64,000 nucleotides of DNA from a virus. Lineage: Duplodnaviria > Heunggongvirae > Uroviricota > Caudoviricetes. The notes under the pieces were generated by a model that was given only the letters and a program-made list of their open reading frames with translations, had not been told where the DNA came from and did not search any database. Of the stretch, positions 1-64,000 are shown one piece after another. The translations under genes and the position numbers were made by a program. Positions within the stretch are counted from its first letter, which is position 1. The number at the start of each line of letters is the position of its first letter. The stretch is from the IMG/VR virus record IMGVR_UViG_3300046656_000613, positions 30,167-94,166 of that record; one strand, 5' to 3'.

Positions 1-85
1 CGGCTGCTGCGCGGCGCCTGCGCATGAGGTTGCGCATGTATAGCCTGCGGTGCTCAGACGGCATGGGGCTATTCCCTGATCTGGC

Positions 86-463
86 TCATTGGATTGCCGC
101 GCGCAAATTATCGATATCAGCCCAGATTGATGGCGCATTCTTCTCCAGTCGCGCCAGTCCGGTGCCGATGCCGTCCAGCGGCCAGATGATTGTCCGTCCT
201 CGTTGGGCGGCTTCCATCAGGCGCCGCATCGTCGGCTGCTCGGCCGCAAACCAATTGTCGTAATCATGGTCTGCGAGGAAAGCGTCAGGCTCCATCGACG
301 GCTTGCGCTTGGTAGCGATGCCGATGGCGTTGGGCTCGCCGCGCGCCTCAGCCGCCTGCCCGCCCAGGCCGTGCCGCATCATATTGTCGCCGAACACGAA
401 CAGCCAGTCGGGATGCGCCTTAATATAGGCGCGGGTGTATTTCTTGATGTAAAGCAGCGTCAC
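86..463 (-). CDS. hypothetical phage protein (125 aa)
   Basis: ORF track; sits in the compact minus-strand gene string; motif LFVFGDN; function unknown. Confidence 0.45.
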   Translation of the reverse strand: MTLLYIKKYTRAYIKAHPDWLFVFGDNMMRHGLGGQAAEARGEPNAIGIATKRKPSMEPDAFLADHDYDNWFAAEQPTMRRLMEAAQRGRTIIWPLDGIGTGLARLEKNAPSIWADIDNLRAAIQ

Positions 464-660
464 AGCCGCGCCTCCCAGCCCCGCAACCAGCGGCCGAAGG
501 TCTCCATGAAAGTGGCTTCCAGCTCGACATCGACCGGCATCATGATCAGCATCTCGCGCGTCACCATCAAGTCGAGCGCGTCGCCGCGTCCGGCCTCGGC
601 ATCGGCCTCAACATGCTGGGAATAGGGGGTGTACATCCCCTCATAATCAACGGCTGGCAT
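460..660 (-). CDS. hypothetical small protein (start at internal Met)
   Basis: ORF 460..783; N-terminal part is low-complexity, so a later start is assumed. Confidence 0.3.
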   Translation of the reverse strand: MPAVDYEGMYTPYSQHVEADAEAGRGDALDLMVTREMLIMMPVDVELEATFMETFGRWLRGWEARL

Positions 661-922
661 TGGGGTCGGCCTCCACGGCACGGATGGCGTAGGCCAGCAT
701 GCGCATCCAGGTTCTGATGAACTCGGTTTTGTCTTCCTTGGTCTCGATCGCCCCCTCGCGCTTGGCGTGGCCGGCGACGGCAAGGGCCATGATGCTGGCG
801 GCGTGGACGAGATCGTCGGTCATCGCGTCCAGAATCGTGACGATCGCCTTGGACATCACCATGTCTGCCTCGTCCTGGGCGGAGGGCCGGCTCTTCTCGA
901 TCAGTACGGATGCGTCAACCAC
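647..922 (-). CDS. hypothetical protein (91 aa)
   Basis: ORF track; same-strand neighbours. Confidence 0.35.
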   Translation of the reverse strand: MVDASVLIEKSRPSAQDEADMVMSKAIVTILDAMTDDLVHAASIMALAVAGHAKREGAIETKEDKTEFIRTWMRMLAYAIRAVEADPNASR

Positions 923-971
923 TGGACCCTCCCCATTTCACCACGCAACGTAATCGATGCGGTCCGCCCGG

Positions 972-1373
972 TCAATAGGGGATGTTGTCGAGGGTCTCCT
1001 CGGGCATGGCCGGCGCCCGGTCGCCCCCGCCGCCCTCCTTGCGGTCGAGGAAGATCACCTCGCCATGGAAGGCCGAGACAATGATCTCGGTGATGGTGCG
1101 CTTCTCGCCGTCCTTCTCATAGTCGCGGGTTTCCAGATCCCCCATGACCATGACCTTGCTGCCCGTCTTGAGGTATTTGGCGCAGGGATCGGCGATGTTC
1201 TTATTGTAGACAACAACGCGATTCCAGGAGGTCTTCTCCTGCTTCTCGCCGTCCTTGTCTTTCCACTTCCGGGTGGTGGCCACGGACAGCGAGACCACCT
1301 TATTGCCGTTGCTGAGATCGCGCACCTCGGGGTCTTGACCGAGATACCCGATAATCTGAGCCCGTGCGAGCAT
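972..1373 (-). CDS. ssb: single-stranded DNA-binding protein
   Basis: OB-fold SSB signature (IIGYLGQDPEVR...NG..VV.LSVAT...W.DK.GE..E.T.WNRVVV), Gly-rich linker and acidic C-terminal tip DNIPY. Confidence 0.9.
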   Translation of the reverse strand: MLARAQIIGYLGQDPEVRDLSNGNKVVSLSVATTRKWKDKDGEKQEKTSWNRVVVYNKNIADPCAKYLKTGSKVMVMGDLETRDYEKDGEKRTITEIIVSAFHGEVIFLDRKEGGGGDRAPAMPEETLDNIPY

Positions 1374-1374
1374 G

Positions 1375-1572
1375 TTATTTCTTTCGTTGCTTCTGTGCCT
1401 TGCGAATTGCCTTACGCATCTTATCTGCTACATCTGCCAGAAAATGAAACGTCTCTTCCTCGCCCTGCGCCATGATCAGCTCGTTGACCGCATCGCAGAC
1501 CTTCTTCTCAGGCGCCACTGATGAGCGTCGGATACGCGGGTGCTTCTTGGGAAATTGGTGAACGACCCCCAT
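1375..1572 (-). CDS. hypothetical small basic protein
   Basis: ORF track; stop abuts the ssb start. Confidence 0.35.
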   Translation of the reverse strand: MGVVHQFPKKHPRIRRSSVAPEKKVCDAVNELIMAQGEEETFHFLADVADKMRKAIRKAQKQRKK

Positions 1573-1828
1573 GCCATGCCCTCAATGCTGCTTTGGCCGC
1601 AGCGGTGCGCGTGAAGAAATGTCGGTGCCCCGGTGGCCGCGGCGCACGGAATCGCCGCCACAGCCATTCTCGCCCTTCGCCATCGACCCGGCAAACGAAA
1701 AAGAGTCCACGGGAATAATCCCCGTGGACTTCAATGCCGTACTCTGTATTGATGTATAAGTCCTGACTTACGCGGTAAAAACGGACCTTGAGCACCGTGA
1801 ATTCTGCCGGGTCCATGGTCTCTCCCTA

Positions 1829-2065
1829 TTACAACGTGCCGTCTCGTTTTCTTTGCCCCAGCCGGCGCTTGGCAGCCAAGTCGATCTCCCGGCTGCGCTC
1901 GCACCGCTTGCAGTCGGGATGGCAGGGGTATTTCGATCGACGCCCAAGGGCGCGGGTTTCCCGGAACAGAGCGACCCGCTCGTTGATCGGCCGCTCCAGA
2001 TCCTCGATCCGCTCTTTCGCCCGGCGCAGCAGCGCCGCCATATCCGATACGCCATTGCCGGTCAT
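1829..2065 (-). CDS. hypothetical Cys4 zinc-finger protein (start at internal Met)
   Basis: C-terminal CHPDCKRCERS motif; the longer ORF 1829..2248 overlaps the HAD gene, so a later start is assumed. Confidence 0.3.
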   Translation of the reverse strand: MTGNGVSDMAALLRRAKERIEDLERPINERVALFRETRALGRRSKYPCHPDCKRCERSREIDLAAKRRLGQRKRDGTL

Positions 2066-2105
2066 CTCGTAGGCCCGGATGCGCAGCTCGATTTCTTCTG
2101 CAACA

Positions 2106-2555
2106 CTAAGTGGCAACAGCATGTGTGAGTCCCAAGAGATGCTCCACCCTGGCGAGATGCTGGGGCAGCAGGCCGTGTTGGTAGCTGGTCTGCACGAAGC
2201 GGCGCGCGACGGCTCCGCGGAAAAACTGCATGTCGTCGAGGATGGCATAAGCCTGGACTTGCGGGTGCCCGGCCAGCCATGTCTCGATTTCCCGTTGCCG
2301 GCCGTCCATGCTGAGAGTGACGGAATGGAGCGGGATGCCGGCCTTCTCGATCATATCAACCAGCCGCCCGTCCAGGCGCCATGTGGAGGAGAGCGCGACG
2401 ACGACTTCCGGGTGCGCCTTCAGCCAGTTCAGCAGCAGCGCGACCAGCTTGGCGTCGAGCCCGTGCATGGCGGCCCAGATGCTGTCGCCGCCGATGCGCT
2501 CTTTTGTTGTGGCTTTGTTTAGGACACCATCAATATCCAGGAACAGGACTTTCAT
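2106..2555 (-). CDS. HAD-superfamily hydrolase (phage nucleotide phosphatase-like)
   Basis: Motif I MKVLFLDIDGVLN at the internal Met; HAD-like fold features; upstream part of ORF 2106..2675 is Arg/Ser-rich junk. Confidence 0.65.
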   Translation of the reverse strand: MKVLFLDIDGVLNKATTKERIGGDSIWAAMHGLDAKLVALLLNWLKAHPEVVVALSSTWRLDGRLVDMIEKAGIPLHSVTLSMDGRQREIETWLAGHPQVQAYAILDDMQFFRGAVARRFVQTSYQHGLLPQHLARVEHLLGLTHAVAT

Positions 2556-2801
2556 CGCCACCCAATCTGTTGACCAGAACCTCCTGGCTGACCTGCTCGG
2601 CGACCTCCGCAGGATCGCGCCCGCGGAGATCTGTGCATTTGTATTCGACGGCTTCCGCGCCGGCAGCGCCGGCACTCAGCGCCATCACTGCTGCATCGGC
2701 ATGACATTCCTCCACGGTTGGATAGCGCTTAGCCACGGACACGCCCACAGTGCTATCGAGAAAGATAACCATTACCAGCAGCCATATACCGGCACCTGAG
2801 A

Positions 2802-3158
2802 TCATTTGCCCGTTTCCCGCATTAACGCCAACTCTGGGTATTCCGTCATCAGCACGCCGACGGCGGCGTACATCGCGTTGCTTCGTGAGACCGCGAGCTG
2901 CGCGGTCAGGGCGGCATCCTGCTCGGTGTACGGCACATACATCTGATTGCCGCGGTAGCACAGCACCCAATGTCGATTCATCTTGTCGAACTTTACCGTC
3001 CAGCGGTCCAGCTCGGCGTAATAAGCCTCCACCATCTGATTAATGAGGGCGGAGGCTTTGTCCACCGTCATGCGGGCGGGGCTGCGGGCGGCGTCAGACC
3101 GGAGAACACCAGCCAGACGATAATCGCCGCGGCAACGCAGCCGGCGAGCGACCACCAC
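2802..3158 (-). CDS. hypothetical protein (118 aa)
   Basis: ORF track. Confidence 0.35.
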   Translation of the reverse strand: MVVARRLRCRGDYRLAGVLRSDAARSPARMTVDKASALINQMVEAYYAELDRWTVKFDKMNRHWVLCYRGNQMYVPYTEQDAALTAQLAVSRSNAMYAAVGVLMTEYPELALMRETGK

Positions 3159-3174
3159 AATTGCGATCGTGTCA

Positions 3175-3480
3175 TCATTGCACTTTCTCCTTTTGCCGCT
3201 TCACTGCGGCTTCCCAGATCTGCTGGATCACGCGCTTCAACGCATTGTTGTGTTTCACGATAAACTCTGCCGCAGTCTCCGGGGTATCGAGCTGCGCATC
3301 CTCGCCGGCCGCCAGGGCAAGCGCGGTGGTCAGGATCGCCAGCCGGGTGTTGGGCTGGAACTCCTGGAGCATATTGCGGATCTCAGCCGCCGCCTGTGCC
3401 GTCCTCGGATCTGCTGTCATGGCCCTGGCCTCCGTCCTGTGCAGTGCAGCCCGTGCTCCGAGCCGCCCTTCATGGTGCAT
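3175..3480 (-). CDS. hypothetical protein (101 aa)
   Basis: ORF track. Confidence 0.35.
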   Translation of the reverse strand: MHHEGRLGARAALHRTEARAMTADPRTAQAAAEIRNMLQEFQPNTRLAILTTALALAAGEDAQLDTPETAAEFIVKHNNALKRVIQQIWEAAVKRQKEKVQ

Positions 3481-3592
3481 TTCTGTTCAAGCGGCTGCTC
3501 GGGGCGGTCCCGCCAATGCGGCGCCCGGCTGAGGCCACCGAAGGTGAGCACCATGAACAGCCAGAGGAAGAGCATGGCCACGCCGAACGGCA

Positions 3593-4141
3593 TTACACCA
3601 CTCCTCCCACAGAGCGCCACTGATCGATGCGTTCCTGCCGCGCCTTGATCACCTCTTCCGATTCCTTGGAAAAAGTCGATGCCTGCACGGCGTAGCCATC
3701 GGGGATATCGTAGGCGGCACGCACCATCGCAGCGCAGACCGCGCGCGGGAGCTGAGCGCGATCGTAATGCGCGGGGGAGCTATAGCGCACCGGCTTACCA
3801 TTCGGGTAATGCCGGGCAGCATTCGACCACGGCAACCCATCGGCGGGGCCAGTCGGGATGATCTCAGCTTGCAGATGGCCGATATGCCACCACCAGTTCT
3901 CGGGGATCAGCATCAGCGCATGAGAGAGATTCGAACTCGGTGACAGCGCGCCGGATGCGCCGGCCTTCAATGCCCTGATCACCGCGGAATCGATATCGTA
4001 ACCATGCCCACCTCGCGCCAGCCGCGAGATCAGCCGGCGCACTTCTGGGTGCGGCAGATCGAGGAAGTCATATTCGGGAGCTTCGGTCACAGCGTACCCT
4101 CCTCGCGCCGCAGCCGCTGCTCGGCAGCAAGCCTCAGCCAA
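3593..4141 (-). CDS. hypothetical protein (182 aa)
   Basis: ORF track. Confidence 0.4.
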   Translation of the reverse strand: MAEACCRAAAAARGGYAVTEAPEYDFLDLPHPEVRRLISRLARGGHGYDIDSAVIRALKAGASGALSPSSNLSHALMLIPENWWWHIGHLQAEIIPTGPADGLPWSNAARHYPNGKPVRYSSPAHYDRAQLPRAVCAAMVRAAYDIPDGYAVQASTFSKESEEVIKARQERIDQWRSVGGVV

Positions 4142-4335
4142 TCGTTGATGGTCTCGCCGTTCTTATCGGCTGATTCCTTGATCCGCCGATGCAGAGATTG
4201 CGAAACATAAGAGTGCATGCCCATCTTATCCTTGCGGTTGGGCTGCACGCGCGACGCGCCATTTTTCTCACCGATCGGCATCACAGCAAAATCCATAGAG
4301 CCAGCAAAACAACGCCCAGCCCGATCATCAGCCAA
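4087..4335 (-). CDS. putative ribbon-helix-helix / HicB-like DNA-binding protein
   Basis: C-terminal SLHRRIKESADKNGETINDWLRLAAEQRL resembles RHH antitoxin-type folds; start uncertain. Confidence 0.35.
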   Translation of the reverse strand: MADDRAGRCFAGSMDFAVMPIGEKNGASRVQPNRKDKMGMHSYVSQSLHRRIKESADKNGETINDWLRLAAEQRLRREEGTL

Positions 4336-4438
4336 TCGACCGGCAGGGTGTTGGCGTCAACCCACTGGAGCTTTCGCTTCAGCCAGATGCCGACGGGGGT
4401 TAGGTTCTTGTCATCCGTGAACATTGTTTCTCTTTTCC

Positions 4439-4864
4439 TCAGTCGGCACTCTCGGCGCGCAGCCTCAGCAGATGTTCGGCGTAATAGCCGAGGCCGCCGT
4501 ATGTTTCCCCGTCCTGCTCATGAACGGCTCCGTTCGGCCACAGCAGCACGACGAACTTGTTTTCGATGCCGGCTGTGGTGATCGCCATGGGGGGCTCATA
4601 GTCCGCCGATTCCGCCACCTCCCAAGCAATCACCGGCCACTGCACCAGGATACGCAGGATGTCATCAACCGTCTTGGCGGCCTTCATCTTGTCGGTGTCG
4701 AATTCGATCACATAATACCCAGGCAGAGCCGGGATGATTACCTTCGCCACGACGGGCTCCTCTTCGATCTCGTCTTCGTCTTCATCCTGGAATATCCAGA
4801 TCAGCCACGCCGCGAACGCCGCGGTCAGCAGCACGGCGCCCGGCGACATGGTGAGGGTGATCAT
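4439..4864 (-). CDS. hypothetical membrane-anchored acidic protein
   Basis: N-terminal hydrophobic helix followed by a DEDEDEIEEE acidic run. Confidence 0.4.
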   Translation of the reverse strand: MITLTMSPGAVLLTAAFAAWLIWIFQDEDEDEIEEEPVVAKVIIPALPGYYVIEFDTDKMKAAKTVDDILRILVQWPVIAWEVAESADYEPPMAITTAGIENKFVVLLWPNGAVHEQDGETYGGLGYYAEHLLRLRAESAD

Positions 4865-5078
4865 TTTGCAAACAGCTCATAGGCAAACAGCAAGCCGCCG
4901 ATGACGATCAGCGCCCTTAGCCCAATGACAATCCAGCGCGTCCGGGTCGGGCCGGATAACCAGAACTCTGTCTTGCAGCTCGGGCACCAGATTGCCCCGA
5001 ACCTGCCGTCCCATTCCATGTCCGGGATGACGTTCGTCGAGCTGCACTTCGGACATTTTACGACTTCGATGGTCACAG
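4861..5078 (-). CDS. zinc-ribbon membrane protein
   Basis: CPKC...CPSC zinc ribbon followed by a C-terminal TM helix; start moved to an internal GTG to avoid overlap with the next gene. Confidence 0.35.
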
Positions 5079-5273
5079 CCCGCGCTCCACATACAACTGC
5101 ATCAGCATCCTCCGCAGCACGGCCTCGGTCGGCCTGCCCTTCTTGATCCTGGCGCCGCGCGCCCGCGCCGTGTCGATGAAAGCCTCGGCAAAGCGCTCCG
5201 GCGTCTCCAGGGACTTCACCCAGCGATCCAACTCGGCAATCTCCTCCTCGCGATTGAGATCGGGCGCACTCAT
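5073..5273 (-). CDS. hypothetical protein (66 aa)
   Basis: Well-formed small ORF between neighbours. Confidence 0.4.
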   Translation of the reverse strand: MSAPDLNREEEIAELDRWVKSLETPERFAEAFIDTARARGARIKKGRPTEAVLRRMLMQLYVERGL

Positions 5274-5476
5274 GCCCCACCCTCATGAATATCGCGCAGG
5301 GTATCGGAGACGCCCTCGACGGTCTCGGCCAGATTGATCATCGTGGCAACCAGCAGCTCCAGCCCCAATCCCTCGGTGGAACAACCAGACAATCTGCTGG
5401 CCCGCATGACATCCAGCTCTCGGCGTATCTCCGTTCGCTGGGCGCGCCGAAGGTTCCGCTCACGCTCACTCATCAC
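5270..5476 (-). CDS. hypothetical protein (68 aa)
   Basis: ORF track; 4-nt overlap with neighbour. Confidence 0.3.
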   Translation of the reverse strand: MMSERERNLRRAQRTEIRRELDVMRASRLSGCSTEGLGLELLVATMINLAETVEGVSDTLRDIHEGGA

Positions 5477-5859
5477 GCATCCTCATCAACATAGAACCGG
5501 GCGACAGTGCCCATCAGGATCTCGCGCTCGGCGACGCGCGTGGCCTCGCGGCGACGCAGATGGACGATCGCATTATCGAGCTGCGGGAGGAGCTGGCCGC
5601 TCCACCCGCGCTCCTCCACCCAATCCACCCAGCCCTCAGTCTCGCCGCACCAGAAGCCGACTTGGCATGAATGGCGGACATAGCTGCGATGAATGCTGCC
5701 CATGCGCAAGCCGGGCTCATTGTTGATCCGATGCCGCACGGCCTCGACGAACAGGTCCAGCTCGGCCTCGACGTCTCTCACCCCCGCCACCACCGGACCA
5801 TGGCCTCGGCGCGCTCGCAACAGCCGGGGAACAGCGAGCCGCCAGCGCAGAGGCCGCAC
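5473..5859 (-). CDS. hypothetical protein
   Basis: ORF track; start uncertain. Confidence 0.3.
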   Translation of the reverse strand: MRPLRWRLAVPRLLRARRGHGPVVAGVRDVEAELDLFVEAVRHRINNEPGLRMGSIHRSYVRHSCQVGFWCGETEGWVDWVEERGWSGQLLPQLDNAIVHLRRREATRVAEREILMGTVARFYVDEDA

Positions 5860-6016
5860 CCATCATCGGCCGCCGCCCGGCACGGCTTCAGCCCGAAGCC
5901 CATCTGCAACCAGATCAGCGGCCACATCGGCGCCAGGACGATTCCGCGCACGAGCTTGCCCGGCTTCGGCGGCTCCTGATAATCGCCCTGATAACCCGGT
6001 AATGCCTGTTCCATCG

Positions 6017-6247
6017 TCACTTTCCTTCTCTCGCCTTCAATAATCTGCGCACGGCAGGGAAGTGGTCGGCAGGGAAGTGGTCGGCACCGCAGCGCGTGCA
6101 CTCCCACCCCTCGTCCAACGACCCTCCGCACAGGACGCAAGGGCTGCCTCGCGTGTCAAAGCTCGGAGGCAGGATATCGATCTCGAAGCCCGTCCTGTTC
6201 GGCGGGTTCTCGACCCAGATCGGTTTCAGCCCGGCGACGGGTCTCAT
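6017..6247 (-). CDS. hypothetical zinc-ribbon protein
   Basis: CVLCGG...CTRCG motif; contains a 15-bp tandem duplication encoding ADHFPADHFP. Confidence 0.3.
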   Translation of the reverse strand: MRPVAGLKPIWVENPPNRTGFEIDILPPSFDTRGSPCVLCGGSLDEGWECTRCGADHFPADHFPAVRRLLKAREGK

Positions 6248-6422
6248 TTCAGCTTCCCATCCAGCACTCTTTTGCCATGTTCGATCAACTGCTGCCCGTG
6301 CCAGATGGCCTGCTGGGGGGAAAACTCCAGAACCAAAACGGCCCCAGCGCCAAGCTTGAACTCCACAGAGACATGTGGTGGATCAGGGAAATCCCCATGA
6401 ACCTGAACCAACGTATACTCGC

Positions 6423-6677
6423 TCATAGCGCCGGCACCTCGAAGCCCAATTCCTTGCAGATCCTGGCGATGTCCAGGAGGAACTCATGCTTGGCCTCGGC
6501 CGAGAACGACGTCAGGCCACCGCTGGCTTTCACGCCGATCTTCTCCAGCGCGAGCGACAGCTCCGTGATTGTCGCGGCCGGTTGAGATCTGCCAACCGGG
6601 AGAACCCCAGCTTCGCGCATCTCCGCAACGATGCCGTCGAAGAACTTATCTGTCTCGGCTTGAGAATCGCTCATCAC
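6423..6677 (-). CDS. hypothetical protein (84 aa)
   Basis: ORF track. Confidence 0.35.
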   Translation of the reverse strand: MMSDSQAETDKFFDGIVAEMREAGVLPVGRSQPAATITELSLALEKIGVKASGGLTSFSAEAKHEFLLDIARICKELGFEVPAL

Positions 6678-7054
6678 TTCAACTCCACTAAGCTTACATA
6701 CCCCTTGCTCGCCCTGATCCCATCGGCCGCCATGCCCAGCATGAGTGCGGCAACCGCTTCGGGGTCGGCGACGCTGACATCCCCGACATCCGTCGTCATG
6801 TCAAACCCAACGCCCTCCCAGCCGCTCTGGTAGGTGGGCACGACCCTGCCGGAAAAACGGACAGCACTCGTCGGTAGCTTCTGGGCGCGACATCCACCAA
6901 GATCCGTCGAAAGCCTCCAGACCTGATCCCGGTCGTTTTCATAAATGCGGCGCGGCAGGCCACGAAGCTTGGCCTCGATAATTTTCTCAACCGCCTGCGC
7001 AAACTGATGCACATCAGGCCCCAGCACCTTTGCCGCGAACTCCTCGTAGGTCAC
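6674..7054 (-). CDS. hypothetical protein (126 aa)
   Basis: ORF track. Confidence 0.4.
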   Translation of the reverse strand: MTYEEFAAKVLGPDVHQFAQAVEKIIEAKLRGLPRRIYENDRDQVWRLSTDLGGCRAQKLPTSAVRFSGRVVPTYQSGWEGVGFDMTTDVGDVSVADPEAVAALMLGMAADGIRASKGYVSLVELK

Positions 7055-7503
7055 TTCACCCTCGCCTTCTGCGCGCAGATCTCCAGCGCCAACGCATCCG
7101 TCCGCCCCTCGCCGCGCACATACCGCCCGTCAGGGTGGGTCAGCAGCCAGAACGTGTAGAATTCTCCATTCATGGTATAGTCATTGTGGATGGCGACCAT
7201 CCACCCAGCCCGGCGCAAGGCGCTCAAATGCCGGGCATGAAGCCCCTCGGTCTCAGGAAGTAATTCGTATGGCTCAACGCCGAGCGCCCCAGCCACCAAC
7301 TCCATCATCATCTGCGTTAGCCCAACCAAGCCGCGCTCAATTCGACTGATGTGCGCTTGCGTTGTGCCAATCCTGTTGGCCAGTTCAGTCGTTGAAATCC
7401 CCAGCGCCCCGCGCAGCTCCCTGACCCTATTGCCCCGCGTCGATTGGCCAAGCGATCGAGGTCGATCATGGCCATCCTCAATATCCGTGGTCTCAGCCAT
7501 CAC
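7051..7503 (-). CDS. XRE-family HTH transcriptional regulator (Cro/CI-type) with C-terminal domain
   Basis: HTH signature LRGALGISTTELANRIGTTQAHISRIERG. Confidence 0.7.
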   Translation of the reverse strand: MMAETTDIEDGHDRPRSLGQSTRGNRVRELRGALGISTTELANRIGTTQAHISRIERGLVGLTQMMMELVAGALGVEPYELLPETEGLHARHLSALRRAGWMVAIHNDYTMNGEFYTFWLLTHPDGRYVRGEGRTDALALEICAQKARVK

Positions 7504-7883
7504 TTCACCCCCAGCCGCATCTCAATCGCCGTCGCGACCCACTCTTCAAGCGTGGTCTCCGCCTGCGCAGCCTCCACCTTGACCCGAGTGGCCAGATCCT
7601 TCTCGATCCATATATTGAGCTGGCGCTTGCCGACCCGGCCCGCCTCGCGCGCCTTGCCAATCACCTCGGCCGTGCGCTTCTTCCCCTTCGTCGCCACACT
7701 CGGCGCAGGCTTGGCCGGCTTCAGATCCGGGGGAGGCGCATCAGCAACCTCAACCATCTTGCCAATGGCTCGCTGCAAATCCGTCAGCGACGCCTTCTTC
7801 TCCTCGCGCGAGGGACGCCCCTGCTCGGTATGCCGGGCCTCTCGCATCGCCCGCAGCGCTTCTGTCTTTGTCCCCTTGGTCAT
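7500..7883 (-). CDS. putative ribbon-helix-helix DNA-binding protein (candidate repressor)
   Basis: C-terminal RQLNIWIEKDLATRVKVEAAQAETTLEEWVATAIEMRL is RHH-like; start lies directly at a promoter with TCTAGA repeats. Confidence 0.45.
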   Translation of the reverse strand: MTKGTKTEALRAMREARHTEQGRPSREEKKASLTDLQRAIGKMVEVADAPPPDLKPAKPAPSVATKGKKRTAEVIGKAREAGRVGKRQLNIWIEKDLATRVKVEAAQAETTLEEWVATAIEMRLGVK

Positions 7884-7891
7884 GTCTAGAT

Positions 7892-7920
7892 GTATAGATG
7901 TCTAGATAGCTAGCTGTCAA
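7892..7920 (-). promoter_or_regulatory. sigma70-like promoter for the 7883 gene, with TCTAGA operator repeats (7884..7912) and a near-leaderless start
   Basis: Minus strand reads TTGACA, 17 nt, CTATAC; only about 8 nt from the -10 to the ATG; three CTAGATG-type repeats. Confidence 0.45.
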
Positions 7921-8012
7921 TGGCCTTTTTGGGGGAAGGGGGAAGTGAAGTAAAAATTTTTTTGATTGTGTGGGGGAGGATGGCACTATGGGCGCGCCCG
8001 TACTCCGCACGC

Positions 8013-8033
8013 GGGGGTGGGTGGGGGTGGGGG
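8013..8033 (+). other. G-quadruplex-forming motif GGGGGTGGGTGGGGGTGGGGG
   Basis: Four G3-5 tracts with 1-nt loops; further G5 tracts at 7931-7945 and an A5T8 tract at 7952-7966. Confidence 0.5.
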
Positions 8034-8453
8034 CGTGTGCACGTGGCGCGTGTGCTGCGCGCGGTGTTCTTTCGCGCGCGCATGTGCATCAGGCCATTCG
8101 CATAAGGTATCTTATGGCAAATTGGCCCCGGCTGCCAGGGGGTGCAAACCCTTGCTCACCAACGGTTTCCGGGGTGTGGCGACAGCGGACTGCCGCGACC
8201 TGTCGAGGGTGCGCATGCCACCCCGCCTCGCCACGCGCGGAGAATCGCGCACAGGCGCGTAGTAATACCCCGCTTTCGCATGCGAGGCCCGCCGACTTAG
8301 TTGAGCGACGAAGCGCATCCACAACCTGTGGCTGATACGCGCATGCGACAATCGCGTGTGAGTGTGCGCGGGTAGTCTTTCCTGGGGCTATCTGGCAATG
8401 GTCTGAGAGTTGTGCAAGGCGGCGATTTGGGCGTCAATTTTCGCGGGGATAGA

Positions 8454-8717
8454 CTACGCATGCGCGTGAGGCGCGTGAGGATGGCTACACACGGGCGCGG
8501 GCGCGGTGTCTTGGCCTAGCGACGCATCGCGGGCGAGCGCGACCAGCGCGGGATTGACTACGCACATGCGCACAAGCGTCGCGAGCGCGCCCGGAATGGG
8601 TCGCTCACCCGAGCGCCAGCGTCGCGCGCTGCGCACGGTGGTTCCTTCCCAGGCCGCGAGGTCAGCCGTTTTCAACCCAAGCGTGTGGCAGTGTGCTGTC
8701 AGTTCTGCGGCGGTCAT
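8454..8717 (-). CDS. HTH DNA-binding protein (Cro/antitoxin-like)
   Basis: LGLKTADLAAWEGTTVRSARRWRSGERPIPGALATLVRMCV is HTH-like; start placed at the sixth-codon Met. Confidence 0.5.
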   Translation of the reverse strand: MTAAELTAHCHTLGLKTADLAAWEGTTVRSARRWRSGERPIPGALATLVRMCVVNPALVALARDASLGQDTAPAPVCSHPHAPHAHA

Positions 8718-8761
8718 GCGGGAGGGCATCAAAACTCCAAGCTGAGCAACGGTTTTGTGAG

Positions 8762-8770
8762 TTATCCACA
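8762..8770 (+). promoter_or_regulatory. perfect DnaA-box consensus TTATCCACA
   Basis: Exact 9-mer, 30-45 bp upstream of the 8717 start. Confidence 0.4.
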
Positions 8771-8810
8771 GGCTATTTCAGTTTCAACCAGAGATTGGTT
8801 TACAGGACCG

Positions 8811-8838
8811 TCCGGTCCCCCTATAGTGAGGGCATAGC
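8811..8838 (-). promoter_or_regulatory. T3/T7-like single-subunit RNAP promoter core (CCCTCACTATAGGGGGA on minus strand)
   Basis: 12/12 match to CTCACTATAGGG and 16/17 to the T3/T7 core (-11 to +6); adjacent palindrome GGACCGTCCGGTCC. Confidence 0.35.
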
Positions 8839-9081
8839 AGAGACGGACCGGAAACGCTCCACTCTGCTACAAGGGCTCTGACGACGTTACCCGGCCCTAT
8901 GTCGGGACAAGTCACCCTAAAGAGATGCTGGGCACACACGACCGTGCAAGCATCCCGCAAGCGTCCGGTTAGTCCGGCCAGCGCATGCGGGCTGCACGGT
9001 GCCCAGGCTCAATATGAGCTTGGCTGTGCGTAGCATCAAGCACGTAGTGCTTCACTGGTCAGCCAGTGGAGTGTGAACTAA

Positions 9082-9306
9082 ATGGTAACATCTCAACAGC
9101 TTATCGACCTGATCAAGCCCTTGCTCGCCAAGGCGCGTGAATTGGATCGCATCGATATCCCTCATCGTTCCGACTTGCATCGCGAGGCGGCGATTGCCCT
9201 TGGGTATTCCGAAGGCATCACCAATTTCCTCGTCCTGGCGCTGCATTGGGAGAACGATATCGAGGCGTGGATTCGCCACGTCGAAGACGGCTTGATTGAG
9301 CCCTAA
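9082..9306 (+). CDS. hypothetical protein (74 aa)
   Basis: ORF track; first gene of the plus-strand block. Confidence 0.4.
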   Translation: MVTSQQLIDLIKPLLAKARELDRIDIPHRSDLHREAAIALGYSEGITNFLVLALHWENDIEAWIRHVEDGLIEP

Positions 9307-9435
9307 CACACTGCTCAGCCGCGCCATGCGGCTGACTTGTGAAGCGCTACGTGCTGGGAACCTCACGAATTCCATAGGCAGCCTAGACTCCAAATCCGCC
9401 TGATCACTCCCATGGGCAACCATTGGGGGATGACA

Positions 9436-9548
9436 TGAACCATTACACTCAGCAGCGCAAGCGCTCGGAAGCCGTGTTCGTGGCCAGCATGGTGTTCATG
9501 CTCGGCCTGACCGCGTTCATGGCCGCTTGCCTTGTCGTGCTCACATGA
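9436..9548 (+). CDS. small hydrophobic protein (37 aa)
   Basis: ATG preceded by GGGGGATGA; single predicted TM helix; below the ORF-track size cutoff. Confidence 0.25.
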
Positions 9549-9698
9549 GGGCAAATATCGCTTGGGCACTGTTCACCCTAGCTTTCCAGCTTGGCATAAT
9601 CTGGATTTTGCTTAGTCATTACAAGCACTAGCGACCGCGCAAGCGGTTGCCTTTGAGAGTGATCAGGCAGTCAAATCAACCTATGGGAGAATTGTATC

Positions 9699-10193
9699 AT
9701 GACCATTAACACCTATCGCGCTGTTTTCACGGCCTCGAACGGCCTGGAAATCATCGAAAACCGCGACTATGCCAAGCCGCTCGGCTTCGCATGGCGCGTG
9801 GAATACCACAATGCCAAAGACGAGACGCAAAAGGCCGTCAAGTTCGGCTTTTCCGCCACGCGTGAAGCCGCCGACAAGGCGACCAAACTGCCCAAACGCT
9901 GCACTGTCACGCATACGCAAGTCGTGGAAGCGCAGAACGTCGGCACCGTTGCCCTTAAGGGCAAGAAACCCGCCAAGGCCAAGGCTGTGAAGCCGTGCGC
10001 CGTCGGCGATATCGTCAGTTTCGACCTGGGCACGCATCTGCCCGGCATCGCCGCGACTGTCGCGGGTAAGGTGGCCAAGCTCGGCCGCAAATATGCATAC
10101 GTGGAAGTCGCGGGCGCCCTTGATCATATCAAGGTCGCGTTCGCGAACATTCGTCCCCTCGATTCCGCCCCTGCTCAAGCGCTCGCGGCGTGA
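9699..10193 (+). CDS. hypothetical protein (164 aa)
   Basis: Strong SD GGGAGAATTGTATC before the ATG. Confidence 0.5.
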   Translation: MTINTYRAVFTASNGLEIIENRDYAKPLGFAWRVEYHNAKDETQKAVKFGFSATREAADKATKLPKRCTVTHTQVVEAQNVGTVALKGKKPAKAKAVKPCAVGDIVSFDLGTHLPGIAATVAGKVAKLGRKYAYVEVAGALDHIKVAFANIRPLDSAPAQALAA

Positions 10194-10290
10194 TCGACAG
10201 AGCACCAATTGATGGCCACAATTGGCTGTCTCTGGAATTCGTGAGGTAACCTGTATTTGCGCCTTTCATGGGCAACCATGTGAGGCAGCT

Positions 10291-10701
10291 ATGGAAATCG
10301 ATATCACCGCACTGGTGGCGGAAGAAGACATGTCCGAGTTCTCCGCCTCCCAAGCCGAGCGCGGCCCCAATGCAGGGCCTGAAACATGGAATAACGCCAT
10401 GGATGAGGCGCGCGATAGGCCAATGCTATTGCCTGATCAACTGGACGAATTCCGCGATTACTTCCGCGGTTTCGGCGCATGGGAAGATGAGGAAATCAAT
10501 AGCTGGGATATCATCACCTGCAATGCGCTGTTCATTCAGTTCGTGGCTGGCGATATCCGGGAGGCGGAAAGCCTTTGCCCAGGCGATGGCACGGGCGGCA
10601 TCGATTGGGAAGCCTATCACGCGCTGGCGGAAGCTGGAACGTGCTCGGGCCGCATCTATCCCGGCGATGATGGCAAGGTCTATGCCTATATCGGAGACTA
10701 G
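10291..10701 (+). CDS. hypothetical acidic protein (anti-restriction-like?)
   Basis: Internal Met start (MEIDITALVAEED); highly acidic composition. Confidence 0.4.
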   Translation: MEIDITALVAEEDMSEFSASQAERGPNAGPETWNNAMDEARDRPMLLPDQLDEFRDYFRGFGAWEDEEINSWDIITCNALFIQFVAGDIREAESLCPGDGTGGIDWEAYHALAEAGTCSGRIYPGDDGKVYAYIGD

Positions 10702-10822
10702 CCTACTGCAACCCTTCGGGGTTGCCCTTGTAAGGCGCAAATACAGTTCCCTATTCCCATGATTTTCTTAGTGAAGGGCAGGTGTTACCCGTCTGAAATC
10801 CATATATGCAACGGAGTCACAC

Positions 10823-11677
10823 ATGACACTTGCTCAGCGCTTTTCTTATCAGGGTCTGCGGAAGCTCGACGGCTCGCGTGTTCTCAATGAAATCGAGATG
10901 CGCGAAGTCGCGCCGTCTATCTTCGCAGCGGAAGCTCACGAAAGCCGGTCTGATCGCTATGCGTACATTCCGACAATCGACGTGCTCCGCGAGCTTCAAA
11001 AGGCGGATTTTCAGCCCTTCATGGTCTGCCAGTCCACCTCGCGCATCCCCGGTAAGTCGGATTTCACGAAGCACATGATTCGCATGCGTCATCCTGACCA
11101 CATCGGCAAGGGCGGCGCGGCGGAAGTGATCCTGCTCAATTCCCATGACGGCACATCAGCTTACCAGATGCTTGCCGGTTATTGGGAAATGGTCTGCCAG
11201 AATGGCCTCATGGTCGGCAAGACCTATCAGGATGTGCGCGTTCGCCACTCTGGCAAAGCCATCGACGATGTTGTCGAGGGCGCGCATGAAGTCCTGAAAA
11301 CACTGCGCGTGGTCGAGGACTCTCGCGACCACATGCGGCAGATTCCTGTCAATCGTGACATGCAGATGGCGTTCGCTCGCGCGGCGCTTGAGCTGCGTTA
11401 CGATGAGGATGAATTCGGCAACTCGAAAGCCCCTATCCAGGCTGAAAAGCTGCTCACGGTTCATCGCCCCGAAGAAGGTCGCGATTTTGCCACGCTGTGG
11501 CGCACCTTTAACGTGGTCCAGGAAAACACCGTGCGCGGCGGCATTCGCGGCCGGACGGCAGACAATCGCCGCACCCGCACCCGCGAAGTCAAGGGCATCG
11601 ATCAGGCCAACAAGCTCAATCGCGCCCTCTGGACTCTGGCAGATGAGATGACAAAGATCCTCGCCAAAGCCGCATAA
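10823..11677 (+). CDS. DUF932/DUF945-family phage-plasmid protein
   Basis: 284 aa; recalled similarity to the DUF932 family that is common in leading regions of conjugative elements and in phages. Confidence 0.55.
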   Translation: MTLAQRFSYQGLRKLDGSRVLNEIEMREVAPSIFAAEAHESRSDRYAYIPTIDVLRELQKADFQPFMVCQSTSRIPGKSDFTKHMIRMRHPDHIGKGGAAEVILLNSHDGTSAYQMLAGYWEMVCQNGLMVGKTYQDVRVRHSGKAIDDVVEGAHEVLKTLRVVEDSRDHMRQIPVNRDMQMAFARAALELRYDEDEFGNSKAPIQAEKLLTVHRPEEGRDFATLWRTFNVVQENTVRGGIRGRTADNRRTRTREVKGIDQANKLNRALWTLADEMTKILAKAA

Positions 11678-11761
11678 CATAGCCTAACCGCCTGCCTGCC
11701 CTTCTCTTAGGAAATCATGGGAACCCGAATGCCTTCACGGGCAACCGTGTGAGGAAATACC

Positions 11762-12232
11762 ATGAAAGAACATGCTATTATTGCAGGCGCCTTGATCGAT
11801 GCTTGGGCCGATAGGCTCGACTCGGGCATTCCTCAAGCAAGCGGCGCAATGCGCAAACGTGGCGGGCAATGCTGTCTCGGCGTCTATGCCGATATAGCGG
11901 GCATTCCGCATAAATACGATGGCGATGTCAGCGACTGCGCCGTCTATGACTTTGGCGCTGGTCTCGGCCTTGTCAGCTTCCCTTCCGGGAGACTGATGCG
12001 CGAAATTGGCATCAGCGATACCGGCACCCCGCTGGACACCGAAGGCTGGAATGTGCCGGAAGAATTGCGTCACATGACCAGCGGCGAAGCTGTATGGGAA
12101 TATTCCCTGGCCACGCTCAACGATGGCCAGAACGATAACAGATCCTGGACCTTCCCGCAGATTGCGGCACTGCTGCGTCACAATAAGCAACGGCTCATGG
12201 AAATCGTTGACGGCCTTCACTTTGACGACTGA
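11762..12232 (+). CDS. hypothetical protein (156 aa)
   Basis: SD GAGGAAATACC before the ATG. Confidence 0.45.
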   Translation: MKEHAIIAGALIDAWADRLDSGIPQASGAMRKRGGQCCLGVYADIAGIPHKYDGDVSDCAVYDFGAGLGLVSFPSGRLMREIGISDTGTPLDTEGWNVPEELRHMTSGEAVWEYSLATLNDGQNDNRSWTFPQIAALLRHNKQRLMEIVDGLHFDD

Positions 12233-12314
12233 CAAACTCGCAACCGCTTTTGCGGTTGCCTTTGTAGGCATTCGGGAAATGCAATCTGCTCTATAAGGGC
12301 GGCTCACGCCCCCT

Positions 12315-12764
12315 ATGGAGAAGCACATGCTCAATCAATTCAACATGACTGACAGCAAGCTGCCGCAGCAGGTGCGACTCGATTGGTCGCGCCTTGTCAC
12401 GGACGATTGCGAGCAACCGCGCCCCGATGAGGCGATGGATGGCTTCTGGCCATCCGGCACCGCCAGCGAGGACGGCTATATCGGCACAGATGATCCGAAG
12501 GCGCTTGAAATCGCCTGGAATAATGCCGACGCTCGCATGGCCGCTTTCGAAAACGGCGACTGGACATGGGTGGGCGTGCAAGCGCGCGTTCGCATCATGG
12601 TCCCCGTCGGCGGCACCAGCTTTGCCTGCTACGAATTGACCTCGCCCGGCCTCTGGAGCATCGAAAGCGACAGCGGCGAAGAATACCTGTCGGAAGTCTA
12701 TGAGAACGAAAGGGCCACGCTTGAGGCGCATCTGCGCGTCATTGCCGCCGCCCTCGCCATCTAG
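12315..12764 (+). CDS. hypothetical protein (149 aa), bracketed by a 25-bp perfect inverted repeat
   Basis: ORF track; flanking IR at 12278..12302 and 12779..12803. Confidence 0.45.
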   Translation: MEKHMLNQFNMTDSKLPQQVRLDWSRLVTDDCEQPRPDEAMDGFWPSGTASEDGYIGTDDPKALEIAWNNADARMAAFENGDWTWVGVQARVRIMVPVGGTSFACYELTSPGLWSIESDSGEEYLSEVYENERATLEAHLRVIAAALAI

Positions 12765-12865
12765 TCACCCGCGCCGGGCCGCCCTTATAGAGCAGATTGC
12801 ATTCGGGAATCCCTTATTACCATTGCCCCCTTGATGTGGAGCTACCGCAACAGGGGAGAATTATC

Positions 12866-13339
12866 ATGCGCAAGACTTTCTCACTCGGAAAAGTCGATTA
12901 CAACCAAACCGGAAAAGCCAACTGCCCCGCCGAACTTGATGTTTCGTGGGATGGTGTCCGCTTTTCAGCTTCGGCAGGAATCTGGCAGCCATCGCGCCGT
13001 GACTACTACACATGTGGTCAATGCGTCGAGGAGGTCGCCGGATATTTCCCCGAAAATCAACTCGCTCAACGCATTCTCGCAATCTGGCGCGACTGGCATC
13101 TCAACGACATGCGCGCGGGAAGTCCGGCTCAACAGGCGTGGCTAAAAGCCAATCCTGTTACTTTCGTCTACCCTGAAAGCCACTATGAAAAAGCGTGCGC
13201 GGCGCTGGCCGATGTCGGGCTCAACCCTGACCCTGGCCACCTCCGCAATGGCAAGCCGTATTCATATGGCAGCGCATGGTTGACGGAAGAAATCCCGGCC
13301 GAGATTGTGAGCGAGATTGAAAGCTGGTTTGCAGCATGA
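12866..13339 (+). CDS. hypothetical protein (157 aa)
   Basis: SD GGGGAGAATTATC before the ATG, nearly identical to the context at 9699. Confidence 0.5.
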   Translation: MRKTFSLGKVDYNQTGKANCPAELDVSWDGVRFSASAGIWQPSRRDYYTCGQCVEEVAGYFPENQLAQRILAIWRDWHLNDMRAGSPAQQAWLKANPVTFVYPESHYEKACAALADVGLNPDPGHLRNGKPYSYGSAWLTEEIPAEIVSEIESWFAA

Positions 13340-13424
13340 CCTGAGTTGAGCCGCTTCCGGGCGGCTCCGCTTCAAGAGGGCAACGGTATGCATCCGTTTC
13401 GGTAAATGGAGCGGAGGAAAGAGC

Positions 13425-13604
13425 ATGGCCAAATACAGCGTAACGATTGAGGAGACGGTTCGCTACCAATTTGAAGTGGAAGCCGAATCCGAGACTGAAG
13501 CAAAGCTTGCGGCTGAAGACGCCTATGGCAATGCCGACAATCTCAATGATCATTATCTCCACAGCGAGAACCGCAAGGCAATCGACGTGGAGTTGCTGGA
13601 GTAG
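13425..13604 (+). CDS. small acidic protein (59 aa)
   Basis: SD GGAGCGGAGG; upstream box GGCTCCGCTTC is complementary to the SD. Confidence 0.4.
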   Translation: MAKYSVTIEETVRYQFEVEAESETEAKLAAEDAYGNADNLNDHYLHSENRKAIDVELLE

Positions 13605-13686
13605 CGCCTAGCGGGCTTCGGCCCGCTGCATTTCCCGAAGTGGATGCACTTCACGCCTGCCCTGCCGCGAGACAACGGAGGGCACC

Positions 13687-13860
13687 ATGGCACATTTAGA
13701 CATTCCCCTGACTGTTGGGTTCTTCCTGATCGTGACCGGCGCATTGACATGGCTGTTCATCGCCATAGCCGGATTCTGGTTCGTCATCGACGGGCTCGAA
13801 CGGCTTATCGACCGCCTTACCGGGCGCGAGCGGCCTGTCACGATCAGGGTTATTCGATAG
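13687..13860 (+). CDS. small membrane protein (57 aa)
   Basis: SD GGAGGGCACC before the ATG; two hydrophobic helices. Confidence 0.35.
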   Translation: MAHLDIPLTVGFFLIVTGALTWLFIAIAGFWFVIDGLERLIDRLTGRERPVTIRVIR

Positions 13861-13924
13861 CCACGGGCGCGGCGCGCGAGCGCCGTTGTCCCCCGCCAGG
13901 GCAGGCGATACCGGAGAACACCAA

Positions 13925-14134
13925 ATGACCGAAACAAAGTATCGATTGGTACGGGAGGAGCCCGGCCTATTCCGGGTTTTCTACCGTGCACACGGGCGGC
14001 TTTATTGCTTGCGGAATGATGGTGGCTTCGGACGTAAGGCGCTGACTTTCTACCAGTGCCGCAATGGTGAACCACGTTACGCGCTCGCCTTCATCCCCGG
14101 TGAAGACGAGTTCGATAACTACATCGAACCGTGA
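13925..14134 (+). CDS. hypothetical protein (69 aa)
   Basis: Internal ATG of ORF 13886..14134. Confidence 0.4.
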   Translation: MTETKYRLVREEPGLFRVFYRAHGRLYCLRNDGGFGRKALTFYQCRNGEPRYALAFIPGEDEFDNYIEP

Positions 14135-14140
14135 GGTTTT

Positions 14141-14329
14141 ATGAGCAATCTCGATATCGGCGACCGCATCACATACCACCCGCAAGGCGTGGTGCCCTCA
14201 TTGCGGGGGCAGCGCGGCGTCATCACTGCCATTGTCCGTAACGGCTGGTTCCTGGTCGATTTCGACAGGGGCTGGCTCAGCGTGAAGTGCAGTGACGTCA
14301 ACCTCGACAAGGAGAGCGCGGGCACCTAG
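14141..14329 (+). CDS. hypothetical protein (62 aa)
   Basis: ORF track. Confidence 0.4.
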   Translation: MSNLDIGDRITYHPQGVVPSLRGQRGVITAIVRNGWFLVDFDRGWLSVKCSDVNLDKESAGT

Positions 14330-14334
14330 CCCGC

Positions 14335-14386
14335 CTCGCCCTCACGTCGGGCTGCCCGCAAAGCAGCCTCATCTGGAGGCGAGTCC
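14335..14386 (+). promoter_or_regulatory. leader cassette: anti-SD box CTCGCCCTC, hairpin, SD GGAGGCGAG
   Basis: Box and SD are reverse complements and covary with other copies; hairpin GGGCTGC...GCAGCC lies between them. Confidence 0.5.
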
Positions 14387-14758
14387 ATGAACATTGAGAA
14401 TATCAACAAAACCATCGATTTCCTGAAAACCCGCAAATGGCATAGCGACGATTTCCTCATGCATGACGATTGCATGGTCGGAATCATCGGCGATGCCCTG
14501 CATGGAGATCGGGCGCACTCGCGTGCCGACAACAAGCCCTATGGGCTGCACTACATCGCCGATGCCTTTGATATCGGAGTGTCCGCCGCCCGCTGCCTTT
14601 ACATCATGAATCAGAGCGACGCGGCTGTTAACCCCTATGCCTCGCTCGCCACGTTTATGGGAATGCGGACCGAAAAGCAGAACCGCGTCCTGATCCGCAT
14701 GCTGGAGGGCCTTCGCGCCAGCGGCGGCACCCGTGTTTTCTGGGATTTCAATGCCTGA
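14387..14758 (+). CDS. hypothetical protein (123 aa)
   Basis: ORF track; preceded by a leader cassette. Confidence 0.5.
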   Translation: MNIENINKTIDFLKTRKWHSDDFLMHDDCMVGIIGDALHGDRAHSRADNKPYGLHYIADAFDIGVSAARCLYIMNQSDAAVNPYASLATFMGMRTEKQNRVLIRMLEGLRASGGTRVFWDFNA

Positions 14759-14782
14759 GACCGAGCGCGGGCGCAAGCCCGC

Positions 14783-14842
14783 CTCACCTTCCCGGAGGGC
14801 TGCCAACTCACACTCGGCAGCCCTTTTTGGAGGTGAGTTCCG
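14783..14842 (+). promoter_or_regulatory. leader cassette: anti-SD box CTCACCTTC, terminator-like hairpin plus T5, SD GGAGGTGAG, then an 11-codon uORF (14842..14874)
   Basis: Same architecture as the other copies; uORF is GTG-AGG-AGA-ATC-ACG-CCT-CAC-CAT-AAC-GCA-TAA. Confidence 0.45.
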
Positions 14843-14890
14843 TGAGGAGAATCACGCCTCACCATAACGCATAATAGCGAGTTGATTACG

Positions 14891-15340
14891 ATGGATTACG
14901 CAAAAGAGCACACCGCCGACCACACCCGCGCCCCCGATGCCGCCCGGCTCACCGAGCTGATCGAGTTCATCAAGGGCGCTCCGGCGAGCGAGCCGATCAC
15001 CGCCAAGAATTTCCGGCGCTGGTTGGTCGAGCTGGCCGGTGAAATGGTGCCGGACGGCGGCGCGCTCTGCCCTAACGGCAAGGATCACGCCTGCAATCGC
15101 GGCCTCGGCGAATGGCTCGGCATCGAGCCCTACGGCCAGGGCCGTGACGGTAGCGTGGCCTGGAATGAGCAGACCGGCTTCTCGTCGGAGCGATTCAACC
15201 GCTACGCCGACCCGGCGTGGGTTGCCGAACTGGTCAAGGCCCCGTTCGAAGAGCAGAAGGCGATGTATATCGCGCTGATCGAGCGCGTCCGTGATGCGGG
15301 CGAATTCGTCTATGACGCCAAGGTCGCGGTCGCGGCCTGA
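14891..15340 (+). CDS. hypothetical protein (149 aa)
   Basis: ATG 14891 (MDYAKEH); downstream of leader cassette and uORF. Confidence 0.45.
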   Translation: MDYAKEHTADHTRAPDAARLTELIEFIKGAPASEPITAKNFRRWLVELAGEMVPDGGALCPNGKDHACNRGLGEWLGIEPYGQGRDGSVAWNEQTGFSSERFNRYADPAWVAELVKAPFEEQKAMYIALIERVRDAGEFVYDAKVAVAA

Positions 15341-15388
15341 TAGCCTCGGCAATGCCAATGTGAGCGCGCGGTCCCTGTGATCGCGCGT

Positions 15389-15438
15389 CTCACCTTCGCG
15401 ATGGCCAGCTTAATCGGCTGGCTTTTCTGGAGGTGAGC
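15389..15438 (+). promoter_or_regulatory. leader cassette: anti-SD box CTCACCTTC, hairpin GGCCAGC..GCTGGC plus T-run, SD GGAGGTGAG
   Basis: Nine contiguous base pairs possible between box and SD. Confidence 0.5.
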
Positions 15439-15855
15439 ATGCCTGACAACGAACAACGGGCTGGCTGGGCGCTGGCATCCATCCAAGGCTTCAATAAGGC
15501 CAAGGGCGAGGTGCTGACCGATGCCGACCTGCCCGACGAGATCACAGATCTAATCGCCGATCTCGGCCACCTGTGCGACAGGCGCGGCATTGACTTTCTC
15601 ACTCACGCAAAGCGCGCCATCGGCACGTGGAGCGCGGAGAAAGAAAATCCCGAGCCCAGCATGAACCATACCGTGGAAATCGATCTCCACGGCAACCTGA
15701 CCGGCTTCGTCCGCATGATGGCGAACGCTGTCCCGGAAGTCGGCGGACTGGTCAACGACAACACCGGCGCACTGATGACGCCGGAGAGCATCCAGCGCAC
15801 CGCGCGCCATGTGCTCGAAGAAAGCGAAGCCTGCGATATCAGCGAACAGGACTAA
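15439..15855 (+). CDS. hypothetical protein (138 aa)
   Basis: ATG after SD GGAGGTGAGC. Confidence 0.5.
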   Translation: MPDNEQRAGWALASIQGFNKAKGEVLTDADLPDEITDLIADLGHLCDRRGIDFLTHAKRAIGTWSAEKENPEPSMNHTVEIDLHGNLTGFVRMMANAVPEVGGLVNDNTGALMTPESIQRTARHVLEESEACDISEQD

Positions 15856-15875
15856 CGGCTGGGGGCATTGCCCCC

Positions 15876-15926
15876 GCCACCTTCGCGTCGCGTCGCCATC
15901 ATCGGCGGCGTCATCTGGAGGTGAGC
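15876..15926 (+). promoter_or_regulatory. leader cassette: box CCACCTTCGCG, hairpin, SD GGAGGTGAG
   Basis: Same module, fourth copy. Confidence 0.45.
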
Positions 15927-16091
15927 ATGGCAGGAAGACGTGGACCCTACAACAACGAGAACGTGAAGCCGACCCGCGATCAGCCCGCGATCCGCGAGCG
16001 CATCGACAAGGAAGGCCCGGCGACGCCCGGCCGCAAGGAGGGCTCCAAGACAGGCCCGTACACTACGAAGACGGACAAGACGAAAGAGTGA
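15927..16091 (+). CDS. small basic protein (54 aa)
   Basis: ATG after the cassette; MAGRRGPYNNENVKP... Confidence 0.4.
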   Translation: MAGRRGPYNNENVKPTRDQPAIRERIDKEGPATPGRKEGSKTGPYTTKTDKTKE

Positions 16092-16116
16092 CAGGAGGGC
16101 GGGCCGCGTGCCCGCC

Positions 16117-16170
16117 TTCACCTTCGCGCCGAATTGGGCGAGATTCGCCCAATTTCGTTTGGAGGTGAAC
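16117..16170 (+). promoter_or_regulatory. leader cassette: box TTCACCTTC, 10-bp hairpin, SD GGAGGTGAA
   Basis: Box TTCACC covaries with SD GTGAAC, while other copies have CTCACC with GTGAGC. Confidence 0.5.
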
Positions 16171-16446
16171 ATGCCAAAAAAGCTACCCCCCATCCACATC
16201 CACCTTCCGCAAATGCCTCCGTCCATTGGGCTGGCGCACGACGCGGAGGGCCTGTCGATGGCGTTCACTGCCACTCCCGGCACGGATGAAGCCAAGCAAT
16301 TGGGAGGCGATTTCATCAATGCTGGACTCCGCTTGCTGGGCCGAACATCACCACAAGCAGCACTCCTCACGCGCGTGATCCGTAACGAACAACTGACCGT
16401 TGACGAATGGATCGCGACGGCGCGCGCCAAGGATATGATGAAGTGA
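16171..16446 (+). CDS. hypothetical protein (91 aa)
   Basis: ATG after the cassette. Confidence 0.5.
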   Translation: MPKKLPPIHIHLPQMPPSIGLAHDAEGLSMAFTATPGTDEAKQLGGDFINAGLRLLGRTSPQAALLTRVIRNEQLTVDEWIATARAKDMMK

Positions 16447-16709
16447 CCAGTAAAGACTACTGCGGCCGACGCGCCTGGGCGGAAGCCTGGGCGCAAAGGC
16501 TGGCGCCATCCGTCGGCACCGTTACCCCGGATGGACGCCGCATCACCTCTATCGTGGCTCAGCCCTATGGTGAAACATGGCGCTGGCCGCGATGGATCTA
16601 TAAGCGCTGGTGGTGCGTGGTCGAGCGCTGGGAATATGATGGCGAGCCCTCGCTGGGCACATTCGGCGAGGAGAACGCTCTCATGCTGGAGAGGAGAATG
16701 CCGCCGTGA
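16443..16709 (+). CDS. hypothetical Trp-rich protein (88 aa)
   Basis: GTG start overlapping the upstream stop (translational coupling). Confidence 0.35.
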   Translation: MTSKDYCGRRAWAEAWAQRLAPSVGTVTPDGRRITSIVAQPYGETWRWPRWIYKRWWCVVERWEYDGEPSLGTFGEENALMLERRMPP

Positions 16710-16831
16710 TGGAGTTCTTGACCGACCCGGCTGGTAGCCTGCTGATCGAGGACTTGATCACGCTGGCCGCCGTCCTTGTCTTTGCCGGGCGCAAGTGGGC
16801 GCTCGCGCGTTCATAGCATGGTGAAATGACA

Positions 16832-16869
16832 AAGGCCCCGGTTAGCCGTATAAGCTAAGCCGGGGCCTT
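16832..16869 (+). terminator. long GC-rich hairpin terminator
   Basis: AAGGCCCCGG...CCGGGGCCTT 10-bp stem with inner 5-bp stem, followed by TTGTTGT. Confidence 0.5.
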
Positions 16870-16891
16870 GTTGTATGTGGAAAGGAAAACA

Positions 16892-17050
16892 ATGACTCAG
16901 AAAGACAACCCGACGCCGCCGAGCCGTGAGGATGTGGTCCGCGAGGACTACGAAAAAGATCCGGGCGGCTTTGAGGACAAGTGGGGCGTAGACCCCAGCG
17001 CGCCGCCACCCGAGACGCAAGATCCGGGCGCGCCGGGCAAACGACACTAA
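16892..17050 (+). CDS. hypothetical Pro-rich small protein (52 aa)
   Basis: ATG after AAAGGAAAACA. Confidence 0.35.
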   Translation: MTQKDNPTPPSREDVVREDYEKDPGGFEDKWGVDPSAPPPETQDPGAPGKRH

Positions 17051-17076
17051 CCTACCGGGGCGGCCTTTCGGGGCCG

Positions 17077-17132
17077 CTCCTCCCGTGATGCGCTGCCTGT
17101 CCGTATCAGGCGGCGTTTTTTGGGAGGAGTTT
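17077..17132 (+). promoter_or_regulatory. leader cassette: anti-SD box CTCCTCCC, intrinsic terminator hairpin plus T6, SD GGGAGGAG
   Basis: Perfect 8-nt complementarity between box and SD; different sequence but same logic as the 14.3-16.2 kb copies. Confidence 0.5.
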
Positions 17133-17312
17133 ATGCCTGCCGATTATCACCTTCGGCCTGATCTGATCGGGCCGCTGATCGACGCCATCGCCTTCTCCGG
17201 CGACCCGCGCCTGGATGAGCTGATGGAGGAGCTGGACAGCATCCGCAAGGAAACGGAAGCCGGTCGCAACGTCATCGTCTCCATAGGCCACACCAATGAG
17301 GCGAGCACATGA
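17133..17312 (+). CDS. hypothetical protein (59 aa)
   Basis: ATG after SD GGGAGGAG. Confidence 0.4.
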   Translation: MPADYHLRPDLIGPLIDAIAFSGDPRLDELMEELDSIRKETEAGRNVIVSIGHTNEAST

Positions 17313-17524
17313 CAACCTGGATGCTGTTGATTCTCTTCGCCTACTCCAACAGCGGGCCGAACGACCCTGGCAGCGTGGCATTGCAAAGCGAGAAGATCGA
17401 TTTCTTCTCGAAGGAGGAATGCAACGCCGCCAAGCAATCGATCAGCGCCGCCGCCGAGAAGGCGGGATACCGGCGCACCATTGCCGTGTGCTTCCAGCGC
17501 GGCAGCAGCCTGATGGATAAATAG
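17309..17524 (+). CDS. hypothetical secreted or lipoprotein-like protein (71 aa)
   Basis: N-terminal hydrophobic signal-like segment. Confidence 0.4.
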   Translation: MTTWMLLILFAYSNSGPNDPGSVALQSEKIDFFSKEECNAAKQSISAAAEKAGYRRTIAVCFQRGSSLMDK

Positions 17525-17526
17525 CC

Positions 17527-17715
17527 ATGCAAGGCTATCTGTTCGGATACGCCTACGATGGCAGCCAAATGGGCCGAGTCTTCTATGGGCTGGACGGCCC
17601 GCTGACGGAAGCCAAGATCCTGGAGATCGAAGCGGATCTCGAAGGGGAAGGCATGAAGAACGTCTGCGTTATGTTCGTCACCAAAATCGACGGGGACATC
17701 ATCCCCGCACGATAG
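17527..17715 (+). CDS. hypothetical protein (62 aa)
   Basis: ORF track. Confidence 0.35.
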   Translation: MQGYLFGYAYDGSQMGRVFYGLDGPLTEAKILEIEADLEGEGMKNVCVMFVTKIDGDIIPAR

Positions 17716-17817
17716 CACCTAGGCCGGGGGAAACCCCGGCCGCCTTCCCAGATCATTTCAACACCGGCGTTAAAATGATCTGGGTGGGCGGCTGAAACGC
17801 CCAGGTAGGAGAGTCCT

Positions 17818-17991
17818 ATGAACGTAGTGCGAGTCACCGCTACGCTCGACGTCACAGTCCCCGGAGACGGGGGCTGCACTGACGCCGCGCGCACTGCGGT
17901 AACGAATGCCCTGACCCGGATCGTTGATCCGATGAAGGCAGGGATCACGATCTCCGGCGCGTCCGTGGATCGTGTGGAGCGCCTGACGTAA
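17818..17991 (+). CDS. hypothetical protein (57 aa)
   Basis: SD AGGAGAG before the ATG; preceded by a 12-bp palindrome at 17738..17778. Confidence 0.3.
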   Translation: MNVVRVTATLDVTVPGDGGCTDAARTAVTNALTRIVDPMKAGITISGASVDRVERLT

Positions 17992-18190
17992 TCGCAGCCG
18001 GACAGGCCACCTGGACCCCCGCGGGGTGAACGATGGTAGCCGGCAAGATGAAGACTACAAGGGGCGCTCGCGGCATCCGTCCGCTTGCGTCCCCAACGCA
18101 TACCACTGCGTAAACTGACCCCGGCCGAACAGCGCGGGGCGAGTACCGCTCCGCCCGGCCGGGGATCGTCCCCTGTGACCGGAGACAATC

Positions 18191-19066
18191 ATGAAAATCC
18201 TGATCGTCGCATTCCCGCGTGTCGTCTGCGGGCTATGCGCCCTCGCGCTTGGCTATTTCTGCGTAGCCAGCGCCTGGGAGGCCGGGATTGATTTTGCTGG
18301 CCTGCCCGCTGCCCTGGGCTTCTCGGCCCTGGCGGCGGGCTGCTGGTTCATCCCGTCCATCATCAGCACGACCACCTTTGCCAACCAAGTGCTGGGCTGG
18401 GTGGTGTTTGCCGTCGGCACCCTCATGGTGCTGACCACCTCCATGGGCAACGCGGCCAAACACCGCTCGGCCAATGTGGGGAGCGCGCAGACCACCATCA
18501 CCGCCTACACTCAGGCCGAGGCCGATCTGGCTCGCCTCACCCGCGAGCTGGACACCATGCGCGTCAATCCCAAGCGGCCCGGAGAAGCCCATCGGCTCTG
18601 GACCGCTACGGCGGGCTGCTCGAACGACACCCTGCCGGAAAGCAAGGACTACTGCCAAGCGGTGCGGCGCACTCAGCGTGAGCTGGGCGTGGCACGCGAC
18701 ACCATCGGCCGGGGGCGCCCTGTCTCTGCCGATCCTCAAGCTGCATCCCTGCGCAAGTTCATCGACGCGACGCCGGATCAGATCAACGAATGGATGCCGA
18801 TTCTCCTCGCCATCGCGCTGGAGATCGGCGCCACCGGCCTCATGTCCCTGGCCTTCGCGCCCATCAAGCTCCCAGGACGCCCTGGGAAGCCCCAGGAAGC
18901 CCCCATGCTGCCGCCGCCCGGCGATCCGGCATGGCTGTCATCCACGCCGCTCAGCGGCGACGTGATGCCTCGCTACACGCGGGCGCACCCGATCGGCCGT
19001 ATCGATGGCCGCAAGCTGCGCTGGCTTCCAACAAATCCCCGTCTCAACGACAACGAGGCGGCGTAG
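18191..19066 (+). CDS. multi-pass membrane protein (291 aa)
   Basis: Four or more hydrophobic helices in the N-terminal half; Pro-rich C-terminus. Confidence 0.5.
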   Translation: MKILIVAFPRVVCGLCALALGYFCVASAWEAGIDFAGLPAALGFSALAAGCWFIPSIISTTTFANQVLGWVVFAVGTLMVLTTSMGNAAKHRSANVGSAQTTITAYTQAEADLARLTRELDTMRVNPKRPGEAHRLWTATAGCSNDTLPESKDYCQAVRRTQRELGVARDTIGRGRPVSADPQAASLRKFIDATPDQINEWMPILLAIALEIGATGLMSLAFAPIKLPGRPGKPQEAPMLPPPGDPAWLSSTPLSGDVMPRYTRAHPIGRIDGRKLRWLPTNPRLNDNEAA

Positions 19067-19070
19067 GCAT

Positions 19071-19104
19071 GAAAAAACCCTGGCTGGAGAGACCCGGCCA
19101 GGGT
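19071..19104 (-). terminator. bidirectional intrinsic terminator (hairpin CCCTGGC...GCCAGGG with A6/T6 flank)
   Basis: 9-bp stem; T-run on the minus strand ends the leftward tRNA operon; also follows the plus-strand gene. Confidence 0.5.
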
Positions 19105-19149
19105 TAGTTTCGTGCAACCGTCGTCACCACATACGCACTGAAAACTCAT

Positions 19150-19241
19150 TGGCGGATAGGGCAGGATTCGAACCTGCGGGCCACGCTTTCGCGGACCAAC
19201 GATTTAGCAAACCGCCGCAATCGGCCTCTCTGCCACCTATC
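19150..19241 (-). tRNA. tRNA-Ser (GCT), type II
   Basis: Acceptor GGATAGG/CCTATCC, anticodon loop TTGCTAA, long variable arm, T-loop TTCGAAT, CCA encoded. Confidence 0.7.
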
Positions 19242-19311
19242 CAGGCTTCCCGATGGAATCCTGTCCTTAGACTCGCATCCCAACCTTATCGCACATATTC
19301 CACCCTGGCAA

Positions 19312-19406
19312 TGGCGGAGGAGGTAGGATTTGAACCCACGGGGCGCACTCTCGTGTCCCGACGGTTTTCAAGACCGCTGCCTTAAGCCAGACTCAGCCAC
19401 TCCTCC
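19312..19406 (-). tRNA. tRNA-Ser (TGA), type II
   Basis: Acceptor GGAGGAG with complementary CTCCTCC; a one-base anchor conflict forces a G-U at the 7:66 pair, possibly hiding an off-by-one in the gene or in the ORF track; anticodon loop CTTGAAA; long variable arm. Confidence 0.7.
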
Positions 19407-19630
19407 AACTCAAACAGGGCGCTGGCGACGGGGCGTTACCCCGTTGGCTCGATTGACTTGTGCACGTCGTGCAAGCGCGCCAGCATTAACTCGATACGGG
19501 TCTAGAGGACATGGGGATTGTACCTCCAGTTGCGATTCTTCGCGTTTGCGCCTCTTCGCCGGTTCCCTAAACCGAACCCGCTCTGGCCGATCACTTCCAT
19601 CGACCGGGGCCGGTCTTTCAGGCCCGTGTT

Positions 19631-19706
19631 TGGTAGCGGGAGTCGGATTTGAACCGACGACCTCCAGTTTATGAGACTGGCGAGCACTCCGCTGCTCTAT
19701 CCCGCA
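19631..19706 (-). tRNA. tRNA-Met (CAT), U1:U72 mismatch (initiator-like or elongator unresolved)
   Basis: Anticodon loop CTCATAA; perfect anticodon stem CCAGT/ACTGG; T-loop TTCAAAT. Confidence 0.7.
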
Positions 19707-19712
19707 ATAATT

Positions 19713-19789
19713 TGGTGCCACCGGCACGGTTTTGAACCTGCGACCTGCCGCTTACAAGGCGGCTGCTCTACCATCTGAGCTACGGCGGC
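19713..19789 (-). tRNA. tRNA-Thr (TGT)
   Basis: Acceptor GCCGCCG; anticodon stem GCCGC/GCGGC with loop CTTGTAA; T-stem has a 1-nt bulge. Confidence 0.7.
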
Positions 19790-19795
19790 GAAACT

Positions 19796-19869
19796 GGTTC
19801 TCCCTCAAGGATTCGAACCTCAACCTTTGCGTCCAGAGCGCAACGTCACTACCGTTAGACGAAGGGAGA
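19796..19869 (-). tRNA. tRNA-Gln (CTG)
   Basis: Anticodon loop CTCTGGA; D-arm similar to enterobacterial tRNA-Gln; T-loop TTCGAAT. Confidence 0.65.
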
Positions 19870-19872
19870 CCT

Positions 19873-19947
19873 TGGTCCTGAAGGCCAGAATTGAACTGGC
19901 GTTTCGCGGTCCACAGCCGCGCGTCCTAGCCACTGAACGACATCAGG
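19873..19947 (-). tRNA. tRNA-His (GTG) with no encoded G-1 and A73 discriminator
   Basis: Anticodon stem CGCGG/CCGCG with loop CTGTGGA; base before position 1 is C, not G. Confidence 0.65.
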
Positions 19948-19949
19948 GT

Positions 19950-20024
19950 TGGTCTGCGCGGCCTGGGTCGAACAGGCGGTCTCCTGATCCCAAATCAGGC
20001 GGATTACCTCTTTCCTACGCGCAG
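19950..20024 (-). tRNA. tRNA-Pro (TGG)
   Basis: C1:G72 acceptor CTGCGCG/CGCGCAG; anticodon stem CCTGA/TCAGG with loop TTTGGGA. Confidence 0.75.
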
Positions 20025-20358
20025 CAATAGCAGCGCCCCTCTCGGAGCGTTTACCGTTGATGCTGTCGCGGTCGGAAAGTCCACATAGGTCGAATTCCTT
20101 AAAAGAGTATGAGCCGCTCGCCATTCATCATGTCAGCGAGGAATGAGTCTCTTCCAACAACCGGGGTTGCTAAATTTGCCTCAGCGAGCGGCCCTGAGAC
20201 ATTTCATAGCGCATTATGCAGAAGTGTGCAAGCACCCATCGGCGCCCAAGCCAATAGGGTGTTGATAATTTCAAATTATCGGGGGTGAATTGGACTGGCG
20301 GTTGCGTGCCCGCGCAGTTCTGCATCTTGGGGAAAGATAGCAGGCCCCGACCGTTGGG

Positions 20359-20955
20359 TCAAGCCTGCTCGTGCTCCAGCAGCAATTGCGCCAAAGTGCT
20401 GATCCGCCCCCTGGTGTCGATCAGGTGGTGACTGATGCCGTAATGCTGGCAAAGCTCCGCGCCCATCAGCTCCAGCACCATGCCGGCCTTGGCCGATTGC
20501 GTCTGCGCACCCAGATTGGGCGCGTAGTGCTGGCCAAGCGTGGAGAGCGGCGCGCTCTCGCCGAGCGTGGACACCACCCATTCCAGCGCCAGCTTGAAGA
20601 TCGGCGGCACGGCGAGGATGGCGCGCTCGGTCTCGCGAGCGTAGTGGATGCGCTGTGTCAGATAATCGGCGGAACCATTGGCGCCCGGCGACGTTTTTTC
20701 CCTATAGCCGAACGCTTTGGGAGAGGCATACAGGCCCAGGTAATACTCGCGCAAAAAACGACAAAATGCTGCGTGCGAGTCCGAGCTGATCGTTTTGCGT
20801 CTTTTCAGCTCCTGGAGAACGGGGGAGATGCGCCAATGGCGTTCCTCCCCCGAACCCCATTCCTCGATCCCCAAGCCGGCCTCAGCAGCCCGCAAAATGC
20901 GCTGAGGGGTTGGGCCGATGGATTCCCCCGTCTGCACCTTAGCCCGCACCCCCAT
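20359..20955 (-). CDS. hypothetical protein (198 aa)
   Basis: Internal ATG with SD GGGGAG; the upstream part of ORF 20359..21141 is Arg-rich junk. Confidence 0.4.
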   Translation of the reverse strand: MGVRAKVQTGESIGPTPQRILRAAEAGLGIEEWGSGEERHWRISPVLQELKRRKTISSDSHAAFCRFLREYYLGLYASPKAFGYREKTSPGANGSADYLTQRIHYARETERAILAVPPIFKLALEWVVSTLGESAPLSTLGQHYAPNLGAQTQSAKAGMVLELMGAELCQHYGISHHLIDTRGRISTLAQLLLEHEQA

Positions 20956-21433
20956 CGTTACTCCCCGCCCCCGCATTCCCCTTAACGATCTCGGATTCCA
21001 AAAGACCGTGCAAGTCCATCGACGCCGCAATCGCCGGGAAATCCTCAGCAAACTGTTCGAGCGACCGCCGCGCGAGCTTATGCTGATCTCTCGGGAACAG
21101 CCGCAGCGGCCGATTTGCCGCCCCGGCGATGGAGGTGACAACCTGATGCAGGAACAGCATCGCCCGTCGATACTCCGCCGCCTTCTTCTCGGCCTCGGCG
21201 CGCGCGTTGCGCGCTACGACAATCTCCGGCGCTTCCTTGGGCTGGAGCCAGCCACCGTCCGCAGCCTCGTTGTCCTGGATCGGCGTCGGCTCGCGCGTGA
21301 TGCAATCCGGGCAGATCTGGCTGCCGTTGAAGCTGTCAAAGCCCTGCGCGCACAGCGGACAGATGAACCGACCGACGCGCCCTGACGCGAGGCGCCGGTC
21401 CAGGGGATCAAGCTCGAACACGCCTTGCCTCAT
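20939..21433 (-). CDS. hypothetical zinc-ribbon protein
   Basis: CPLC...CPDC motifs; internal Met start. Confidence 0.35.
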   Translation of the reverse strand: MRQGVFELDPLDRRLASGRVGRFICPLCAQGFDSFNGSQICPDCITREPTPIQDNEAADGGWLQPKEAPEIVVARNARAEAEKKAAEYRRAMLFLHQVVTSIAGAANRPLRLFPRDQHKLARRSLEQFAEDFPAIAASMDLHGLLESEIVKGNAGAGSNDGGAG

Positions 21434-21615
21434 GAACGGTCCACAGCCGCTCCATGCGCTCCTGCTGCGTCTCCTGCCGCGGCACCAGCCCGTAGCGCTC
21501 GCTATCAGCCGCCGCATTGCGCAGCCTGACCAGCACCTCCTGGGTGTAGCCAAGCGTCTCGCAGCTCATGGCCAGCGCCTTGCAGCGCTCCCGGCGATCC
21601 TCTCGCGTCTCCATC

Positions 21616-22191
21616 TCACCCCGCTAGGCTGATAATTTGCGCGTGTAAGGTTGCGTTGGCCCTGGCGTTGCGGACCTGCTCGCGGAAATGCTCCTCGCGC
21701 ATCGGCTGCTGGAGCTTGAGGATCTTCTCCATCAGCTCCGGCACGCTCTCGGGCGGCAGGATGATCTGCTTGCGCACCACGGGCGCGAAGTGAACAAAGT
21801 CATCGATTCGCTTCGGCCGATCAATGGGCCGCATTTGCGGATAGGGATCAACGGGGCGCCAGCGCATGTCGTCAACGCCGAATGCTTGCCGCGTAAAGAT
21901 CTGCCGGCCCATGCGATCGACCTTCAGGCCAGTAGTGCGGGTAGGGGCGCCGTCCCATCCACCATGATATGGGTCAAGCAGGCGGCGATAATTCCACTTC
22001 TCAGCATAGGTGATGCCGCGAATGTCGCTTTCCTCATGCTGGAAGGCCACCGTCAGCTCATCGCGCTCGAAATGCTCGCTGGCGCTGATTTGCCAGCCAT
22101 GGTGCGCCAGCCGCAGCGTGTCGGTCTCCCACCCCATCCAGTGGATCGGGATGGGCTCGGACAAGGTGTATTGTCCAAGCCCCGACGGCAT
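21616..22191 (-). CDS. hypothetical protein (191 aa)
   Basis: ORF track. Confidence 0.4.
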   Translation of the reverse strand: MPSGLGQYTLSEPIPIHWMGWETDTLRLAHHGWQISASEHFERDELTVAFQHEESDIRGITYAEKWNYRRLLDPYHGGWDGAPTRTTGLKVDRMGRQIFTRQAFGVDDMRWRPVDPYPQMRPIDRPKRIDDFVHFAPVVRKQIILPPESVPELMEKILKLQQPMREEHFREQVRNARANATLHAQIISLAG

Positions 22192-22394
22192 TAGCGAGCC
22201 TGCGCGCGCAGATCGCGCTGAAGCGCTGCGTATTCCAGCTCCAGATTGGCGACAATGCGCTTGGCATCAGCGATCTGGCGCAGCTTGCCCAGGAGCTGCC
22301 GGGTGGCTCCCTTGCTGAGTTCCTCGGCCATTTCCTTCTCGGCCTGGGCAATTGCCGCCGTGATCGGATCGATGGAAGTGATATTGTCGGTCAT
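22191..22394 (-). CDS. small coiled-coil protein (67 aa)
   Basis: Internal ATG; heptad-like sequence. Confidence 0.3.
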   Translation of the reverse strand: MTDNITSIDPITAAIAQAEKEMAEELSKGATRQLLGKLRQIADAKRIVANLELEYAALQRDLRAQAR

Positions 22395-22502
22395 GTCTCG
22401 CCTTGCTTCATAAAAACGCCGTCCGAGGTCTCCCCCGAACGGCGCCGCGTGCCCGCGTCTTGGAAACCAGAGCACAAATCTATGATCACGGCACCATGCC
22501 GA

Positions 22503-22841
22503 TCACCGTGAAACCCTAGCCGCCCGCGCCCGCCGCTTCAAGCGCTTTTTGCGTAGTGCACGGATCAGGAGCTTGTCGCCAGCGGGAATATAATAATTGC
22601 AAATTTCGCAATCTCCCTCGCGCAGCTCCCAGCTTCCGTTCTGCCGGCGCAGCGGCGGCGGCAATTCCTCGTGCTCAAAAAACTGGCATGTGTAGACTTC
22701 GGGGCACACCTCAATTTTTGGCTTGAGATGCGGCTGATTATCCTCAAATGGGATAAATTCAATTTCTTGAACTTGGCGTGCAAAAGCACATGTGCCGAGC
22801 CTGCTCATGTCATCCCTACCTAGCCCGCCATACCAAGCCAC
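22503..22841 (-). CDS. hypothetical Cys-containing protein
   Basis: ORF track; start borders the repeat tract. Confidence 0.3.
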   Translation of the reverse strand: MAWYGGLGRDDMSRLGTCAFARQVQEIEFIPFEDNQPHLKPKIEVCPEVYTCQFFEHEELPPPLRRQNGSWELREGDCEICNYYIPAGDKLLIRALRKKRLKRRARAARVSR

Positions 22842-23462
22842 GACTTGCCCAACCGAACCATACCACGCCCGCCACGCCTAGCCTAACCGGAACCAGCCCT
22901 GCCTCAACCAGACTCGCCCCGCCTCGCCTGCCATGCCTTGCCGTGCCGAAGCTTGCCCTACCCTGCCCGCCCTACCCGGCCTTGCCAGAACAGGCCAAGA
23001 CCTACCGCGCCAGAACTCACCATACCAAGCCTGCCTTACCAGGACATGCCTCGCCGCACAATACCATGCCGCGCCATGCCTGCCGTGCCCTGCCTTAACG
23101 CACCATGCCTCGCCGGGCCTTGCCTAGCCCGCCTTGCCTTAACTTGCCAAGCCCTGCCCTGCCTCACCCGCCCTGCCATGCCTGCCCGGCCGAGCCAGAA
23201 CCCGCCGCGCCTTACCATATCATGCCTGCCCAGCCCCAACCTGCCGAGCAGCACCGAACCCTGCCACGCCAGCCTTAACACGCCTTGCCCCGCCGCGCCT
23301 TGCCCTGCCATGCCTGCCCCGCCGAGCCGCGCCCTGTCCTGCCGCGCCGTGCCATGCCTGCCGCGCCACGCCGTAACGGAACGAGCCTTGCCGCACCCCG
23401 CCTGCCCTGCCGGGCCAGAACAAAACCAACCGGACCCCACCGTGCCTAGCCTGCCCTGCCAA
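22842..23462. repeat. 620-bp degenerate hexamer-repeat tract: (C/A)(C/A/T)TGCC on plus, GGCA(A/T/G)G on minus
   Basis: About 50 copies of CCTGCC, CATGCC, CTTGCC and CCAGCC-type units; longer recurring words CCAGAAC (4 copies) and CCTTAAC (3 copies); unit period not a multiple of 3. Confidence 0.8.
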
Positions 23463-23921
23463 TCAGTCCGCGCCCTTCAGTGCAAAATATCGGGCTAATT
23501 TTGCATGAAGCTGCTCGGCCTGCTTGAGGATATCTTGCTGATACGCTTCATCAAGATGCCGCTCGGAAACAATGCGATTCATCGGAATCCAGGTTTCCCT
23601 GACGAATTCGACTGCGCGCACCTCGATCACCCTATTGCGAACAACATGGGGCACGATCAAGCTGGACACAACCTTGCGCGCGAATTCCATTCGGCCACGC
23701 GTCGCCCAAGCCTCATCTCCATCGGACCAAAAAGCCTCGTGCAAAACATGCGACGGATCTTTTGATGCGTGAAAAAGCTTTTCAGGAGAATGGGCGCCAG
23801 CCTCCTGCATGGACCGCCACACCGCGACGGCGGAAACCCCCTTGGGGGCATGAAAGCCGTCCGCCCAGCGAACGGCCTCATCGCCCTCCACGGGCTTTAG
23901 ATATGATGTTCCTGCCGCCAT
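23463..23921 (-). CDS. hypothetical protein (152 aa)
   Basis: ORF track. Confidence 0.4.
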   Translation of the reverse strand: MAAGTSYLKPVEGDEAVRWADGFHAPKGVSAVAVWRSMQEAGAHSPEKLFHASKDPSHVLHEAFWSDGDEAWATRGRMEFARKVVSSLIVPHVVRNRVIEVRAVEFVRETWIPMNRIVSERHLDEAYQQDILKQAEQLHAKLARYFALKGAD

Positions 23922-24586
23922 ACCAGAAAATCTCCTTCATTGACCACGCGAAACGTACCGCAGTCCCCGTCTTTCTCGGGGCGGTAATCACCAATGCCAA
24001 CACCGTGGCCGGCTGCATCAAACATCGTCATCATCTGCTCGATGCTGATCACTTGCGGATTCAGGCTGACGTTCAATTCCACGCCCCAGGTAGAATACTC
24101 CGGCCGATAGCGCATCTCAGGCGGCCGGCCGGGGCCAGACAGCCGCGCGACGTCCTCACGCATAACAGGCGCCTTGGCAATCAGGGGCACCAACGCAGTA
24201 CGCACGAATGAGCCCTCAAGAACACCGGGCCTATCCATGGAAATGCCGCTGACGCGAAACGCCTGCCGCGCTGCGACCTTGGTGATATCGGAGAGCGATG
24301 TGCAAGCTGTCACTGCGGCGGCCTTGAAGCCGATTGCCGGGAACCCATCACCAGCATGGGGCTCCGGGAGCGGATAGCGCGACGCCTCCATTTCGGCGTA
24401 AGGATCGCGCGCGTCCCGGCCACCCTTGGCGATCTTGCGCTGCTTATCGAGCATCTCTTTCCGGGCTTTCTCGGGAAAGGCGTGGACGATGAGCGGGGCG
24501 GTGCCGATCAGAAACACCTTAACTTCTTGCACTTTAAAATCGGGCAGGGTAATGGTTCCGCCGACGGCGGGTTTTGCCTTCACCAT
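23897..24586 (-). CDS. hypothetical protein (229 aa, starts MVKAKP)
   Basis: Internal Met; the N-terminal LLLLLL segment of the longer ORF is rejected. Confidence 0.4.
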   Translation of the reverse strand: MVKAKPAVGGTITLPDFKVQEVKVFLIGTAPLIVHAFPEKARKEMLDKQRKIAKGGRDARDPYAEMEASRYPLPEPHAGDGFPAIGFKAAAVTACTSLSDITKVAARQAFRVSGISMDRPGVLEGSFVRTALVPLIAKAPVMREDVARLSGPGRPPEMRYRPEYSTWGVELNVSLNPQVISIEQMMTMFDAAGHGVGIGDYRPEKDGDCGTFRVVNEGDFLVWRQEHHI

Positions 24587-24682
24587 ATCTGTTCTCCACA
24601 GCAGATTTCTATCGTCAGGGGGCGTTGGCGCGCCCTCTGATAATTTCGTTGTAGAGTGACATAGCAATAATAGCAAGAGCAA

Positions 24683-25474
24683 TTACGCGAAGCGGCGCCG
24701 GGCCTTAAAAGCGCTCCCGATGGTCTTGAGCGATTCCTTGCGCGACAGGCCGATCGATGCCGCGGCCTGGGCGAGCATCTCGGCGGTGGCCTCATCGGCG
24801 TAGCCGCCTTCCGCAGCCCGACAGGCCGCCCAATACAGACAGGAATTGCGCTGGCTCTCGGCGGCGTTGGTGACAAACTTCGCCAGCCCTGACAAGGCAG
24901 CGTTGGCGTCGCGAATGCCTTCCTTGCGGACGAAGACGGCATTCTCCTTGGGCTTGAGCGCCATGCTCGCCCAGATCGGCATGCGCGCGATATCCGCTCC
25001 CAAGGGCGCGAGATGCCAGCGATAGAAGCGCCCGCCATCGAGCACGCTCGGCGGCGCCACGACATAGCCCCCGGTGGTGCGGATGTCGATCCCCTTCCCC
25101 AGCAGCGACTTGGAATTCAGCACCTGCGGCACGTAGCCGTAATAAAGGTGCCAGCCCCCCGACGGCGTGCGCGCGCTGACCGTCGGCTTGAAGATTCGGC
25201 CGAGCGCCTTCATCTGCCGCACCGTGTCATTCGATCCGGCCTTGGGATCTAAATCAACGACAGTCAGCCCCGACACCGCGCCGCAGGCGATGCCAACATT
25301 GGCGTGCGGGAAGCGGCGCGCCCATTCCCGAATCTGATCCAGGCTCTTGGAGGCATCGAGCACGCCCTGGCCGCCCGCCTTCTTCGAGATCGCCGGCAAC
25401 TTCGAGCCCGGCGACAGCGGGAACACGGCCCAATCCAACTCCAGCAACCGCTGCGCTGCATCCAGAAATTTCAT
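24683..25474 (-). CDS. bifunctional DNA primase/polymerase (PrimPol-like)
   Basis: Resemblance to the archaeo-eukaryotic primase PrimPol N-domain (AVFPLSPGSKLP, ANVGIACGAVSGLTVVDLDPK, GGWHLYY) of phage/plasmid replication proteins. Confidence 0.55.
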   Translation of the reverse strand: MKFLDAAQRLLELDWAVFPLSPGSKLPAISKKAGGQGVLDASKSLDQIREWARRFPHANVGIACGAVSGLTVVDLDPKAGSNDTVRQMKALGRIFKPTVSARTPSGGWHLYYGYVPQVLNSKSLLGKGIDIRTTGGYVVAPPSVLDGGRFYRWHLAPLGADIARMPIWASMALKPKENAVFVRKEGIRDANAALSGLAKFVTNAAESQRNSCLYWAACRAAEGGYADEATAEMLAQAAASIGLSRKESLKTIGSAFKARRRFA

Positions 25475-25477
25475 GGC

Positions 25478-26578
25478 TCAATCCTTCCAGATGTCCTTGA
25501 CCTGCTCGGTCGCGTAAGCGTCATATTCCATATGGAAATTTGCGGTGTCGAACCGCGAAGCCACCGTGCCGCGGATGCCCATTTTCTCCTCCACCTTGGA
25601 CTTATCCAGGCGCCAGATCGTATGGCCGCGGGTGGCCTCCCATTTCTTGCTGCGCACAATGCACAGGCCGCGATCGGCCTTGTTGCCGAAATTGCCCGAG
25701 CCGAAACTGTGCGCGATCTTGAACGGCTGAATGCTGCCGTCGCCGTTGATCATTTTTGCCGGGACGTGGGTGCCAATCGCGCTGATGATCCGGTTCGTAT
25801 CCACGGACCGTCGGAACATTCGCATGGCATCGCGAATGTATTCGGTCTCGATCTGCCTGACGTCCTTTTTGTGATCCATCTCGTTCCATGGATCAAGGAC
25901 GTGAAAAAGCGCGTTATACTTGCGCGTATAGAAATCGACCAGCTCGATATACCAGTCAACTTGGCGATCCTTATCTGGAGCACGACAGACGTAATGGATT
26001 CTGTCAAGCATATGATCGAGATTCGCCTTGTAGAGGTGCTCGTAATACTTGATGAAACGCTCCAGATTGCGCCGCATGTCGGCCGCCTCGTCTTCCCAGG
26101 CGCAGATCAGCGCCGAGCAATCGCCCAGCTCAGCACCGTTGACCCTGACGAACTGAAACGCCAATTGCTGCAAAACGGTGGACTTGCCCGAGGCGTAGGG
26201 GCCAGCCACAACCATCAGCTCGCGCAGACGCCACCGCCATCCCAAGTTCTTATCCAGGAACCCGATTCCCGAGGGGTAGGTCTGGAAAGTGTCGGCACTC
26301 GGCGCCCGGCGCAGCGACTGTGCGTCCCTGAAAAACAGGTGCCTGACCCGATTGCCATCATCGGATGAGCAGATCGACACCCGGCTGGCTGGCAGCCCCT
26401 GCCCGACCAGCTTCCAGGCTTCGGCCTCGACGCCTTCGAGGACAGTGCCGACAAGAACCAGATCACGGTCTCCGAGGATGTCCGGCCCCAGCTCATTGAG
26501 CGAGACATGCTGTTGCTCGGCCCTGTCGAGGGCTTCGTGAGCGGCGAGGTTGATTGTGACAAAGAGACGATCGGTCAC
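25478..26578 (-). CDS. P-loop NTPase, replicative helicase-like
   Basis: Walker A AGPYASGKST, Walker B-like VLDPWNE; lies between the PrimPol-like gene and the replication-initiator gene. Confidence 0.6.
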   Translation of the reverse strand: MTDRLFVTINLAAHEALDRAEQQHVSLNELGPDILGDRDLVLVGTVLEGVEAEAWKLVGQGLPASRVSICSSDDGNRVRHLFFRDAQSLRRAPSADTFQTYPSGIGFLDKNLGWRWRLRELMVVAGPYASGKSTVLQQLAFQFVRVNGAELGDCSALICAWEDEAADMRRNLERFIKYYEHLYKANLDHMLDRIHYVCRAPDKDRQVDWYIELVDFYTRKYNALFHVLDPWNEMDHKKDVRQIETEYIRDAMRMFRRSVDTNRIISAIGTHVPAKMINGDGSIQPFKIAHSFGSGNFGNKADRGLCIVRSKKWEATRGHTIWRLDKSKVEEKMGIRGTVASRFDTANFHMEYDAYATEQVKDIWKD

Positions 26579-27579
26579 AGCAGCGCTCCGACATACGAAC
26601 CATTGGCAGAATAGTTGGACTGACGCTTGCCTCCGCGCTCATAGCCGCCCTCCATCAGCCGAACGAAGCTTTTCGACTGAAGCAGGAAATCGAAATCAGC
26701 TTTCCAGCCCCGTTCGTTGTCGCCAAGCAGGAAGCCGGACTTCTCGACCTTGGCCATCACCTCCAAGAATTTCTGAAGTGAACCGGCATCCCTGATCCGG
26801 GCGACAATGGCCGCGCCACGGGTGGTCGTGAGCTTCTCCATCTTCGCCAATCCGCAGCGTCCGGCCAGTTCGTTCCAGGCCCTAGCGACGATGCGCGCCG
26901 CCTCGATCGCATCGATCATTTTTGGCGCCTCGACGGGAGGGGCGTCAGACGGCCCGGATGACGAGTCCTCGTTAGAGGACTTCTTCTCTAAGGGAATGGG
27001 AATGGGAATGGGAAGCATTGCCGTCGCATCCTCTGCGACCTTGATTTTATTGACTTTTTTCGCTGTCTTTCGCGGAAGTTTGCTCGAAGTTTGGGGCAAA
27101 CTTGGCTCAAACTTGGCGGAAACTTCCTCGGAACTGCGGTTTGCCTGCCAGCGCGCATGGGCATTTGCGGCAGCCTGTTTGATACGCTCGGCCCGCTTAA
27201 TTCGCTCCCGCTCGAAGCGGGCATTTGTCAGACAGCCGGCGCGAATAATCACCTTCCCGGCCGACACCAGGACTTCCTTAATCCGCTTCCAGACGCGCAG
27301 CGACAGGCCCATGGAAACCGACATAAAGCGGTCATCATCCGGCAGGGGCTTTCCACGCTGATAGAGGCGATTGAGGAACCGGCAATAGGCGCCCTCCAGC
27401 TCCAGGCTGAGACCCATGGTCCCGCCGAGCCAGTCGCCGATGTGCCAGTCAATATGATGGAATTGGACGATCTCGTCGGGACTCGAAACAGACGAGTCAA
27501 CAGGTTCCCCAGACTCTGTGGGAAACACGTGTGAAACAGGGCTTGCATCCATTAGGGAGCGCATGTATATATACCCCAT
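26575..27579 (-). CDS. phage replication initiation/organizer protein
   Basis: N-terminal YCRFLNRLYQRG motif as in DUF1376-type replication proteins; contains a PIPIPIP run from a (GGAATG)3 tandem repeat. Confidence 0.45.
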   Translation of the reverse strand: MGYIYMRSLMDASPVSHVFPTESGEPVDSSVSSPDEIVQFHHIDWHIGDWLGGTMGLSLELEGAYCRFLNRLYQRGKPLPDDDRFMSVSMGLSLRVWKRIKEVLVSAGKVIIRAGCLTNARFERERIKRAERIKQAAANAHARWQANRSSEEVSAKFEPSLPQTSSKLPRKTAKKVNKIKVAEDATAMLPIPIPIPLEKKSSNEDSSSGPSDAPPVEAPKMIDAIEAARIVARAWNELAGRCGLAKMEKLTTTRGAAIVARIRDAGSLQKFLEVMAKVEKSGFLLGDNERGWKADFDFLLQSKSFVRLMEGGYERGGKRQSNYSANGSYVGALL

Positions 27580-27894
27580 GTCGTCGCGCCCCCCGCTTCG
27601 ACATGCGAAAGGCGGCCCCGGAAAACGCTTAGCGTCCCAGGTGGTTGTCAGTAAACCGGATGGAAGCCACAGGCGTGGCAGCAGGAGCTTCTTCCCGGAT
27701 CGCCCCCTTCCGATATTGCGACGGCCCCTTCGGGGGTCGTTTGCATTTCGGGGAGGTTTCCCCTTGTCTCACAGACTCGGGATGGGAGCAAGCCGGGAAT
27801 CTCTTGAAATTGGCCGCGGATCGGCATACATTCTCCAGCACGATATGCGGTTGAACTTGCCGTCATCGCTTAAAATGAGGTGGCGGTTTTTCTT

Positions 27895-27935
27895 GTTGAC
27901 AGGGGTTGCATGATGCAATAGAAACTGTCTCACAG
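27895..27935 (+). promoter_or_regulatory. sigma70-like promoter TTGACA, 17 nt, TAGAAA, overlapped by palindrome TTGCATGATGCAA
   Basis: Located 20-55 bp upstream of the 27953 ATG; the perfect 6-bp-arm inverted repeat is a likely operator. Confidence 0.45.
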
Positions 27936-27952
27936 AAGGCGAGACACACATC

Positions 27953-28684
27953 ATGAAACTGAATCAGATTATCGCGATCGAGAAGGGCGTGAAGGCGCGC
28001 GCCCAGGAAACCCTCGATGTTCTCTACAAAGTCGTGCAGAAGCCGGCCCTGTTCGAGGGCATGACGCGCGTCTACCGCCCCAAAAACGATGAGGGCGATA
28101 AGCTGCCGGGCGAGCGGAAGGTGGTGCAGTATCGCGTTGACGATGCGCTCAGCACGATCCGGCTGGCGGAGACCGAGGCGATCAATGTGACGGCCCAGAA
28201 AGAGCAGGCCAACACTGTGGCAGCCGCGCCGGTACTTGTCGATGGGAAACTGGTCATCGGCAAGGTTCCCGCGACGACGCTGCTGTTCCTGGAGCGCCGG
28301 CTGACGAATCTGCGCACGTTTCTGGAAGCGCTGCCCGAGCTGGACATCGGCGAGGAATGGGAGCCCGACTATGATTCCGGGCTGAGCCGCACGGCGCCGG
28401 TGGAGACCCAGCGCACCGTGAAGCTCCAGCGCCCGCTCGTGCTGTTCCCGGCGACCGACAAGCATCCGGCGCAGACCCAGGTTGTTACCGAGGACGTCCT
28501 GGCCGGCTTCTGGAACACCACGCGGCAGTCCGGCGCCATCGCCAAGACCCGCAAGCTGGAGCTGATCGATCGGGTGGACAAGCTGCTGATCGGCGTCAAG
28601 GAGGCCCGCGAGGAGGCCAACAGCGTGGATGCTGGCGAGCGCGCCAATATCGGCGGCGCCATTTTTGAGTTTCTCCTGAAATAG
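27953..28684 (+). CDS. hypothetical protein (243 aa)
   Basis: ORF track; immediately followed by the tRNA-like cluster. Confidence 0.45.
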   Translation: MKLNQIIAIEKGVKARAQETLDVLYKVVQKPALFEGMTRVYRPKNDEGDKLPGERKVVQYRVDDALSTIRLAETEAINVTAQKEQANTVAAAPVLVDGKLVIGKVPATTLLFLERRLTNLRTFLEALPELDIGEEWEPDYDSGLSRTAPVETQRTVKLQRPLVLFPATDKHPAQTQVVTEDVLAGFWNTTRQSGAIAKTRKLELIDRVDKLLIGVKEAREEANSVDAGERANIGGAIFEFLLK

Positions 28685-28689
28685 GAGTC

Positions 28690-29080
28690 CGAAAGTCTTA
28701 GACTGGTCTTTAGGCTAAAGCAGTGACGTGCTGGTTCGAGTCCAGCCCCCGGCACCAACCTATGCCGGGGTGGCGAAATGGTAGACGCAGCGGTTCCCAG
28801 GATCGTGTCACTTCAGATTTAGACTATTCCAACCAGACTGAGCAGATGCCGTGCCGGACCTATCGACCGGCTCCACAATGAAACGATAGACAGGAGTTCG
28901 AATCTCCTCCGGCTCGCCAAATCCTTATGAGCCGGTAGTCTAGTTGGTATGACGATCGTTATAAGCTTAAGTGGAGTCTAAACTGCCGAGGTCTGGAGTG
29001 AGCGGTTTAGGTAGCTCAATGGGTAGAGCAACACCCTTGTAAGGTGTCGGTAGCAGGTTCAAATCCTGCCCTATATCAAA
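28690..29080 (+). other. cluster of chimeric or permuted tRNA-like segments (three units) ending in a tRNA-Thr(TGT)-like gene with no CCA (29007..29078)
   Basis: Perfect T-arms GCTGGTTCGAGTCCAGC and AGGAGTTCGAATCTCCT; D-arms TGGCGAAATGGTAGACGC and TAGTCTAGTTGGTATGAC; each 3' acceptor strand pairs with the 5' acceptor of the next unit rather than its own. Confidence 0.5.
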
Positions 29081-29136
29081 CGGGCCGTCGGGGCAGGCTA
29101 GTCCCCGGCGGCCTTCATTGCGACCGGATACAGCAG

Positions 29137-29334
29137 ATGAAGCAGGAAGACTTTCGACGAGCCGGCGAGACCCTATACGGCGAAAAATGGCGAGAACCCC
29201 TCTCCAAGGCCCTCGACATCAGCCCCTCGACAGCATGGCGCTATTGGCGCGGCAAGCTACCCATTCCCACCAAAGTTGAACTGGCCGTCCAGAAGCTTCT
29301 CGACAATGCAGAACGCGAAAAAGCCCGGCACTGA
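29137..29334 (+). CDS. small putative DNA-binding protein (65 aa)
   Basis: Internal ATG of ORF 29044..29334; basic, Trp-containing helix-rich sequence. Confidence 0.3.
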   Translation: MKQEDFRRAGETLYGEKWREPLSKALDISPSTAWRYWRGKLPIPTKVELAVQKLLDNAEREKARH

Positions 29335-29351
29335 CGCCGGGCTTTCGTGTT

Positions 29352-30209
29352 TTAAAGATCCAGGCTGCCCTGCTTTGGCGATTGCTGCTCCTGGCTAAAA
29401 TGTTGCTTTAATTCTTCTTCGCGATGCTGTTGGCCGAATTTATACAGCAGCACCATGGCGCCCTTCCACGTCAGCCGAATTCCCATGCACATCCTGCCAT
29501 TGATCACTTCGCGCCACCGAACGACATAGGGCTTTTTCAGGCGGGCCTTGTTTTCGGTCGGCACCCATGTCCCATCGAGCCTGTAGGCCCAGCCCTCCGC
29601 CTTGATGGCGGGGAACAGCTCTGTGCGCGGATGAATTCCAAGCCATTTTGCCATCCATGTAACGGTGACGGTTCCCTCCTGATCCTTGATGGCGTGGAGC
29701 GTGGCGTGCGACGGCTCGGTGATTTCCAGCCGCTTGTCTTTATGCTCGGACGCGGCCTCGGCGATCTCAGCGCGCTCGATGGCAATCCTGCGCTCCTTCT
29801 CGATCTGCCCAGCCAGGATCAGCGCGTCGCCGAGATTGTCGGGGATCTGGAATTTTGGCTTAACGCTATAGGAGCCGGTTTTGCGGATCGACGGCAGCAC
29901 CTCGCCGGCCAGCCATTTCTGGATTGGCAGTGCCTTCGGCATGTCGGAGCGGATCAGGTAGAAATTGACGCCCTCTTCGGTGAGAACCAGCATTTGCTGT
30001 GATCCGCCAGGGGTCCATACAGAGTGGACCCCTTGCCACTCCTGCGGAACATGCCGAATGCTCTCTCCAGCTTTCCACACCGCCCCGACGCTCTCCACCA
30101 CATCCTTGGCGACGAACAACGGAATGCCGCCATCCCCCGCGGCCACCCGAACCTCGATTTCTTCCAACCGATAAACGGTCGGGACATTCCCAGCAGTCCC
30201 CATTGACAC
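29352..30209 (-). CDS. phage antirepressor (Bro-N / KilA-C domains)
   Basis: N-terminal FVAKDVVESVG Bro-N-like region and a C-terminal KilA-C-like region. Confidence 0.65.
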   Translation of the reverse strand: MSMGTAGNVPTVYRLEEIEVRVAAGDGGIPLFVAKDVVESVGAVWKAGESIRHVPQEWQGVHSVWTPGGSQQMLVLTEEGVNFYLIRSDMPKALPIQKWLAGEVLPSIRKTGSYSVKPKFQIPDNLGDALILAGQIEKERRIAIERAEIAEAASEHKDKRLEITEPSHATLHAIKDQEGTVTVTWMAKWLGIHPRTELFPAIKAEGWAYRLDGTWVPTENKARLKKPYVVRWREVINGRMCMGIRLTWKGAMVLLYKFGQQHREEELKQHFSQEQQSPKQGSLDL

Positions 30210-30356
30210 CCTCCTGATATCAGATATCGTGTGTCCATATGGTTTTGAGACACTCCGAATGATTGCAAAGATTGCCGATTTGGGCTCGGCAATCTCTTGC
30301 TTTTACCACACCTGTGACAATAAAAAAGCCCGGCTCATCACCGGGCCTTCGTGTTT

Positions 30357-30851
30357 TCAGGGCCTGCGCTGGATGCCCTCTTCCGGGCTGAGGCTGTCCC
30401 AGAAATCAATCGGCAGCGCGCAGGAGCTGTCGTGCTTGCAGGCGATCCGCACAGCCGTCATGGCGTTGGCTCCGCCCTCCATGGCGCCGATGGCATACTC
30501 CGAACCCGAGCCGATCCCAGCCGGCGCGCCCAGCTTCCAGGGATAGGGCGCGCAATAGGCAATGCACCAGCACTGCCAATGCGCGGCGTCCGCGGAAATC
30601 ACCAAAAAATTGCCGAAGTTTTCGGTGTTGCCCTGGCCGATCCCCGGCATCTCCCCGATCCCCGCGCCGTCCCGCCACCACTCGGCCAGCTTGCTCAGAT
30701 GCGTATCGACGATCCGGCCGCTCGCGCCATAGGCCCGGCCGTCGGCATAGAGCAGCTTCGAGTCCGGGGTGCCCTGGACGATGCCCGTCCCGCCGACGCT
30801 GAAGCGCGTATCGGCCGCCAGGAAGCGGCCATCCCAAGCAATAACCGTCAT
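30357..30851 (-). CDS. Ntn-hydrolase family protease (HslV/proteasome-beta-like)
   Basis: MTVIAWDGRFLAADTR with Thr directly after the initiator Met, then G-rich strands typical of HslV-like folds; internal Met start. Confidence 0.5.
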   Translation of the reverse strand: MTVIAWDGRFLAADTRFSVGGTGIVQGTPDSKLLYADGRAYGASGRIVDTHLSKLAEWWRDGAGIGEMPGIGQGNTENFGNFLVISADAAHWQCWCIAYCAPYPWKLGAPAGIGSGSEYAIGAMEGGANAMTAVRIACKHDSSCALPIDFWDSLSPEEGIQRRP

Positions 30852-31276
30852 GCCACGGCCCGCAGGGTTTCCGTCGGCACCGCCAGTACGAGGCCGGTGA
30901 AGGCTTTCCCATGCGTGCCGACCCTGGCCGCTACCCCGCGGATGAACTTGCCCTTGCTGAGCGGCATCAGCTCCTCGGCCCGGCACCATGCCAGATAATT
31001 CTTCCAGGCATTGTCATACGGGCAGGGAAGGCTTACATCAGAAATACTGGTGCATTCGTCCAGCCAATGAGCAGCGCGGCCGACGGTGCGGTGCTTGTGT
31101 CTCTCCCGGCGCGGGGCCTGGGCGCGCTTGGCGGCTGGCGGCGCGAATTCGGGGTGGAACGCGGAAGCGTAAGTGGGCATCTTCGCCGCAGGCGCGGTGG
31201 CCGATTTGGCCGCGGGAACAACAAGTTTCGGTGTTTTCTTAGCTGGCAGCATCCATGAGAAAAGGAAACGGAACAT
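30848..31276 (-). CDS. hypothetical protein
   Basis: ORF track; start uncertain. Confidence 0.3.
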   Translation of the reverse strand: MFRFLFSWMLPAKKTPKLVVPAAKSATAPAAKMPTYASAFHPEFAPPAAKRAQAPRRERHKHRTVGRAAHWLDECTSISDVSLPCPYDNAWKNYLAWCRAEELMPLSKGKFIRGVAARVGTHGKAFTGLVLAVPTETLRAVA

Positions 31277-31378
31277 AGTCCACCTTCGGATTGTAGTTTC
31301 GGATAACTCCTCACGCAACGCACTGATTTCACACGATTTTTTATAATAGTTTGGCGATACCGGGGCAGGATCGAATTC

Positions 31379-31834
31379 CTACCCGAGGTAATCCGTGTTG
31401 TGTTTCTCCTCAAATTCTCGGCGCTCGCTCTCCTCCTCAAATCTATTGAGGTAGAGTTCGATCAAGCGCTCCTCATTGCGTCGCCATTGCAGCCGCATGA
31501 TCGCGCTAGGCGACAGAGACCGGAGAGCAGCAAGATCTGGATCAAGCAGCCGGCTCTCCCGCGCAGTGCGATGAAATTGCCGCGCTTTCCAGGCTGGCAG
31601 GCCGCGTTTCCTAAAGAAGGCCGAAAGCATGCGGCCGGCGAGCCGCCCAATCCCGCCCTCGCTATGCCCATTTACATAGGGCTCCGCGACGGGATAGGCA
31701 GCCGGACCGAGGCTGCCCTGGACGCCGGCCCCGATGCGCGCCAAGCCATGGGCCTGGATCTCCGCAGCGGCCGAGCGCGCCACGAGCGTGGCGGCCGGCA
31801 CTGCCCGGAAGAATGCCCTCCGAGTAAAATTCAT
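31379..31834 (-). CDS. hypothetical exported protein with Tat-like signal
   Basis: N-terminal RRAFFRAVPAATLVARSAAA. Confidence 0.4.
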   Translation of the reverse strand: MNFTRRAFFRAVPAATLVARSAAAEIQAHGLARIGAGVQGSLGPAAYPVAEPYVNGHSEGGIGRLAGRMLSAFFRKRGLPAWKARQFHRTARESRLLDPDLAALRSLSPSAIMRLQWRRNEERLIELYLNRFEEESERREFEEKHNTDYLG

Positions 31835-32367
31835 GGCTGGCAGGGCCTTCCCTCGGCCGTGCAGCGCTTATTGATTCCGCGGTCGCCGATGATCCGGCAC
31901 TTGCCGACGGTGAAGCCCTGGGCGTAGCGCTCATCGACATAGTTTTCGTTGAGGCTGAGGCGAACCTGCTTGCGCCATTCCTTCAGCGCCGAGCCGCGCG
32001 CAAGCCCTTCTGTCCAGCGCGCATCGCCCTTCACCGCGATGTACGGGCCGCAGCGGCTGGCAGAGCGGACCCGCACCGGCCGGCTATCATCGACATAGCG
32101 GGCGGCAGCCTGACGGCGCGGCGTGTAGGAGGCGACACGGCGGCGGGCCTCACGCTCGGCCTGGATGCGCCGGCACTCGCGCCGGGTGAACTCGGGAGGG
32201 CAGGCCCAGCCGCGCAGGGGAGCCGCCTGATAGCTGTAGGCGCGCCGCGCGGGCGCCGGGCCGTCCTTGTAGCCTCCGCAGTCCTGGTGGCGCGGATTGC
32301 AGCCGTCAGCCTGCGCGGGGGCCGCCAGGAGCAGCAGCGCGAGCGCGGCGAATGTCGTCTTGAACAT
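31831..32367 (-). CDS. secreted Cys-rich protein
   Basis: Signal peptide MFKTTFAALALLLLAAPAQA; several Cys residues. Confidence 0.45.
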   Translation of the reverse strand: MFKTTFAALALLLLAAPAQADGCNPRHQDCGGYKDGPAPARRAYSYQAAPLRGWACPPEFTRRECRRIQAEREARRRVASYTPRRQAAARYVDDSRPVRVRSASRCGPYIAVKGDARWTEGLARGSALKEWRKQVRLSLNENYVDERYAQGFTVGKCRIIGDRGINKRCTAEGRPCQP

Positions 32368-32524
32368 GGAATGATCTCCGGTTCTTCATATTACAGTCAG
32401 ATTCGGGGCGTTAAACAAGAAGGGGCCGGTGACAACACCCCGCTGTCACCGGCCCCCATTCGAAGATGCCCTCTTCGAGAAAATCACCCGGCGCTTGGTA
32501 TCGCGTGCGCCGGGTTTTTTGTGA

Positions 32525-33352
32525 CTATTCGAGGCCGGGGATGGTCCCGCCGATGCGATAGTTGAGGCCGGCGCGGATCACATCGAAATTCAAATCCGAT
32601 TCGAAGCTATCCGTGTTGAAGGGCTGGCCAGTGGCGGTCTTGCCCTTGAAGGCGTAGTCTTCGGTGCCGAGATCGACGTGAAGATACTCGATCTTGAATG
32701 TCCAGCCGCTGCCGATGACAGTCTCGATGCCTGCGCCGGCAACCCAACCGACATGGGTTTCTTCTGCACTGGCGTTTGAGGTCTTGCCCTTGGGACCGTA
32801 GCAGGGCGGGCACGGATAGCTGATTTCCAGATCTGCTTCTGTCTGCGCCCAGGCCAGACCGCCTGTGACATACGGCATGAACCGGCCGGCGTCGTAGCCG
32901 AGCCGAGCGCGCACGGTGCCGAAATATTCCATGGACAGATCGTGCTTTTTGACGAAGCCGCCCTTGTAATCGTCGGTTGTGAAGGTGTCGCCACCCTCAA
33001 AATCGGTAGCCGAGACATCGGCCTCAAGGCCGAGAACGATCTTGCCGATCTGTCTGTTCGCGCCGATTGTCAGCCCGGCATTCCAGCCATCCCCGTCGAT
33101 TGAACGATTGGGGTTGTCAAATCCCGCGTCGTCGGTCTTGCCTGTTTTGGGATCGGTATAAGCAAGGGTGCCGTCCCACTCGCCGGTTGCCCAGCCGCCC
33201 GTGACGCCAACATAGAAGCCAGTCCAGGTGATGGCGGGCATATAAGACGCCGGGGCGTCCTTCGTGGAATTCCCATAGATATCGGCACCATAGGCGGCGC
33301 CGCTGCTTGCCAGCGCGACTGCCAGCGCCGCGATTCCGATTGTACGTTTCAT
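32525..33352 (-). CDS. outer-membrane beta-barrel protein (Omp25/Omp31/RopB-type)
   Basis: Signal peptide MKRTIGIAALAVALASSGAAYGA; alternating beta-strands; C-terminal aromatic barrel motif LNYRIG. Confidence 0.7.
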   Translation of the reverse strand: MKRTIGIAALAVALASSGAAYGADIYGNSTKDAPASYMPAITWTGFYVGVTGGWATGEWDGTLAYTDPKTGKTDDAGFDNPNRSIDGDGWNAGLTIGANRQIGKIVLGLEADVSATDFEGGDTFTTDDYKGGFVKKHDLSMEYFGTVRARLGYDAGRFMPYVTGGLAWAQTEADLEISYPCPPCYGPKGKTSNASAEETHVGWVAGAGIETVIGSGWTFKIEYLHVDLGTEDYAFKGKTATGQPFNTDSFESDLNFDVIRAGLNYRIGGTIPGLE

Positions 33353-33484
33353 AATAACCCCTTCCGATTTGCGCCGATCTTGCGAGTCGGCAGACATTGC
33401 GTAGCACAATGAAAAAGGCCGCGGGAAGCGGCCTCTGTCGTTTTCCGCTAAGTAATGGATGGTATTGTGGTGTTTACGCCACAG

Positions 33485-33670
33485 CTATCGCCACTGCCCA
33501 TGTGCGTTTTTCCGCAGCGGACTGCGCTGATAGAGGCCGCAACTGTCACAAAAGTCTTCGGTGATACCGTTCGTCCAGGTGCGCGGTGCGATCTGGGGAT
33601 TCTTGCAGCAGGGCTTGTCGAGCAGGCGGAGAACCCGTTCCGCTATCAGATCATAGAGGGCGCGTATCAT
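33485..33670 (-). CDS. hypothetical protein (61 aa)
   Basis: ORF track. Confidence 0.25.
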   Translation of the reverse strand: MIRALYDLIAERVLRLLDKPCCKNPQIAPRTWTNGITEDFCDSCGLYQRSPLRKNAHGQWR

Positions 33671-33891
33671 TTAACCTCCACAGGCGGATGATAGCCAAAG
33701 TCCCATTCCTGGATGAGAAAGTCCAGCGCGCGCCATTCTTCCTCGGTCGGCTCATGTCCGGTCGGATGGTTATAATACCATGTCTCCGACAGGTGCCAGC
33801 CCTTCTCTTTGAGGAAGGCCATCGCCTTGTCTTCGCCGATGCCATCCTGCCCGCCCCACTCGGCGCGCAGTTCATCGCTGGCGCTGGGCAT
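33667..33891 (-). CDS. hypothetical protein (74 aa)
   Basis: ORF track. Confidence 0.35.
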   Translation of the reverse strand: MPSASDELRAEWGGQDGIGEDKAMAFLKEKGWHLSETWYYNHPTGHEPTEEEWRALDFLIQEWDFGYHPPVEVK

Positions 33892-34421
33892 CAGTCGGGC
33901 CGATCCGCTTCCATAACGGTGACGTCGCCGATAGTGACATCGGGGGCGTTACCGGCCGCCTCGTATTCCGCGGCTTCCTGGGCGGTCATCTCCTGATTGA
34001 ACGTGTCCTCGGGAAGATTGATGCGCTCGGGCTTGAAGATGGCGCGATTGATCGCCATGAACGCCTGTTCGATGTGGGTGCGGCCAATGGCCAGCCAGCG
34101 CTGATCAACAAGCTCATCGCCCTTGAAATCATCAAGGCGCCGGAGGACTCGCTCCTCAAGCTGCTTGTTGATGTTGACGACGGCGATTCGACTGTCGGGC
34201 TGCGCCGTGTAGCCGGCGACGGGAAGGGGGCTGTGGGTGGCCGGAGGATCGAGCGCATCGGCCGCCGCGCCGATCTGCTTTGCCAGGGTCAGCGAGATGA
34301 GTTCGCTGCCCAGGCTAGGGAACACCAGCTCGACCACAGGCCCCTGTGCGTTTTCGTATTCCTCCGAGCCTCTGTTGTGAGTGACGATCGTGAAATCGTC
34401 GGCCGTGTAAACTCTCTTCAT
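33891..34421 (-). CDS. hypothetical protein (176 aa)
   Basis: ORF track. Confidence 0.45.
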   Translation of the reverse strand: MKRVYTADDFTIVTHNRGSEEYENAQGPVVELVFPSLGSELISLTLAKQIGAAADALDPPATHSPLPVAGYTAQPDSRIAVVNINKQLEERVLRRLDDFKGDELVDQRWLAIGRTHIEQAFMAINRAIFKPERINLPEDTFNQEMTAQEAAEYEAAGNAPDVTIGDVTVMEADRPD

Positions 34422-34425
34422 GATC

Positions 34426-34773
34426 CTACCAGTAATAGCAGTGTTTATCGTGACTCTTCGGCCATACCGCGCCGTCGGGATCGATCTTGCCGATCATGAC
34501 GTTGCGGGTGATCTGCTTCGCCCTGCGCCGCGCCGGGCGCGTGTGGAACAGAATATCCCACCAGCGAGGCCAGTTGCGTCCGAACCAGTGGCCGTCAGGC
34601 CAGTAATGCCGGCGCTCCTCGCGGTAGCGCAGATACTCCAGGGTGTTGTGCGGCGGCGCGTCCTTCCAATCAGGAAGGATAAAGGGCTTGAGCCCGTGGC
34701 GTTTCCGCATTGAAGTCGTGCTCGTGTGCGCCCCGCCTGTCGTGCGGGGCCGCTTGCGCTTGTAATGCGCCAT
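34426..34773 (-). CDS. hypothetical basic Trp-rich protein
   Basis: ORF track. Confidence 0.35.
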   Translation of the reverse strand: MAHYKRKRPRTTGGAHTSTTSMRKRHGLKPFILPDWKDAPPHNTLEYLRYREERRHYWPDGHWFGRNWPRWWDILFHTRPARRRAKQITRNVMIGKIDPDGAVWPKSHDKHCYYW

Positions 34774-34795
34774 AATAGGTCTCCATGATGGTTAC

Positions 34796-34987
34796 TTAAT
34801 TCATGGCGGCCTCCTTAATCTTGAATCCATTGGCGTTGCACTTGCCGCAGATCAGCCGGTCGCCCAGCAGGGTGATGAACTGATCGCCCCGGCGCAGGAC
34901 TTGCCCGCATCCGATGGCCTCACAGGCGCCGATCACTTGATCGCCGGCCACGGTGCCGAGCTTGGGATAGGGCGACTTGCGTTTCAT
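34796..34987 (-). CDS. small zinc-ribbon protein
   Basis: CEAIGCG...CGKC motif. Confidence 0.35.
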   Translation of the reverse strand: MKRKSPYPKLGTVAGDQVIGACEAIGCGQVLRRGDQFITLLGDRLICGKCNANGFKIKEAAMN

Positions 34988-35400
34988 GGCGCAATGCTGC
35001 TCAATTTATAGGTTTGATGCGGCACATTGTCAATCAGCCGGTCGCCCGCGCCGAGCAGCAGCCCCTCCTCGATCATCCGCTGGATGCGGCTGTCGGGCAG
35101 GCGCTTGGGCGTGTTGAGCGGACGGCCCAGCGAGTCCATCGAGACGAAGCCGCCCAGCCGGCGAATGGTCTCGGCCGCCTCCTTCATCCGCTCCGGCTCC
35201 ATCGCGCGCATCTCGGTGATGTGCAGCTCGACCGCCAGCACGGTGAGCTTGCACGGGCGCCTCTTCCCGTCCAGCAGCCCATGGACGAAGCCGTTATAGG
35301 TCACGGCGTCGATGGAGTTCCGGCTGGCGCCGAATTCCCTCAAGAACGTCTCGACCACTTCGGCGAGCGGATGCCGCTCGATAGGTTGCTCACTCATCAC
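34984..35400 (-). CDS. hypothetical protein (138 aa)
   Basis: ORF track. Confidence 0.4.
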   Translation of the reverse strand: MMSEQPIERHPLAEVVETFLREFGASRNSIDAVTYNGFVHGLLDGKRRPCKLTVLAVELHITEMRAMEPERMKEAAETIRRLGGFVSMDSLGRPLNTPKRLPDSRIQRMIEEGLLLGAGDRLIDNVPHQTYKLSSIAP

Positions 35401-35433
35401 GCCTTGCCCTTATACCTGATTTTGGTGTTGGCC

Positions 35434-36138
35434 TTATGCTCCGCCTTCAGCCGGGTCGAGACGTCCAGCTTGGCCATCTGCGCCTTCTTGTCCGGCACGA
35501 TCCGGGTCTTGCCGTCCGGCCCCTTCACTTCCTTGAACCCCGACCCGATCGATTTTGTCGGCACTGCTGCTCTCCACGTAATAGGCGATCGTCGCCGGAC
35601 CGCGATGGGTCCAGTCCCAGATCCACCAACTGTGATTCACCGACGGCGAAGCCTTGGGCTTGCCGGTGAGGGGATCGACAAACCAGACGATGCGCCGGGT
35701 CAGCACGAGCCGCTTGGCGAACCAGTCGTCATCAAACAGGAAGCGCCGGCTCTTGGCGTGATCGAAGTCGGCACGCAGCAGCATGGCGACGAAGCCGTGC
35801 TCGCGGCGCGTCAGCTCCAGGGCGCGCTCAATGAACTCCTGCGCCAGATGGAAGGGCGGATTGGTGACAATCCCCGGCGCGTGAAAGACGCTGCTTTCGT
35901 TGAGGAAGTCCACCGAGCCCTTGGCGGTGGGCATGCCGTTGCCCGGTCGCAGATCGGTGGCAATGGTGACGAAGCCGACATCGCGCAGCACATTGGCCAT
36001 CGCGCCCTCGCCGGCTGCCGGCTCCCAGATCGTCTTGATCCGCGGCGGGATATGCGGGATCAGCGCCCGCGTCACCCAGGCCGGGGTCGCGTAGTTGTCG
36101 GCCTCTTGTCGGGCGTAGCCGGATGGGCGCTGAGACAA
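35434..36138 (-). CDS. DNA N6-adenine (or N4-cytosine) methyltransferase, orphan
   Basis: Motif I IWEPAAGEGAMANVL and motif IV TNPPF; no nuclease neighbour. Confidence 0.7.
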   Translation of the reverse strand: MSQRPSGYARQEADNYATPAWVTRALIPHIPPRIKTIWEPAAGEGAMANVLRDVGFVTIATDLRPGNGMPTAKGSVDFLNESSVFHAPGIVTNPPFHLAQEFIERALELTRREHGFVAMLLRADFDHAKSRRFLFDDDWFAKRLVLTRRIVWFVDPLTGKPKASPSVNHSWWIWDWTHRGPATIAYYVESSSADKIDRVGVQGSEGAGRQDPDRAGQEGADGQAGRLDPAEGGA

Positions 36139-36147
36139 AGGCGATCC

Positions 36148-36528
36148 TCACTTGTGAAAATATTCCCGGATGGGCTTGGTATACTTATCCGATTTGCACT
36201 CAACCTCGATCAGTGTGAGCCAAATCTCAATGTCGCCGAGCGCAATGCGCCGTCCCTGCTCAAACGCCAATTGTGCCTGGATGCCAAGAATCTCTGCGAG
36301 CGCGTCTCGCCCTTGATCCTCAAGAGAATAGGCGAGATTTTCCGCACTCAGCGCCTGCTCGACCGGCAAAGAGCAGGCTCGCTCACGCCCGCCGATCTGC
36401 AACCCATCCCAAGGAATATCCTTGTCCGCCCTGCGCCGCTTCATTTCATAGGCAAAGCGGATCGCCCTGGCAATTGGCCGAGTCAGATCTTCAAACGAAA
36501 CCGGCTTCCCGCCCTTCGGCCATTCCAT
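36148..36528 (-). CDS. hypothetical protein (126 aa)
   Basis: ORF track. Confidence 0.4.
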   Translation of the reverse strand: MEWPKGGKPVSFEDLTRPIARAIRFAYEMKRRRADKDIPWDGLQIGGRERACSLPVEQALSAENLAYSLEDQGRDALAEILGIQAQLAFEQGRRIALGDIEIWLTLIEVECKSDKYTKPIREYFHK

Positions 36529-36737
36529 CAGGCTGCCTTCCGCATCAGCGCGCCATAAGCCGGCACGGTCCGCACGACGCGGCGCCGGTGCTCATCACAC
36601 CACATCCAGCGCTGATAGGTGCCGTCGGCCTTGCGGGCGCGCGGGGCGCGGCAATAGCACCACTCCCCGGTCTCGATCTCACCGAGCACCCAGCGACAGT
36701 GGTCCTCGGTCAGCCCGTCCAACTGATCATTCGGCAT
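36528..36737 (-). CDS. hypothetical Cys/Trp-rich protein (69 aa)
   Basis: ORF track. Confidence 0.3.
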   Translation of the reverse strand: MPNDQLDGLTEDHCRWVLGEIETGEWCYCRAPRARKADGTYQRWMWCDEHRRRVVRTVPAYGALMRKAA

Positions 36738-36748
36738 ATCGATCCCCG

Positions 36749-36958
36749 CTAGGAGTCCACATCCACCCTCGACCAGTCCTTCAAGCCTACGCGGCCACCT
36801 GTTTGCCTATGAATTTCCTGGATCAGTTCGAGCGAGGGGACGCGCTTCCCTCGTGACAATTTTGATACCATAGAGGAACTGATGCCCAGCTTCCTGGCCA
36901 GTTCCGTCTGCTTCATGTTACGGCTCTTAAGCCACTCGGACAGTTTCATGATTCCCAT
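36749..36958 (-). CDS. Cro-like XRE-family HTH regulator
   Basis: MKQTELARKLGISSSMVSKLSRGKR is an HTH; sits at a divergent promoter region. Confidence 0.65.
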   Translation of the reverse strand: MGIMKLSEWLKSRNMKQTELARKLGISSSMVSKLSRGKRVPSLELIQEIHRQTGGRVGLKDWSRVDVDS

Positions 36959-37317
36959 CCTACCACCAGAGAAATGGGACGGAAAGTCCCTCTCTATGCG
37001 GTGCTATTGCAAGACGGCAACATGCCACAGGATAATGCGAATGTGACTGTGAGTACCAGATTAGCATTGACTCACGCAATGGAATCCCCTACAGTTCCCT
37101 GGTGACGCATGAGAACTTTCATGCTTCCTCTCCCAGAACCTGGGCCGCTTGCTTTCCCGTCGGCGGCCCCTCTTTTGGGTCAGAATTCAACCGTTACCCT
37201 CAGCGCGTATGGATCGCGTAGCGCGGAGGTGCCTGGGGCCGGTAAGGATCGTCCCCCCGTCCTGCGCAGGGCCGCCCCATTGCCCCTCGCGCCGGCCCCA
37301 GGCAATTAGGAGGCGGC

Positions 37318-37689
37318 ATGGCCATCATTCTTCCCTTCCCGCAAAGACGGCCCATGCCCGTGTCGCCGAGAACGATCGCGCAGGATTCAGATTATTTCCG
37401 CCACGCCCGCCAGCAAGTCCGCACGGCTATTCTGGGGGCTCTGGTCTGCGCGATCGTTTCGGTATTGTGTGGCGCAATGGCTTATGCTTTCATAAGCGTC
37501 GCATACCTCGCAAATTCTGTGGTTTTTCTCATACTTGGCATCGCCGCTGCCGTTATAGGCGGCTGCTTTGCTCATTGGGGAAAACGCGAATGGGATGAAT
37601 ACCGCACGCAACGGAGTTGTTATCGTGACCGCCGAAGCTGCGCTCAAAGAGCGCCTGCATCGCCTTACCGAAGATTCAACCGACCATAA
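37318..37689 (+). CDS. small membrane protein (end uncertain)
   Basis: Two hydrophobic helices; SD AGGAGG before the ATG. Confidence 0.3.
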   Translation: MAIILPFPQRRPMPVSPRTIAQDSDYFRHARQQVRTAILGALVCAIVSVLCGAMAYAFISVAYLANSVVFLILGIAAAVIGGCFAHWGKREWDEYRTQRSCYRDRRSCAQRAPASPYRRFNRP

Positions 37690-37921
37690 CGAAGTCGCTG
37701 CCGTCAACCTCCTGGCCGCTGGAGTCTCACTCCTGATTGCTGCCAAGGGGCATCACGCAACGATTGAAATGTTGGAGCGTACAATCGCTTTTGCTGAAGA
37801 GGATCGAGCGGCGCGCTTAACGGAGCGTGTTCCACTTGCCACCAAGCCAACCATTCCGACCCAAACTGGCGGAAACCTTTCGCTATTGGGAATGCGCCGT
37901 CGCGGCGCGCTACGCAACTGA
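37595..37921 (+). CDS. hypothetical protein
   Basis: Internal ATG of ORF 37568..37921. Confidence 0.3.
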   Translation: MNTARNGVVIVTAEAALKERLHRLTEDSTDHNEVAAVNLLAAGVSLLIAAKGHHATIEMLERTIAFAEEDRAARLTERVPLATKPTIPTQTGGNLSLLGMRRRGALRN

Positions 37922-37973
37922 CGACGACGAACGCAAGCGGATCTGGACCTTTTCCACCATTCCAGATCCGCTG

Positions 37974-38765
37974 ATGCAATTGCCAGCGCCGCAATGCGGC
38001 TACTGGAAGGTGCGGTGGACGTCGGCCGGCGTCAAGGTGTGGAAACCCGTCGCCATCTGGATGGAAGACGGCCAGATGCTCGGCAGTGTCGGCACCTCGC
38101 GCCAGCACGATCTCGACCGCCTCTGGCAGCGCTGCGGCACCGAGCCGATCACCTATGAGACCTATAAATATGCCTATGAAAATGGGCATTTCCCAGGCGA
38201 GATCGATGTCCTCGCGCTGAAGCTGGACAACTACGCCGACGATCCTGGCGCCAAGCTGCGCGACGATCTGATCGAGCTGGTCGGCCGGGTCGAGATCTAT
38301 ATCAAGAAATGCGGTGAGCCCCTCACCGATGAAGCCGCCAACTCCCTCGCCAATTACCTCGACATGATCCGCATGGCCGAGAAGATGGCCGGCGAGACCC
38401 TCACCACCGAGATCGAGCAGCAGAAGGCCGAGATCGCCCGCAGGCGGGAGATCTGGTCGGCCCCCATCGATGCCGCCCAGGAGATGGCCAAGCGGCTGCG
38501 CGGCCTCCTGACGCCCTTCCTCAAGGCCAAGAAGGACGCCGGCCAGGAGACCAAGCTCGGCGGGCAGGCGAGCAAGCGCGTCGGCCTACGCACGGTCTGG
38601 AGGGCGCGCGTCACCAATTGGGATCTGGTGATGGCCGAATACCACAATGACGCCGCGGTGCGCGCGCTGATCCAGAAGCTGCTTGACGCTCGCGCACGCT
38701 CGGCTGACCGTGACGGGCTCGCGATCGCGGGCGCTGAATTTTACGAAGATGGAGTGGCAGGATGA
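37974..38765 (+). CDS. hypothetical protein (possible nuclease partner of RecT)
   Basis: Position upstream of the RecT-like gene; DDLIELVGRVEIYIKK could be a PD-(D/E)xK-like element but this is unverified. Confidence 0.35.
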   Translation: MQLPAPQCGYWKVRWTSAGVKVWKPVAIWMEDGQMLGSVGTSRQHDLDRLWQRCGTEPITYETYKYAYENGHFPGEIDVLALKLDNYADDPGAKLRDDLIELVGRVEIYIKKCGEPLTDEAANSLANYLDMIRMAEKMAGETLTTEIEQQKAEIARRREIWSAPIDAAQEMAKRLRGLLTPFLKAKKDAGQETKLGGQASKRVGLRTVWRARVTNWDLVMAEYHNDAAVRALIQKLLDARARSADRDGLAIAGAEFYEDGVAG

Positions 38766-39073
38766 GCGCCAAACACTGGAACGACATGGCCCGGCTTGCC
38801 GCCCACGGCATGTTTGCGCATTGCAACGGCAGCCGCGAGCATGACGGCGGCCACGTCAGCCAATGCGATGAGATGACCCTGGTCATCGCTGCGAAACTGC
38901 AATCCATGACATATCGCGATGATGTGCATCGCGAGCTGATGGATGTGCGCGGACTGCTCTCCGACCTCATGACCATGATCTATGACCAGGGCGCTATGAC
39001 GATGTTCAACAAAGCGCCCTACACCCGCGCTTTCACCTACCTGGAAACTCTGAAAGTCCCCGAGGACAAATGA
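38762..39073 (+). CDS. hypothetical protein (103 aa)
   Basis: ORF track. Confidence 0.35.
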   Translation: MSAKHWNDMARLAAHGMFAHCNGSREHDGGHVSQCDEMTLVIAAKLQSMTYRDDVHRELMDVRGLLSDLMTMIYDQGAMTMFNKAPYTRAFTYLETLKVPEDK

Positions 39074-39426
39074 CATACCAAGAAGGCGTCGATAAATGGC
39101 TGCTCGCATGCTTTGGCGAGGAGATCGCCCGCGACAAGGCCGAGCGCAGTCACCGCTTCATCGAAGAAGCGCTGGAGCTGGTCCAGGCGGCCGGCTGTTC
39201 GAAGGAGGAGACGCTGGCGCTGGTTGATTATGTCTATGGCCGCGATGTTGGCGAAATCAAGCAGGAGGTTGGCGGCGTAATGAACACGCTGGCCGCGCTC
39301 TGCCTTGCTTATGGCATTGACATGACCATCGCCGCCGAAGCCGAGATGGCGCGTTGCTGGCTATTGGTGGATAAAATTCGCGCCAAACAGGCCGCCAAGC
39401 CGAAATTTTCACCGCTCCCACAATGA
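39070..39426 (+). CDS. MazG-like nucleotide pyrophosphohydrolase (putative)
   Basis: All-alpha protein with EEALELVQA...GRDVGEIKQE arrangement reminiscent of MazG/HisE. Confidence 0.4.
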   Translation: MTYQEGVDKWLLACFGEEIARDKAERSHRFIEEALELVQAAGCSKEETLALVDYVYGRDVGEIKQEVGGVMNTLAALCLAYGIDMTIAAEAEMARCWLLVDKIRAKQAAKPKFSPLPQ

Positions 39427-39433
39427 GGGTCGC

Positions 39434-40465
39434 ATGAACGAACTGACCACGGCGGCCCCTGGCCGCGCCCTCCAGGACATCCCCATCGGCGGCCCGGCAC
39501 CCATGCCGCGCATCCTGATTCCCGATGAGGTGATCGATAACGCGCTGCGCATCGCGCGGATTGCCGTCGGCTCGGGGCTGATGAAGGCCACCGACGGCGA
39601 TGCCGTCGCGATAGCCACGATGATCATCTTGAAGGGCCGCGATCTGGACATGAGTCCGACGACGGCGCTGGATTCCATCGCGCTGATCAATGGCCGCACA
39701 TGCGTCTGGGGCAAGGCGGTGCCGGCCCTGGTGCGCTCGCGCGGCCACCGCATCCGCGAATGGGAGACCGGCACGCGGATGGCCGACGACTGGACCTTCT
39801 ATTGCGAGATCACCCGCGGCGACACCGGCGAGATCGTCACCCGGTCCTTCAGCGTCACCGACGCCAAGCAGGCCCAGCTCTGGAATCAGGAGCCGATCCT
39901 CAAGAAGCGCGGGCGCGACGGCCCCTATGAAAAGCCGAACGACAGCCCGTGGTTTAGATATCCGCAGCGCATGCTGCCCGCTCGCGCCCGCGGCTACGCT
40001 GCCGCCGACGGCGCGTCGGAGGCGCTTCTGGGAATGTACACCGTCGAGGAGATGCAAGATGTGGCGCGGGTCGAAGGGGAAATGGAGGAAATCCGTGGAA
40101 CGCTTGTCACTGCGCCGCCACCGCCACCTCTCCTTGACCAAGAGCAAGCACAAGATCAGAATGATGAAAATCCGGCCGTGGATGCAGCCGGGCCGCAGCC
40201 CGCTGAGGTCGATCGGCCGGGCGACAGCGTATCCGACACCGCGCCCGAGACGCCGGCCGATCAAGCCGAAGAGACTCTCGGAGCCGTCGAGGTGGCTGCG
40301 GTGGCATGCGCTGGCGCGATGAGCCAAGCCAAGACGGTCGATCGGCTGGACAAGCTGATGGACGCCTTCAACGCCAAGTATGATGGCGAGATCACCATCA
40401 AGATTTCCACCCAACTCGAAATGATCTATAACCAGAACAAGGATCGGATCGAGAACCCGAAATGA
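39434..40465 (+). CDS. RecT-like single-strand annealing protein
   Basis: Sits next to a NinB/Orf homologue; the N-terminal half resembles RecT-family proteins; acidic low-complexity C-terminus. Confidence 0.45.
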   Translation: MNELTTAAPGRALQDIPIGGPAPMPRILIPDEVIDNALRIARIAVGSGLMKATDGDAVAIATMIILKGRDLDMSPTTALDSIALINGRTCVWGKAVPALVRSRGHRIREWETGTRMADDWTFYCEITRGDTGEIVTRSFSVTDAKQAQLWNQEPILKKRGRDGPYEKPNDSPWFRYPQRMLPARARGYAAADGASEALLGMYTVEEMQDVARVEGEMEEIRGTLVTAPPPPPLLDQEQAQDQNDENPAVDAAGPQPAEVDRPGDSVSDTAPETPADQAEETLGAVEVAAVACAGAMSQAKTVDRLDKLMDAFNAKYDGEITIKISTQLEMIYNQNKDRIENPK

Positions 40466-40869
40466 GCCGCTACGTCTTCATCCTCAACACGCCGGCCGAT
40501 CGGGAGCGCGCGAGCAAGTACATCGCCGCCGCGCCGCCCGGCACGCGCGTCGAGGTGAAGGCGGCCCGGCGCACCGCGCCACAGAATGATCGCATGTGGG
40601 CCATGCTCACCGACATCGCTGAGCAGCTTCCCTGGCACGGAGTCCGCTTGCGTGCCGACGATTGGAAGCTGCTGTTTATGAATGCGCTCCAGCGCGAGAT
40701 CGAGCCGGTGCCCAATCTCGATGGCACCGGCTTTGTCAATTTGGGCACGGCATCATCGGATCTCAGCAAGATGGAAATGTCGGGAATGATCGACCTGATG
40801 TTCGAATTCGGCGGCCGGCATGGTGTGATCTGGAGCGATCCGACAGCACCGCAGGAGCGGGATGGTTGA
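40462..40869 (+). CDS. ninB: NinB/Orf recombination mediator
   Basis: Recalled similarity to lambda Orf (NinB), e.g. TAPQNDRMWAMLTDIAEQLPWHG...VPNLDGTGFVNLG...GVIWSDP. Confidence 0.8.
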   Translation: MSRYVFILNTPADRERASKYIAAAPPGTRVEVKAARRTAPQNDRMWAMLTDIAEQLPWHGVRLRADDWKLLFMNALQREIEPVPNLDGTGFVNLGTASSDLSKMEMSGMIDLMFEFGGRHGVIWSDPTAPQERDG

Positions 40870-41266
40870 CCGGCTAGAATTTACCAAAAAGGTCAAGATC
40901 GAGATCTTCAAACGGGCCGGTGGCCCCGAGAACCCGCAGTGCGAGAACCCGCAGTGCGGGATTTCTGTTAAGAACAAGCCGTTTGACATCGATCACATCA
41001 TCGAGGAATGGGAAAAAGAGGATATCCAGCACGGCCTGCGCCCGCCGCTCTGCGCCAATGATGGGCAGTTGCTGTGCAAGGCATGCCATGCGATCAAGAG
41101 CGGCAAGAAGTCCGGCGAGCGCGCTCATGGCGTGCGGATCATCGCCAAGCAGGCCAAGGCCGACAAGAAGAAGGGCGGCGGCTTCTCCCAGCGCTATAAG
41201 CGCAAGATGGACGGCACGGTCGTGGACCGCGAGACCGGCGAGATAGTTAAACGAGGCGCGAGATGA
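40862..41266 (+). CDS. HNH endonuclease
   Basis: CENPQCG...DIDHII...CKACHAIKS is an HNH/zinc-finger motif. Confidence 0.7.
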   Translation: MVDRLEFTKKVKIEIFKRAGGPENPQCENPQCGISVKNKPFDIDHIIEEWEKEDIQHGLRPPLCANDGQLLCKACHAIKSGKKSGERAHGVRIIAKQAKADKKKGGGFSQRYKRKMDGTVVDRETGEIVKRGAR

Positions 41267-41535
41267 CGCAAGACTGCCTTCATTGCAAACTAATGGATGC
41301 AATCGACGCCTGGGTAGAGGAGAACGAGGAGGGCGACGCTCGCGATATCCTTGAAGTATTGGCACACTGCTGCGGTGAGATTATGTCTCGGGCAGACTTT
41401 GGCCGCCATGGACCGATCTCAGGGCCTCTGTCATACATTACTTTCTGCATTTCAGATTCTTTCGCTCGTGCCGAGGCCACCAAGGGAGGGGAGGGCGAGG
41501 ATGGGGCGTCGGCGCCCAGGGGCGCTGTGCATTGA
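41263..41535 (+). CDS. hypothetical Cys-rich protein (90 aa)
   Basis: ORF track. Confidence 0.35.
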   Translation: MTQDCLHCKLMDAIDAWVEENEEGDARDILEVLAHCCGEIMSRADFGRHGPISGPLSYITFCISDSFARAEATKGGEGEDGASAPRGAVH

Positions 41536-41825
41536 GGGCGGAGTGGCAGCGCCGGCTGCTGGCCATCACCTATGCCGCGACCTTTGCCGGCATTTCCCGG
41601 CGCTGGGAAAAAGCCTATGAGGCGATAGGCTTAGATCCGGTGTGGATAACCCGGATTATTGCTATTGCGCTGCTGATCATCTGTTTCAAACTGGCAGACA
41701 AGATCCCCGATGATTCGTGGCCGAGATGGGAGCTACGTATGCCATTGGCTTACGGTCTCTATATCATACTGCTAGCGATCTGGCTCTCGGTGCTTCTCGG
41801 CCTTTTTATGGGAGGAGCCCATTGA
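41532..41825 (+). CDS. membrane protein (97 aa)
   Basis: Two or three hydrophobic helices. Confidence 0.4.
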   Translation: MRAEWQRRLLAITYAATFAGISRRWEKAYEAIGLDPVWITRIIAIALLIICFKLADKIPDDSWPRWELRMPLAYGLYIILLAIWLSVLLGLFMGGAH

Positions 41826-42103
41826 CAGCGGACGTAACATTTCATATAAATATCGGACCACCTGTATTATGGTGCGCCGCCCTCTGGATCTTCGGATGGG
41901 CGCTGTGCTTTGTCTGGAACGTCGCGACGATAAAACAACAAATGAGTAACGCGCGACACGTTGAAAGCCTTGTGTATCAGCAGGCCGAATCGCCCTGGCA
42001 GGCACCGCAGCCGGCAGTCCTGGTGCAGCGGGTCGATCCGAAGACGGCGAACATCATTCGCCATTGGGGCGCGGAAGAGGAGGATATCGATGACGCCGCT
42101 TGA
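41822..42103 (+). CDS. membrane protein (TTG start)
   Basis: Hydrophobic helices; start uncertain. Confidence 0.3.
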   Translation: MTADVTFHINIGPPVLWCAALWIFGWALCFVWNVATIKQQMSNARHVESLVYQQAESPWQAPQPAVLVQRVDPKTANIIRHWGAEEEDIDDAA

Positions 42104-42338
42104 ACGCATCGAGCTGGAGCACAAATATTTCGATTCCTGTGCGAGGCGATCTGGGTTTGATGTCAGGCTTCACGTCTTCTCTTCCGGCTTGAGCTTCTCG
42201 ATCGCCGATCCCAGCAGTGGCGCCGAATGGTATCGCACCGCCCCCGCCCTGCCGAATTCGCCCTTCCATTTCTGCAAGATGCTCGACGACGCGCTTGCCA
42301 CCGCCCGGCTGTGCGCCGAGCTTGGCATTCGCGCGTAA
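42090..42338 (+). CDS. hypothetical protein (82 aa)
   Basis: SD GAGGAGG before the ATG. Confidence 0.4.
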   Translation: MTPLERIELEHKYFDSCARRSGFDVRLHVFSSGLSFSIADPSSGAEWYRTAPALPNSPFHFCKMLDDALATARLCAELGIRA

Positions 42339-42373
42339 GTTCACCATAATTCAGATTATGCGAATCCAGATCC

Positions 42374-42679
42374 ATGCGAAAACGCGGTCAATCGAAGGAC
42401 GTGAAAAAGACCCTGCCAAAGGGGTATCTCACTGAGGCGATGAAGGCGGCGGACTACCCACTCATGCTGCGCTCCTTCGTCCCCGACACAGAGCGCCGCG
42501 TCGTTACGGCCTATATGTGCGGGGTGGATTGGGAATGCGAAATTGGCCAGCACTGCCACGGGGTCGAGATTTATCGCTCGATCGAAGACTTAAGAGCCAA
42601 TAAAACCTGCACTCATGAATGCGGGATCGTTGAAGTCGAAGTTACCATCAAGAAGACCGTTCAACCACAGGACATATAG
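42374..42679 (+). CDS. hypothetical protein (101 aa)
   Basis: ORF track. Confidence 0.4.
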   Translation: MRKRGQSKDVKKTLPKGYLTEAMKAADYPLMLRSFVPDTERRVVTAYMCGVDWECEIGQHCHGVEIYRSIEDLRANKTCTHECGIVEVEVTIKKTVQPQDI

Positions 42680-42682
42680 CAC

Positions 42683-43687
42683 ATGACCAAATCTGTCAGC
42701 TTCGCCGTACCGAAATCGCATCTTGCCCGCGTGCCCCCCAAGGCCGCTGCGCCCCAGCCGCCCATGGCCGTCGCCCCGGCCTCGCCGCAGGACATCGAGA
42801 CCTTCACCGGCCCGACGCCGAATTTCGTCACCACCACGACCCAGGGCGCCAGCGACTGGTTCGAATACCATCTGCGCAAGGCGCGCGTCATCGGTATCTT
42901 CACCGTCCAGGAGATCTTCACCGCCGCAATGGCGCGCTGGCTGCTGGAGAACAACCCGGAAAACCGCCACGTCTCGGCAATGAAGGTGGCCGAGATGGTC
43001 GCCGACATGAAGCGCGGCACCTTTGACAGCCTCAACGGCCAGACCATCCAGGTCGCCCAGGATGGCCTGATGAACGACGGCCAGCACCGCTCGCATGCCA
43101 AACTGGAAAGCGGCATCGATCTGCCGTTCCTGTTTATGTTCGGCGTGCGCCGCGAGGCCCGGCTGACCATCGACCAGGGCCGCCCGCGCACCGCCGCCGA
43201 CTATTTGACGATGAGCAAGTTTAGCCACGGCACCAAGGCTTCGGCTATTGCAACGCTGCTGTATCTGCACCGGCGCCGCGGCAATATCAAGGATCTGGGC
43301 GGCAAGAACATCGACCGTCCCAGCACCTCACAGCGCGCCGACTATACCCGCGCCAATTTCGAGCAGATCAAGGCCACGATCGATGCGGTCGGGCAGAAGC
43401 CCGGCATGGTCATGCTCGGCGGCTATGCGCTCATCGCCTTTTGCCATCTTCTGTTCGCGGAAAAGCACGCGGCCGGCGCCACCGAGTTCATCAACAAGCT
43501 GATCACCGGCAATGATCTGTCGGATACCTCGCCGATCAACACGCTGCGGCGGCGGTTGCTGTCGGAGCGGCGCCTCAAGCGCGAGGAGCGGCTGGAGCTG
43601 ATCATCCGCGGCTGGAACGCCTATCGCAGCGGCGCGACACCCAAGACGCTGCTGATCAACAAGCACATCCCGGAGATCGCCGACTAA
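42683..43687 (+). CDS. DGQHR-domain protein (DndB-like / ParB-like fold)
   Basis: Motif MNDGQHRSHA in the central region; Ala/Pro-rich N-terminus. Confidence 0.55.
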   Translation: MTKSVSFAVPKSHLARVPPKAAAPQPPMAVAPASPQDIETFTGPTPNFVTTTTQGASDWFEYHLRKARVIGIFTVQEIFTAAMARWLLENNPENRHVSAMKVAEMVADMKRGTFDSLNGQTIQVAQDGLMNDGQHRSHAKLESGIDLPFLFMFGVRREARLTIDQGRPRTAADYLTMSKFSHGTKASAIATLLYLHRRRGNIKDLGGKNIDRPSTSQRADYTRANFEQIKATIDAVGQKPGMVMLGGYALIAFCHLLFAEKHAAGATEFINKLITGNDLSDTSPINTLRRRLLSERRLKREERLELIIRGWNAYRSGATPKTLLINKHIPEIAD

Positions 43688-43690
43688 GGG

Positions 43691-43975
43691 ATGCTGACCA
43701 GCAAGCAGGCCAGGGTTCTTGAGCTGATTGAAGCGGGCATCGCCGAGACAGGCGGTGCCCCGACCTATCGCGAGATCGCCGCGATGCTGGGATCAAACTC
43801 AATCAGCAATATTTATAACATCGTCAAGGCGCTAGAGGCGCGCGGGTTCGTCGAAAGAATCGGTGTCGAGCACGGACACCGGCAGATCAAAGTAATACGG
43901 CCCCAGACCCACCTTAATCCCGAATATCTGCGCGGGTATCAAGATGGGTATGAGGCCGGAAAGGCGAAGACATGA
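43691..43975 (+). CDS. LexA-like winged-helix DNA-binding protein (N-domain only)
   Basis: MLTSKQARVLELIEAGIAETGGAPTYREIAAMLG...KALEARGFVER resembles the LexA DNA-binding domain; no peptidase domain. Confidence 0.6.
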   Translation: MLTSKQARVLELIEAGIAETGGAPTYREIAAMLGSNSISNIYNIVKALEARGFVERIGVEHGHRQIKVIRPQTHLNPEYLRGYQDGYEAGKAKT

Positions 43976-44142
43976 CGGACATCCCCATCACCATTGAGCG
44001 GGGGAAGCACGGGCTGTATTACGGCACCAGCCCTGCCTTAAGGGGATTGCTGGTCGCCGGGAAAAGCATTAAAGATGTGATGGCAAGGATACCGCAAGCT
44101 ATCACCGAACTTCGGACGGCTCAGCAGACCCCTTCTGAATGA
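43972..44142 (+). CDS. HicB-like (UPF0150) small protein
   Basis: 56 aa; TIERGKHGLYYGTSPAL.GL..G.S..DVMA resembles the HicB N-domain; below the ORF-track size cutoff. Confidence 0.35.
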   Translation: MTDIPITIERGKHGLYYGTSPALRGLLVAGKSIKDVMARIPQAITELRTAQQTPSE

Positions 44143-44304
44143 CGGTCACGGTCGGCACCACGCGGATTGCCGGCCGTTTCTGTTCCTGGGCCACGATGGG
44201 CGCGGCAGCGCGCTTGATCGCCCACTCCGCCACGTAAAACGTCCCCTTGCCCACGGTGAGCAGGGTGAGCGCGATCAGCGCCGCCCGCGTGCTCTGATCC
44301 AGGA

Positions 44305-44616
44305 TCAGCGCAGCACGAGCGAAATAGCCTCCTTGAGATCGATATTGGCCAATCCCAGGATGGCGATAGCTGCGATCCGAAGCCACCACGTGTCCATGAT
44401 CTGCCGAAAGGCGATCGGCTGGGTCTCCAGCCTCTTCTCTAAACCCTTCAGATCGCGGCGCAGTTCCCGGATAAGCGTTGTCGTCTCGCGGCGATCCGCC
44501 AACGAGGCGAGTTTGATGCGCTGCTCGATAACGCTCACGCTCGCGCTCAATCGCGCGAGCCGCTCGCTCAGCAAACGTGTCTCCCGGAGGAGAGCCGTAA
44601 GCATGTCCGTTGCCAT
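44305..44616 (-). CDS. coiled-coil protein with C-terminal TM (spanin or holin accessory?)
   Basis: Downstream of the lysozyme gene; C-terminal helix WWLRIAAIAILGLANI. Confidence 0.35.
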   Translation of the reverse strand: MATDMLTALLRETRLLSERLARLSASVSVIEQRIKLASLADRRETTTLIRELRRDLKGLEKRLETQPIAFRQIMDTWWLRIAAIAILGLANIDLKEAISLVLR

Positions 44617-44777
44617 GAAGAATCATTCCCGCCATCAGGCCGCCATCCTTTAGACATGAGTTTGAGCTTAGCCATGGGCGGGGCCGTCTACTAGCAGGCA
44701 GCATTTGCTGGTAGGCGTAAAACGGAGCGGTGCGGGCTGCCGGCCCGGCCGCTCCTGCCCTGGCGGGGGAGGAAACG

Positions 44778-45389
44778 TTAGGCTGGGCTGGGACGCGCCA
44801 GCCCGTCGAGCAGACCACGAACAACTTGTTGCCACCATGAGCCGCCCGCTACGGCGCTGACCGCGGCGACAGGCTTGGATGGCGCGGGAGCCGGCGCCGT
44901 GAGAAGCTGGGCGACACCGCGCATGAATAGCGCAGCCTCATCCTTGCGCCGGGACAGCAGCCCGGTGAGCACCCGGCCGCCGCCGATTTTGTAGCGGCAG
45001 AACGCCTCGGTGCAGCCGCTCCACTCGCGCGCATTGATGCGGCGCGCCAGGGTGGATTTGGCGAAGGCGCCGGTGCCGATATTATAGGCCAGCGAGATGC
45101 AGGCGGCGCGCATCCAGGGATGCATGGGCACCTTGATCGCGCGATCGACGCAATCGGCATAGGTCTGAAGTTGGCGCAGCAGGAGCTGCCGGCCCACCTC
45201 CTTGGTGATCGCGTCGTCGGAGAGCTTCACCTTGCGCCCGTCGGTCCAGTATGTCGTGCCGAATCCGATGGTCGGCACCTTCGCCGGGCACAGATACGGC
45301 TTCGCCCGGCCGTCGGGAAGGGCCTTGTGCCAGCCCTCCCATTTTTCGCACAGGGCGACACCTTCGGTCGGGGTTGCCGCGCCAGCCAT
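44778..45389 (-). CDS. phage lysozyme (GH24 endolysin)
   Basis: CEKWEGWHKALPDGRAKPYLCPAKVPTIGFGTT is a lambda R / T4 E-type catalytic motif. Confidence 0.8.
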   Translation of the reverse strand: MAGAATPTEGVALCEKWEGWHKALPDGRAKPYLCPAKVPTIGFGTTYWTDGRKVKLSDDAITKEVGRQLLLRQLQTYADCVDRAIKVPMHPWMRAACISLAYNIGTGAFAKSTLARRINAREWSGCTEAFCRYKIGGGRVLTGLLSRRKDEAALFMRGVAQLLTAPAPAPSKPVAAVSAVAGGSWWQQVVRGLLDGLARPSPA

Positions 45390-45877
45390 TACGCTACCGC
45401 CATCTTCTTCGAGCTGGCCACCGCGCGGGCGCCGAACATGAAGCCGATCACCGCCTGGACGGCCTCGGAGAACAGCGCGATCAGCGAGGTGCCGAAGGCG
45501 TCGTTATGCACGAGGCCGAAGCTGTAGCCGCACAGGCCGACGGCGAACATGAACACGAAGATCAGCGCCGTCATCGGGCGGATCAGCGCGTTGAAGCCGT
45601 CGATCCAGGCGATGCCGGTGTGATAAGAACCCTGGACGGTGATTGCCGTGATAAGCTGCTCCTTGGCCGCGGAAACCTCGGCGCGGAAGGAGTCCTCGCG
45701 GCTCTCCTCCAGCTTGGCCGACACTTCCATTTTGGCGCGCTCCAGGGCGAGCTGATGGTTGAGGGTGGTGAATTCGATTTCGCGCTTATGCGCGCGGCTT
45801 TCCTTGAACTCCTTGAGGAGATCCGGGGCAAGGCCCGACAGGATGCCCGTCACTGCGCTAACCAGTGCCGTAATCAT
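45389..45877 (-). CDS. holin-like membrane protein
   Basis: Two C-terminal TM helices; stop-start ATGA overlap with the lysozyme gene. Confidence 0.45.
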   Translation of the reverse strand: MITALVSAVTGILSGLAPDLLKEFKESRAHKREIEFTTLNHQLALERAKMEVSAKLEESREDSFRAEVSAAKEQLITAITVQGSYHTGIAWIDGFNALIRPMTALIFVFMFAVGLCGYSFGLVHNDAFGTSLIALFSEAVQAVIGFMFGARAVASSKKMAVA

Positions 45878-45954
45878 GCTTGCATTCTCCGTTGCGTGGT
45901 GCTATGAAGTGGTCTCGGCGCAGTGCCGATAGCTCTTTGACATTTGAAAATTTT

Positions 45955-46029
45955 GCTGGGGTAGCTCAGTGGTAGAGCGTCGCGTTGAAGGCGCGAGCGT
46001 CGGTGGTTCAACCCCATCCCCCAGCACCA
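45955..46029 (+). tRNA. tRNA-Phe (GAA)
   Basis: Perfect acceptor GCTGGGG/CCCCAGC; anticodon stem TCGCG/CGCGA with loop TTGAAGG; CCA encoded. Confidence 0.85.
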
Positions 46030-46031
46030 AT

Positions 46032-46106
46032 TGGCATGAAGCACAGCGGTTGTGCATCTGGCTGTTAACCAGGGGGCCGCAGGTTCGAATCCTGCCTTGC
46101 CAGCCA
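46032..46106 (+). tRNA. tRNA-Asn (GTT)
   Basis: Anticodon stem TCTGG/CCAGG with loop CTGTTAA; T-loop TTCGAAT; one U:U in the acceptor. Confidence 0.7.
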
Positions 46107-46111
46107 TATTC

Positions 46112-46185
46112 GGGGATATAGCTCAGTGGCAGAGCATTGCTCTTGCAAAGCAACGACCGGGGTTCGATTCCCCGTTTCTCCACCA
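46112..46185 (+). tRNA. tRNA-Ala (TGC)
   Basis: G3:U70 wobble present; anticodon loop CTTGCAA. Confidence 0.75.
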
Positions 46186-46190
46186 AATTC

Positions 46191-46264
46191 GGGAGTGTAG
46201 CTTAGTGGTAAAGCGGCGGTCTCCAAAACCGCTGGCCGCGGTTCGATTCCGCGCTCTCCCGCCA
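46191..46264 (+). tRNA. tRNA-Trp (CCA)
   Basis: Anticodon stem GCGGT/ACCGC with loop CTCCAAA. Confidence 0.7.
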
Positions 46265-46265
46265 T

Positions 46266-46340
46266 GGTCCCTTCGTCTAAAGGTCAGGATTGCGCACTTT
46301 CACTGCGCCGGTGTCGGGTTCGAGTCCCACAGGGATCACC
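46266..46340 (+). tRNA. tRNA-Glu (TTC)-like, weak T-stem
   Basis: Resembles enterobacterial tRNA-Glu (GTCCCTTCGTCTA...); anticodon loop CTTTCAC; T-stem only 3 bp. Confidence 0.5.
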
Positions 46341-46448
46341 AAAGTTAGCTGTGTCGTGGTCCGCGAAAGCCTGGACGGGCACTGGCGGAGAACGGCAAGC
46401 GGTTAGCAGCCACGAGGCTGCGCAAGCAAGCTGTTCCCGCCCCGGATT

Positions 46449-46522
46449 GCGAATGTAGCTTAATGGTAGAGCAGGGCGTTGCCAACGCTCAGACGCGAGT
46501 TCGATTCTCGCCCTTCGCTCCA
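46449..46522 (+). tRNA. tRNA-Gly (GCC)
   Basis: Anticodon loop TTGCCAA; T-arm GCGAGTTCGATTCTCGC. Confidence 0.7.
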
Positions 46523-46528
46523 GTTTCC

Positions 46529-46603
46529 GCGAACATAGCTCAGCGGCAGAGCGCCACGCTTCCAACGTGGGCGTCGGGAGTTCGATCCTCCCTGTTCGCT
46601 CCA
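46529..46603 (+). tRNA. tRNA-Gly (TCC)
   Basis: Perfect acceptor GCGAACA/TGTTCGC; anticodon stem CACGC/GCGTG with loop TTCCAAC. Confidence 0.8.
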
Positions 46604-46610
46604 AACTTAT

Positions 46611-46713
46611 GCGGGAATAGTGTAAAGCGCACGCCGGTTAACCGGAAGTACGGTATAGATGGTCAATCCGCGGTAGCGGCCATCGTCGGGGCGGTTCCCC
46701 GTTTCCCGCTCCA
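46611..46713 (+). tRNA. atypical 103-nt tRNA-like element (perfect acceptor GCGGGAA/TTCCCGC plus CCA)
   Basis: Acceptor pairing and CCA present but the body is too long and the T-arm non-canonical; possible intron-containing gene or pseudo-tRNA. Confidence 0.35.
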
Positions 46714-46718
46714 GTCAT

Positions 46719-46796
46719 GCCCCCGTAGCTCAGTGGAACAAGAGCGCTGGCCTACGAAGCCGGATGTCGCAGGTTCGAATCCTGCCGGGGGCTCCA
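46719..46796 (+). tRNA. tRNA-Arg (ACG)
   Basis: Perfect acceptor GCCCCCG/CGGGGGC; anticodon loop CTACGAA. Confidence 0.8.
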
Positions 46797-46854
46797 ATAT
46801 CGCACCAGGATCTACTTGTCGTCAACAAGTATTGGTGCTATATATTACTACAGT

Positions 46855-46931
46855 GCCCCTCTGGGCAAATGGTAAAGTCGCTGGACCCAGACTCCAGAGT
46901 TATCCCGGTTCGAGTCCGGGGAGGGGCACCA
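46855..46931 (+). tRNA. tRNA with anticodon CAG (Leu-type) but a short variable arm
   Basis: Perfect acceptor GCCCCTC/GAGGGGC; anticodon stem CTGGA/TCCAG with loop CCCAGAC (C33 unusual); class-I length. Confidence 0.45.
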
Positions 46932-46936
46932 CTCTC

Positions 46937-47013
46937 GCGCGGGTGGGCAAACGGTAAAGTCGCTGCCTTGAGGTGGCAGAGCACTGCGGGTTCGAATCCC
47001 GCTCCGCGCACCA
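46937..47013 (+). tRNA. tRNA with anticodon GAG (Leu-type) but a short variable arm
   Basis: Anticodon stem CTGCC/GGCAG with loop TTGAGGT (U33, G37); T-arm GCGGGTTCGAATCCCGC; 77 nt. Confidence 0.5.
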
Positions 47014-47017
47014 ATAC

Positions 47018-47094
47018 GGACCCGTCGCCAAGTGGTTTACGGCACCTGACTCTTAATCAGGCATGCGCTGGTTCGAATCCAGCCGGGTCTACCA
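47018..47094 (+). tRNA. tRNA-Lys (CTT)
   Basis: Anticodon stem CCTGA/TCAGG with loop CTCTTAA. Confidence 0.8.
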
Positions 47095-47101
47095 TTCTTA
47101 C

Positions 47102-47190
47102 GGGCTCTTTTCCCTTCGGCGGGCTGTAAACCCGTTGGCTATGAAATAGAGGGGTCGGTGCCGAGCAGTTCAAATCTGCGGGAGCCCACC
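47102..47190 (+). tRNA. tRNA-Tyr (GTA)-like, type II length, aberrant D-arm
   Basis: Anticodon loop CTGTAAA identical to bacterial tRNA-Tyr; acceptor GGGCTCT/GGAGCCC pairs; 89 nt; D-arm cannot be folded confidently. Confidence 0.4.
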
Positions 47191-47219
47191 ATTCACGGAA
47201 ACCAAAGGCGAGAACTAAC

Positions 47220-48161
47220 ATGAGACAAATCTCTGACGGCGGCCCGAGCGGACAAGGCAGCAGCCTGATGCTCGGCGGCTGGCTGACCATCGGCGCGGTG
47301 GTGGTCAGCATCCTGATCGCATTCTGGAGCTATTACACCGTGGACGCCGGCCATGTGGCGGTGATCAAGCGCTTCGGCGCGGTGCAAGAGGGCTATTACG
47401 GCCCCGGCCTGCATTTCAAGAACCCGCTGCTCGACAGCGTGGTCCACGTCAACACTCAGCTCAGCAGCGTCGAGGCCAAGGCCGGCGCCGCCTCCAAGGA
47501 CATGCAGGTTGTCACCACCGAGGTGAGCGTGCCTTATTACCTGCAAGACCCGCAGGTGCCGACGATGATCAATGCGCTCGGCTCGCGCGAGGTGCTGGCC
47601 AAGAGCGTCCTGGCGACCGCCATTCAGGAGTCCGTCAAGAGCGCCACGGCCGGCTATACGGCCGAGGAGCTGCTCACCCGGCGCAATGAGGTGAAAGCCA
47701 AGATCGTCTCCGGCATCGTCGCCTACGTCAACGACACCCTGCGCGCCAAGAAAATCGAAGGGCTGGTCGGCATCGCCAATGTCGGCATCACCGACTTCGA
47801 CTTCTCCCCCGACTTCAACAAGGCCATCGAACAGAAGGTCCGCATGCAGCAGGACGCTCTGCGCGCCGAGATCGAGAAGACCAAGCGCATCACCGAGGCC
47901 GAGGCGAAATTTGCCGAAGCGAAGCTGAGTGCCGACGGCGAAGCCTACAAGACCAAGACCGAGGCGGAAGCCCGGATCTTCGCGATCGAGGGCGAGGGCA
48001 AGGCGATCCGCGAGAACCCCGGCATCGTGCCGCTGCGTATCGCCGAACGCTGGGATGGCACTCTGCCGAAATATAACAGCTCGACACTGCCCATGTTCAT
48101 GATGCAGGCTGAGCCCGAGACCGCCACACCGACGTCGCCGACGCGCGCGGCCACCCGGTAG
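47220..48161 (+). CDS. SPFH/band-7 (prohibitin/HflK-like) membrane protein
   Basis: N-terminal TM then GHVAVIKRFGAV...GLHFKNPLLDSVVHVNTQ... SPFH core and a coiled-coil C-terminus; embedded in the tRNA array. Confidence 0.8.
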   Translation: MRQISDGGPSGQGSSLMLGGWLTIGAVVVSILIAFWSYYTVDAGHVAVIKRFGAVQEGYYGPGLHFKNPLLDSVVHVNTQLSSVEAKAGAASKDMQVVTTEVSVPYYLQDPQVPTMINALGSREVLAKSVLATAIQESVKSATAGYTAEELLTRRNEVKAKIVSGIVAYVNDTLRAKKIEGLVGIANVGITDFDFSPDFNKAIEQKVRMQQDALRAEIEKTKRITEAEAKFAEAKLSADGEAYKTKTEAEARIFAIEGEGKAIRENPGIVPLRIAERWDGTLPKYNSSTLPMFMMQAEPETATPTSPTRAATR

Positions 48162-48168
48162 CAAGACT

Positions 48169-48243
48169 GGTTCTGTAGCTCAGCGGTAGAGCGTGCGCCA
48201 TATAAGCGCTTGGTCCCAGGTTCGATCCCTGGCAGAACTACCA
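48169..48243 (+). tRNA. tRNA with anticodon loop CATATAA (Ile- or Met-like, unresolved)
   Basis: Acceptor GGTTCTG/CAGAACT; T-arm CCAGGTTCGATCCCTGG; coordinates adjusted +1 to match the ORF track. Confidence 0.5.
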
Positions 48244-48246
48244 GAC

Positions 48247-48322
48247 GGTCCCGTAGCTCAATGGACAGAGCGCCGGCTTCCGAAGCCGAAGGTTGCAGGT
48301 TCGAGTCCTGCCGGGATCGCCA
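48247..48322 (+). tRNA. tRNA-Arg (CCG)
   Basis: Anticodon loop TTCCGAA; T-arm GCAGGTTCGAGTCCTGC. Confidence 0.7.
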
Positions 48323-48339
48323 TCAATCAGGAGAGACGC

Positions 48340-48549
48340 ATGACCACGCAGCGCGTGCGGGGCAAGACGGAACGCAGTTGGACATGGCGCGTCTTCAAGC
48401 GCTATGCGCTTCTGGACAATTCCAGGATCTTCTTTGCGATTGTTGCCCGGTTTCCGCCCCGGCGCGATCTGTGGTGCTGGCTCCATCGTTGGCCGGAGGG
48501 CATCGACATCAGGGTGTGGCCGGTCGATTTATTTATTAAGCGCGCCTAG
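48340..48549 (+). CDS. small hypothetical protein (69 aa) inside the tRNA array
   Basis: ATG after SD CAGGAGAG; Trp/Arg-rich. Confidence 0.3.
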   Translation: MTTQRVRGKTERSWTWRVFKRYALLDNSRIFFAIVARFPPRRDLWCWLHRWPEGIDIRVWPVDLFIKRA

Positions 48550-48615
48550 CCCAACGGGAGAGGCAACACCGTTAAGCCGTGTAAAGTGTCAGTTCGAATC
48601 TGACGGCGCGTACCA
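48540..48615 (+). tRNA. tRNA with anticodon TAA (Leu-type) but class-I length
   Basis: Acceptor GCGCGCC/GGCGCGT; anticodon loop GTTAAGC; T-arm GTCAGTTCGAATCTGAC; 76 nt. Confidence 0.45.
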
Positions 48616-48619
48616 AATA

Positions 48620-48696
48620 AGGTGTGGGAGCCAGACGGCAGCGGCGCTTGGTTGCAACCCAAGAGATAGCCGGTTCAATTCCGGCCCACACTTCCA
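48620..48696 (+). tRNA. tRNA-Cys (GCA)
   Basis: Perfect anticodon stem CTTGG/CCAAG with loop TTGCAAC. Confidence 0.75.
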
Positions 48697-48788
48697 AAAT
48701 CGCAGTTAGAGGGTCGCGCCCTGTCGGGTTTCTGGGCGGTTCTGGCAAGCAATCCTCTATGCAAAGCTGGCTCGGGGCGCTGCGATAC

Positions 48789-48825
48789 GCTCTTGACACG
48801 TTTCGCTATGCAATATATGGTTCTG
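48789..48825 (+). promoter_or_regulatory. sigma70-like promoter (CTTGACA, 16-17 nt, TATATG) inside the tRNA array
   Basis: Good -35/-10 with canonical spacing, upstream of tRNA-Asp. Confidence 0.4.
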
Positions 48826-48948
48826 TTGTCCCCGGCTCGCATGGGCGCGGTGCACCGGATTTGCGTAGCCCTAGCCTTGTGCCTACAATATGGCCGTAAA
48901 CATGATAAGCCGGCTGAGGAAGCATAGTAAACCGGGGGCACCCCTTAT

Positions 48949-49023
48949 GGTCTGTTAGCTCAGTGGTAGAGCGCCGGCTTGTCACGTCGTAGGTCGCGGG
49001 TTCAATTCCCGCACAGATCGCCA
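48949..49023 (+). tRNA. tRNA-Asp (GTC)
   Basis: Anticodon loop TTGTCAC; T-arm GCGGGTTCAATTCCCGC. Confidence 0.8.
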
Positions 49024-49025
49024 AT

Positions 49026-49102
49026 GGTCCCGTAGCTCAGTTGGTAGAGCGCCCGTTTTACATGCGGAAGGTCGCAGGTTCAAATCCGTGCCGGGACTAC
49101 CA
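49026..49102 (+). tRNA. tRNA-Val (TAC), bulged T-stem
   Basis: Anticodon loop TTTACAT; acceptor GGTCCCG/CGGGACT. Confidence 0.6.
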
Positions 49103-49107
49103 TTTTC

Positions 49108-49182
49108 GCCCTTGTAGCTCATCGGCAGAGCACGTCATTGGTGATGACGGGGCAGCAGGTTCAATTCCTGCCTGGGGCACCA
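49108..49182 (+). tRNA. tRNA-Thr (GGT)
   Basis: Perfect anticodon stem CGTCA/TGACG with loop TTGGTGA. Confidence 0.7.
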
Positions 49183-49198
49183 TTATAGGAGTGGAGTT

Positions 49199-49471
49199 AT
49201 GGCAGCGGCAGCGGTCACATGTAGAGCATTTCTTGAAGCCAGACCGGGCATCAGCGTCATTGATCTCGCAACCGAGGCTGTTGCCGATCACATCGAGAAG
49301 AACGGCTGCGCCTTTGAGGACAACGCCCCGGCTCGCGCCGTTGAGCTGCTCGGAATCGACCCACACAGCGTGGCGACGGCGCTTCCGCCCGAGATTTTGA
49401 AGCGCCTTGAAGATGCGCTGGAAGACATGGAGACATATTGTCCCCACCGGACGCTTGGCCAAGTGGCTTAA
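49199..49471 (+). CDS. small hypothetical protein (90 aa) whose 3' end overlaps tRNA-Lys
   Basis: SD AGGAGTGGAG before the ATG; overlaps the next tRNA by about 23 nt. Confidence 0.3.
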   Translation: MAAAAVTCRAFLEARPGISVIDLATEAVADHIEKNGCAFEDNAPARAVELLGIDPHSVATALPPEILKRLEDALEDMETYCPHRTLGQVA

Positions 49472-49525
49472 GGCACCCGACTTTTAATCGGAAGATCCTG
49501 GGTTCGAATCCCAGAGCGTCCACCA
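49449..49525 (+). tRNA. tRNA-Lys (TTT)
   Basis: Perfect acceptor GGACGCT/AGCGTCC; anticodon loop CTTTTAA. Confidence 0.75.
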
Positions 49526-49526
49526 T

Positions 49527-49600
49527 GGTCTCGTAGCTCAACGGTAGAGCATCCGACCGATAATCGGCCGACCGTGGTTCAACTCCACGCGAGACTACCA
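49527..49600 (+). tRNA. tRNA-Ile (GAT)
   Basis: Anticodon loop CCGATAA; T-arm CGTGGTTCAACTCCACG. Confidence 0.65.
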
Positions 49601-49602
49601 TC

Positions 49603-49679
49603 GGCCCCGTAGTTCAATGGAATAGAACGCCCGTCTTCTAAGCGGGATGTTGCGGGTTCGACTCCTGCCGGGGCCACCA
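49603..49679 (+). tRNA. tRNA-Arg (TCT)
   Basis: Perfect acceptor GGCCCCG/CGGGGCC; anticodon loop CTTCTAA. Confidence 0.8.
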
Positions 49680-49689
49680 ATAAGCGGTT

Positions 49690-49742
49690 AGTGGGGGATG
49701 AGCAGCGCAACTTGATGCTCCACTGTAACAAGATCCCCCACT
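49690..49742. terminator. large hairpin (AGTGGGGGAT...ATCCCCCACT) between convergent transcription units
   Basis: 10-bp GC-rich stem with an inner stem; lies between the end of the tRNA array and the stop of the giant minus-strand gene. Confidence 0.4.
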
Positions 49743-49768
49743 AGGTAAGGCGAGGGCGCGCGCCGCTC

Positions 49769-52700
49769 CTATTCCCCGATCACCGGACCATACAGATCGC
49801 TGACGTCGGCATCCTTGCGCTGGCTATTGATGCGCTCGCGCACCTTGCCCCAGACCTTGGCGAGGTGCTTGCCGTCCTGGACCTTCTCCTTCTTCATCCG
49901 GCGCAGCATCTCATCATAGACTTCCGGGGCGCCGGCTTTGAGCACCTTCAGCCGGGCGTCCACATCCATCAGCTTCTGCTGGCCCCAGCCGTCGATCCCC
50001 ATGATCTGGAGGGCGTTCTGGGCCATGCCCTTGCGAATGTGCGCAATCTCATTGCGGGCAAAGCGCATCTGCTCGCGGTCCATCTTCTTGCGCGCCTCGC
50101 CCTTCTCGTCCTTGTCCTGGATCAGCTCGCCGGTGACGATCTCCTTCATGATCGCGTTGGTGATCTTGACGGATTCGCTGGCGTTGATCATCGGATGCAG
50201 ATTGCGATATTTGCCCTTGGTGCGGCCCTTGAAGTCATTCTCCAGCACCGCGAAGGCGCGCTGATCCGGGTTAATCTGGCCGAGGAATTCCGAGGCCCGA
50301 ATGCTGTTCTCACCGCCCGAGTCGATCATCTTTTTGTAGGTGTTCGAGGCCGAGTGGAATGAGCGCGCGTCCTCGCTGACCGTATCCCAGAACCACTTGT
50401 TCAGCCCCTCGCCGTCGGTCATCATATTGTAGAACTTCGACAGCGAGTTCGAGGTTTTGCCTGCATTGTAAGTGAACCGGCGCGCCACCGGGTATTCTGC
50501 GATCGACGGCATCGGCCCCTCGCCAAGCGCCGCATCCAGGCCAGACGCTGCGTCCTGGCCCACCGAGGTGGTCAGATTGCGGATCAGGAAGTCCGCATAA
50601 TACGGCGACATGTTGAGCGCTTCGCCGATCTGCTTGGCCGCCCATGAGGTGTACGGGCCGAACTGCTGCTGACGCTCAACCTCCTCGGGGCCTTTCTCCC
50701 AGATCGGCACGATGTCGTTGCCGGAATACATATCCTTTCCTGACGCGAAACCATAAACCAGATCCAGCGCCGAGATCGAATGCGGCGGCAGCAGCGTGGT
50801 GAAGAAGTCGCTGACCATGCCGGCCGCCGCGCGCGGATCGTGATCGACCAGATAGTCCCAGCTCCGCTCGACCGCATTGGCGAACCATGCGATTTCGAAG
50901 GGCTTGGGAATGCGCATCATCCAATCGGTCTTCTCATCCTCGCCGGCCAGGAAGACGCGCATGTCTTTGGGCAGCAGGTACAGCACGCCATTGAGCGACA
51001 GCCGCCAATGGGTGGCGCGCACGCTGTCCGGCACCTCCTTCATGTCGTCATCGTCGGCACCCAGCATGCAGAACAGCAGCGACAGGCCGCCGAGCACGAC
51101 GGTGGAGATCATCCACGCCTTGCCGGCCTGCCCGAGCGCGCGCTGCTCATTGACCGACAGCGGCAGGCCACGGCTGTGCCGATCCCAGATCTGGATCAGG
51201 TTGCCGTAGTCATTGGCGCCGGTCATGGTCTTGGCATATTTGTAGACACCCTGGAGCGCGGCATTGAAGAACGGGATGACGCGCCGGAAGGCTTCGGTTT
51301 TTGAGCCGTGCTGGCTGAAGTCCATCACGTCATGAGCGTAGTGCCCGGCCTCGATCGCCGCCTCGAACTCGGTCATGCCGTCGGCCTGGGCAGATAGCAT
51401 GGCGTTGCGGAAGATGCCAACGCGGGTGGCGGTCTCAGAGAATTCGCCAACCTGGAACACCAGCTTGACCAGATCCTTGATGCTACGCGGCACCCGCACA
51501 TTGAAGCCGCGCAAGCGCAGCCCCTCGATGTCGCGCTGGATCGACTGATCCGTGAGCGAGGCGTGGCCGGCGCCACCCATCATGCCGGCGTAGCGGTTAT
51601 ACAGATGCAGATAGGGTCCGCCGCGGACGATCTCGCGCATGCCGCGCGCCTGGGTGAGAAATGGCCGAGCATAGGGCGAGTTCACCCAGGACGCGATCGA
51701 GTCGGTGATGATGTTGCGGATCATGAAGCCGAACGAGAAGGTCACGCCGGTGCGCACCACGCTGGTGGTGATGGCCATGGCGTCCATAAGCTGACCCATA
51801 TTGCGCTGGCCGACGGCAGTCAGACCCTCGAACATCATCTGCCCGAGCGTGCCATCGGGGAGCTGCGCCGGGATCGGCTTGCCGTTCTCGAAGAACCAGA
51901 CGATCTTCTCGCCCTTCTCATTGGCCTGCGCCTGGGTGAACATGGTCGTGACCACGTTCTGGCCGATCTGGGTCTCGACATTGGCGAGCATGATCGCAGT
52001 GTCCTGCGCCGTCATGCCGGCCGCGCGCGCCGCCTGCCGGAGCTGCTCGCGAATCCGCACTTCGACCGCCCGTGCCTCGGTGGGCGGCAGCCGCTCGAAG
52101 ATCTCGTTGCCCGCCTGCCCGGCCTGCCGGGCGATGCGATCCATAGCGCGCAGCGTGTCATTGATCGCGGCGCGCAGCCGGATCTCGAACATGGTCTGCA
52201 CTGTGGACTGGATCGGGTTGATGATATCGCGCATCGAGCCTTCGAGCTGGCGATAGACATCATACTTATTGATCTTGTCGCGCCCACGTCCCGGCCGCTT
52301 CGAGGTGGCATCCGTGCCATCCACCGTCTCGCGATCGGACATGTTGCGCTGGAACGGACAGTAATCCCGGTCCTGCTGGTACTCATTGCGCTCATCGAGG
52401 GTGATCAGACCCTTCTCGTACATCAGCTCGATGATGTCTTTGTTGAAGCGATAATACAGCTCGGCCGCCTGCCGGAACTGCGGGTTCTGTTGCTCATGGC
52501 GCAGCAGCCGATTGAGGTGCTCATACAGCGCCTCGGCGGTCGGTGGATTGGCCAGATCCGAGACGGTGTTGGTCGGCAGCCGCTGGAGCAGGAATGCCAT
52601 CTGCGGGTTGGCGGCCACGAACTGCTGGATCTGCACACGGAACTGCGGCCGATAGCGGACATAGAGCAGGATCGCGCGCCGGCTGATCAGATAGTCGCCG

Positions 52701-55700
52701 AACGCGCGCGCCCGCGCCTCATTCCAACTGCGCCGATTGGTGTTGCCGAAGGCTGTCGCCAGCACCTGATGCATCGATACGCCGCCGACGCCATTGGGCC
52801 GCGAGCGCAGCGCAACCCCCTCCTTGAGATCCTGCATCGCCCATGCCTGGGTGTGCGAGGTCATCTTCAGCAGCTTGTTGGGATTGTCGGCCGCCGCCAG
52901 GGTGACGCGCTGGCCGGTGACGCGATTGATTTCTTCGAGCAGCGCCCGCGTCGCCATCCACCAGCCATGGCGCTTGTCGAAGACGTTCATGACGAAGCCA
53001 TGATGCAGATCATACAGCCGATCGGCCATGGTCGAGACGAAGCCGTCGCGCTCGGCGTCTTGCAGGAAGCGCCGGGCGGCATTCGGGGTGCGGGTGAGCA
53101 TGGTCTGCTGCGCGGCGCCGCGATCGAGCGGGTCGCCAAGCAGGAAATTGTCGTACTCATCCTGGATGTCCTGCATCGCCCAGAACAGCCGCGGGTCTTC
53201 CGCCTCGACCAGATTCTCAAAGGTGCGATAGAAATTCGGCGCCTGCTGGCGCGCCGCGGTCTCGTTGGTCAGATAGCGGCGGAAGAATTCGGCAAAGCCC
53301 TCCGACAGATTGGTGTTGCCCTGGCCGGCGACCACGCCGGCCAGCGGCGACAGCTCGTGCGAGAACGCCACCATGGCCGCGCGCAGTCGGGCGCCCAGCG
53401 TGCGCTCCAGATGATGGCCCGCCTCATGGGCGAAGGTGTCGAAGTCGATCTGCACGCGCAGGCGAGCGCGACCATTATACTGGCCGTTGACTTGCCCGCC
53501 GCCCGCCGCGGTCGCCTGCCGCTGGAGCGCCGGGTCGATGCGCCCGGTCGCCACCGACAACCCGGCCGCGCGGCGGAAGTCCGCCATCAGCTCAGAGAGC
53601 GCCTTGAGAGGCCGCTGGCGGGGCAGGAAGCGCTGCACGACGTTCTGGGCCATGCTGCGCGGCGCTGCCGTCTGCCGTGCCCTGGTGGCGCCTGGGGCCG
53701 TGGCGATGCCGCGCGCGTCGGCGAGCACGCCCGCGCGGATCATCGCCTGGGTGTTCACCTTCTCAGTGCGGCCATAGATCTCCTCATAACGACGCTTCAG
53801 CTCGCCCTGATCGACCTTCTGGAAAATATCCTCCCATGTCTGGGAGCCATTGCCCTTGATGCCGTTGACCAAGCGGGCCATGAAGTCGCTCAGTCGCTTG
53901 AAGGCAATCCGCACGATCCCCTTGGGGGCATACTGGTCGGCACGATAGCGGCCGAACATCTCCATGATCGATTCCTTGAGGATCAGATCCTGGAGTTGTC
54001 GCGGCCCCATGGTTTTGCCATAGCGCTTGGTGTAGGCGCGGGCGACGCCGGTCTTGCGAACCCAGCCCTCTTTCTGCGCGGCGGCCTGGAGTGCCGACCA
54101 TTCGGCTGCGGTGATCATGTCGTGCGCCAGGAAGAACTCCAGCGCCTCATGCCGCACCGTGGTCTTGGTGATCTCGGCCATGGACTGGCCGGTGGCGCGG
54201 GCCTTCTCCTCGATGGCCTTGGCGCCGATCGAGATCATCTCCGCGCGTGGGTCGGTCTGGCCGAGTGCGCGAACAATGGCGTTGTCGATATTTTCATTGC
54301 TGTCGTCGAGGGAGAACAGCTCGTCGAGCACTTCCTGCTGCTCGCCGGCCTCCATCGGCTCACCGTTTTTATGGGTGATCCTGACGGAGCTGTCGTCGAA
54401 CACCACAATGTTGCGCGTGCCGTCGGCCTGCTTCACATCGGCGGCCTGGACTTCCAGGATCTGGTCGAGCGTAGCCTGGGCGTCGCGGAGCCGTTCGGCG
54501 GTCAGCCGCTGATGGTTCGGCGGGACGAATGGCGAGAAGTCTTCCGACTCCTTGTCGCCGCGGCGCATCTCGAAATTGAGCTTTTCGACATGCTCGCGGT
54601 ATTTCTGCTCGGTCTCGTCGAGCGAGCCGTCAAGCTTCTGCTGCGCCCAGCCCCAGAGCTGGTCGGGGACAGGCTTGCCGTTCAGGCTGATGGTGCGCGA
54701 CGACGCATCGAGATAACGCAGGCCGGGGACGCCGGCCGCGTGAAGCGCTGCCGAAGCCTCTTGATCTGTGTAGAAACGGCGCCTCAGCTCATCGATAACA
54801 TGGCGTCCGTCGCGATAATCGACGGCATCAAACCCAAGCGCTTTCAGTTTTTCTTGGACGCCCGCAGGCTGCTTGCTCAGCGGCTTATCCCAATCCAGGA
54901 GCTGCTCAGGCTCAAGATCGATCTCGACCTGATAGAGCATGCCCTTGTCGATCTCGGGCTGTGGGAAGCGAATCTGCTTGCCGTACAGCCCCTTGAGCCA
55001 CTCGATGGCTTCCTTTGCCGCCTTGCGCTCATCCAGGCTCAGAGTTTCGCCGAAGGAATCCATCCCGGCGTCCAAATCAACCTGGATAATTGCGGTATAT
55101 TCCTGGATCATCCCCAACGGGATGACGCCGCCCGCCTTGGGAAGATCATCCTTAAGCTGACTGCCCAGCCAATGGATCATATCATTGCCGGTGATGTCCG
55201 TTTCCTGATCATCGATAAACATGATGTCAGGCACAACGGTCTGCTGCCGAGCGGCGCCTGATAGCGCCTCGCGATAATAGTCGGCGATGCCCTTATTCTC
55301 AGCAAAATACAGGCCATACCCATAAGCCTGCGCGCCCTCGCCGGTGCCGATCGCATCCATGCTGAAGCGGTCAAAGCGGTGCGGCGTGCCGTGGAACGCC
55401 GTCAGCGAGAACATATTCGGGGTCTCGGCGCGGGCCTCAACGGGCATCTTCGACCACAGCTTGATCAGCTCACCGCGTTCCTTGCGCGCGTTGGTCAGAT
55501 CGAATGCCTTGTTCTCATCGTCCGGTCGCGCCGCGATTGCTCGCAGCTCTTTGCCAATAAAATCAAGGTTGTCCTTGATCCGTCGCGGCGAAATATAATA
55601 CCCCTCAAACTCGGACCACTGATGCCATTTCACGCTCTCGGGTGAGCGCTTTTTCCACATGGCATAGCCTTCTTCCGACAGAATGCCGGAAGGCGACATC

Positions 55701-58700
55701 TTGATGCCCAGGTCTTTCTCGATCGCGGCGTACAACTTGCCGGACATGCCGCGCGGAGCTGTGCCGCTTCGTGCGGTGCGCTCCACCATGGAGACTTCCC
55801 AGGTGCCGTCCAGGTGCTGAGAGACGCGCGCCCAGATCAACGGCCGGTGGACCGTTGTCCCCGACTGGAACATGGGCGCGAAGTTCTTGATATTTTTGAG
55901 AGTGGCTGCGTCAATCTCGGCGGACTCGTCATACATCCGATAGGTGAGCGTCGTCAGCCGGTACTCGGATGGGCGGGCATTGCGCTCCCGCAGTCGGTCA
56001 TGATCGGCGGCGCGGCCGGCGCTGACTACGCCCTTAAATCCATCGATATCGAACAGCTCAAAGCTATCGACCTTCTGGATCTCTCCTGCATTCGATGCGC
56101 GAGCATCAGCAGATCGGCTCGCTGAGGAGATTCGGCCGGCAATGATTGAGCCGTCGTCTCGTAATGTTGCGCTCTCCTGGCGTAGTATGCGGCCTTCACC
56201 TGTTGCGCCGCCAACAGCCGCGCCGCCTCCGCGAGTTGCCGCAGTGCCTGCCGGCGTTCCACGCTCGGATGCACCATCGCCTTCTTGTCCAGCGCCTCGG
56301 CTATCGCCCGATAATTCATCGCTCGCCTCCGTTTCTGACATAATATCAGAGCGCGATGAACGCAATGCAAACAGCTCATCCTCGCGGGCGAGCCGGCCGA
56401 TCTCGATATTGGCCTTGACGTCCACGCGCACGCTGGCCGGCAGGATGCCGTCGGCCGCCTCATCGGCGACGCGCTGGAGCGCTTCGGCTTTGCTCTCGGC
56501 CTGAGGGGTGAGCATCACCTCTTCATTGGCGACGCGGCCCGGCGCGATGAACGCGGCTGTGCCGCGAGCGCCGGCCGTCAGCACGGCGGCTTTGCGACGA
56601 CTGTCGGCGATATTGGTGATCCGCGCATTGATTAAGGCGATGATCTTGGGGCGCGATGAGCCCTCGCTTTTCTTGACGGTACGACCGACCAGCTTGCTGG
56701 CGACCTTTTGCACATCAGCTAGCGGCAATCTGCCAAGTCCAGCCACGATCATCGTCGCGCGCGCATGCCAATTGTCCACGGCCTTGATGACGGGCGCGCC
56801 ATTCTTATCCAGCGGCATGGCTTCGTCGAGCAGTGCATCGAACTCAGCCGAAATACCCTTGACGTCCTTGACCTGATCCACTGGCGCCCGGCGCACCACG
56901 CCGCGCTTGTCGTAAGCGAGAATGCCGGCCTGGACCGCCTCGGTGACGGCGATATGCATCTGATGTGGCTGAAGCCCAAGCGATGCCGCCCACTGATCGC
57001 GCGGCATCTTGGAGTTGGCGAGCCTGATGATCTCCTGCATGAGATCACGCTCGGGCGCGGGCTCGGCTTCGGCCGTCGGCACCTCCGCTTTCGCGGGCGC
57101 CGGTGCTTTCCCGGCCTTCTCGGTAGCCTTCTGCGCCGCGCGCTCGATCGCGGCCTTCTCGCCGCCGATGGTGAAGCGCTTCTTGAAGCTGTCGTAATCT
57201 TCGGTCTGCCGGGTGTCGCCATGCTTCTCGGCGACCGCATTCTCCGCGACCAGCGGGTAGTTGTCATCCAGACGGTAGGCGCGAGCGTATTCCTCGACGC
57301 TGACGCCCTCTTTTTTCAGGTGCCTGCGCAGATCGGTATGCTTGCTGCCGTCGATCAGCGAGGCGATGTATTCGGGCTGGACGGACTGCTGCACCGGCAC
57401 GGCGGGGTCGCCGCCCAGCTTGGTGTCTGCGCGCTCGCCGCCTGCCAGCGCTGGAGTAGCGCCCGCAGGATTGGTCTGGGCGTCGCGGATCGCCTTGAAA
57501 TAGCTGGCCTTGGTGCCCTTCTTCGGCGCCTTGCCGATGAAGTCGGTGGCGATCAGATAAGCGTCGTCTTTCAGGATCTTACGATCCCGCTCCAGCTCGC
57601 CCATGGCCAGCTCAAACGCGGCGGGATCGCCGGCCATTCCCTTCAGCCGGACGCCCATATTGCGCACCAGCTCGGGCGGCTCATCACCGGCACGGCGCGC
57701 GGGCTCGCGCGGCACACGCGGGCGCCGGGTCGGGAGCCCTTCCAGCATTTTATCGAAGGCGACCAGCAGATCGGGCTGCTGCTGTGCGATCAGCTCGCGG
57801 ATGCGGCCGACCAGCTCGGGATTAGGACCGTAGGCCGCGACCATCGCCTGGACGGCCTCGACGTTTATATTGCGCGCAACGATCTCTTCGATGACGTTGA
57901 GGGGATCTTCGCCCTTGCGCACCGCCTCGATCACCTCGATGCGCTCATCGGGGGCGAGCTTGCGGTAAACTTGGCTCAGCGTCGGATCGCCGGTCTCTTC
58001 CTCGAACACCTCGATTGCCGGCAGCACAAACTGCTTCTCGGCCCAATCGAGCTGCTTCTGCGGATCGCTGCTGTCCAGCGACGCCTCGAAATCGCGATCC
58101 TCCTGCTGTTCGGCCAGCGGCACGATGCGCTCGCCGGCTACGGCGCGCTGGATGAGGTCGAGCACGTCATCGCTATTGCTCAGCGACGCCTGATCCGGGC
58201 CGCTCTCTTCGAGATAGCCGGCCTCCACCAGGGCCTCGCGCACCTCCTCCAGGCTCTTGCCGTTCTCGTTGACCAGACCGGGGAAGCGCTGGCCGTCGAT
58301 GGTGTCCAGCTCACCGATCGGCTGCACACCGCCGATCGACTGGATGAACTTAAGCGCGCCCTGCCCCTTGGTCGCCTCGGCCGGATTGGGCGTGGGATCG
58401 ACGGACGGATCTTCCATTGGCGGCTGGATGCCGGGCTCCTCGGAGGCATCCACCGGCGCGAGCGGTGCCTCGGGCTCGCTGCCCTCTGCGGCCGGGCCGG
58501 CACCAGGGATCTCAGCGGCCTTCTTGGCGTCACGCACATCGCGATAGGCTTCAACGCTGGAGCCGGGCAACGCCATGCCGCCCGCGCCGATAATGGTGCG
58601 CAACGCAATCTCAGGCGCGGTCTCGGTGGCAAATTTCTGCACGTCGCTGCCGGTGATGCCCTTGCCGGCCATCGCCTTCGAGCCCAGCTCAGTCAGCCCT

Positions 58701-59668
58701 TCCTGGGCCAGCTCAGTCGGCAGCTCCACCAGGATGGTGTCCTTGACCAGCGACTTGCCGAACTGCTTGGTGAACTCGGCCGCGGTGCGCATCTTGCCGC
58801 CCTGCGCAAGGTTCTGCGCCAGCTTCTGCGCCACCCGGTCGGCGAGCTGCTTGCGCGCGAAGCCGCCGATCTTGGCCGCTTGCAGCGCAGGGAATGCGGC
58901 ATCCAGGCTGACCAGAATGGCCGCGCCCATATTGGTGTAGTTGACCAGATTTTGGTCGGATACGCCCTCTTTTTTCAGGGCGTTGCGCATGTCGCTGGTG
59001 TGAAGGTGGATCGAGCCCAGCGCCGAGCCGGTCAGTGCGCCGACGGTGCCGCCGACCATGGCGCCGGTCTTGCCGCCCGCGATCTGTCCCTGGGTGGCGC
59101 CGATGCCGCCGAGCGCTGCCGCGCCGACGATCGAGGGCGCCATCACGCCGACCTGCTGGCCGACGGTCTCCTTCACATATCCCCAGAAATCGCGGATGCC
59201 GCCGATCTGCTGGTAGCTCTGATAGACCGGCCGGTAGCTGGAGCCGTCCTGCTTGAGGCTGGCGCGGACGGATTCCGCCTTGCGCGACCACCATTTATCC
59301 CCGGTCCAATCGGACAGATGATCCATGGTGTCAGCGAAGGCTTCGATATTCTGGTTGCCCAGCGCATGCTCCATCGAACCCCAGAAGGACGCCTCCTCCG
59401 GGGTCTCCATGCGCGGGTTCATCTTCTCGGCCTGGGTGCGGGCGCGCGCGGATTCGCGGGCGTTGTCGATCGACACCCCGTCCATCAGATCGTCGCGCCA
59501 CGACCGGCCCGGCGTGGTCTTGGGCACGATGGTCTCGTTGGCGCCCGGCCGGGCCGGCGCCTGCCCGACTTCCTCATCGAAGAAGTTTTCCGGGGCCTTG
59601 ACATGCGTCGAGGCCGCTGATGGAGCAACGGCCTCGTCTTCGTACTGGTCAAAGAAATTTTCGGCCAT
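49769..59668 (-). CDS. giant virion-associated polyvalent protein (3299 aa) with ART-like and HExxH metallopeptidase-like motifs
   Basis: Single uninterrupted ORF; Gly-rich N-terminal region; H-Y-E ADP-ribosyltransferase-like triad context (FHGTPHRFDRF, GYGLYFAE); zincin motif FAHEAGHHLE; C-terminal hydrophobic helices; start couples to the upstream gene by ATGA overlap. Confidence 0.8.
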   Translation of the reverse strand: MAENFFDQYEDEAVAPSAASTHVKAPENFFDEEVGQAPARPGANETIVPKTTPGRSWRDDLMDGVSIDNARESARARTQAEKMNPRMETPEEASFWGSMEHALGNQNIEAFADTMDHLSDWTGDKWWSRKAESVRASLKQDGSSYRPVYQSYQQIGGIRDFWGYVKETVGQQVGVMAPSIVGAAALGGIGATQGQIAGGKTGAMVGGTVGALTGSALGSIHLHTSDMRNALKKEGVSDQNLVNYTNMGAAILVSLDAAFPALQAAKIGGFARKQLADRVAQKLAQNLAQGGKMRTAAEFTKQFGKSLVKDTILVELPTELAQEGLTELGSKAMAGKGITGSDVQKFATETAPEIALRTIIGAGGMALPGSSVEAYRDVRDAKKAAEIPGAGPAAEGSEPEAPLAPVDASEEPGIQPPMEDPSVDPTPNPAEATKGQGALKFIQSIGGVQPIGELDTIDGQRFPGLVNENGKSLEEVREALVEAGYLEESGPDQASLSNSDDVLDLIQRAVAGERIVPLAEQQEDRDFEASLDSSDPQKQLDWAEKQFVLPAIEVFEEETGDPTLSQVYRKLAPDERIEVIEAVRKGEDPLNVIEEIVARNINVEAVQAMVAAYGPNPELVGRIRELIAQQQPDLLVAFDKMLEGLPTRRPRVPREPARRAGDEPPELVRNMGVRLKGMAGDPAAFELAMGELERDRKILKDDAYLIATDFIGKAPKKGTKASYFKAIRDAQTNPAGATPALAGGERADTKLGGDPAVPVQQSVQPEYIASLIDGSKHTDLRRHLKKEGVSVEEYARAYRLDDNYPLVAENAVAEKHGDTRQTEDYDSFKKRFTIGGEKAAIERAAQKATEKAGKAPAPAKAEVPTAEAEPAPERDLMQEIIRLANSKMPRDQWAASLGLQPHQMHIAVTEAVQAGILAYDKRGVVRRAPVDQVKDVKGISAEFDALLDEAMPLDKNGAPVIKAVDNWHARATMIVAGLGRLPLADVQKVASKLVGRTVKKSEGSSRPKIIALINARITNIADSRRKAAVLTAGARGTAAFIAPGRVANEEVMLTPQAESKAEALQRVADEAADGILPASVRVDVKANIEIGRLAREDELFALRSSRSDIMSETEASDELSGDSRGAGQEGDGASERGTPAGTAATRGGGAAVGGATGEGRILRQESATLRDDGSIIAGRISSASRSADARASNAGEIQKVDSFELFDIDGFKGVVSAGRAADHDRLRERNARPSEYRLTTLTYRMYDESAEIDAATLKNIKNFAPMFQSGTTVHRPLIWARVSQHLDGTWEVSMVERTARSGTAPRGMSGKLYAAIEKDLGIKMSPSGILSEEGYAMWKKRSPESVKWHQWSEFEGYYISPRRIKDNLDFIGKELRAIAARPDDENKAFDLTNARKERGELIKLWSKMPVEARAETPNMFSLTAFHGTPHRFDRFSMDAIGTGEGAQAYGYGLYFAENKGIADYYREALSGAARQQTVVPDIMFIDDQETDITGNDMIHWLGSQLKDDLPKAGGVIPLGMIQEYTAIIQVDLDAGMDSFGETLSLDERKAAKEAIEWLKGLYGKQIRFPQPEIDKGMLYQVEIDLEPEQLLDWDKPLSKQPAGVQEKLKALGFDAVDYRDGRHVIDELRRRFYTDQEASAALHAAGVPGLRYLDASSRTISLNGKPVPDQLWGWAQQKLDGSLDETEQKYREHVEKLNFEMRRGDKESEDFSPFVPPNHQRLTAERLRDAQATLDQILEVQAADVKQADGTRNIVVFDDSSVRITHKNGEPMEAGEQQEVLDELFSLDDSNENIDNAIVRALGQTDPRAEMISIGAKAIEEKARATGQSMAEITKTTVRHEALEFFLAHDMITAAEWSALQAAAQKEGWVRKTGVARAYTKRYGKTMGPRQLQDLILKESIMEMFGRYRADQYAPKGIVRIAFKRLSDFMARLVNGIKGNGSQTWEDIFQKVDQGELKRRYEEIYGRTEKVNTQAMIRAGVLADARGIATAPGATRARQTAAPRSMAQNVVQRFLPRQRPLKALSELMADFRRAAGLSVATGRIDPALQRQATAAGGGQVNGQYNGRARLRVQIDFDTFAHEAGHHLERTLGARLRAAMVAFSHELSPLAGVVAGQGNTNLSEGFAEFFRRYLTNETAARQQAPNFYRTFENLVEAEDPRLFWAMQDIQDEYDNFLLGDPLDRGAAQQTMLTRTPNAARRFLQDAERDGFVSTMADRLYDLHHGFVMNVFDKRHGWWMATRALLEEINRVTGQRVTLAAADNPNKLLKMTSHTQAWAMQDLKEGVALRSRPNGVGGVSMHQVLATAFGNTNRRSWNEARARAFGDYLISRRAILLYVRYRPQFRVQIQQFVAANPQMAFLLQRLPTNTVSDLANPPTAEALYEHLNRLLRHEQQNPQFRQAAELYYRFNKDIIELMYEKGLITLDERNEYQQDRDYCPFQRNMSDRETVDGTDATSKRPGRGRDKINKYDVYRQLEGSMRDIINPIQSTVQTMFEIRLRAAINDTLRAMDRIARQAGQAGNEIFERLPPTEARAVEVRIREQLRQAARAAGMTAQDTAIMLANVETQIGQNVVTTMFTQAQANEKGEKIVWFFENGKPIPAQLPDGTLGQMMFEGLTAVGQRNMGQLMDAMAITTSVVRTGVTFSFGFMIRNIITDSIASWVNSPYARPFLTQARGMREIVRGGPYLHLYNRYAGMMGGAGHASLTDQSIQRDIEGLRLRGFNVRVPRSIKDLVKLVFQVGEFSETATRVGIFRNAMLSAQADGMTEFEAAIEAGHYAHDVMDFSQHGSKTEAFRRVIPFFNAALQGVYKYAKTMTGANDYGNLIQIWDRHSRGLPLSVNEQRALGQAGKAWMISTVVLGGLSLLFCMLGADDDDMKEVPDSVRATHWRLSLNGVLYLLPKDMRVFLAGEDEKTDWMMRIPKPFEIAWFANAVERSWDYLVDHDPRAAAGMVSDFFTTLLPPHSISALDLVYGFASGKDMYSGNDIVPIWEKGPEEVERQQQFGPYTSWAAKQIGEALNMSPYYADFLIRNLTTSVGQDAASGLDAALGEGPMPSIAEYPVARRFTYNAGKTSNSLSKFYNMMTDGEGLNKWFWDTVSEDARSFHSASNTYKKMIDSGGENSIRASEFLGQINPDQRAFAVLENDFKGRTKGKYRNLHPMINASESVKITNAIMKEIVTGELIQDKDEKGEARKKMDREQMRFARNEIAHIRKGMAQNALQIMGIDGWGQQKLMDVDARLKVLKAGAPEVYDEMLRRMKKEKVQDGKHLAKVWGKVRERINSQRKDADVSDLYGPVIGE

Positions 59669-59670
59669 GA

Positions 59671-62331
59671 TTACCTTGGCTCGGCAAGAATCTCCTCAGC
59701 GGAACCTTGCCCATATTTCTGATTGAATTCTGACGCCAACGCAGGGTTGCCCTTGAGGGCACTGATCGCAGTCTGGGAAGGTTTGGGCATACCGTAATAG
59801 GCATTCGGGTCGCCCTGCATGGGGATCGCAGGGGCATCGTCACCGAGACGATTGCCGAATGACTGGAAAGCGCGCTCTGCGGCGCCGCTTTCATTCAGGT
59901 AGCGGATACGATTTGCTATCACGCCTGAGACGGGAAGTCCATCAAGACTTCTTTTGATCTGTGAATGAACTGCTTCGGCGAGTTCTCTATTCTGCACCAT
60001 GTGTTCGACTGCCGCAACCCCCGCCGCGCGCGCATAGGGGCCGTATTGCTGCTCCATGCCGGCGAGCACGCCGCTCATGGCGTCGGTCAGCGACTTGCCT
60101 TCGAGCCCGCGGATCGGCGCCATGATCACCCGCGCCTCGCTCTTGGTGATCGGCGAGCGCCGGTCCTCGGGCACGCCGACCTTGCCCTGCGCCTCGATGC
60201 GCACGCGCGACAGCTCCTGGATCGCGGCCGGATCACCGGGATTGGCATTGGCCAGCTCGGCGGCGGCCTTGACGTCCGGCAGCATGTCCACTGAGCGGGC
60301 CGGGTCGGTATCGCGCCATTCGATCAGATCGTCAGCCATCTTCTTGGCCTTGTCATAGACCTTGGCCTTCATCTCGAAATTGGCTTCGCCCGGCTTGGGC
60401 GCGATGCTGGCCAGCCGGCCATAGACCTGATCGGTCGGCATGGTCGGCAGATCGCTGAGCGCGTCGTGTTCGAGCTGCGCCTCCTGGCGCTGAAGGAAAT
60501 AGCGGTTGATCTGGTTCGGCTCCAGCACACGCCGGGCCATCTCCAGATCCGGGGCGGAGGCTTGGCCGGTGCGACGGATCGACTCCACATCGTCGTCGAG
60601 CGACTGCTTGAGCTGCTCGCGATGCGCCTCGAACTTGGTGCGGTGGGCGCGCTCGGCCTCATTGAGAAATTTGGCGCGCTCCAGCGGCGAGAGCATCGCA
60701 TATTTGCCCTCGGCCTGCTGGGTGCCCTCTTCACCCATCGCCATGGCCATGGAATAGCGGCCATACAGGCGGGTGTTGTGACCCTTGGCGGAGTAGACGC
60801 CGCTCGCGAGTGCCGACGGGAAATCGTCTTTCAGCTTGCCGCGATCGGCCTCGGTCATCCGCGCCAGGAAGTCGCGCACATCCTTGGCGCCGCTGGCCGC
60901 GCCCGCGACGCGCTCGGCGTGGTTGGCGATCGAGGCTGGACCCTGCTGAATCTTCCGGTCCGCAAAATAGGCGATGACACGGGGATCGCTGGCCAGTTCG
61001 GTCGGCACCCCCGCGGTTTCGAGGTCGCTCTGCGTTGGCGCCAGAATGTTCTTTTGGTGCCAGTCCTTCTCGGCGGCGATGAGCCCCTGCGGATCGGCGC
61101 GGGACACTGCCTCCCAGGACGAGTCGAACTCAGCGGTCCCCGGCTTGCCCTTCAGCCCGAGCGCCGAGCCATATTCGCGCATGAACTGCTGTGCCGAGCC
61201 GCCCTCCTGGCTGTTGAGGCCGAGATTGCCGTAGGACTTGGTGCCCTTGCTGTCCTTGGAGATGTTCTTGACGCCCTCGACCGGATTGGTCTTGCCGGTT
61301 TCCAGGCGCCCGGTGATGTCTTGGGGGCTCGCGCCCTTGTAGGTTTTGAACGCCTTGCCCTGGCGCTCGGACAGATTCTTCGCCCAGGTGGTGGCGTTCT
61401 CGCGGCTGTCGAATTTGCCCAGATGCTGGCCGGTGCCGAGATAGCGCTCGATCGACTCTTCCTCGGTCATCTCCTTGCCGTTCTCGTCGATCGTCGGAAT
61501 CAGGACTTCGCGCCCGTCTTCCTCGATTGAGATCGACTTGATGGTGGAGATGCTGCCGTCCTCGTTGCGCACCACGGGCCGCTTGTCGAGTTCGATGTTG
61601 CCCGGCTCCAGCTCGCCCACCGGCGCAGTCGCGCCGAGCAGCTCGCGGCGCAGCCCCTCGGGGTCATCGAGCTTGCGACGCTCGGCCTCCTGGAGCACGG
61701 CGCCCTTGACGTATTGCTCATCGAGCTTGGCCTGCTGCGCGGGCGACAGCATGCCGGCCCGCTGGCCAAGCTGGATCGAGGTGCGCATCTGATCGATGAT
61801 GCGGCCCCGCTCGGTGTCCGGCGTGCGCGGGTCGCTATAGTCGTCGCGGTACTTCTCCAGCGTCGATTCGAGCTGGACGAAGCGCTCCTGCCGGCCGTAT
61901 TCGTCGGCGCGCTTCATCAGCCGCTCGCGCCCGGCGAGCACGTCATTGCCGGCCTTGAGCTGCCATTTCTGGCGCATATCCGGGTTGCGGATCAGTCCGG
62001 CCGCCTGTGTATTGATCTCCTGGGCGACGGGAGTGTAGCGCTGATCGTGGGTCGAATAGTCGCCATCATTGTCCAGCGCGCGCTCGGCATCGAACAGCCC
62101 CTGGCGCTGCGCGGCGTCGGCCTTGATCAGATCGAGCGCGTCCTGTTCGCGCTTGGCCTTCTCCTGGCCGCGGTTGAGGGCGTCGATGCCCTGCTCGGCG
62201 CCGCGACCAAGCGACGCCAGCCCCCGGCCGACCGCAGAGGCATCGACATCCGAAGCTGAGACGATGCCGCGGCCCGAGCGCAGCGATTCCGCGCCGCCCT
62301 GGAGCTGGCTTTTATCAGGCATTTTTGGCAT
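59671..62331 (-). CDS. large virion internal/ejection-like protein (886 aa)
   Basis: Size and position in a small, medium, giant gene series analogous to podovirus internal virion proteins; Ala/Gln-rich coiled segments. Confidence 0.45.
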   Translation of the reverse strand: MPKMPDKSQLQGGAESLRSGRGIVSASDVDASAVGRGLASLGRGAEQGIDALNRGQEKAKREQDALDLIKADAAQRQGLFDAERALDNDGDYSTHDQRYTPVAQEINTQAAGLIRNPDMRQKWQLKAGNDVLAGRERLMKRADEYGRQERFVQLESTLEKYRDDYSDPRTPDTERGRIIDQMRTSIQLGQRAGMLSPAQQAKLDEQYVKGAVLQEAERRKLDDPEGLRRELLGATAPVGELEPGNIELDKRPVVRNEDGSISTIKSISIEEDGREVLIPTIDENGKEMTEEESIERYLGTGQHLGKFDSRENATTWAKNLSERQGKAFKTYKGASPQDITGRLETGKTNPVEGVKNISKDSKGTKSYGNLGLNSQEGGSAQQFMREYGSALGLKGKPGTAEFDSSWEAVSRADPQGLIAAEKDWHQKNILAPTQSDLETAGVPTELASDPRVIAYFADRKIQQGPASIANHAERVAGAASGAKDVRDFLARMTEADRGKLKDDFPSALASGVYSAKGHNTRLYGRYSMAMAMGEEGTQQAEGKYAMLSPLERAKFLNEAERAHRTKFEAHREQLKQSLDDDVESIRRTGQASAPDLEMARRVLEPNQINRYFLQRQEAQLEHDALSDLPTMPTDQVYGRLASIAPKPGEANFEMKAKVYDKAKKMADDLIEWRDTDPARSVDMLPDVKAAAELANANPGDPAAIQELSRVRIEAQGKVGVPEDRRSPITKSEARVIMAPIRGLEGKSLTDAMSGVLAGMEQQYGPYARAAGVAAVEHMVQNRELAEAVHSQIKRSLDGLPVSGVIANRIRYLNESGAAERAFQSFGNRLGDDAPAIPMQGDPNAYYGMPKPSQTAISALKGNPALASEFNQKYGQGSAEEILAEPR

Positions 62332-62337
62332 GAATGA

Positions 62338-62766
62338 TTATCCGTAAGCGCCGCCGCCAGGGGCGGGAGCTGGAGCACCAAAGGCTTTGCCGACGCCGCT
62401 GAGGAACTGGCCGCCCGCTTCGAGCAGCGAGCCCTTATAAGCGGCCTTGCCCTTGAAGCGCGCTGCGTTGGCCTGGGAGAGCTGACCGCGCGCGCGACTC
62501 TCGCCGCCATAGAGCGCGGTCTGAGCGTTGTATTCGCCGGTCTGTGCGGTCTCGCCATAGATGTCGAGGATCGAGGGGTTGACCACACCGGCGCCGCCCG
62601 ACGCCGCCAGGGCGACCTGCCGGGACATCAGCCGCTCGGCATCGCCGCGCTTGGTGATGGCGTCGCGCTGCGAGGCGGCACGCTCCTCTGCGGCCACGCG
62701 CTCGCGTTCATTGGCCTCATAATTGAGGGCGGCTTGCTGGGCGCGCCCCTGCTGGAGCGTGCCCAT
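62338..62766 (-). CDS. small virion internal protein-like (start uncertain)
   Basis: Ala/Gly-rich protein with an N-terminal hydrophobic segment; start chosen at the Met that gives a TGATG coupling with the GNAT gene. Confidence 0.4.
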   Translation of the reverse strand: MGTLQQGRAQQAALNYEANERERVAAEERAASQRDAITKRGDAERLMSRQVALAASGGAGVVNPSILDIYGETAQTGEYNAQTALYGGESRARGQLSQANAARFKGKAAYKGSLLEAGGQFLSGVGKAFGAPAPAPGGGAYG

Positions 62767-63215
62767 CACCTGGAGGCCGGTCGCGCCGAGCGAGGCAACC
62801 ATGGCGATGGCGGGGAGGGCTGCCATTCCCAAATCCTTAGTTTGCGGTTGGGATCTCGAAAGTCTGACATCACCTTCTCGGTCCGCTTGAATCCGATGGC
62901 GGCGAGAAGTCGGTGGGAGGTGGGGTGAGCATCATCCTGCTGGACGATGATCGGATCGGTCTGCTCTTTGAGGAAATGTCGCATGGCCACGACGACTTGC
63001 CAGCCAAGCGGGGGAGCCGTTTCGGAAACGGAGAGGAAGGCGATCCAGCGGCCATCATCTTCAAAGATCGAACCAAAATAGCTGGGATCTTTGTACAGGC
63101 CGGACATGGCGACCACGGTGCCGTCGATGATGGCGCAGCGCAGCGACCGAATAGCCGGATCACTCTTTCCGAAAAACGCCCTCTCCTCATCGGGGGTAGC
63201 GTCACGGATCTGCAT
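62766..63215 (-). CDS. GNAT-family acetyltransferase-like protein
   Basis: About 150 aa with an acetyl-CoA-site-like beta-alpha pattern; start overlaps the upstream stop (TAATG). Confidence 0.4.
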   Translation of the reverse strand: MQIRDATPDEERAFFGKSDPAIRSLRCAIIDGTVVAMSGLYKDPSYFGSIFEDDGRWIAFLSVSETAPPLGWQVVVAMRHFLKEQTDPIIVQQDDAHPTSHRLLAAIGFKRTEKVMSDFRDPNRKLRIWEWQPSPPSPWLPRSARPASR

Positions 63216-64000
63216 TACTTTTCCTTGGTCTCGATGCCGACCAACATGGCGCTGAGGCCGGCAGAATGCCCTGCTTTGATTTTGATGTGCACGCGGGCGT
63301 CGGTGTCCCAATTGCCGGGGAAGGACTGGATCTCCTCCTCGACCGAACGATCGAAATACGTGACCACGCCGCGGGCCAGCCCATCACCCTGGATCTCGGG
63401 AAGCTCCGACATCTCAGCTTCGACGAAGCTCTGGCCGAACAGCAGTCCGCGAGGATGGGTATCGAGCAGGGCCAGACCGACATGCTCGATGTTCTTCTTT
63501 TGCAGCAGCGCCGTGCCAGCCTGCCCGGCAAAAGCCAACTTGGCGGATTTGTAGAAGCCCTCATAGGGCAGCCCAACGCAGACCGTCCCCTCAACGCCCT
63601 CTTCGGTGGCGATCGCGCCATCCTCGACCGTATAGGCTGTCCCGGTCGGGCCAAAGCTGCCGTCGGCCTGGGCGCCGATGATGATCACCTCGCGTCCCTC
63701 AAGATGATCGAGTCCGCTGATGACCTGCCCGATGCCACCCAATCCCTCTACCTCGATGAAGCTGTCCACCAGCCGCGTGCCATTTTTGACGATGGCCTTC
63801 TGCTGGACTGGATCAAAGACGCGGGTGAAGGTTTCCTTGTGGCGGGCCAGTCGTTCAATGTAATAATCTGTTGTCGTTCCGCCAGCGCCGTCGGAGATCA
63901 TGCGCTCAACGGCGGCGAATACAGCATCTTCACCCAACTGCGGGAGAATCACAACAGAAACAATGCGATCTGCTGTACGATTTACATCGAGGCTGCCGAT
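63215..64000 (-). CDS. virion structural protein (tail/tubular-like), 5'-partial because the ORF runs off the window end
   Basis: ORF stays open to position 64000; beta-rich Gly/Thr composition. Confidence 0.45.
   Translation of the reverse strand: MGSLDVNRTADRIVSVVILPQLGEDAVFAAVERMISDGAGGTTTDYYIERLARHKETFTRVFDPVQQKAIVKNGTRLVDSFIEVEGLGGIGQVISGLDHLEGREVIIIGAQADGSFGPTGTAYTVEDGAIATEEGVEGTVCVGLPYEGFYKSAKLAFAGQAGTALLQKKNIEHVGLALLDTHPRGLLFGQSFVEAEMSELPEIQGDGLARGVVTYFDRSVEEEIQSFPGNWDTDARVHIKIKAGHSAGLSAMLVGIETKEK

What the first reader, a model, noticed from the sequence alone, without database searches (positions are those of the whole stretch)
28690..29080. Cluster of chimeric or circularly permuted tRNA-like units
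Three consecutive units contain textbook tRNA arms (T-arms GCTGGTTCGAGTCCAGC and AGGAGTTCGAATCTCCT, D-arms with AATGGTAGA and TAGTTGGTAT loops, 7-nt acceptor strands ending in CCA). However, each 3' acceptor strand (CCCCGGC, CCGGCTC) is perfectly complementary to the 5' acceptor strand of the next unit (GCCGGGG, GAGCCGG), 6-9 nt downstream, not to its own 5' end. The bodies between anticodon arm and T-arm carry about 75-nt inserts that share TTTAGACT-like motifs. The cluster ends with a CCA-less tRNA-Thr(TGT)-like gene. This could be permuted or split tRNA genes, decayed tandem tRNA duplicates, or an integration (att) scar. Permuted tRNA genes are not described for bacteria or phages.
Basis: seen in the sequence. 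Interest (0 to 1): 0.7.

Follow-up and report, generated by a model that had tools for sequence, protein, structure and literature searches.

The report
Phage tRNA-mimic RNA pair with DUF7873
The "permuted tRNAs" are two tandem structured non-coding RNAs, each with a tRNA-shaped head on a long conserved stem, that always follow one uncharacterised phage gene (DUF7873); this widespread gene-plus-RNA cassette is undescribed in every library and paper collection searched here.

Summary
Window 28689-29009 holds two different tandem structured RNAs (unit 1 at 28689-28844, unit 2 at 28840-29009). Each has a T-arm, a 7-bp acceptor helix closed by a short loop that starts with an encoded NCCA, a D-arm, and a long closing stem where a tRNA has its anticodon arm. 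An ordinary tRNA-Thr follows. Both RNAs lie directly downstream of a 243-aa DUF7873 gene, and this cassette recurs in phages of many bacterial phyla. Covariation is very strong: unit 2 pairs in 93% of cells against about 40% in slid controls, and 42 of 43 pairs show compensatory changes. The tRNA Levitt pair 15:48 also covaries. The nearest known relatives are bacterial Y RNA-like YrlA RNAs and permuted tmRNA genes, but the defining features of both were tested and failed. The elements are not decayed tRNAs, an att scar or true permuted tRNA genes. Inferred mechanism: co-transcription with DUF7873, RNase P cleavage in the acceptor loop, then action as tRNA mimics, probably with DUF7873. The function itself is unknown.

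The parts
27953..28684 (+). DUF7873 protein gene (243 aa), the constant upstream partner of the RNAs
   Evidence: Pfam PF25283, 283 bits against a cut-off of 27. It is 43% identical to Arthrobacter phage Racecar gp145. The family has 2,595 clusters at 50% identity.
28689..28844 (+). Unit 1 RNA: a tRNA-shaped head on a long closing stem
   Evidence: Model R2, 126.8 bits, full length. Pair counts on 64 sequences are.
28697..28727 (+). Unit 1 closing stem, 5' strand (CTTAG-A-CTGG, TAG, CTAAA, GTGAC)
   Evidence: Constrained fold, comparative alignment and pair counts (outer helix 77%, inner helix 81% paired against about 40% for slid controls).
28730..28746 (+). Unit 1 T-arm (GCTGG TTCGAGT CCAGC)
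   Evidence: 99.7% paired, 4 of 5 pairs covary. The T-loop is TTCRANT.
28747..28770 (+). Unit 1 acceptor helix: CCCCGGC, discriminator A + CCA (28754-57), loop ACCTAT, GCCGGGG
   Evidence: 99.3% paired, 7 of 7 pairs covary. Discriminator A in 53/64 and NCCA in 36/64.
28773..28788 (+). Unit 1 D-arm (3-bp stem, tRNA-Leu-like GCGAAATGGTAGACGC)
   Evidence: 99.5% paired with covariation. U8, A14, G18, G19 and A21 are conserved, and A15:U48 / G15:C48 covary.
28790..28806 (+).
   Evidence: Variable in length and sequence, with UUCG or GNRA-type loops in some loci, and absent in others.
28807..28842 (+).
28840..29009 (+). Unit 2 RNA: a second, different tRNA-shaped head on four nested closing helices
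   Evidence: Model R1, 123.4 bits, full length.
28848..28887 (+). Unit 2 closing helices, 5' strands: H1 28848-52 (tentative in this copy), H2 CCGGACC 28854-60, conserved TATCGA 28861-66, H3 28869-76, H4 AACGAT 28882-87
   Evidence: On alignment A5, H1 is 85.5%, H2 92.5%, H3 93.8% and H4 85.6% paired, and every pair covaries. The unfitted MAFFT seed gives the same picture.
28892..28908 (+). Unit 2 T-arm (AGGAG TTCGAAT CTCCT)
   Evidence: 98.8% paired.
28909..28935 (+). Unit 2 acceptor helix: CCGGCTC, discriminator G + CCA (28916-19), loop AATCCTTAT, GAGCCGG
   Evidence: 99.8% paired, 7 of 7 pairs covary. NCCA in 42/67, U at -1 in 51/67 and G at +1 in 61/67.
28938..28953 (+). Unit 2 D-arm (class I type)
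   Evidence: 95.9% paired. U8 67/67, A14 67/67, G18 64 and G19 65 of 67. Levitt pair G15:C48 in 38 and A15:U48 in 26 of 67.
28955..29006 (+). Unit 2 closing helices, 3' strands: H4 ATCGTT 28955-60, H3 28971-78, conserved block TCTAAACTGCCGAG 28977-90 (its first two bases are also H3, its last base is also H2), H2 GGTCTGG 28990-96, H1 GCGGT 29002-06 (tentative)
   Evidence: TTAAA[ACT]G occurs in 35 of 38 unit 2 sequences, but not in the window's copy, which reads TCTAAACTG.
29004..29078 (+). Ordinary tRNA-Thr(TGT) abutting unit 2, without encoded CCA
   Evidence: ARAGORN and Rfam tRNA at 64.7 bits. In other loci a tRNA abuts unit 2 within 0-5 nt.
29320..29345 (+). Terminator-like hairpin that probably ends the plus-strand transcription unit
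   Evidence: This is a consensus match only.
27804..27832 (+). Weak sigma-70-like promoter match upstream of DUF7873
   Evidence: 9 of 12 matches; not above the shuffle expectation.

Best explanation
Window 27953-29078 is a conserved phage cassette. It consists of a DUF7873 protein gene followed on the same strand by two different structured non-coding RNAs, and here also by a normal tRNA-Thr. Each RNA is a tRNA mimic. It has a T-arm, a 7-bp acceptor helix and a D-arm that keep the nucleotides needed for the L-shaped tRNA elbow. The acceptor helix is closed by a loop instead of being formed by the RNA's two ends. The anticodon arm is replaced by a long, sequence-conserved closing stem formed by the unit's own 5' and 3' flanks. 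This much is shown. The following steps are inferred. (1) The RNAs are co-transcribed with DUF7873: only 12 nt separate the stop codon from the unit 1 stem, and no promoter-like or terminator-like site is predicted between them. (2) Where the acceptor loop is short, RNase P cuts 5' of the G+1 of the 7+5-bp acceptor/T minihelix (U at -1, encoded NCCA) and the short trailer is trimmed. This leaves nicked two-piece tRNA mimics with a CCA end, held together by the closing stems. Where the loop is a long hairpin without CCA, the RNA stays closed. (3) The tRNA-shaped heads engage host factors that recognise tRNA shape, and the conserved closing stems serve as a platform for a protein partner, most plausibly DUF7873. 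That would be an arrangement analogous to Ro60/Rsr with Y RNA. The biological purpose (hijacking or decoying host tRNA-processing enzymes or tRNA-targeting defence enzymes, or stabilising the transcript) is not established.
For: Architecture: folds and Rfam's best sub-threshold hit, YrlA, aligned over the whole model. Conservation and linkage: the two tandem units lie about 35-180 nt after the DUF7873 stop codon in most of 80 viral loci. Full-length unit 2 is found downstream of the gene in about 80 of 90 loci and unit 1 abuts it in about 58 of 75. The cassette is also present in cultured phages of Arthrobacter, Gordonia, Ralstonia, Klebsiella, Vibrio, Rhizobium and Pseudanabaena and in 20 of 27 genomic copies. 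A protein-independent sequence scan recovered unit 2 only in DUF7873 contigs. No other protein neighbour is conserved. Structure: on the unfitted MAFFT seed, unit 2 pairs in 88.5% of cells against about 41% for slid controls, with 41 of 43 pairs changed on both sides and 0 of 500 shuffles as high. On 67 sequences it pairs in 93.1% with 42 of 43 pairs compensatory. Unit 1 pairs in about 83% against 35-45% for slid controls, and its core pairs in over 99%. tRNA 3D mimicry: U8, A14, G18, G19 and A21 are near-invariant, and the Levitt pair covaries (unit 2 G:C 38 and A:U 26 of 67; unit 1 A:U 58 and G:C 4 of 64). Processing signals: NCCA in 42/67 and 36/64 (chance is 1/64), in 85% of short unit 2 loops; U at -1 in 76% and G at +1 in 91% for unit 2. 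Tendencies of this kind are, from general knowledge of bacterial RNase P substrates, what that enzyme prefers. A direct precedent is M. smegmatis YrlA, which has a 7-bp acceptor stem and is cut by RNase P and receives CCA in vivo (PMC4201824). Transcription unit.
Against: No expression, end-mapping or binding data exist. RNase P cleavage, CCA trimming and DUF7873-RNA binding are all inferred. DUF7873 is near-neutral (median pI 6.5) and has no recognisable RNA-binding fold or any informative structural neighbour, so genomic linkage is the only evidence that it is a partner. About 40% of copies lack an encoded CCA, and many have long hairpin loops, so a free CCA end cannot be essential to the shared function. 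Two DUF7873 loci (L037, L038) show no detectable RNA. The middle part of the unit 1 closing stem pairs in only about 58% of cells in one fixed register. Some loci have hairpins between the gene and unit 1 that could be terminators.
Confidence: 0.75

Rival explanations
1. They are divergent true YrlA/Y RNAs that work with a Ro60/Rsr protein encoded by the host or elsewhere in the phage.
For: YrlA is Rfam's best match for both units, over the full model (30 and 15 bits; 32.9 and 18.6 bits in Racecar). The T-arm, closed acceptor stem and D-arm layout is the same, and tRNA tertiary nucleotides are conserved as described for YrlA (PMC4201824). YrlA RNAs are known in phages.
Against: The scores are far below the gathering score of 69, and no unit in 17 diverse loci reaches it. 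The Rsr-binding motif GNCGAAN0-1G occurs at or below chance (2/38 and 0/38). No TROVE domain is found in any window ORF of 280 aa or more, nor in the annotated neighbourhoods of four contigs. The constant neighbour is DUF7873. The closing stems carry conserved sequence blocks that differ from those of YrlA.
Confidence: 0.08
2. The tRNA-like structures are cis-acting processing or stability elements for the DUF7873 transcript. RNase P 'punctuation' would leave the mRNA with a protected tRNA-like 3' end, in the manner of MALAT1/mascRNA or of plant-virus 3' tRNA-like structures, rather than producing trans-acting RNAs.
For: They sit immediately 3' of the gene with no predicted promoter between. 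RNase P-type signals are present. tRNAs abut the 3' end of unit 2. After cleavage the mRNA would end in the 5' half of unit 1 plus CCA (an inference from the anatomy).
Against: A single hairpin or one tRNA would suffice for that role. Instead two different 155-170-nt RNAs are maintained, with conserved unpaired sequence blocks and four nested helices. Many copies lack CCA and have closed hairpin loops. Some loci have strong hairpins between the gene and unit 1.
Confidence: 0.12
3. They are genuinely permuted or split tRNA genes whose halves are joined (by circularisation or trans-splicing) into functional tRNAs.
For: The order is permuted, with a 7-bp acceptor stem, discriminator and CCA. The unit 1 D-arm and its A73 resemble tRNA-Leu (my reading against the E. 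coli tRNA-Leu sequence recalled from memory).
Against: There is no anticodon stem-loop. The position is occupied by a closing stem of about 22 or more base pairs with conserved internal loops. The small hairpin in unit 1 is variable or absent. ARAGORN calls nothing here. Bacteria lack the splicing endonuclease pathway used for permuted tRNAs (established knowledge).
Confidence: 0.02
4. They are decayed tandem tRNA duplicates or an integration (att) scar.
For: The window is tRNA-rich (29 tRNA genes), and adjacent tRNA pairs give weak partial hits to the model.
Against: Adjacent tRNAs do not have mutually complementary acceptor strands. The elements are conserved, with compensatory changes, in more than 60 distinct sequences from phages of different phyla, always after the same gene.
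Confidence: 0.01
5. They are a two-piece (permuted) tmRNA.
For: Rfam gives a partial cyano_tmRNA hit at 21.6 bits, and the T-arm / 3' acceptor-CCA / loop / 5' acceptor order is the same. Related phages do carry tmRNAs.
Against: G3:U70 is present in only 1/67 and 1/64 sequences. ARAGORN makes no tmRNA call. The score is far below the gathering score of 70. No tag reading frame or pseudoknot domain is evident.
Confidence: 0.01

Closest known systems
YrlA (Y RNA-like A; Rfam RF02553), the bacterial and mycobacteriophage partner RNA of Rsr/Ro60
   Same: The overall design is the same: the 5' and 3' ends pair into a long stem that carries a tRNA-like module in the order T-arm, loop-closed acceptor-like stem, D-arm. 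tRNA tertiary nucleotides are conserved and the Levitt pair covaries. Both families contain a processed form (7-bp stem, RNase P cleavage and a CCA end, as in M. smegmatis) and a closed form (as in Salmonella) (PMC4201824). Tandem pairs of Y RNAs also occur (YrlA/YrlB).
   Different: There is no Rsr/TROVE gene nearby, no GNCGAAN0-1G motif, and the scores are far below the Rfam threshold. The conserved neighbour is the unrelated DUF7873 protein. The closing stems have their own conserved blocks (unit 2 consensus: TATCGA, TTAAACGCCGAG, GAAGTCGCGG; unit 1: CTNAG-type blocks). CCA is genomically encoded in about 60% of copies. Two distinct tRNA-like units are fixed in a set order.
Permuted (two-piece) tmRNA genes (Rfam RF04321, RF01849-51)
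   Same: The gene order is T-arm, 3' acceptor strand with CCA, intervening loop, then 5' acceptor strand. The loop is excised to give a two-piece RNA held together by a long helix that replaces the anticodon arm.
   Different: There is no G3:U70 alanine identity pair, no tag-encoding reading frame or pseudoknots, and no call by ARAGORN or at Rfam thresholds.
Permuted tRNA genes of Cyanidioschyzon merolae and other algae, and of some archaea
   Same: The 3' half is encoded upstream of the 5' half, and the acceptor strands are joined by a short linker containing or followed by CCA.
   Different: Those mature into complete tRNAs with an anticodon arm through a BHB motif, a splicing endonuclease and a circular intermediate. 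Here there is no anticodon arm and no such pathway in bacteria.
MALAT1 mascRNA and plant-virus 3' tRNA-like structures
   Same: [quoted passage not shown]
   Different: They have a non-permuted topology, belong to eukaryotic or RNA-virus contexts, and have no dedicated protein gene partner.

Membership tests
YrlA / bacterial Y RNA (RF02553) | tRNA-like module ordered T-arm, closed acceptor-like stem-loop, D-arm, enclosed by a stem formed from the 5' and 3' ends | tested here: met
   Folds, the Rfam alignment and covariation.
YrlA / bacterial Y RNA (RF02553) | Conserved tRNA tertiary nucleotides and a covarying 15:48 Levitt pair | tested here: met
YrlA / bacterial Y RNA (RF02553) | Score at or above Rfam's gathering score (69 bits) | tested here: not met
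   30.0 and 15.0 bits in the window, 32.9 and 18.6 bits in Racecar, and no YrlA call in 17 loci at gathering thresholds.
YrlA / bacterial Y RNA (RF02553) | 5'-strand Ro/Rsr-binding motif GNCGAAN0-1G | tested here: not met
   2/38 unit 1 and 0/38 unit 2 sequences, against a shuffle expectation of 2.5-2.8.
YrlA / bacterial Y RNA (RF02553) | Encoded within about 4 kb of an Rsr/Ro60 (TROVE) gene and on the same strand | tested here: not met
   No TROVE domain in any window ORF of 280 aa or more. None in the Pfam-annotated neighbourhoods of four contigs. The flanking gene is DUF7873.
YrlA / bacterial Y RNA (RF02553) | Physical binding to Rsr/Ro60 | not testable with these tools
   Needs immunoprecipitation or EMSA.
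Permuted tmRNA (RF04321 and relatives) | Gene order T-arm, 3' acceptor-CCA, loop, 5' acceptor | tested here: met
   and the partial cyano_tmRNA alignment.
Permuted tmRNA (RF04321 and relatives) | G3:U70 alanine identity pair | tested here: not met
   The U:G type at the 3:70 pair occurs in 1/67 and 1/64. The window has C3:G70 and G3:C70.
Permuted tmRNA (RF04321 and relatives) | Tag reading frame and pseudoknots; detection by ARAGORN or at Rfam thresholds | tested here: not met
   ARAGORN reports no tmRNA. The cyano_tmRNA score is 21.6 against a gathering score of 70.
Permuted/split tRNA genes | The two halves reconstitute a full cloverleaf including an anticodon arm | tested here: not met
   The position is occupied by a long conserved closing stem. 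The only nearby hairpin is variable or absent.
Permuted/split tRNA genes | BHB motif, splicing endonuclease and circular intermediate | not testable with these tools
   Needs RNA sequencing that captures circular reads. The pathway is not known in bacteria (established knowledge).
tRNA (RF00005) | Cloverleaf closed by its own 5' and 3' ends; called by ARAGORN or Rfam | tested here: not met
   Only tRNA-Thr 29004-29078 is called in the region. Calls spanning two units elsewhere are artefacts (L047; FBKp24 'tRNA-Sup-TTA').
DUF7873 (PF25283), for the protein | Pfam profile match above the gathering score | tested here: met
   283.1 bits against 27, covering 2-242 of 243 residues.

The most novel reading that the evidence does not exclude
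DUF7873 and the two tRNA-mimic RNAs form a previously unrecognised, widespread phage ribonucleoprotein. It would be a functional analogue of Ro60-Y RNA built with an unrelated protein of unassigned fold. Its tRNA-shaped, often CCA-ended heads would capture or decoy host enzymes that recognise tRNA shape, such as RNase P, the CCA-adding enzyme, synthetases, or tRNA-targeting anti-phage toxins. That would make it a new class of phage counter-host RNA.
Probability: 0.4. Interest if true: 0.85.

Novelty: new variant of a known kind. Interest (0 to 1): 0.7.

Why it matters
tRNA mimicry by Y-type RNAs was known only in partnership with Ro60/Rsr. Here the same RNA design is maintained in tandem and under strong structural selection, next to a different and completely uncharacterised protein family. 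That family has about 2,600 clusters at 50% identity and occurs in phages of Actinobacteria, Cyanobacteria and Proteobacteria, and in MAGs of other phyla. The finding gives DUF7873 its first functional lead and adds two well-defined RNA families that are absent from Rfam. It explains gaps of about 350-535 nt that are unannotated, or mis-annotated as a suppressor tRNA or a small ORF, in cultured phages such as phiRSL1, FBKp24, Phendrix and Racecar. It also offers experimentally tractable systems for asking why phages need tRNA-shaped RNAs that cannot decode, a question that bears on the growing number of host defences that act on tRNAs.

Tried and rejected
- **Metazoan Ro-binding resemblance.** GGAGUCCGAA at 28685-94 resembles the metazoan Y RNA Ro-binding strand GGUCCGA. 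It lies outside the conserved unit and is not conserved in other loci, so I treat it as coincidence.
- **Unconstrained MFE folds of the window.** They gave only weak z-scores (-1.2, -1.3) and a partly different closing stem. I replaced them with comparative and constrained folds.
- **Local hairpin reading of the palindromic CTNAG blocks.** The alternative of pairing with the distal CTGAG block fits loci where no hairpin can form (for example L008) and recurs in independent folds. Alternatives remain possible in the actinophage clade.
- **DUF7873 function.**
  - PHROGs, NCBIfam and PADLOC gave nothing.
  - afdb50 was unavailable.
  - The exhaustive profile search found only single-domain relatives with no fusions.
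- **DUF2828/DUF7788 protein near one locus, as a possible TROVE-like partner.** It has no PDB sequence relative and the adjacency is not conserved, so I dropped it.
- **Near-identity DNA search for the source phage.** No match.
- **Supplement of the YrlA paper for phage Ro60 coordinates.** Not held, so complete genomes of cassette-bearing phages were not screened for Rsr.
- **Blind all-against-all column covariation scan.** It recovered the fixed-register helices but not those in variable-length regions.
- **A K-turn-like reading of the unit 2 internal loop (TATCGA / CCGAG).** I considered it by eye, but it has a non-canonical bulge length and G-to-A variation, so I do not claim it.
- **Aminoacylation (LeuRS-like features of unit 1).** I considered it as a shared function and rejected it because about 40% of copies lack CCA or have closed hairpin loops.
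Full report
**Observation**

- There are two canonical T-arms.
- Each is followed by a 7-nt strand, a discriminator and CCA (CCCCGGC-A-CCA; CCGGCTC-G-CCA).
- After a further 6 or 9 nt comes the perfectly complementary 7-mer (GCCGGGG; GAGCCGG), and then a D-arm.

ARAGORN calls only the terminal tRNA-Thr(TGT) at 29004-29078 among the window's 29 tRNA genes. The window looks like part of a large, high-GC, tRNA-rich phage genome. It has no close relative among deposited phages.

**First lead**

A permissive Rfam scan gave YrlA (Y RNA-like) as the best non-tRNA match for both units. The scores were 30.0 and 15.0 bits against a gathering score of 69, but the alignments covered the whole model. It also gave a partial match to a permuted cyanobacterial tmRNA.

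Both families encode a T-arm and 3' acceptor strand upstream of the 5' acceptor strand. Chen et al. 2014 (PMC4201824) describe YrlA as follows.
- It is a stem made from the RNA's ends that carries a T-arm, a closed acceptor-like stem-loop and a D-arm.
- It has a 5' Rsr-binding motif, GNCGAAN0-1G.
- It is encoded within about 4 kb of Rsr.
- The M. smegmatis RNA has a 7-bp acceptor stem, is cut by RNase P and receives CCA in vivo.

Folding each window unit gives the same layout, with the 5' and 3' flanks pairing around a tRNA-like head.

**Context**

No TROVE/Rsr domain exists in any window ORF of 280 aa or more. The ORF that ends 12 nt before unit 1 (27953-28684) is a DUF7873 protein (PF25283, 283 bits).

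The only DNA-level match of the units in cultured phages was to three Arthrobacter phages. In phage Racecar the match lies in an unannotated 409-nt gap right after gp145. That protein is 43% identical to the window protein (E=6e-67), and the gap holds two sub-threshold YrlA-like units.

This prompted a family-wide survey.
- DUF7873 has 584 or more word-index hits and 2,595 clusters at 50% identity in an exhaustive profile search. Nearly all are stand-alone ~245-aa proteins.
- Among 2.9 million viral contigs, 219 stretches encode it.
- It is in 75 cultured phage records infecting Vibrio, Gordonia, Rhizobium, Klebsiella/Serratia, Arthrobacter, Pseudanabaena, Ralstonia, Rhodococcus and Microcoleus. 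It is always annotated 'hypothetical protein'.
- It is in only 27 of 185,579 species genomes.

In most of the viral loci the stop codon is followed within about 35-180 nt by two tandem units of the same design, with acceptor stems of different sequence in each locus.

In all six cultured phages whose region I fetched after the protein search, plus Racecar, there is a gap of about 350-535 nt after the gene. The gap is unannotated in five of these seven. In FBKp24 it holds a 'tRNA-Sup-TTA' call, and in Vibrio D517 a small ORF and a tRNA. Unit-like elements are present in all of them.

Neighbouring protein genes are not conserved, and none is TROVE.

A protein-independent scan for a 14-nt unit 2 block recovered genuine unit 2 copies only in contigs already known to carry DUF7873. 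Two DUF7873 loci lack detectable RNAs.

**Structure of unit 2**

I tested a hand-derived structure on a MAFFT alignment of 24 sequences made without structural input (A3). The structure has four nested closing helices (H1-H4), a T-arm, an acceptor helix and a D-arm.
- It pairs in 88.5% of cells, against about 36-43% when the partners are slid.
- 41 of 43 pairs are changed on both sides, and 0 of 500 shuffles reach this.

The acceptor helix was part of my detection criterion for these sequences, but H1-H4 and the D-arm were not.

A covariance model (R1) finds full-length unit 2 downstream of the gene in about 80 of 90 loci at 50-160 bits. The window scores 123.4 bits. On 67 distinct model-aligned sequences:
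- 93.1% of cells pair, against 37-42% for slid controls;
- 42 of 43 pairs show compensatory change;
- the acceptor helix pairs in 99.8% of cells.

The weak partial hits are unit 1 heads and adjacent ordinary tRNA pairs. That is the false-positive type Chen et al. warned of.

**Structure of unit 1**

- Independent constrained folds of each sequence converge on a long interrupted closing stem. It runs from just after the stop codon to the CTGAG block that precedes unit 2.
- On an unfitted alignment (A6) the T-arm pairs in 100% of cells, the acceptor in 97.6% and the D-arm in 98.6%, all with covariation. The closing stem pairs in 67-82%, against about 40% for slid controls.
- Model R2 finds unit 1 in about 58 of 75 sources, always abutting unit 2.
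- On 64 sequences the head pairs in over 99% of cells. The outer and inner stem helices pair in 77-81% and the middle in about 58%.
- The small hairpin after the unit 1 D-arm is variable, sometimes capped by UUCG or GNRA-type loops, and absent in a whole clade. It is not an anticodon arm.

**tRNA-like three-dimensional fold**

| Feature | Unit 1 (n=64) | Unit 2 (n=67) |
|---|---|---|
| U8 | 64 | 67 |
| A14 | 63 | 67 |
| G18 / G19 | 62 / 62 | 64 / 65 |
| A21 | 61 | 64 |
| Levitt pair A15:U48 | 58 | 26 |
| Levitt pair G15:C48 | 4 | 38 |
| Levitt pair mismatched | 1 | 3 |

T-loops are TTCRANT in both units. This is the same argument Chen et al. used for YrlA.

**Processing signals**

| Signal | Unit 1 (n=64) | Unit 2 (n=67) |
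|---|---|---|
| Discriminator | A in 53 | U in 46, G in 17 |
| NCCA tail | 36 | 42 |
| NCCA among loops of 16 nt or less | 29 of 43 | 34 of 40 |
| U at -1 | 34 | 51 |
| G at +1 | 47 | 61 |

- Loops longer than 16 nt mostly lack CCA. Several fold into a hairpin, in some cases (for example phiRSL1) one that continues the acceptor helix.
- The family therefore has a probably processed form and a closed form, as YrlA does.
- Where a tRNA follows, it abuts unit 2 within 0-5 nt, so RNase P would also define that end.
- In the window no promoter-like or terminator-like site is predicted between the gene and the RNAs. A terminator-like hairpin lies at 29320-45.
- The cassette is a plus-strand island among minus-strand genes.

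**Membership**
- YrlA: the architecture and the tertiary mimicry are met. The Rfam threshold, the Rsr-binding motif (2/38 and 0/38, which is chance level) and Rsr adjacency all fail.
- Permuted tmRNA: the gene order is met. G3:U70 (1/67 and 1/64), the tag and pseudoknot domain, and the detection thresholds all fail.
- Permuted tRNA genes: there is no anticodon arm.

The element therefore works like a YrlA-type tRNA mimic but is not a member of that family.

**The protein**

**Literature**

No paper in the searchable library mentions DUF7873 or this cassette. A 2023 survey lists 10,006 unnamed phage candidate RNAs (PMC10690425). I cannot exclude that fragments of this element are among them.

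**Verdict**

The element is a conserved phage cassette made of DUF7873 plus two tandem tRNA-mimic RNAs of YrlA-like topology. Rfam does not annotate it, and nothing in the searchable literature describes it. Its structure and linkage are shown. RNase P/CCA processing, partnership with DUF7873 and the biological role are inferred.

Noticed in passing
window 19150-20024 (-) and 45955-49679 (+): There are 28 further tRNA genes in clusters, covering most amino acids. With the giant ORF this points to a large phage genome. No close relative exists in the phage collection.
   Followed up: partly
window 49769-59668 (-): A 3,299-aa ORF carries an LPD38 (large polyvalent protein) domain and a ROS/MucR DNA-binding domain. 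It is followed by an 886-aa ORF (59671-62331) with a weak VgrG3-like C-terminal match.
   Followed up: no
window 33891-34421 (-): The gene product matches the Acb2/Tad1 hairpin family of anti-CBASS/anti-Thoeris nucleotide sponges, according to the precomputed Pfam annotation of the same contig (L082 14148-14678). A Pam3_gp59 family gene is adjacent.
   Followed up: no
window 47220-48161 (+): An SPFH/Band_7 gene sits between two tRNA clusters. A Band_7 gene also lies near the cassette in the T4-like contig L084.
   Followed up: no
L011 6537-6834: A permuted tmRNA (RF04321, 59.8 bits against a gathering score of 47) lies on a phage contig about 1.5 kb downstream of its DUF7873 cassette. Gordonia phage Phendrix (L089 563-1091) carries a standard tmRNA in the same tRNA cluster.
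   Followed up: partly
L087 3512-3591 (Klebsiella phage vB_KpM_FBKp24, NC_061421 46041-46120): The deposited annotation 'tRNA-Sup-TTA' overlaps the 5' flank, T-arm and 3' acceptor-CCA of unit 2. It is probably a mis-call of the tRNA-mimic RNA rather than a suppressor tRNA.
   Followed up: partly
L084 16224-16369, and L084 10814-11013: A lone unit 1-like RNA (R2, 51 bits) lies about 5.5 kb from the cassette with no DUF7873 next to it. In addition, unit 1 of that cassette seems to carry an extra inserted tRNA-like T-arm and acceptor element.
   Followed up: no
L037, L038: DUF7873 genes with no detectable unit 1 or unit 2 within 4 kb on either side. They are either true exceptions or highly diverged RNAs.
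   Followed up: partly
L118 (Promethearchaeota MAG contig WJMJ01000145.1), 6886-7050: A DUF7873 homolog (35% identity) with a unit 2-like RNA (68 bits) lies on a contig binned to an Asgard archaeon. It could be an archaeal virus or a binning artefact.
   Followed up: no
L085 (ENA contig, 137 kb): The cassette sits among sugar-epimerase and polysaccharide-export genes and IS110 transposase genes, with no obvious phage genes within 10 kb. The cassette may move independently of phages.
   Followed up: no
L012 and L021 acceptor loops: In some loci the acceptor 'loop' is a 74-88-nt structured insertion without CCA. Its nature is unknown.
   Followed up: no
window 29137-29334 (+): A small ORF (65 aa as called on the contig) lies after tRNA-Thr, inside the same plus-strand island. 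It matches PHROG 3626, of unknown function.
   Followed up: no

What the first reader, a model, noticed from the sequence alone, without database searches (positions are those of the whole stretch)
45955..49679. Large tRNA array (about 23 genes) with an embedded SPFH gene and non-canonical members
Twenty-three tRNA or tRNA-like genes lie within 3.7 kb on one strand, which is typical of large virulent phages or mobile tRNA arrays rather than alphaproteobacterial chromosomes. Three members read as Leu anticodons (CAG, GAG, TAA) yet have class-I length with short variable arms. One element is 103 nt with a perfect acceptor stem. A Tyr-like member has an aberrant D-arm, and one has an unresolved CATATAA loop. 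The array is interrupted by an SPFH/band-7 membrane-protein gene and by two small ORFs, one of which overlaps tRNA-Lys.
Basis: seen in the sequence. Interest (0 to 1): 0.6.

Follow-up and report, generated by a model that had tools for sequence, protein, structure and literature searches.

The report
Phage tRNA array with remodelled tRNAs
A phage carries a near-complete set of its own tRNA genes, including short leucine tRNAs and a tyrosine tRNA with a rebuilt core that standard tRNA finders miss, and both odd types recur in unrelated phages.

Summary
ARAGORN and Rfam both find 21 canonical tRNA genes at 45955-49679 (+), all ending in CCA. An SPFH/Band-7 gene and two small ORFs interrupt the array.

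The three Leu tRNAs really are short (type I). They belong to phage-borne families found in viral contigs of 32-63% GC and in cultured phages such as Myrna and DSS3P8.

The "Tyr-like" element (47102-47191) is not a pseudogene. It belongs to a conserved family of nine distinct sequences, including five cultured Pseudomonas phages where it is unannotated. It has an invariant CUGUAAA anticodon loop, A73, an 8-bp acceptor stem and a 4-bp T stem, and no D hairpin. A 6-bp helix between the 5' D strand and the variable region replaces the D arm and crosses a 3-bp variable stem. In the alignment, 98.7% of cells pair and the pairs covary.

C33 in tRNA-Ile(GAU) recurs across phage lineages. The 103-nt element has no support.

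The array is an accessory module, present or absent between the lysis genes and a giant polyvalent-protein gene in a family of about 90-kb phages. Its likely role is translation that does not depend on host tRNAs, possibly with resistance to tRNA-cleaving defences. That role is inferred, not shown.

The parts
45955..46341 (+). tRNA-Phe(GAA) 45955-46029, Asn(GUU) 46032-46106, Ala(UGC) 46112-46185, Trp(CCA) 46191-46264, Glu(UUC) 46266-46341
   Evidence: ARAGORN; Rfam 44.7-69.9 bits. The same order begins the arrays of relatives L018, L029 and L053.
46342..46448 (+). 107-nt spacer that folds stably; specific to this window
   Evidence: MFE -48.9 kcal/mol, z = -2.56. No homologue in relatives. Function unknown.
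46449..46603 (+). tRNA-Gly(GCC) 46449-46522 and tRNA-Gly(UCC) 46529-46603
46611..46713 (+). 103-nt element with a 7-bp terminal helix followed by U-CCA; no evidence that it is a functional tRNA
   Evidence: Not found by ARAGORN or Rfam. Fold of 46613-46715, two bases off the element, gives z = -0.33. Absent from L029 and L053, where Gly and Arg(ACG) abut. No BLAST match in any locus.
46719..46796 (+). tRNA-Arg(ACG)
46855..46931 (+). Type-I (short variable loop) tRNA-Leu(CAG), subtype A, with anticodon loop CCCAGAC (C33, A37)
   Evidence: ARAGORN; Rfam 51.8 bits. Member of a 15-sequence family with an invariant D arm. Identical to its L029 orthologue at 60/60 positions outside the anticodon arm, but only 6/10 in the stem and 0/4 in the loop flanks.
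46937..47013 (+). Type-I tRNA-Leu(GAG), subtype A, loop UUGAGGU
47018..47094 (+). tRNA-Lys(CUU); lies immediately upstream of the Tyr-like gene in the window and L053, and upstream of it with a 56-aa ORF between in L029
47102..47191 (+). Non-canonical tRNA-Tyr(GUA)-like gene. Numbering is from base 47102 = 1. Acceptor stem of 8 bp, 2-nt linker, a 6-bp helix between 11-16 and 48-53, anticodon arm 18-34 with loop CUGUAAA, a 3-bp variable stem 36-38 with 59-61 that crosses the 6-bp helix, a 4-bp T stem, A73 and CCA
   Evidence: Covariance model R1: 94.2 bits here, against <=30.5 bits for ordinary tRNAs. Nine-sequence alignment: 98.7% of cells paired, 21 of 26 pairs with changes on both sides, 38-55% paired when partners are slid.
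47220..48161 (+). SPFH/Band-7 (prohibitin/HflC-like) membrane protein gene embedded in the array
   Evidence: Pfam Band_7 4.9e-26; phrog_200. In relatives L018, L019, L020 and L054 the orthologue follows NinB instead. L029 has a different Band_7 gene of 426 aa in the same slot, with no BLASTP similarity (E = 0.69).
48169..48322 (+). tRNA-Ile(UAU) 48169-48243 with loop CAUAUAA (A33), and tRNA-Arg(CCG) 48247-48322
   Evidence: Rfam 59.1 and 67.6 bits. A33 is not shared by the L029 or L007 tRNA(UAU) genes, which are 91 and 86 nt long.
48340..48549 (+). 69-aa ORF; its stop overlaps the start of tRNA-Leu(UAA)
   Evidence: Coordinates converted from the public gene call on the identical contig. No PHROG match. 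L029 has a different-looking 69-aa ORF in the same slot, judged by eye from the translation.
48540..48696 (+). Type-I tRNA-Leu(UAA), subtype B (D arm UAGCCCAAC-GGGAGAGGCA) 48540-48615, and tRNA-Cys(GCA) 48621-48696
   Evidence: Rfam 41.8 and 47.5 bits. Subtype B recurs in L006, L009, L010, L029, L031 and L053.
48870..48942 (+). Conserved 73-nt non-coding stretch upstream of tRNA-Asp, downstream of a promoter-like site at 48793-48821
   Evidence: 90% identical to L025 and 80% to L029. Promoter-like TTGACA-17-TATGGT. Function unknown.
48949..49182 (+). tRNA-Asp(GUC) 48949-49023, Val(UAC) 49026-49102, Thr(GGU) 49108-49182
49199..49471 (+). 90-aa ORF overlapping tRNA-Lys(UUU) by 23 nt
   Evidence: ORF listed. 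Coordinates converted from the public gene call. No PHROG match.
49449..49679 (+). tRNA-Lys(UUU) 49449-49525, tRNA-Ile(GAU) 49527-49600 with loop CCGAUAA (C33), tRNA-Arg(UCU) 49603-49679
   Evidence: The C33 in Ile(GAU) is shared by L029, L053, L006 and L008.
44778..45877 (-). Upstream flank: endolysin 44778-45389 and a 162-aa protein 45389-45877 that I call holin-like from its position only. This protein served as the anchor for finding relatives.
   Evidence: Pfam Phage_lysozyme 3.2e-32; phrog_6637, function unknown; homologues.
49769..59668 (-). Downstream flank: 3299-aa polyvalent protein (LPD38, Ros/MucR, weak ART-PolyVal)
   Evidence: In relatives without an array this gene ends 80-420 nt from the 162-aa gene, or in L028 from a 228-aa ORF that precedes it.
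19150..20024 (-). Second array: tRNA-Ser(GCU), Ser(UGA) (both long-arm class II), Met(CAU), Thr(UGU), Gln(CUG), His(GUG, A73), Pro(UGG)
29004..29078 (+). Solitary tRNA-Thr(UGU) without an encoded CCA

Best explanation
The region is an accessory tRNA-gene module of an uncultured phage of about 90 kb. It sits in a variable slot between the lysis genes and the giant polyvalent-protein gene.

Together with a second array and one solitary tRNA, it gives the phage about 30 tRNA genes covering all 20 amino acids and nearly all codons. The phage can therefore keep translating when host tRNAs are depleted or cleaved during infection.

The atypical members are functional, phage-specific tRNA designs rather than decay products:
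1. The Leu tRNAs have lost the long variable arm. They keep A73 and, in subtype A, a Leu-type D arm. I infer that host LeuRS charges them.
2. The Tyr tRNA has a 12-bp acceptor/T branch split 8/4 and no D hairpin. A 6-bp helix between the 5' D strand and the variable region extends the anticodon helix, and a 3-bp variable stem crosses it as a pseudoknot. The canonical Tyr anticodon loop, A73 and CCA are retained. I infer that TyrRS charges it and that it decodes UAY.
3. Several tRNAs carry C33 instead of the near-universal U33.

I infer that these alterations make the phage tRNAs poor substrates for host tRNA-targeting nucleases while keeping them usable in translation.

Shown: the genes, their conservation, the covariation-supported structures, and presence or absence of the module among relatives.
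Inferred: expression, aminoacylation, decoding and nuclease resistance.
For: Genes:
- 21 tRNAs found by two methods.

Module behaviour:
- Relatives were found through the 162-aa neighbour.
- L029 has the same gene order, including a Band_7 gene. L053 has a related array without SPFH. L018 has the array start.
- L026, L027 and L028 have no tRNA in this slot. L030 and L054 have only two, and L025 one.

Decoding set:
- The tRNAs match both the commonest codons (CTG, GGC, ATC, AAG) and the rarest (ATA 2%, TTA 1%, AGA 2%). This fits independence from host tRNAs better than compensation for rare codons.

Type-I Leu:
- 15 subtype-A sequences come from phage contigs of 32-63% GC plus mycobacteriophage Myrna and roseophage DSS3P8.
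- They share an invariant D arm. 14 of 20 pairs covary. All carry Leu anticodons (CAG, GAG, UAG, CAA), and the discriminator reads A in the aligned sequences.

Tyr-like:
- Nine distinct sequences: window, L029, L053, L007, L031, L047, and Pseudomonas phages Lyrsu03, Rembedalsseter and SCYZ1.
- 98.7% of cells pair. The 6-bp helix pairs in 100% of cells, with four pair types at one position. The 3-bp stem pairs in 100% of cells, with two pairs covarying. The eighth acceptor pair forms in 9 of 9.
- Model scores are 70-105 bits, against <=30.5 bits for ordinary tRNAs.
- It is the only Tyr decoder in a set that covers the other 19 amino acids.

C33:
- C33 in Ile(GAU) is shared by five phage lineages, and C33 recurs in Val, Pro and Leu(GAG) tRNAs of related arrays.

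Context:
- Phage tRNAs are proposed or shown to counter tRNA-targeting defences (PMC10264068, PMC11555353).
- The window also carries an Acb2/Tad1-like anti-defence gene and an RNA-repair-associated HAD domain.
Against: - There are no expression, aminoacylation or cleavage data.
- The host and its defence systems are unknown.
- E. coli LeuRS does not charge the type-I tRNA-Leu of Streptomyces coelicolor (PMC6614811), so charging of type-I Leu by an ordinary LeuRS cannot be assumed.
- The Tyr-like alignment was built by hand to fit the structure and has only nine sequences.
- The Tyr-like gene lies next to a canonical tRNA-Tyr in L047. It is the only tRNA, or one of two, in 45-47 kb Pseudomonas phages. 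This fits a specialised non-decoding role such as a decoy equally well.
- The C33/A37 of Leu(CAG) and the A33 of Ile(UAU) in this window are not shared by orthologues, so they could be mildly deleterious drift.
- Faster divergence of anticodon stems than of the rest (66-70% against 81-86% identity) is expected for any tRNA and does not discriminate between hypotheses.
Confidence: 0.6

Rival explanations
1. Codon-usage compensation: the array supplies tRNAs for codons that the phage uses more than its host does, and the structural oddities have no functional meaning.
For: The set includes tRNAs for A/U-ending codons expected to be rare in a high-GC host: UAA, UAU, UCU, UUU, UAC, UGC, UCC and UUC anticodons.
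Against: The phage itself hardly uses those rare codons (ATA 2%, TTA 1%, AGA 2%, GTA 3%). The set also covers the most abundant codons, so it is nearly complete rather than complementary. Close relatives lack the array entirely. The odd features are conserved across distant phages. The host is unknown, so no direct comparison was possible.
Confidence: 0.15
2. The Tyr-like RNA is not a decoder. It is a tRNA mimic, for example a decoy or inhibitor for a nuclease, modification enzyme or synthetase that targets tRNA-Tyr, or a regulatory RNA.
For: It lies next to a canonical tRNA-Tyr in L047. In Rembedalsseter it is the only tRNA-like gene in the 888-nt locus examined, and in the complete Lyrsu03 genome it occurs with only tRNA-Pro, just upstream of terS in each. 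It has no D loop to make the usual elbow contacts. An invariant anticodon loop would also be needed by a bait.
Against: It keeps every feature needed for charging and for the ribosome: a 12-bp acceptor/T branch, A73, CCA, a canonical T loop and the canonical Tyr loop CUGUAAA. In the window it fills the only gap in a set covering the other 19 amino acids. (8/4) allo-tRNAs are translationally active in E. coli (PMC5389517).
Confidence: 0.25
3. The atypical members are decaying pseudogenes or chance tRNA-like sequences.
For: This is true or likely for the 103-nt element, which has no detection, no conservation and no excess stability. It is possible for the window-specific A33 of Ile(UAU) and the C33/A37 of Leu(CAG), which orthologues do not share.
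Against: Refuted for the Tyr-like gene: all differences between window and L029 lie in stems and preserve pairing, and covariation holds across nine sequences. Refuted for type-I Leu: 14 of 20 pairs covary and only Leu anticodons occur. Refuted for C33 in Ile(GAU), which is conserved in five lineages.
Confidence: 0.05
4. The short 'Leu' tRNAs are charged with another amino acid, so the phage partly recodes Leu codons.
For: LeuRS does not read the anticodon, and E. coli LeuRS rejects a natural type-I tRNA-Leu (PMC6614811). The subtype-B D arm looks like a generic class-I D arm. Precedents exist for mis-assigned tRNAs: allo-tRNAs insert Ser at Leu codons (PMC5389517).
Against: Leu codons are about 8% of phage codons, and in this genome all Leu tRNAs are type I, so recoding would rewrite the whole proteome. 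Subtype-A members carry only Leu anticodons and a Leu-like D arm with A73. The same families occur beside ordinary type-II Leu tRNAs in low-GC phages.
Confidence: 0.05

Closest known systems
Phage tRNA-rich regions (T5 tRNA-rich region; cluster C1 mycobacteriophages with about 33 tRNAs)
   Same: Dense same-strand arrays of 20-35 tRNA genes with small ORFs interspersed. They have been proposed or shown to sustain translation and to counter tRNA-targeting defences (PMC10264068, PMC11555353).
   Different: This one sits in a roughly 90-kb phage with a lambdoid-style early region, in a slot that is empty in close relatives. No near-identical sequence exists in 50,697 GenBank phage records.
(8/4) tRNAs and allo-tRNAs (Mukai et al. 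2017, PMC5389517), including the (8/4) tRNA-Ser and tRNA-His found in tRNA clusters of alphaproteobacterial phages
   Same: A 12-bp acceptor/T branch split 8/4 (the eighth pair forms in 9 of 9). A long variable region. A 6-bp helix at the D position, the same length as the D stem of tRNA-Sec (own knowledge); that paper describes the allo-tRNA D stem-loop as like that of tRNA-Sec, with a long stem and a tetraloop. Found in phage tRNA clusters.
   Different: The anticodon is GUA with A73, which is Tyr-type rather than Ser-type G73/U73. There is no D hairpin: the 3' strand of the 6-bp helix comes from the variable region and crosses the variable stem. A term search of that paper for Tyr found tRNA-Tyr only in its reference list. 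L008 carries what looks like a plain (8/4) Tyr gene with a D hairpin and tetraloop, a possible intermediate; this was judged by eye and not tested.
Type-I tRNA-Leu(CAA) of Streptomyces coelicolor (Fan et al. 2019, PMC6614811) and animal mitochondrial tRNA-Leu
   Same: Leu anticodon on a tRNA with a short variable loop. That paper shows a bacterial LeuRS can charge such a tRNA.
   Different: The phage families have their own conserved D arm. Its 20-nt signature gave only two real matches in one genome per 185,579 species, both in tRNA arrays. They cover all Leu anticodon types and replace every type-II Leu tRNA in the high-GC phages. Charging is untested.
D-arm-lacking mitochondrial tRNAs such as metazoan mt-tRNA-Ser(AGY) (own knowledge)
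   Same: No D hairpin. The anticodon helix is extended and the connectors are reorganised, while acceptor/T stacking is kept.
   Different: The context is bacterial and phage, not mitochondrial. The T loop is canonical and the molecule is full-length at 88-91 nt. A covariation-supported helix with the variable region replaces the D stem, rather than a short replacement loop.
Phage tRNAs with anticodon-loop changes proposed to escape anticodon nucleases (van den Berg et al. 2023, PMC10264068); T5 tRNA-Tyr against retron-Eco7 PtuAB (PMC11555353)
   Same: Phage copies differ from the cellular norm in or near the anticodon loop (C33, A33). A phage tRNA-Tyr can be the single decisive counter-defence gene.
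   Different: Here the changes extend to the whole architecture: the variable arm is lost in Leu and the D arm is rebuilt in Tyr. No nuclease, host or phenotype is known. A term search of the eLife paper found no mention of position 33.

Membership tests
Canonical tRNA (Rfam RF00005) | Score at or above the gathering threshold of 29 bits, with a cloverleaf found by ARAGORN | tested here: met
   Met for 21 genes at 45955-49679 (41.8-69.9 bits). Not met for the Tyr-like element or the 103-nt element, which give no RF00005 hit even at E<=10.
Phage tRNA gene array | Many tRNA genes clustered on one strand within a phage genome | tested here: met
   22 genes in 3.7 kb. Phage hallmark genes lie on both sides. 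Homologous arrays occur in related phage contigs.
Bacterial class-II tRNA-Leu | Long variable arm (stem-loop, total length about 85 nt) | tested here: not met
   The variable loops are 5-6 nt and the genes are 73-74 nt without CCA.
Bacterial class-II tRNA-Leu | A73 discriminator and a Leu anticodon | tested here: met
   A73 in all three window genes, with anticodons CAG, GAG and UAA. Only Leu anticodons occur in 15 of 15 subtype-A relatives.
Type-I tRNA-Leu (S. coelicolor tRNA-Leu(CAA) type) | Leucylation by the resident LeuRS | not testable with these tools
   Needs an aminoacylation assay. PMC6614811 shows that the outcome depends on the enzyme.
(8/4) tRNAs / allo-tRNAs (Mukai 2017) | 8-bp acceptor stem plus 4-bp T stem | tested here: met
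   The column 8:82 pair forms in 9 of 9 sequences (UG 5, CG 3, AU 1). The alternative fifth T-stem pair was unpaired in 5 of 7.
(8/4) tRNAs / allo-tRNAs (Mukai 2017) | D stem-loop with a long stem and a tetraloop, as in tRNA-Sec | tested here: not met
   Only 9 nt lie between the 8-bp acceptor stem and the anticodon stem. The 6-bp helix is formed with positions 48-53 of the variable region.
(8/4) tRNAs / allo-tRNAs (Mukai 2017) | Ser identity (G73 or U73 plus a long variable arm) | tested here: not met
   A73 is invariant.
Bacterial tRNA-Tyr | GUA anticodon in a CUGUAAA-type loop, and A73 | tested here: met
   Invariant in nine sequences.
Bacterial tRNA-Tyr | Canonical D arm with G18-G19, and a long variable stem-loop | tested here: not met
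   There is no D hairpin. The variable stem has 3 bp, and part of its loop forms the 6-bp helix.
Bacterial tRNA-Tyr | Tyrosylation by TyrRS and decoding of UAY | not testable with these tools
   Needs biochemistry. Cultured carriers exist: Lyrsu01-03, SCYZ1 and Rembedalsseter.
SPFH / Band-7 | Pfam PF01145 domain above the curated cut-off | tested here: met
   92.3 bits against a cut-off of 23.6.

The most novel reading that the evidence does not exclude
Phages have evolved re-engineered versions of the long-arm bacterial tRNAs: Leu without its variable arm, and Tyr with a new fold in which the variable region replaces the D arm by a pseudoknot. These work in translation but escape host immune nucleases that recognise class-II tRNA architecture or the U33 anticodon loop. 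The Tyr form would be the first natural tRNA outside organelles that decodes without a D hairpin, and in small Pseudomonas phages it would be a single-gene counter-defence.
Probability: 0.3. Interest if true: 0.85.

Novelty: new variant of a known kind. Interest (0 to 1): 0.68.

Why it matters
- Standard annotation misses a conserved tRNA-Tyr-like gene in cultured phages, so phage tRNA inventories, and arguments built on which isotypes phages lack, are incomplete.
- If the gene is functional, it shows that a bacterial translation system accepts a tRNA with no D hairpin and a pseudoknotted core. This widens the known limits of tRNA architecture and offers a scaffold for engineered orthogonal tRNAs.
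- LeuRS does not read the long arm, while SerRS requires it (PMC5389517; own knowledge for LeuRS). Leu and Tyr are remodelled here but Ser is not. This pattern gives a concrete, testable hypothesis about which tRNA features host defence nucleases recognise.
- The cultured Pseudomonas phages (Lyrsu01-03, SCYZ1, Rembedalsseter), Myrna and DSS3P8 make the tests directly feasible.

Tried and rejected
- Megablast of the array against GenBank phages gave no match.
- A search for SPFH relatives in IMG/VR found none.
- blastn of the window's Tyr-like sequence against phages found nothing. Family members were reached only with other members as queries.
- A strict pattern scan of IMG/VR for the Tyr-like family returned only L007 and L047. 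A first, exact pattern returned nothing.
- A looser pattern returned 22 loci, of which only L007, L031 and L047 were real.
- The metagenome scan with the 162-aa protein gave one locus, L025.
- I rejected the minimum-free-energy fold of the Tyr-like RNA, which destroys the anticodon arm and is no better than shuffles (z = -0.95).
- I rejected a CUAUGAAAUAG hairpin in the variable region. The Pseudomonas-phage members have UUAAUAA there, which by inspection cannot form it.
- I rejected the 7/5 acceptor/T reading, because the fifth T-stem pair is unpaired in 5 of 7 sequences while 8:82 always pairs.
- I considered and dropped a permuted-gene explanation, because the acceptor termini and CCA are in the normal place.
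- No RNA ligase or kinase was found among the ten ORFs scanned around the HAD RNA-repair domain.
- Comparing divergence by tRNA region did not discriminate between hypotheses.
- tRNAscan-SE isotype models were not available.
- Six literature searches found no description of type-I tRNA-Leu in phages, of (8/4) or pseudoknotted phage tRNA-Tyr, or of recurrent C33. The library excludes most subscription journals, so prior description cannot be ruled out.

Full report
**1. What is in the sequence**

ARAGORN finds 29 tRNA genes in the window. Of these, 21 lie on the + strand between 45955 and 49679. Rfam's tRNA model finds the same 29 at 41.8-69.9 bits, against a gathering score of 29.

The order of the array is: Phe, Asn, Ala, Trp, Glu, Gly(GCC), Gly(UCC), Arg(ACG), Leu(CAG), Leu(GAG), Lys(CUU), then the SPFH gene, then Ile(UAU), Arg(CCG), Leu(UAA), Cys, Asp, Val, Thr(GGU), Lys(UUU), Ile(GAU), Arg(UCU). 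All 21 end in an encoded CCA.

A second array at 19150-20024 (-) adds Ser(GCU), Ser(UGA), Met, Thr(UGU), Gln, His and Pro. A solitary Thr(UGU) lies at 29004-29078. Among canonically detected genes, only Tyr is missing.

The SPFH gene at 47220-48161 has a clear Band_7 domain. Public gene calls on the identical contig, converted to window coordinates, give two small ORFs: 48340-48549 (69 aa) and 49199-49471 (90 aa). The second overlaps tRNA-Lys(UUU). Neither has a PHROG match.

A motif scan looked for a canonical T loop with a perfect 7-bp acceptor helix anywhere in the window. It found exactly one element not already called: 47102-47191.

**2. What the window is**

It is a phage. It encodes an endolysin, a RecT-like protein, NinB, SSB, Prim-Pol, a cI-type HTH protein, a Bro/ANT antirepressor, a LexA-type DNA-binding protein, a tail protein and an internal virion protein. 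It also encodes a 3299-aa polyvalent protein with LPD38 and Ros/MucR domains.

Nothing near-identical exists among 50,697 GenBank phage records. The identical SPFH protein occurs on JGI and Logan metagenome contigs of up to 94 kb.

Relatives were traced through the 162-aa protein next to the endolysin. They are contigs of 78-92 kb with the same backbone.

In these relatives the interval between the polyvalent gene and the lysis genes varies:
- L029 holds the same array in the same order, including a Band_7 gene.
- L053 holds a related array without SPFH.
- L018 holds the array start; the contig ends there.
- L030 and L054 hold only two tRNAs, and L025 one.
- L026, L027 and L028 hold none.

The array is therefore an accessory module in a variable slot.

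The SPFH gene is also mobile within the family. Its 68-79% identical orthologues follow NinB in L018, L019, L020 and L054. The Band_7 gene in the same array slot of L029 shows no BLASTP similarity to the window's gene (E = 0.69).

**3. The short Leu tRNAs**

All three Leu-anticodon genes have 5-6 nt variable loops and A73.

The D arm of the CAG and GAG genes has the signature UGGGCAAAYGGUAAAGUCGC. A scan for this signature returned nine IMG/VR contigs of 32-63% GC, each with a 75-78 nt tRNA-Leu inside a tRNA array.

The same scan over one genome for each of 185,579 bacterial and archaeal species returned five hits. Only two were tRNAs, and both lay in tRNA arrays on MAG contigs.

blastn against GenBank phages found the same type in several cultured phages. 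I confirmed short tRNA-Leu genes in two of them:
- Mycobacteriophage Myrna, where 76- and 74-nt genes are already annotated tRNA-Leu. The 76-nt gene is the best match to the window's CAG gene, at 83% identity.
- Roseobacter phage DSS3P8.

Erythrobacter phage vB_EliS-L02, phiTE, CR9 and Streptomyces phage Sycamore also matched, but I did not inspect those genes.

Fifteen subtype-A sequences align as a normal cloverleaf. The D arm is invariant, the variable loop is a 6-nt AGUUUU type, and 14 of 20 pairs covary. The anticodons are CAG, GAG, UAG or CAA, which are all Leu.

The UAA gene belongs to a second subtype with D arm UAGCCCAA-GGNAGAGGCA. This subtype recurs in L006, L009, L010, L029, L031 and L053.

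In low-GC phages the short form sits beside ordinary long-arm Leu tRNAs. In the high-GC phages, including this one, every Leu tRNA is short.

Type-I tRNA-Leu is rare in bacteria. The documented case is S. coelicolor tRNA-Leu(CAA), which its own LeuRS charges but E. coli LeuRS does not (PMC6614811). I found no paper that remarks on the phage families.

**4. The Tyr-like gene**

L029 carries the same element at the same place. It has seven differences from the window's copy. All seven lie in helices and preserve pairing, including two double changes.

Further members came from several searches:
- A motif search among fetched loci.
- An IMG/VR pattern scan, which gave L031 and L047.
- blastn with other members as queries, which gave Pseudomonas phages Lyrsu01-03, Rembedalsseter and SCYZ1.
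- Covariance model R1, which gave L053.

R1 scores the members at 70-105 bits and ordinary tRNAs at no more than 30.5 bits.

On the nine-sequence alignment the structure is as follows. Numbering is from base 47102 = 1; the alignment carries padding columns, so its column numbers differ slightly.
- The acceptor stem has 8 bp. The eighth pair forms in 9 of 9 sequences (UG, CG or AU).
- A 2-nt linker follows.
- Positions 11-16 pair with 48-53. All cells pair, and one position shows UA, AU, CG and GC.
- The anticodon arm is 18-34, with the invariant loop CUGUAAA.
- Positions 36-38 pair with 59-61. All cells pair, and two of the three pairs covary.
- The T stem has 4 bp, with a canonical T loop.
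- A73 is invariant. CCA is encoded in eight of the nine.

Overall 98.7% of cells pair, against 38-55% when the partners are slid. No shuffle out of 500 reached the observed values.

The 6-bp and 3-bp helices cross, so the core is a pseudoknot. The loop of a short variable stem supplies the strand that a D hairpin would normally provide.

The linker after that strand contains GG in all nine members. I speculate that it replaces G18-G19 at the elbow.

Two caveats apply. The alignment was built by hand around the structure, and nine sequences is a small sample.

The 8/4 split links the family to the (8/4) tRNAs and allo-tRNAs of Mukai et al. (PMC5389517). They reported (8/4) tRNA-Ser and tRNA-His in tRNA clusters of alphaproteobacterial phages. 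A term search of that paper found no Tyr form.

L008 and L009 carry other GUA genes that ARAGORN also misses. They have a compact D hairpin of a 5-bp stem and a 3-4 nt loop. By eye, L008 looks like a plain (8/4) Tyr and may be an intermediate form.

The distribution is informative:
- In the window family the Tyr-like gene lies downstream of tRNA-Lys(CUU), with a 56-aa ORF between them in L029, and is the only Tyr decoder seen.
- In L047, a 285-kb contig, it sits beside a canonical tRNA-Tyr.
- In the complete 47-kb genome of Lyrsu03 the only other tRNA is Pro.
- In Rembedalsseter it is the only tRNA-like gene in the 888-nt locus fetched around it, just upstream of terS.

None of the GenBank records annotates it.

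**5. Anticodon-loop oddities**

Three window tRNAs lack U33: Leu(CAG) has CCCAGAC, Ile(GAU) has CCGAUAA and Ile(UAU) has CAUAUAA.

The C33 of Ile(GAU) is shared by L029, L053, L006 and L008. C33 recurs in Val(UAC), Pro(UGG), Leu(GAG) and other tRNAs of the related high-GC arrays. It is therefore a selected feature.

The other two are specific to this window. The Leu(CAG) gene is identical to its L029 orthologue at all 60 positions outside the anticodon arm, but differs at 4 of 10 stem positions and at all four loop-flank positions. This points to replacement or fast evolution of that arm. It could equally be drift.

**6. The 103-nt element and other spacers**

It has no canonical T loop or anticodon loop. 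It is not detected by any tool, is no more stable than shuffles, and has no homologue.

The 107-nt spacer at 46342-46448 folds well (z = -2.56) but is also unique to this window.

A 73-nt stretch at 48870-48942 is conserved in L025 and L029. It lies downstream of the best promoter-like site in the region.

**7. How it most likely works**

The set decodes both the most used and the least used codons of the phage. It covers every amino acid, and close relatives can do without it. This fits a module that makes translation independent of the host tRNA pool, a pool that host shut-off or tRNA-cleaving defences can deplete (PMC10264068, PMC11555353).

The remodelled tRNAs follow a pattern. Leu and Tyr are altered, while both Ser tRNAs keep a normal long arm. 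SerRS needs that arm for recognition (PMC5389517).

I therefore propose that the alterations remove features recognised by host nucleases while keeping what the synthetases and the ribosome need. This step is inference. No nuclease, host or phenotype is known here.

The main rival for the Tyr-like RNA is a non-decoding mimic or decoy.

**8. Verdict**

The array as such is an ordinary kind of phage feature in a new phage. Its atypical members are real, conserved and under-described. The Tyr-like family in particular is a new variant of tRNA architecture that annotation pipelines miss, and it can be tested at once in cultured Pseudomonas phages.

Noticed in passing
window 33891-34421 (-): A 176-aa protein with a Pfam Acb2/Tad1 hairpin domain (5.7e-16). 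This family comprises sponges for CBASS/Thoeris signalling nucleotides, so it is a likely anti-defence gene.
   Followed up: partly
window 2106-2675 (-): A 189-aa protein matching 'HAD domain in Swiss Army Knife RNA repair proteins' (5.3e-20). No ligase or kinase was found among the ten ORFs scanned around it.
   Followed up: partly
L029 4772-4862 (-); L007 3581-3666 (-): tRNAs with a UAU (Ile AUA) anticodon that are 91 and 86 nt long, with a long variable region. They recall allo-tRNA(UAU) (PMC5389517) and nematode nev-tRNA-Ile(UAU) (PMC3333845). The window's orthologue is 75 nt with A33.
   Followed up: no
L008 about 10260-10345 (-); L009 about 11034-11119 (-): Other tRNA-Tyr(GUA)-like genes missed by ARAGORN, with a 5-bp D stem and a 3-4 nt loop. 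L008 looks like an (8/4) form by eye and may be an intermediate towards the pseudoknotted form.
   Followed up: partly
L047 1509-1698 (-): On a 285-kb viral contig of 40% GC, a canonical 82-nt tRNA-Tyr and the pseudoknotted Tyr-like gene lie side by side.
   Followed up: partly
window 47220-48161 versus L029 4871-6151 (-): Two Band_7-domain genes with no BLASTP similarity occupy the same slot in homologous arrays, just after the Tyr-like gene. In other relatives the window-type SPFH follows NinB.
   Followed up: partly
window 48870-48942: A 73-nt non-coding stretch, 90% identical in L025 (where it abuts the stop of the polyvalent gene) and 80% in L029. It lies downstream of a TTGACA-17-TATGGT site.
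   Followed up: partly
L025 about 3695-3745 (-): A mini tRNA-like sequence (atggctat...ggttcgattcc...atagccat-t-cca) and a 3' tRNA half, in a relative that keeps only one intact tRNA. These are possibly remnants of a decayed array.
   Followed up: no
window 19873-19947 (-): tRNA-His has A73 and C1-G72. PMC5389517 states that A73 together with the lack of G-1 is characteristic of tRNA-His in a group of alphaproteobacteria. With the Ros/MucR domain, this is a clue to the host.
   Followed up: no
L010 2361-2432 (Myrna MYRNA_86): A 72-nt gene annotated tRNA-Ser is read by ARAGORN as having a CUA (amber) anticodon.
   Followed up: no
window 28851-28919 (+): A weak tRNA-like hit with model R1 (19.2 bits), 85 nt upstream of the solitary tRNA-Thr. 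ARAGORN does not call it.
   Followed up: no
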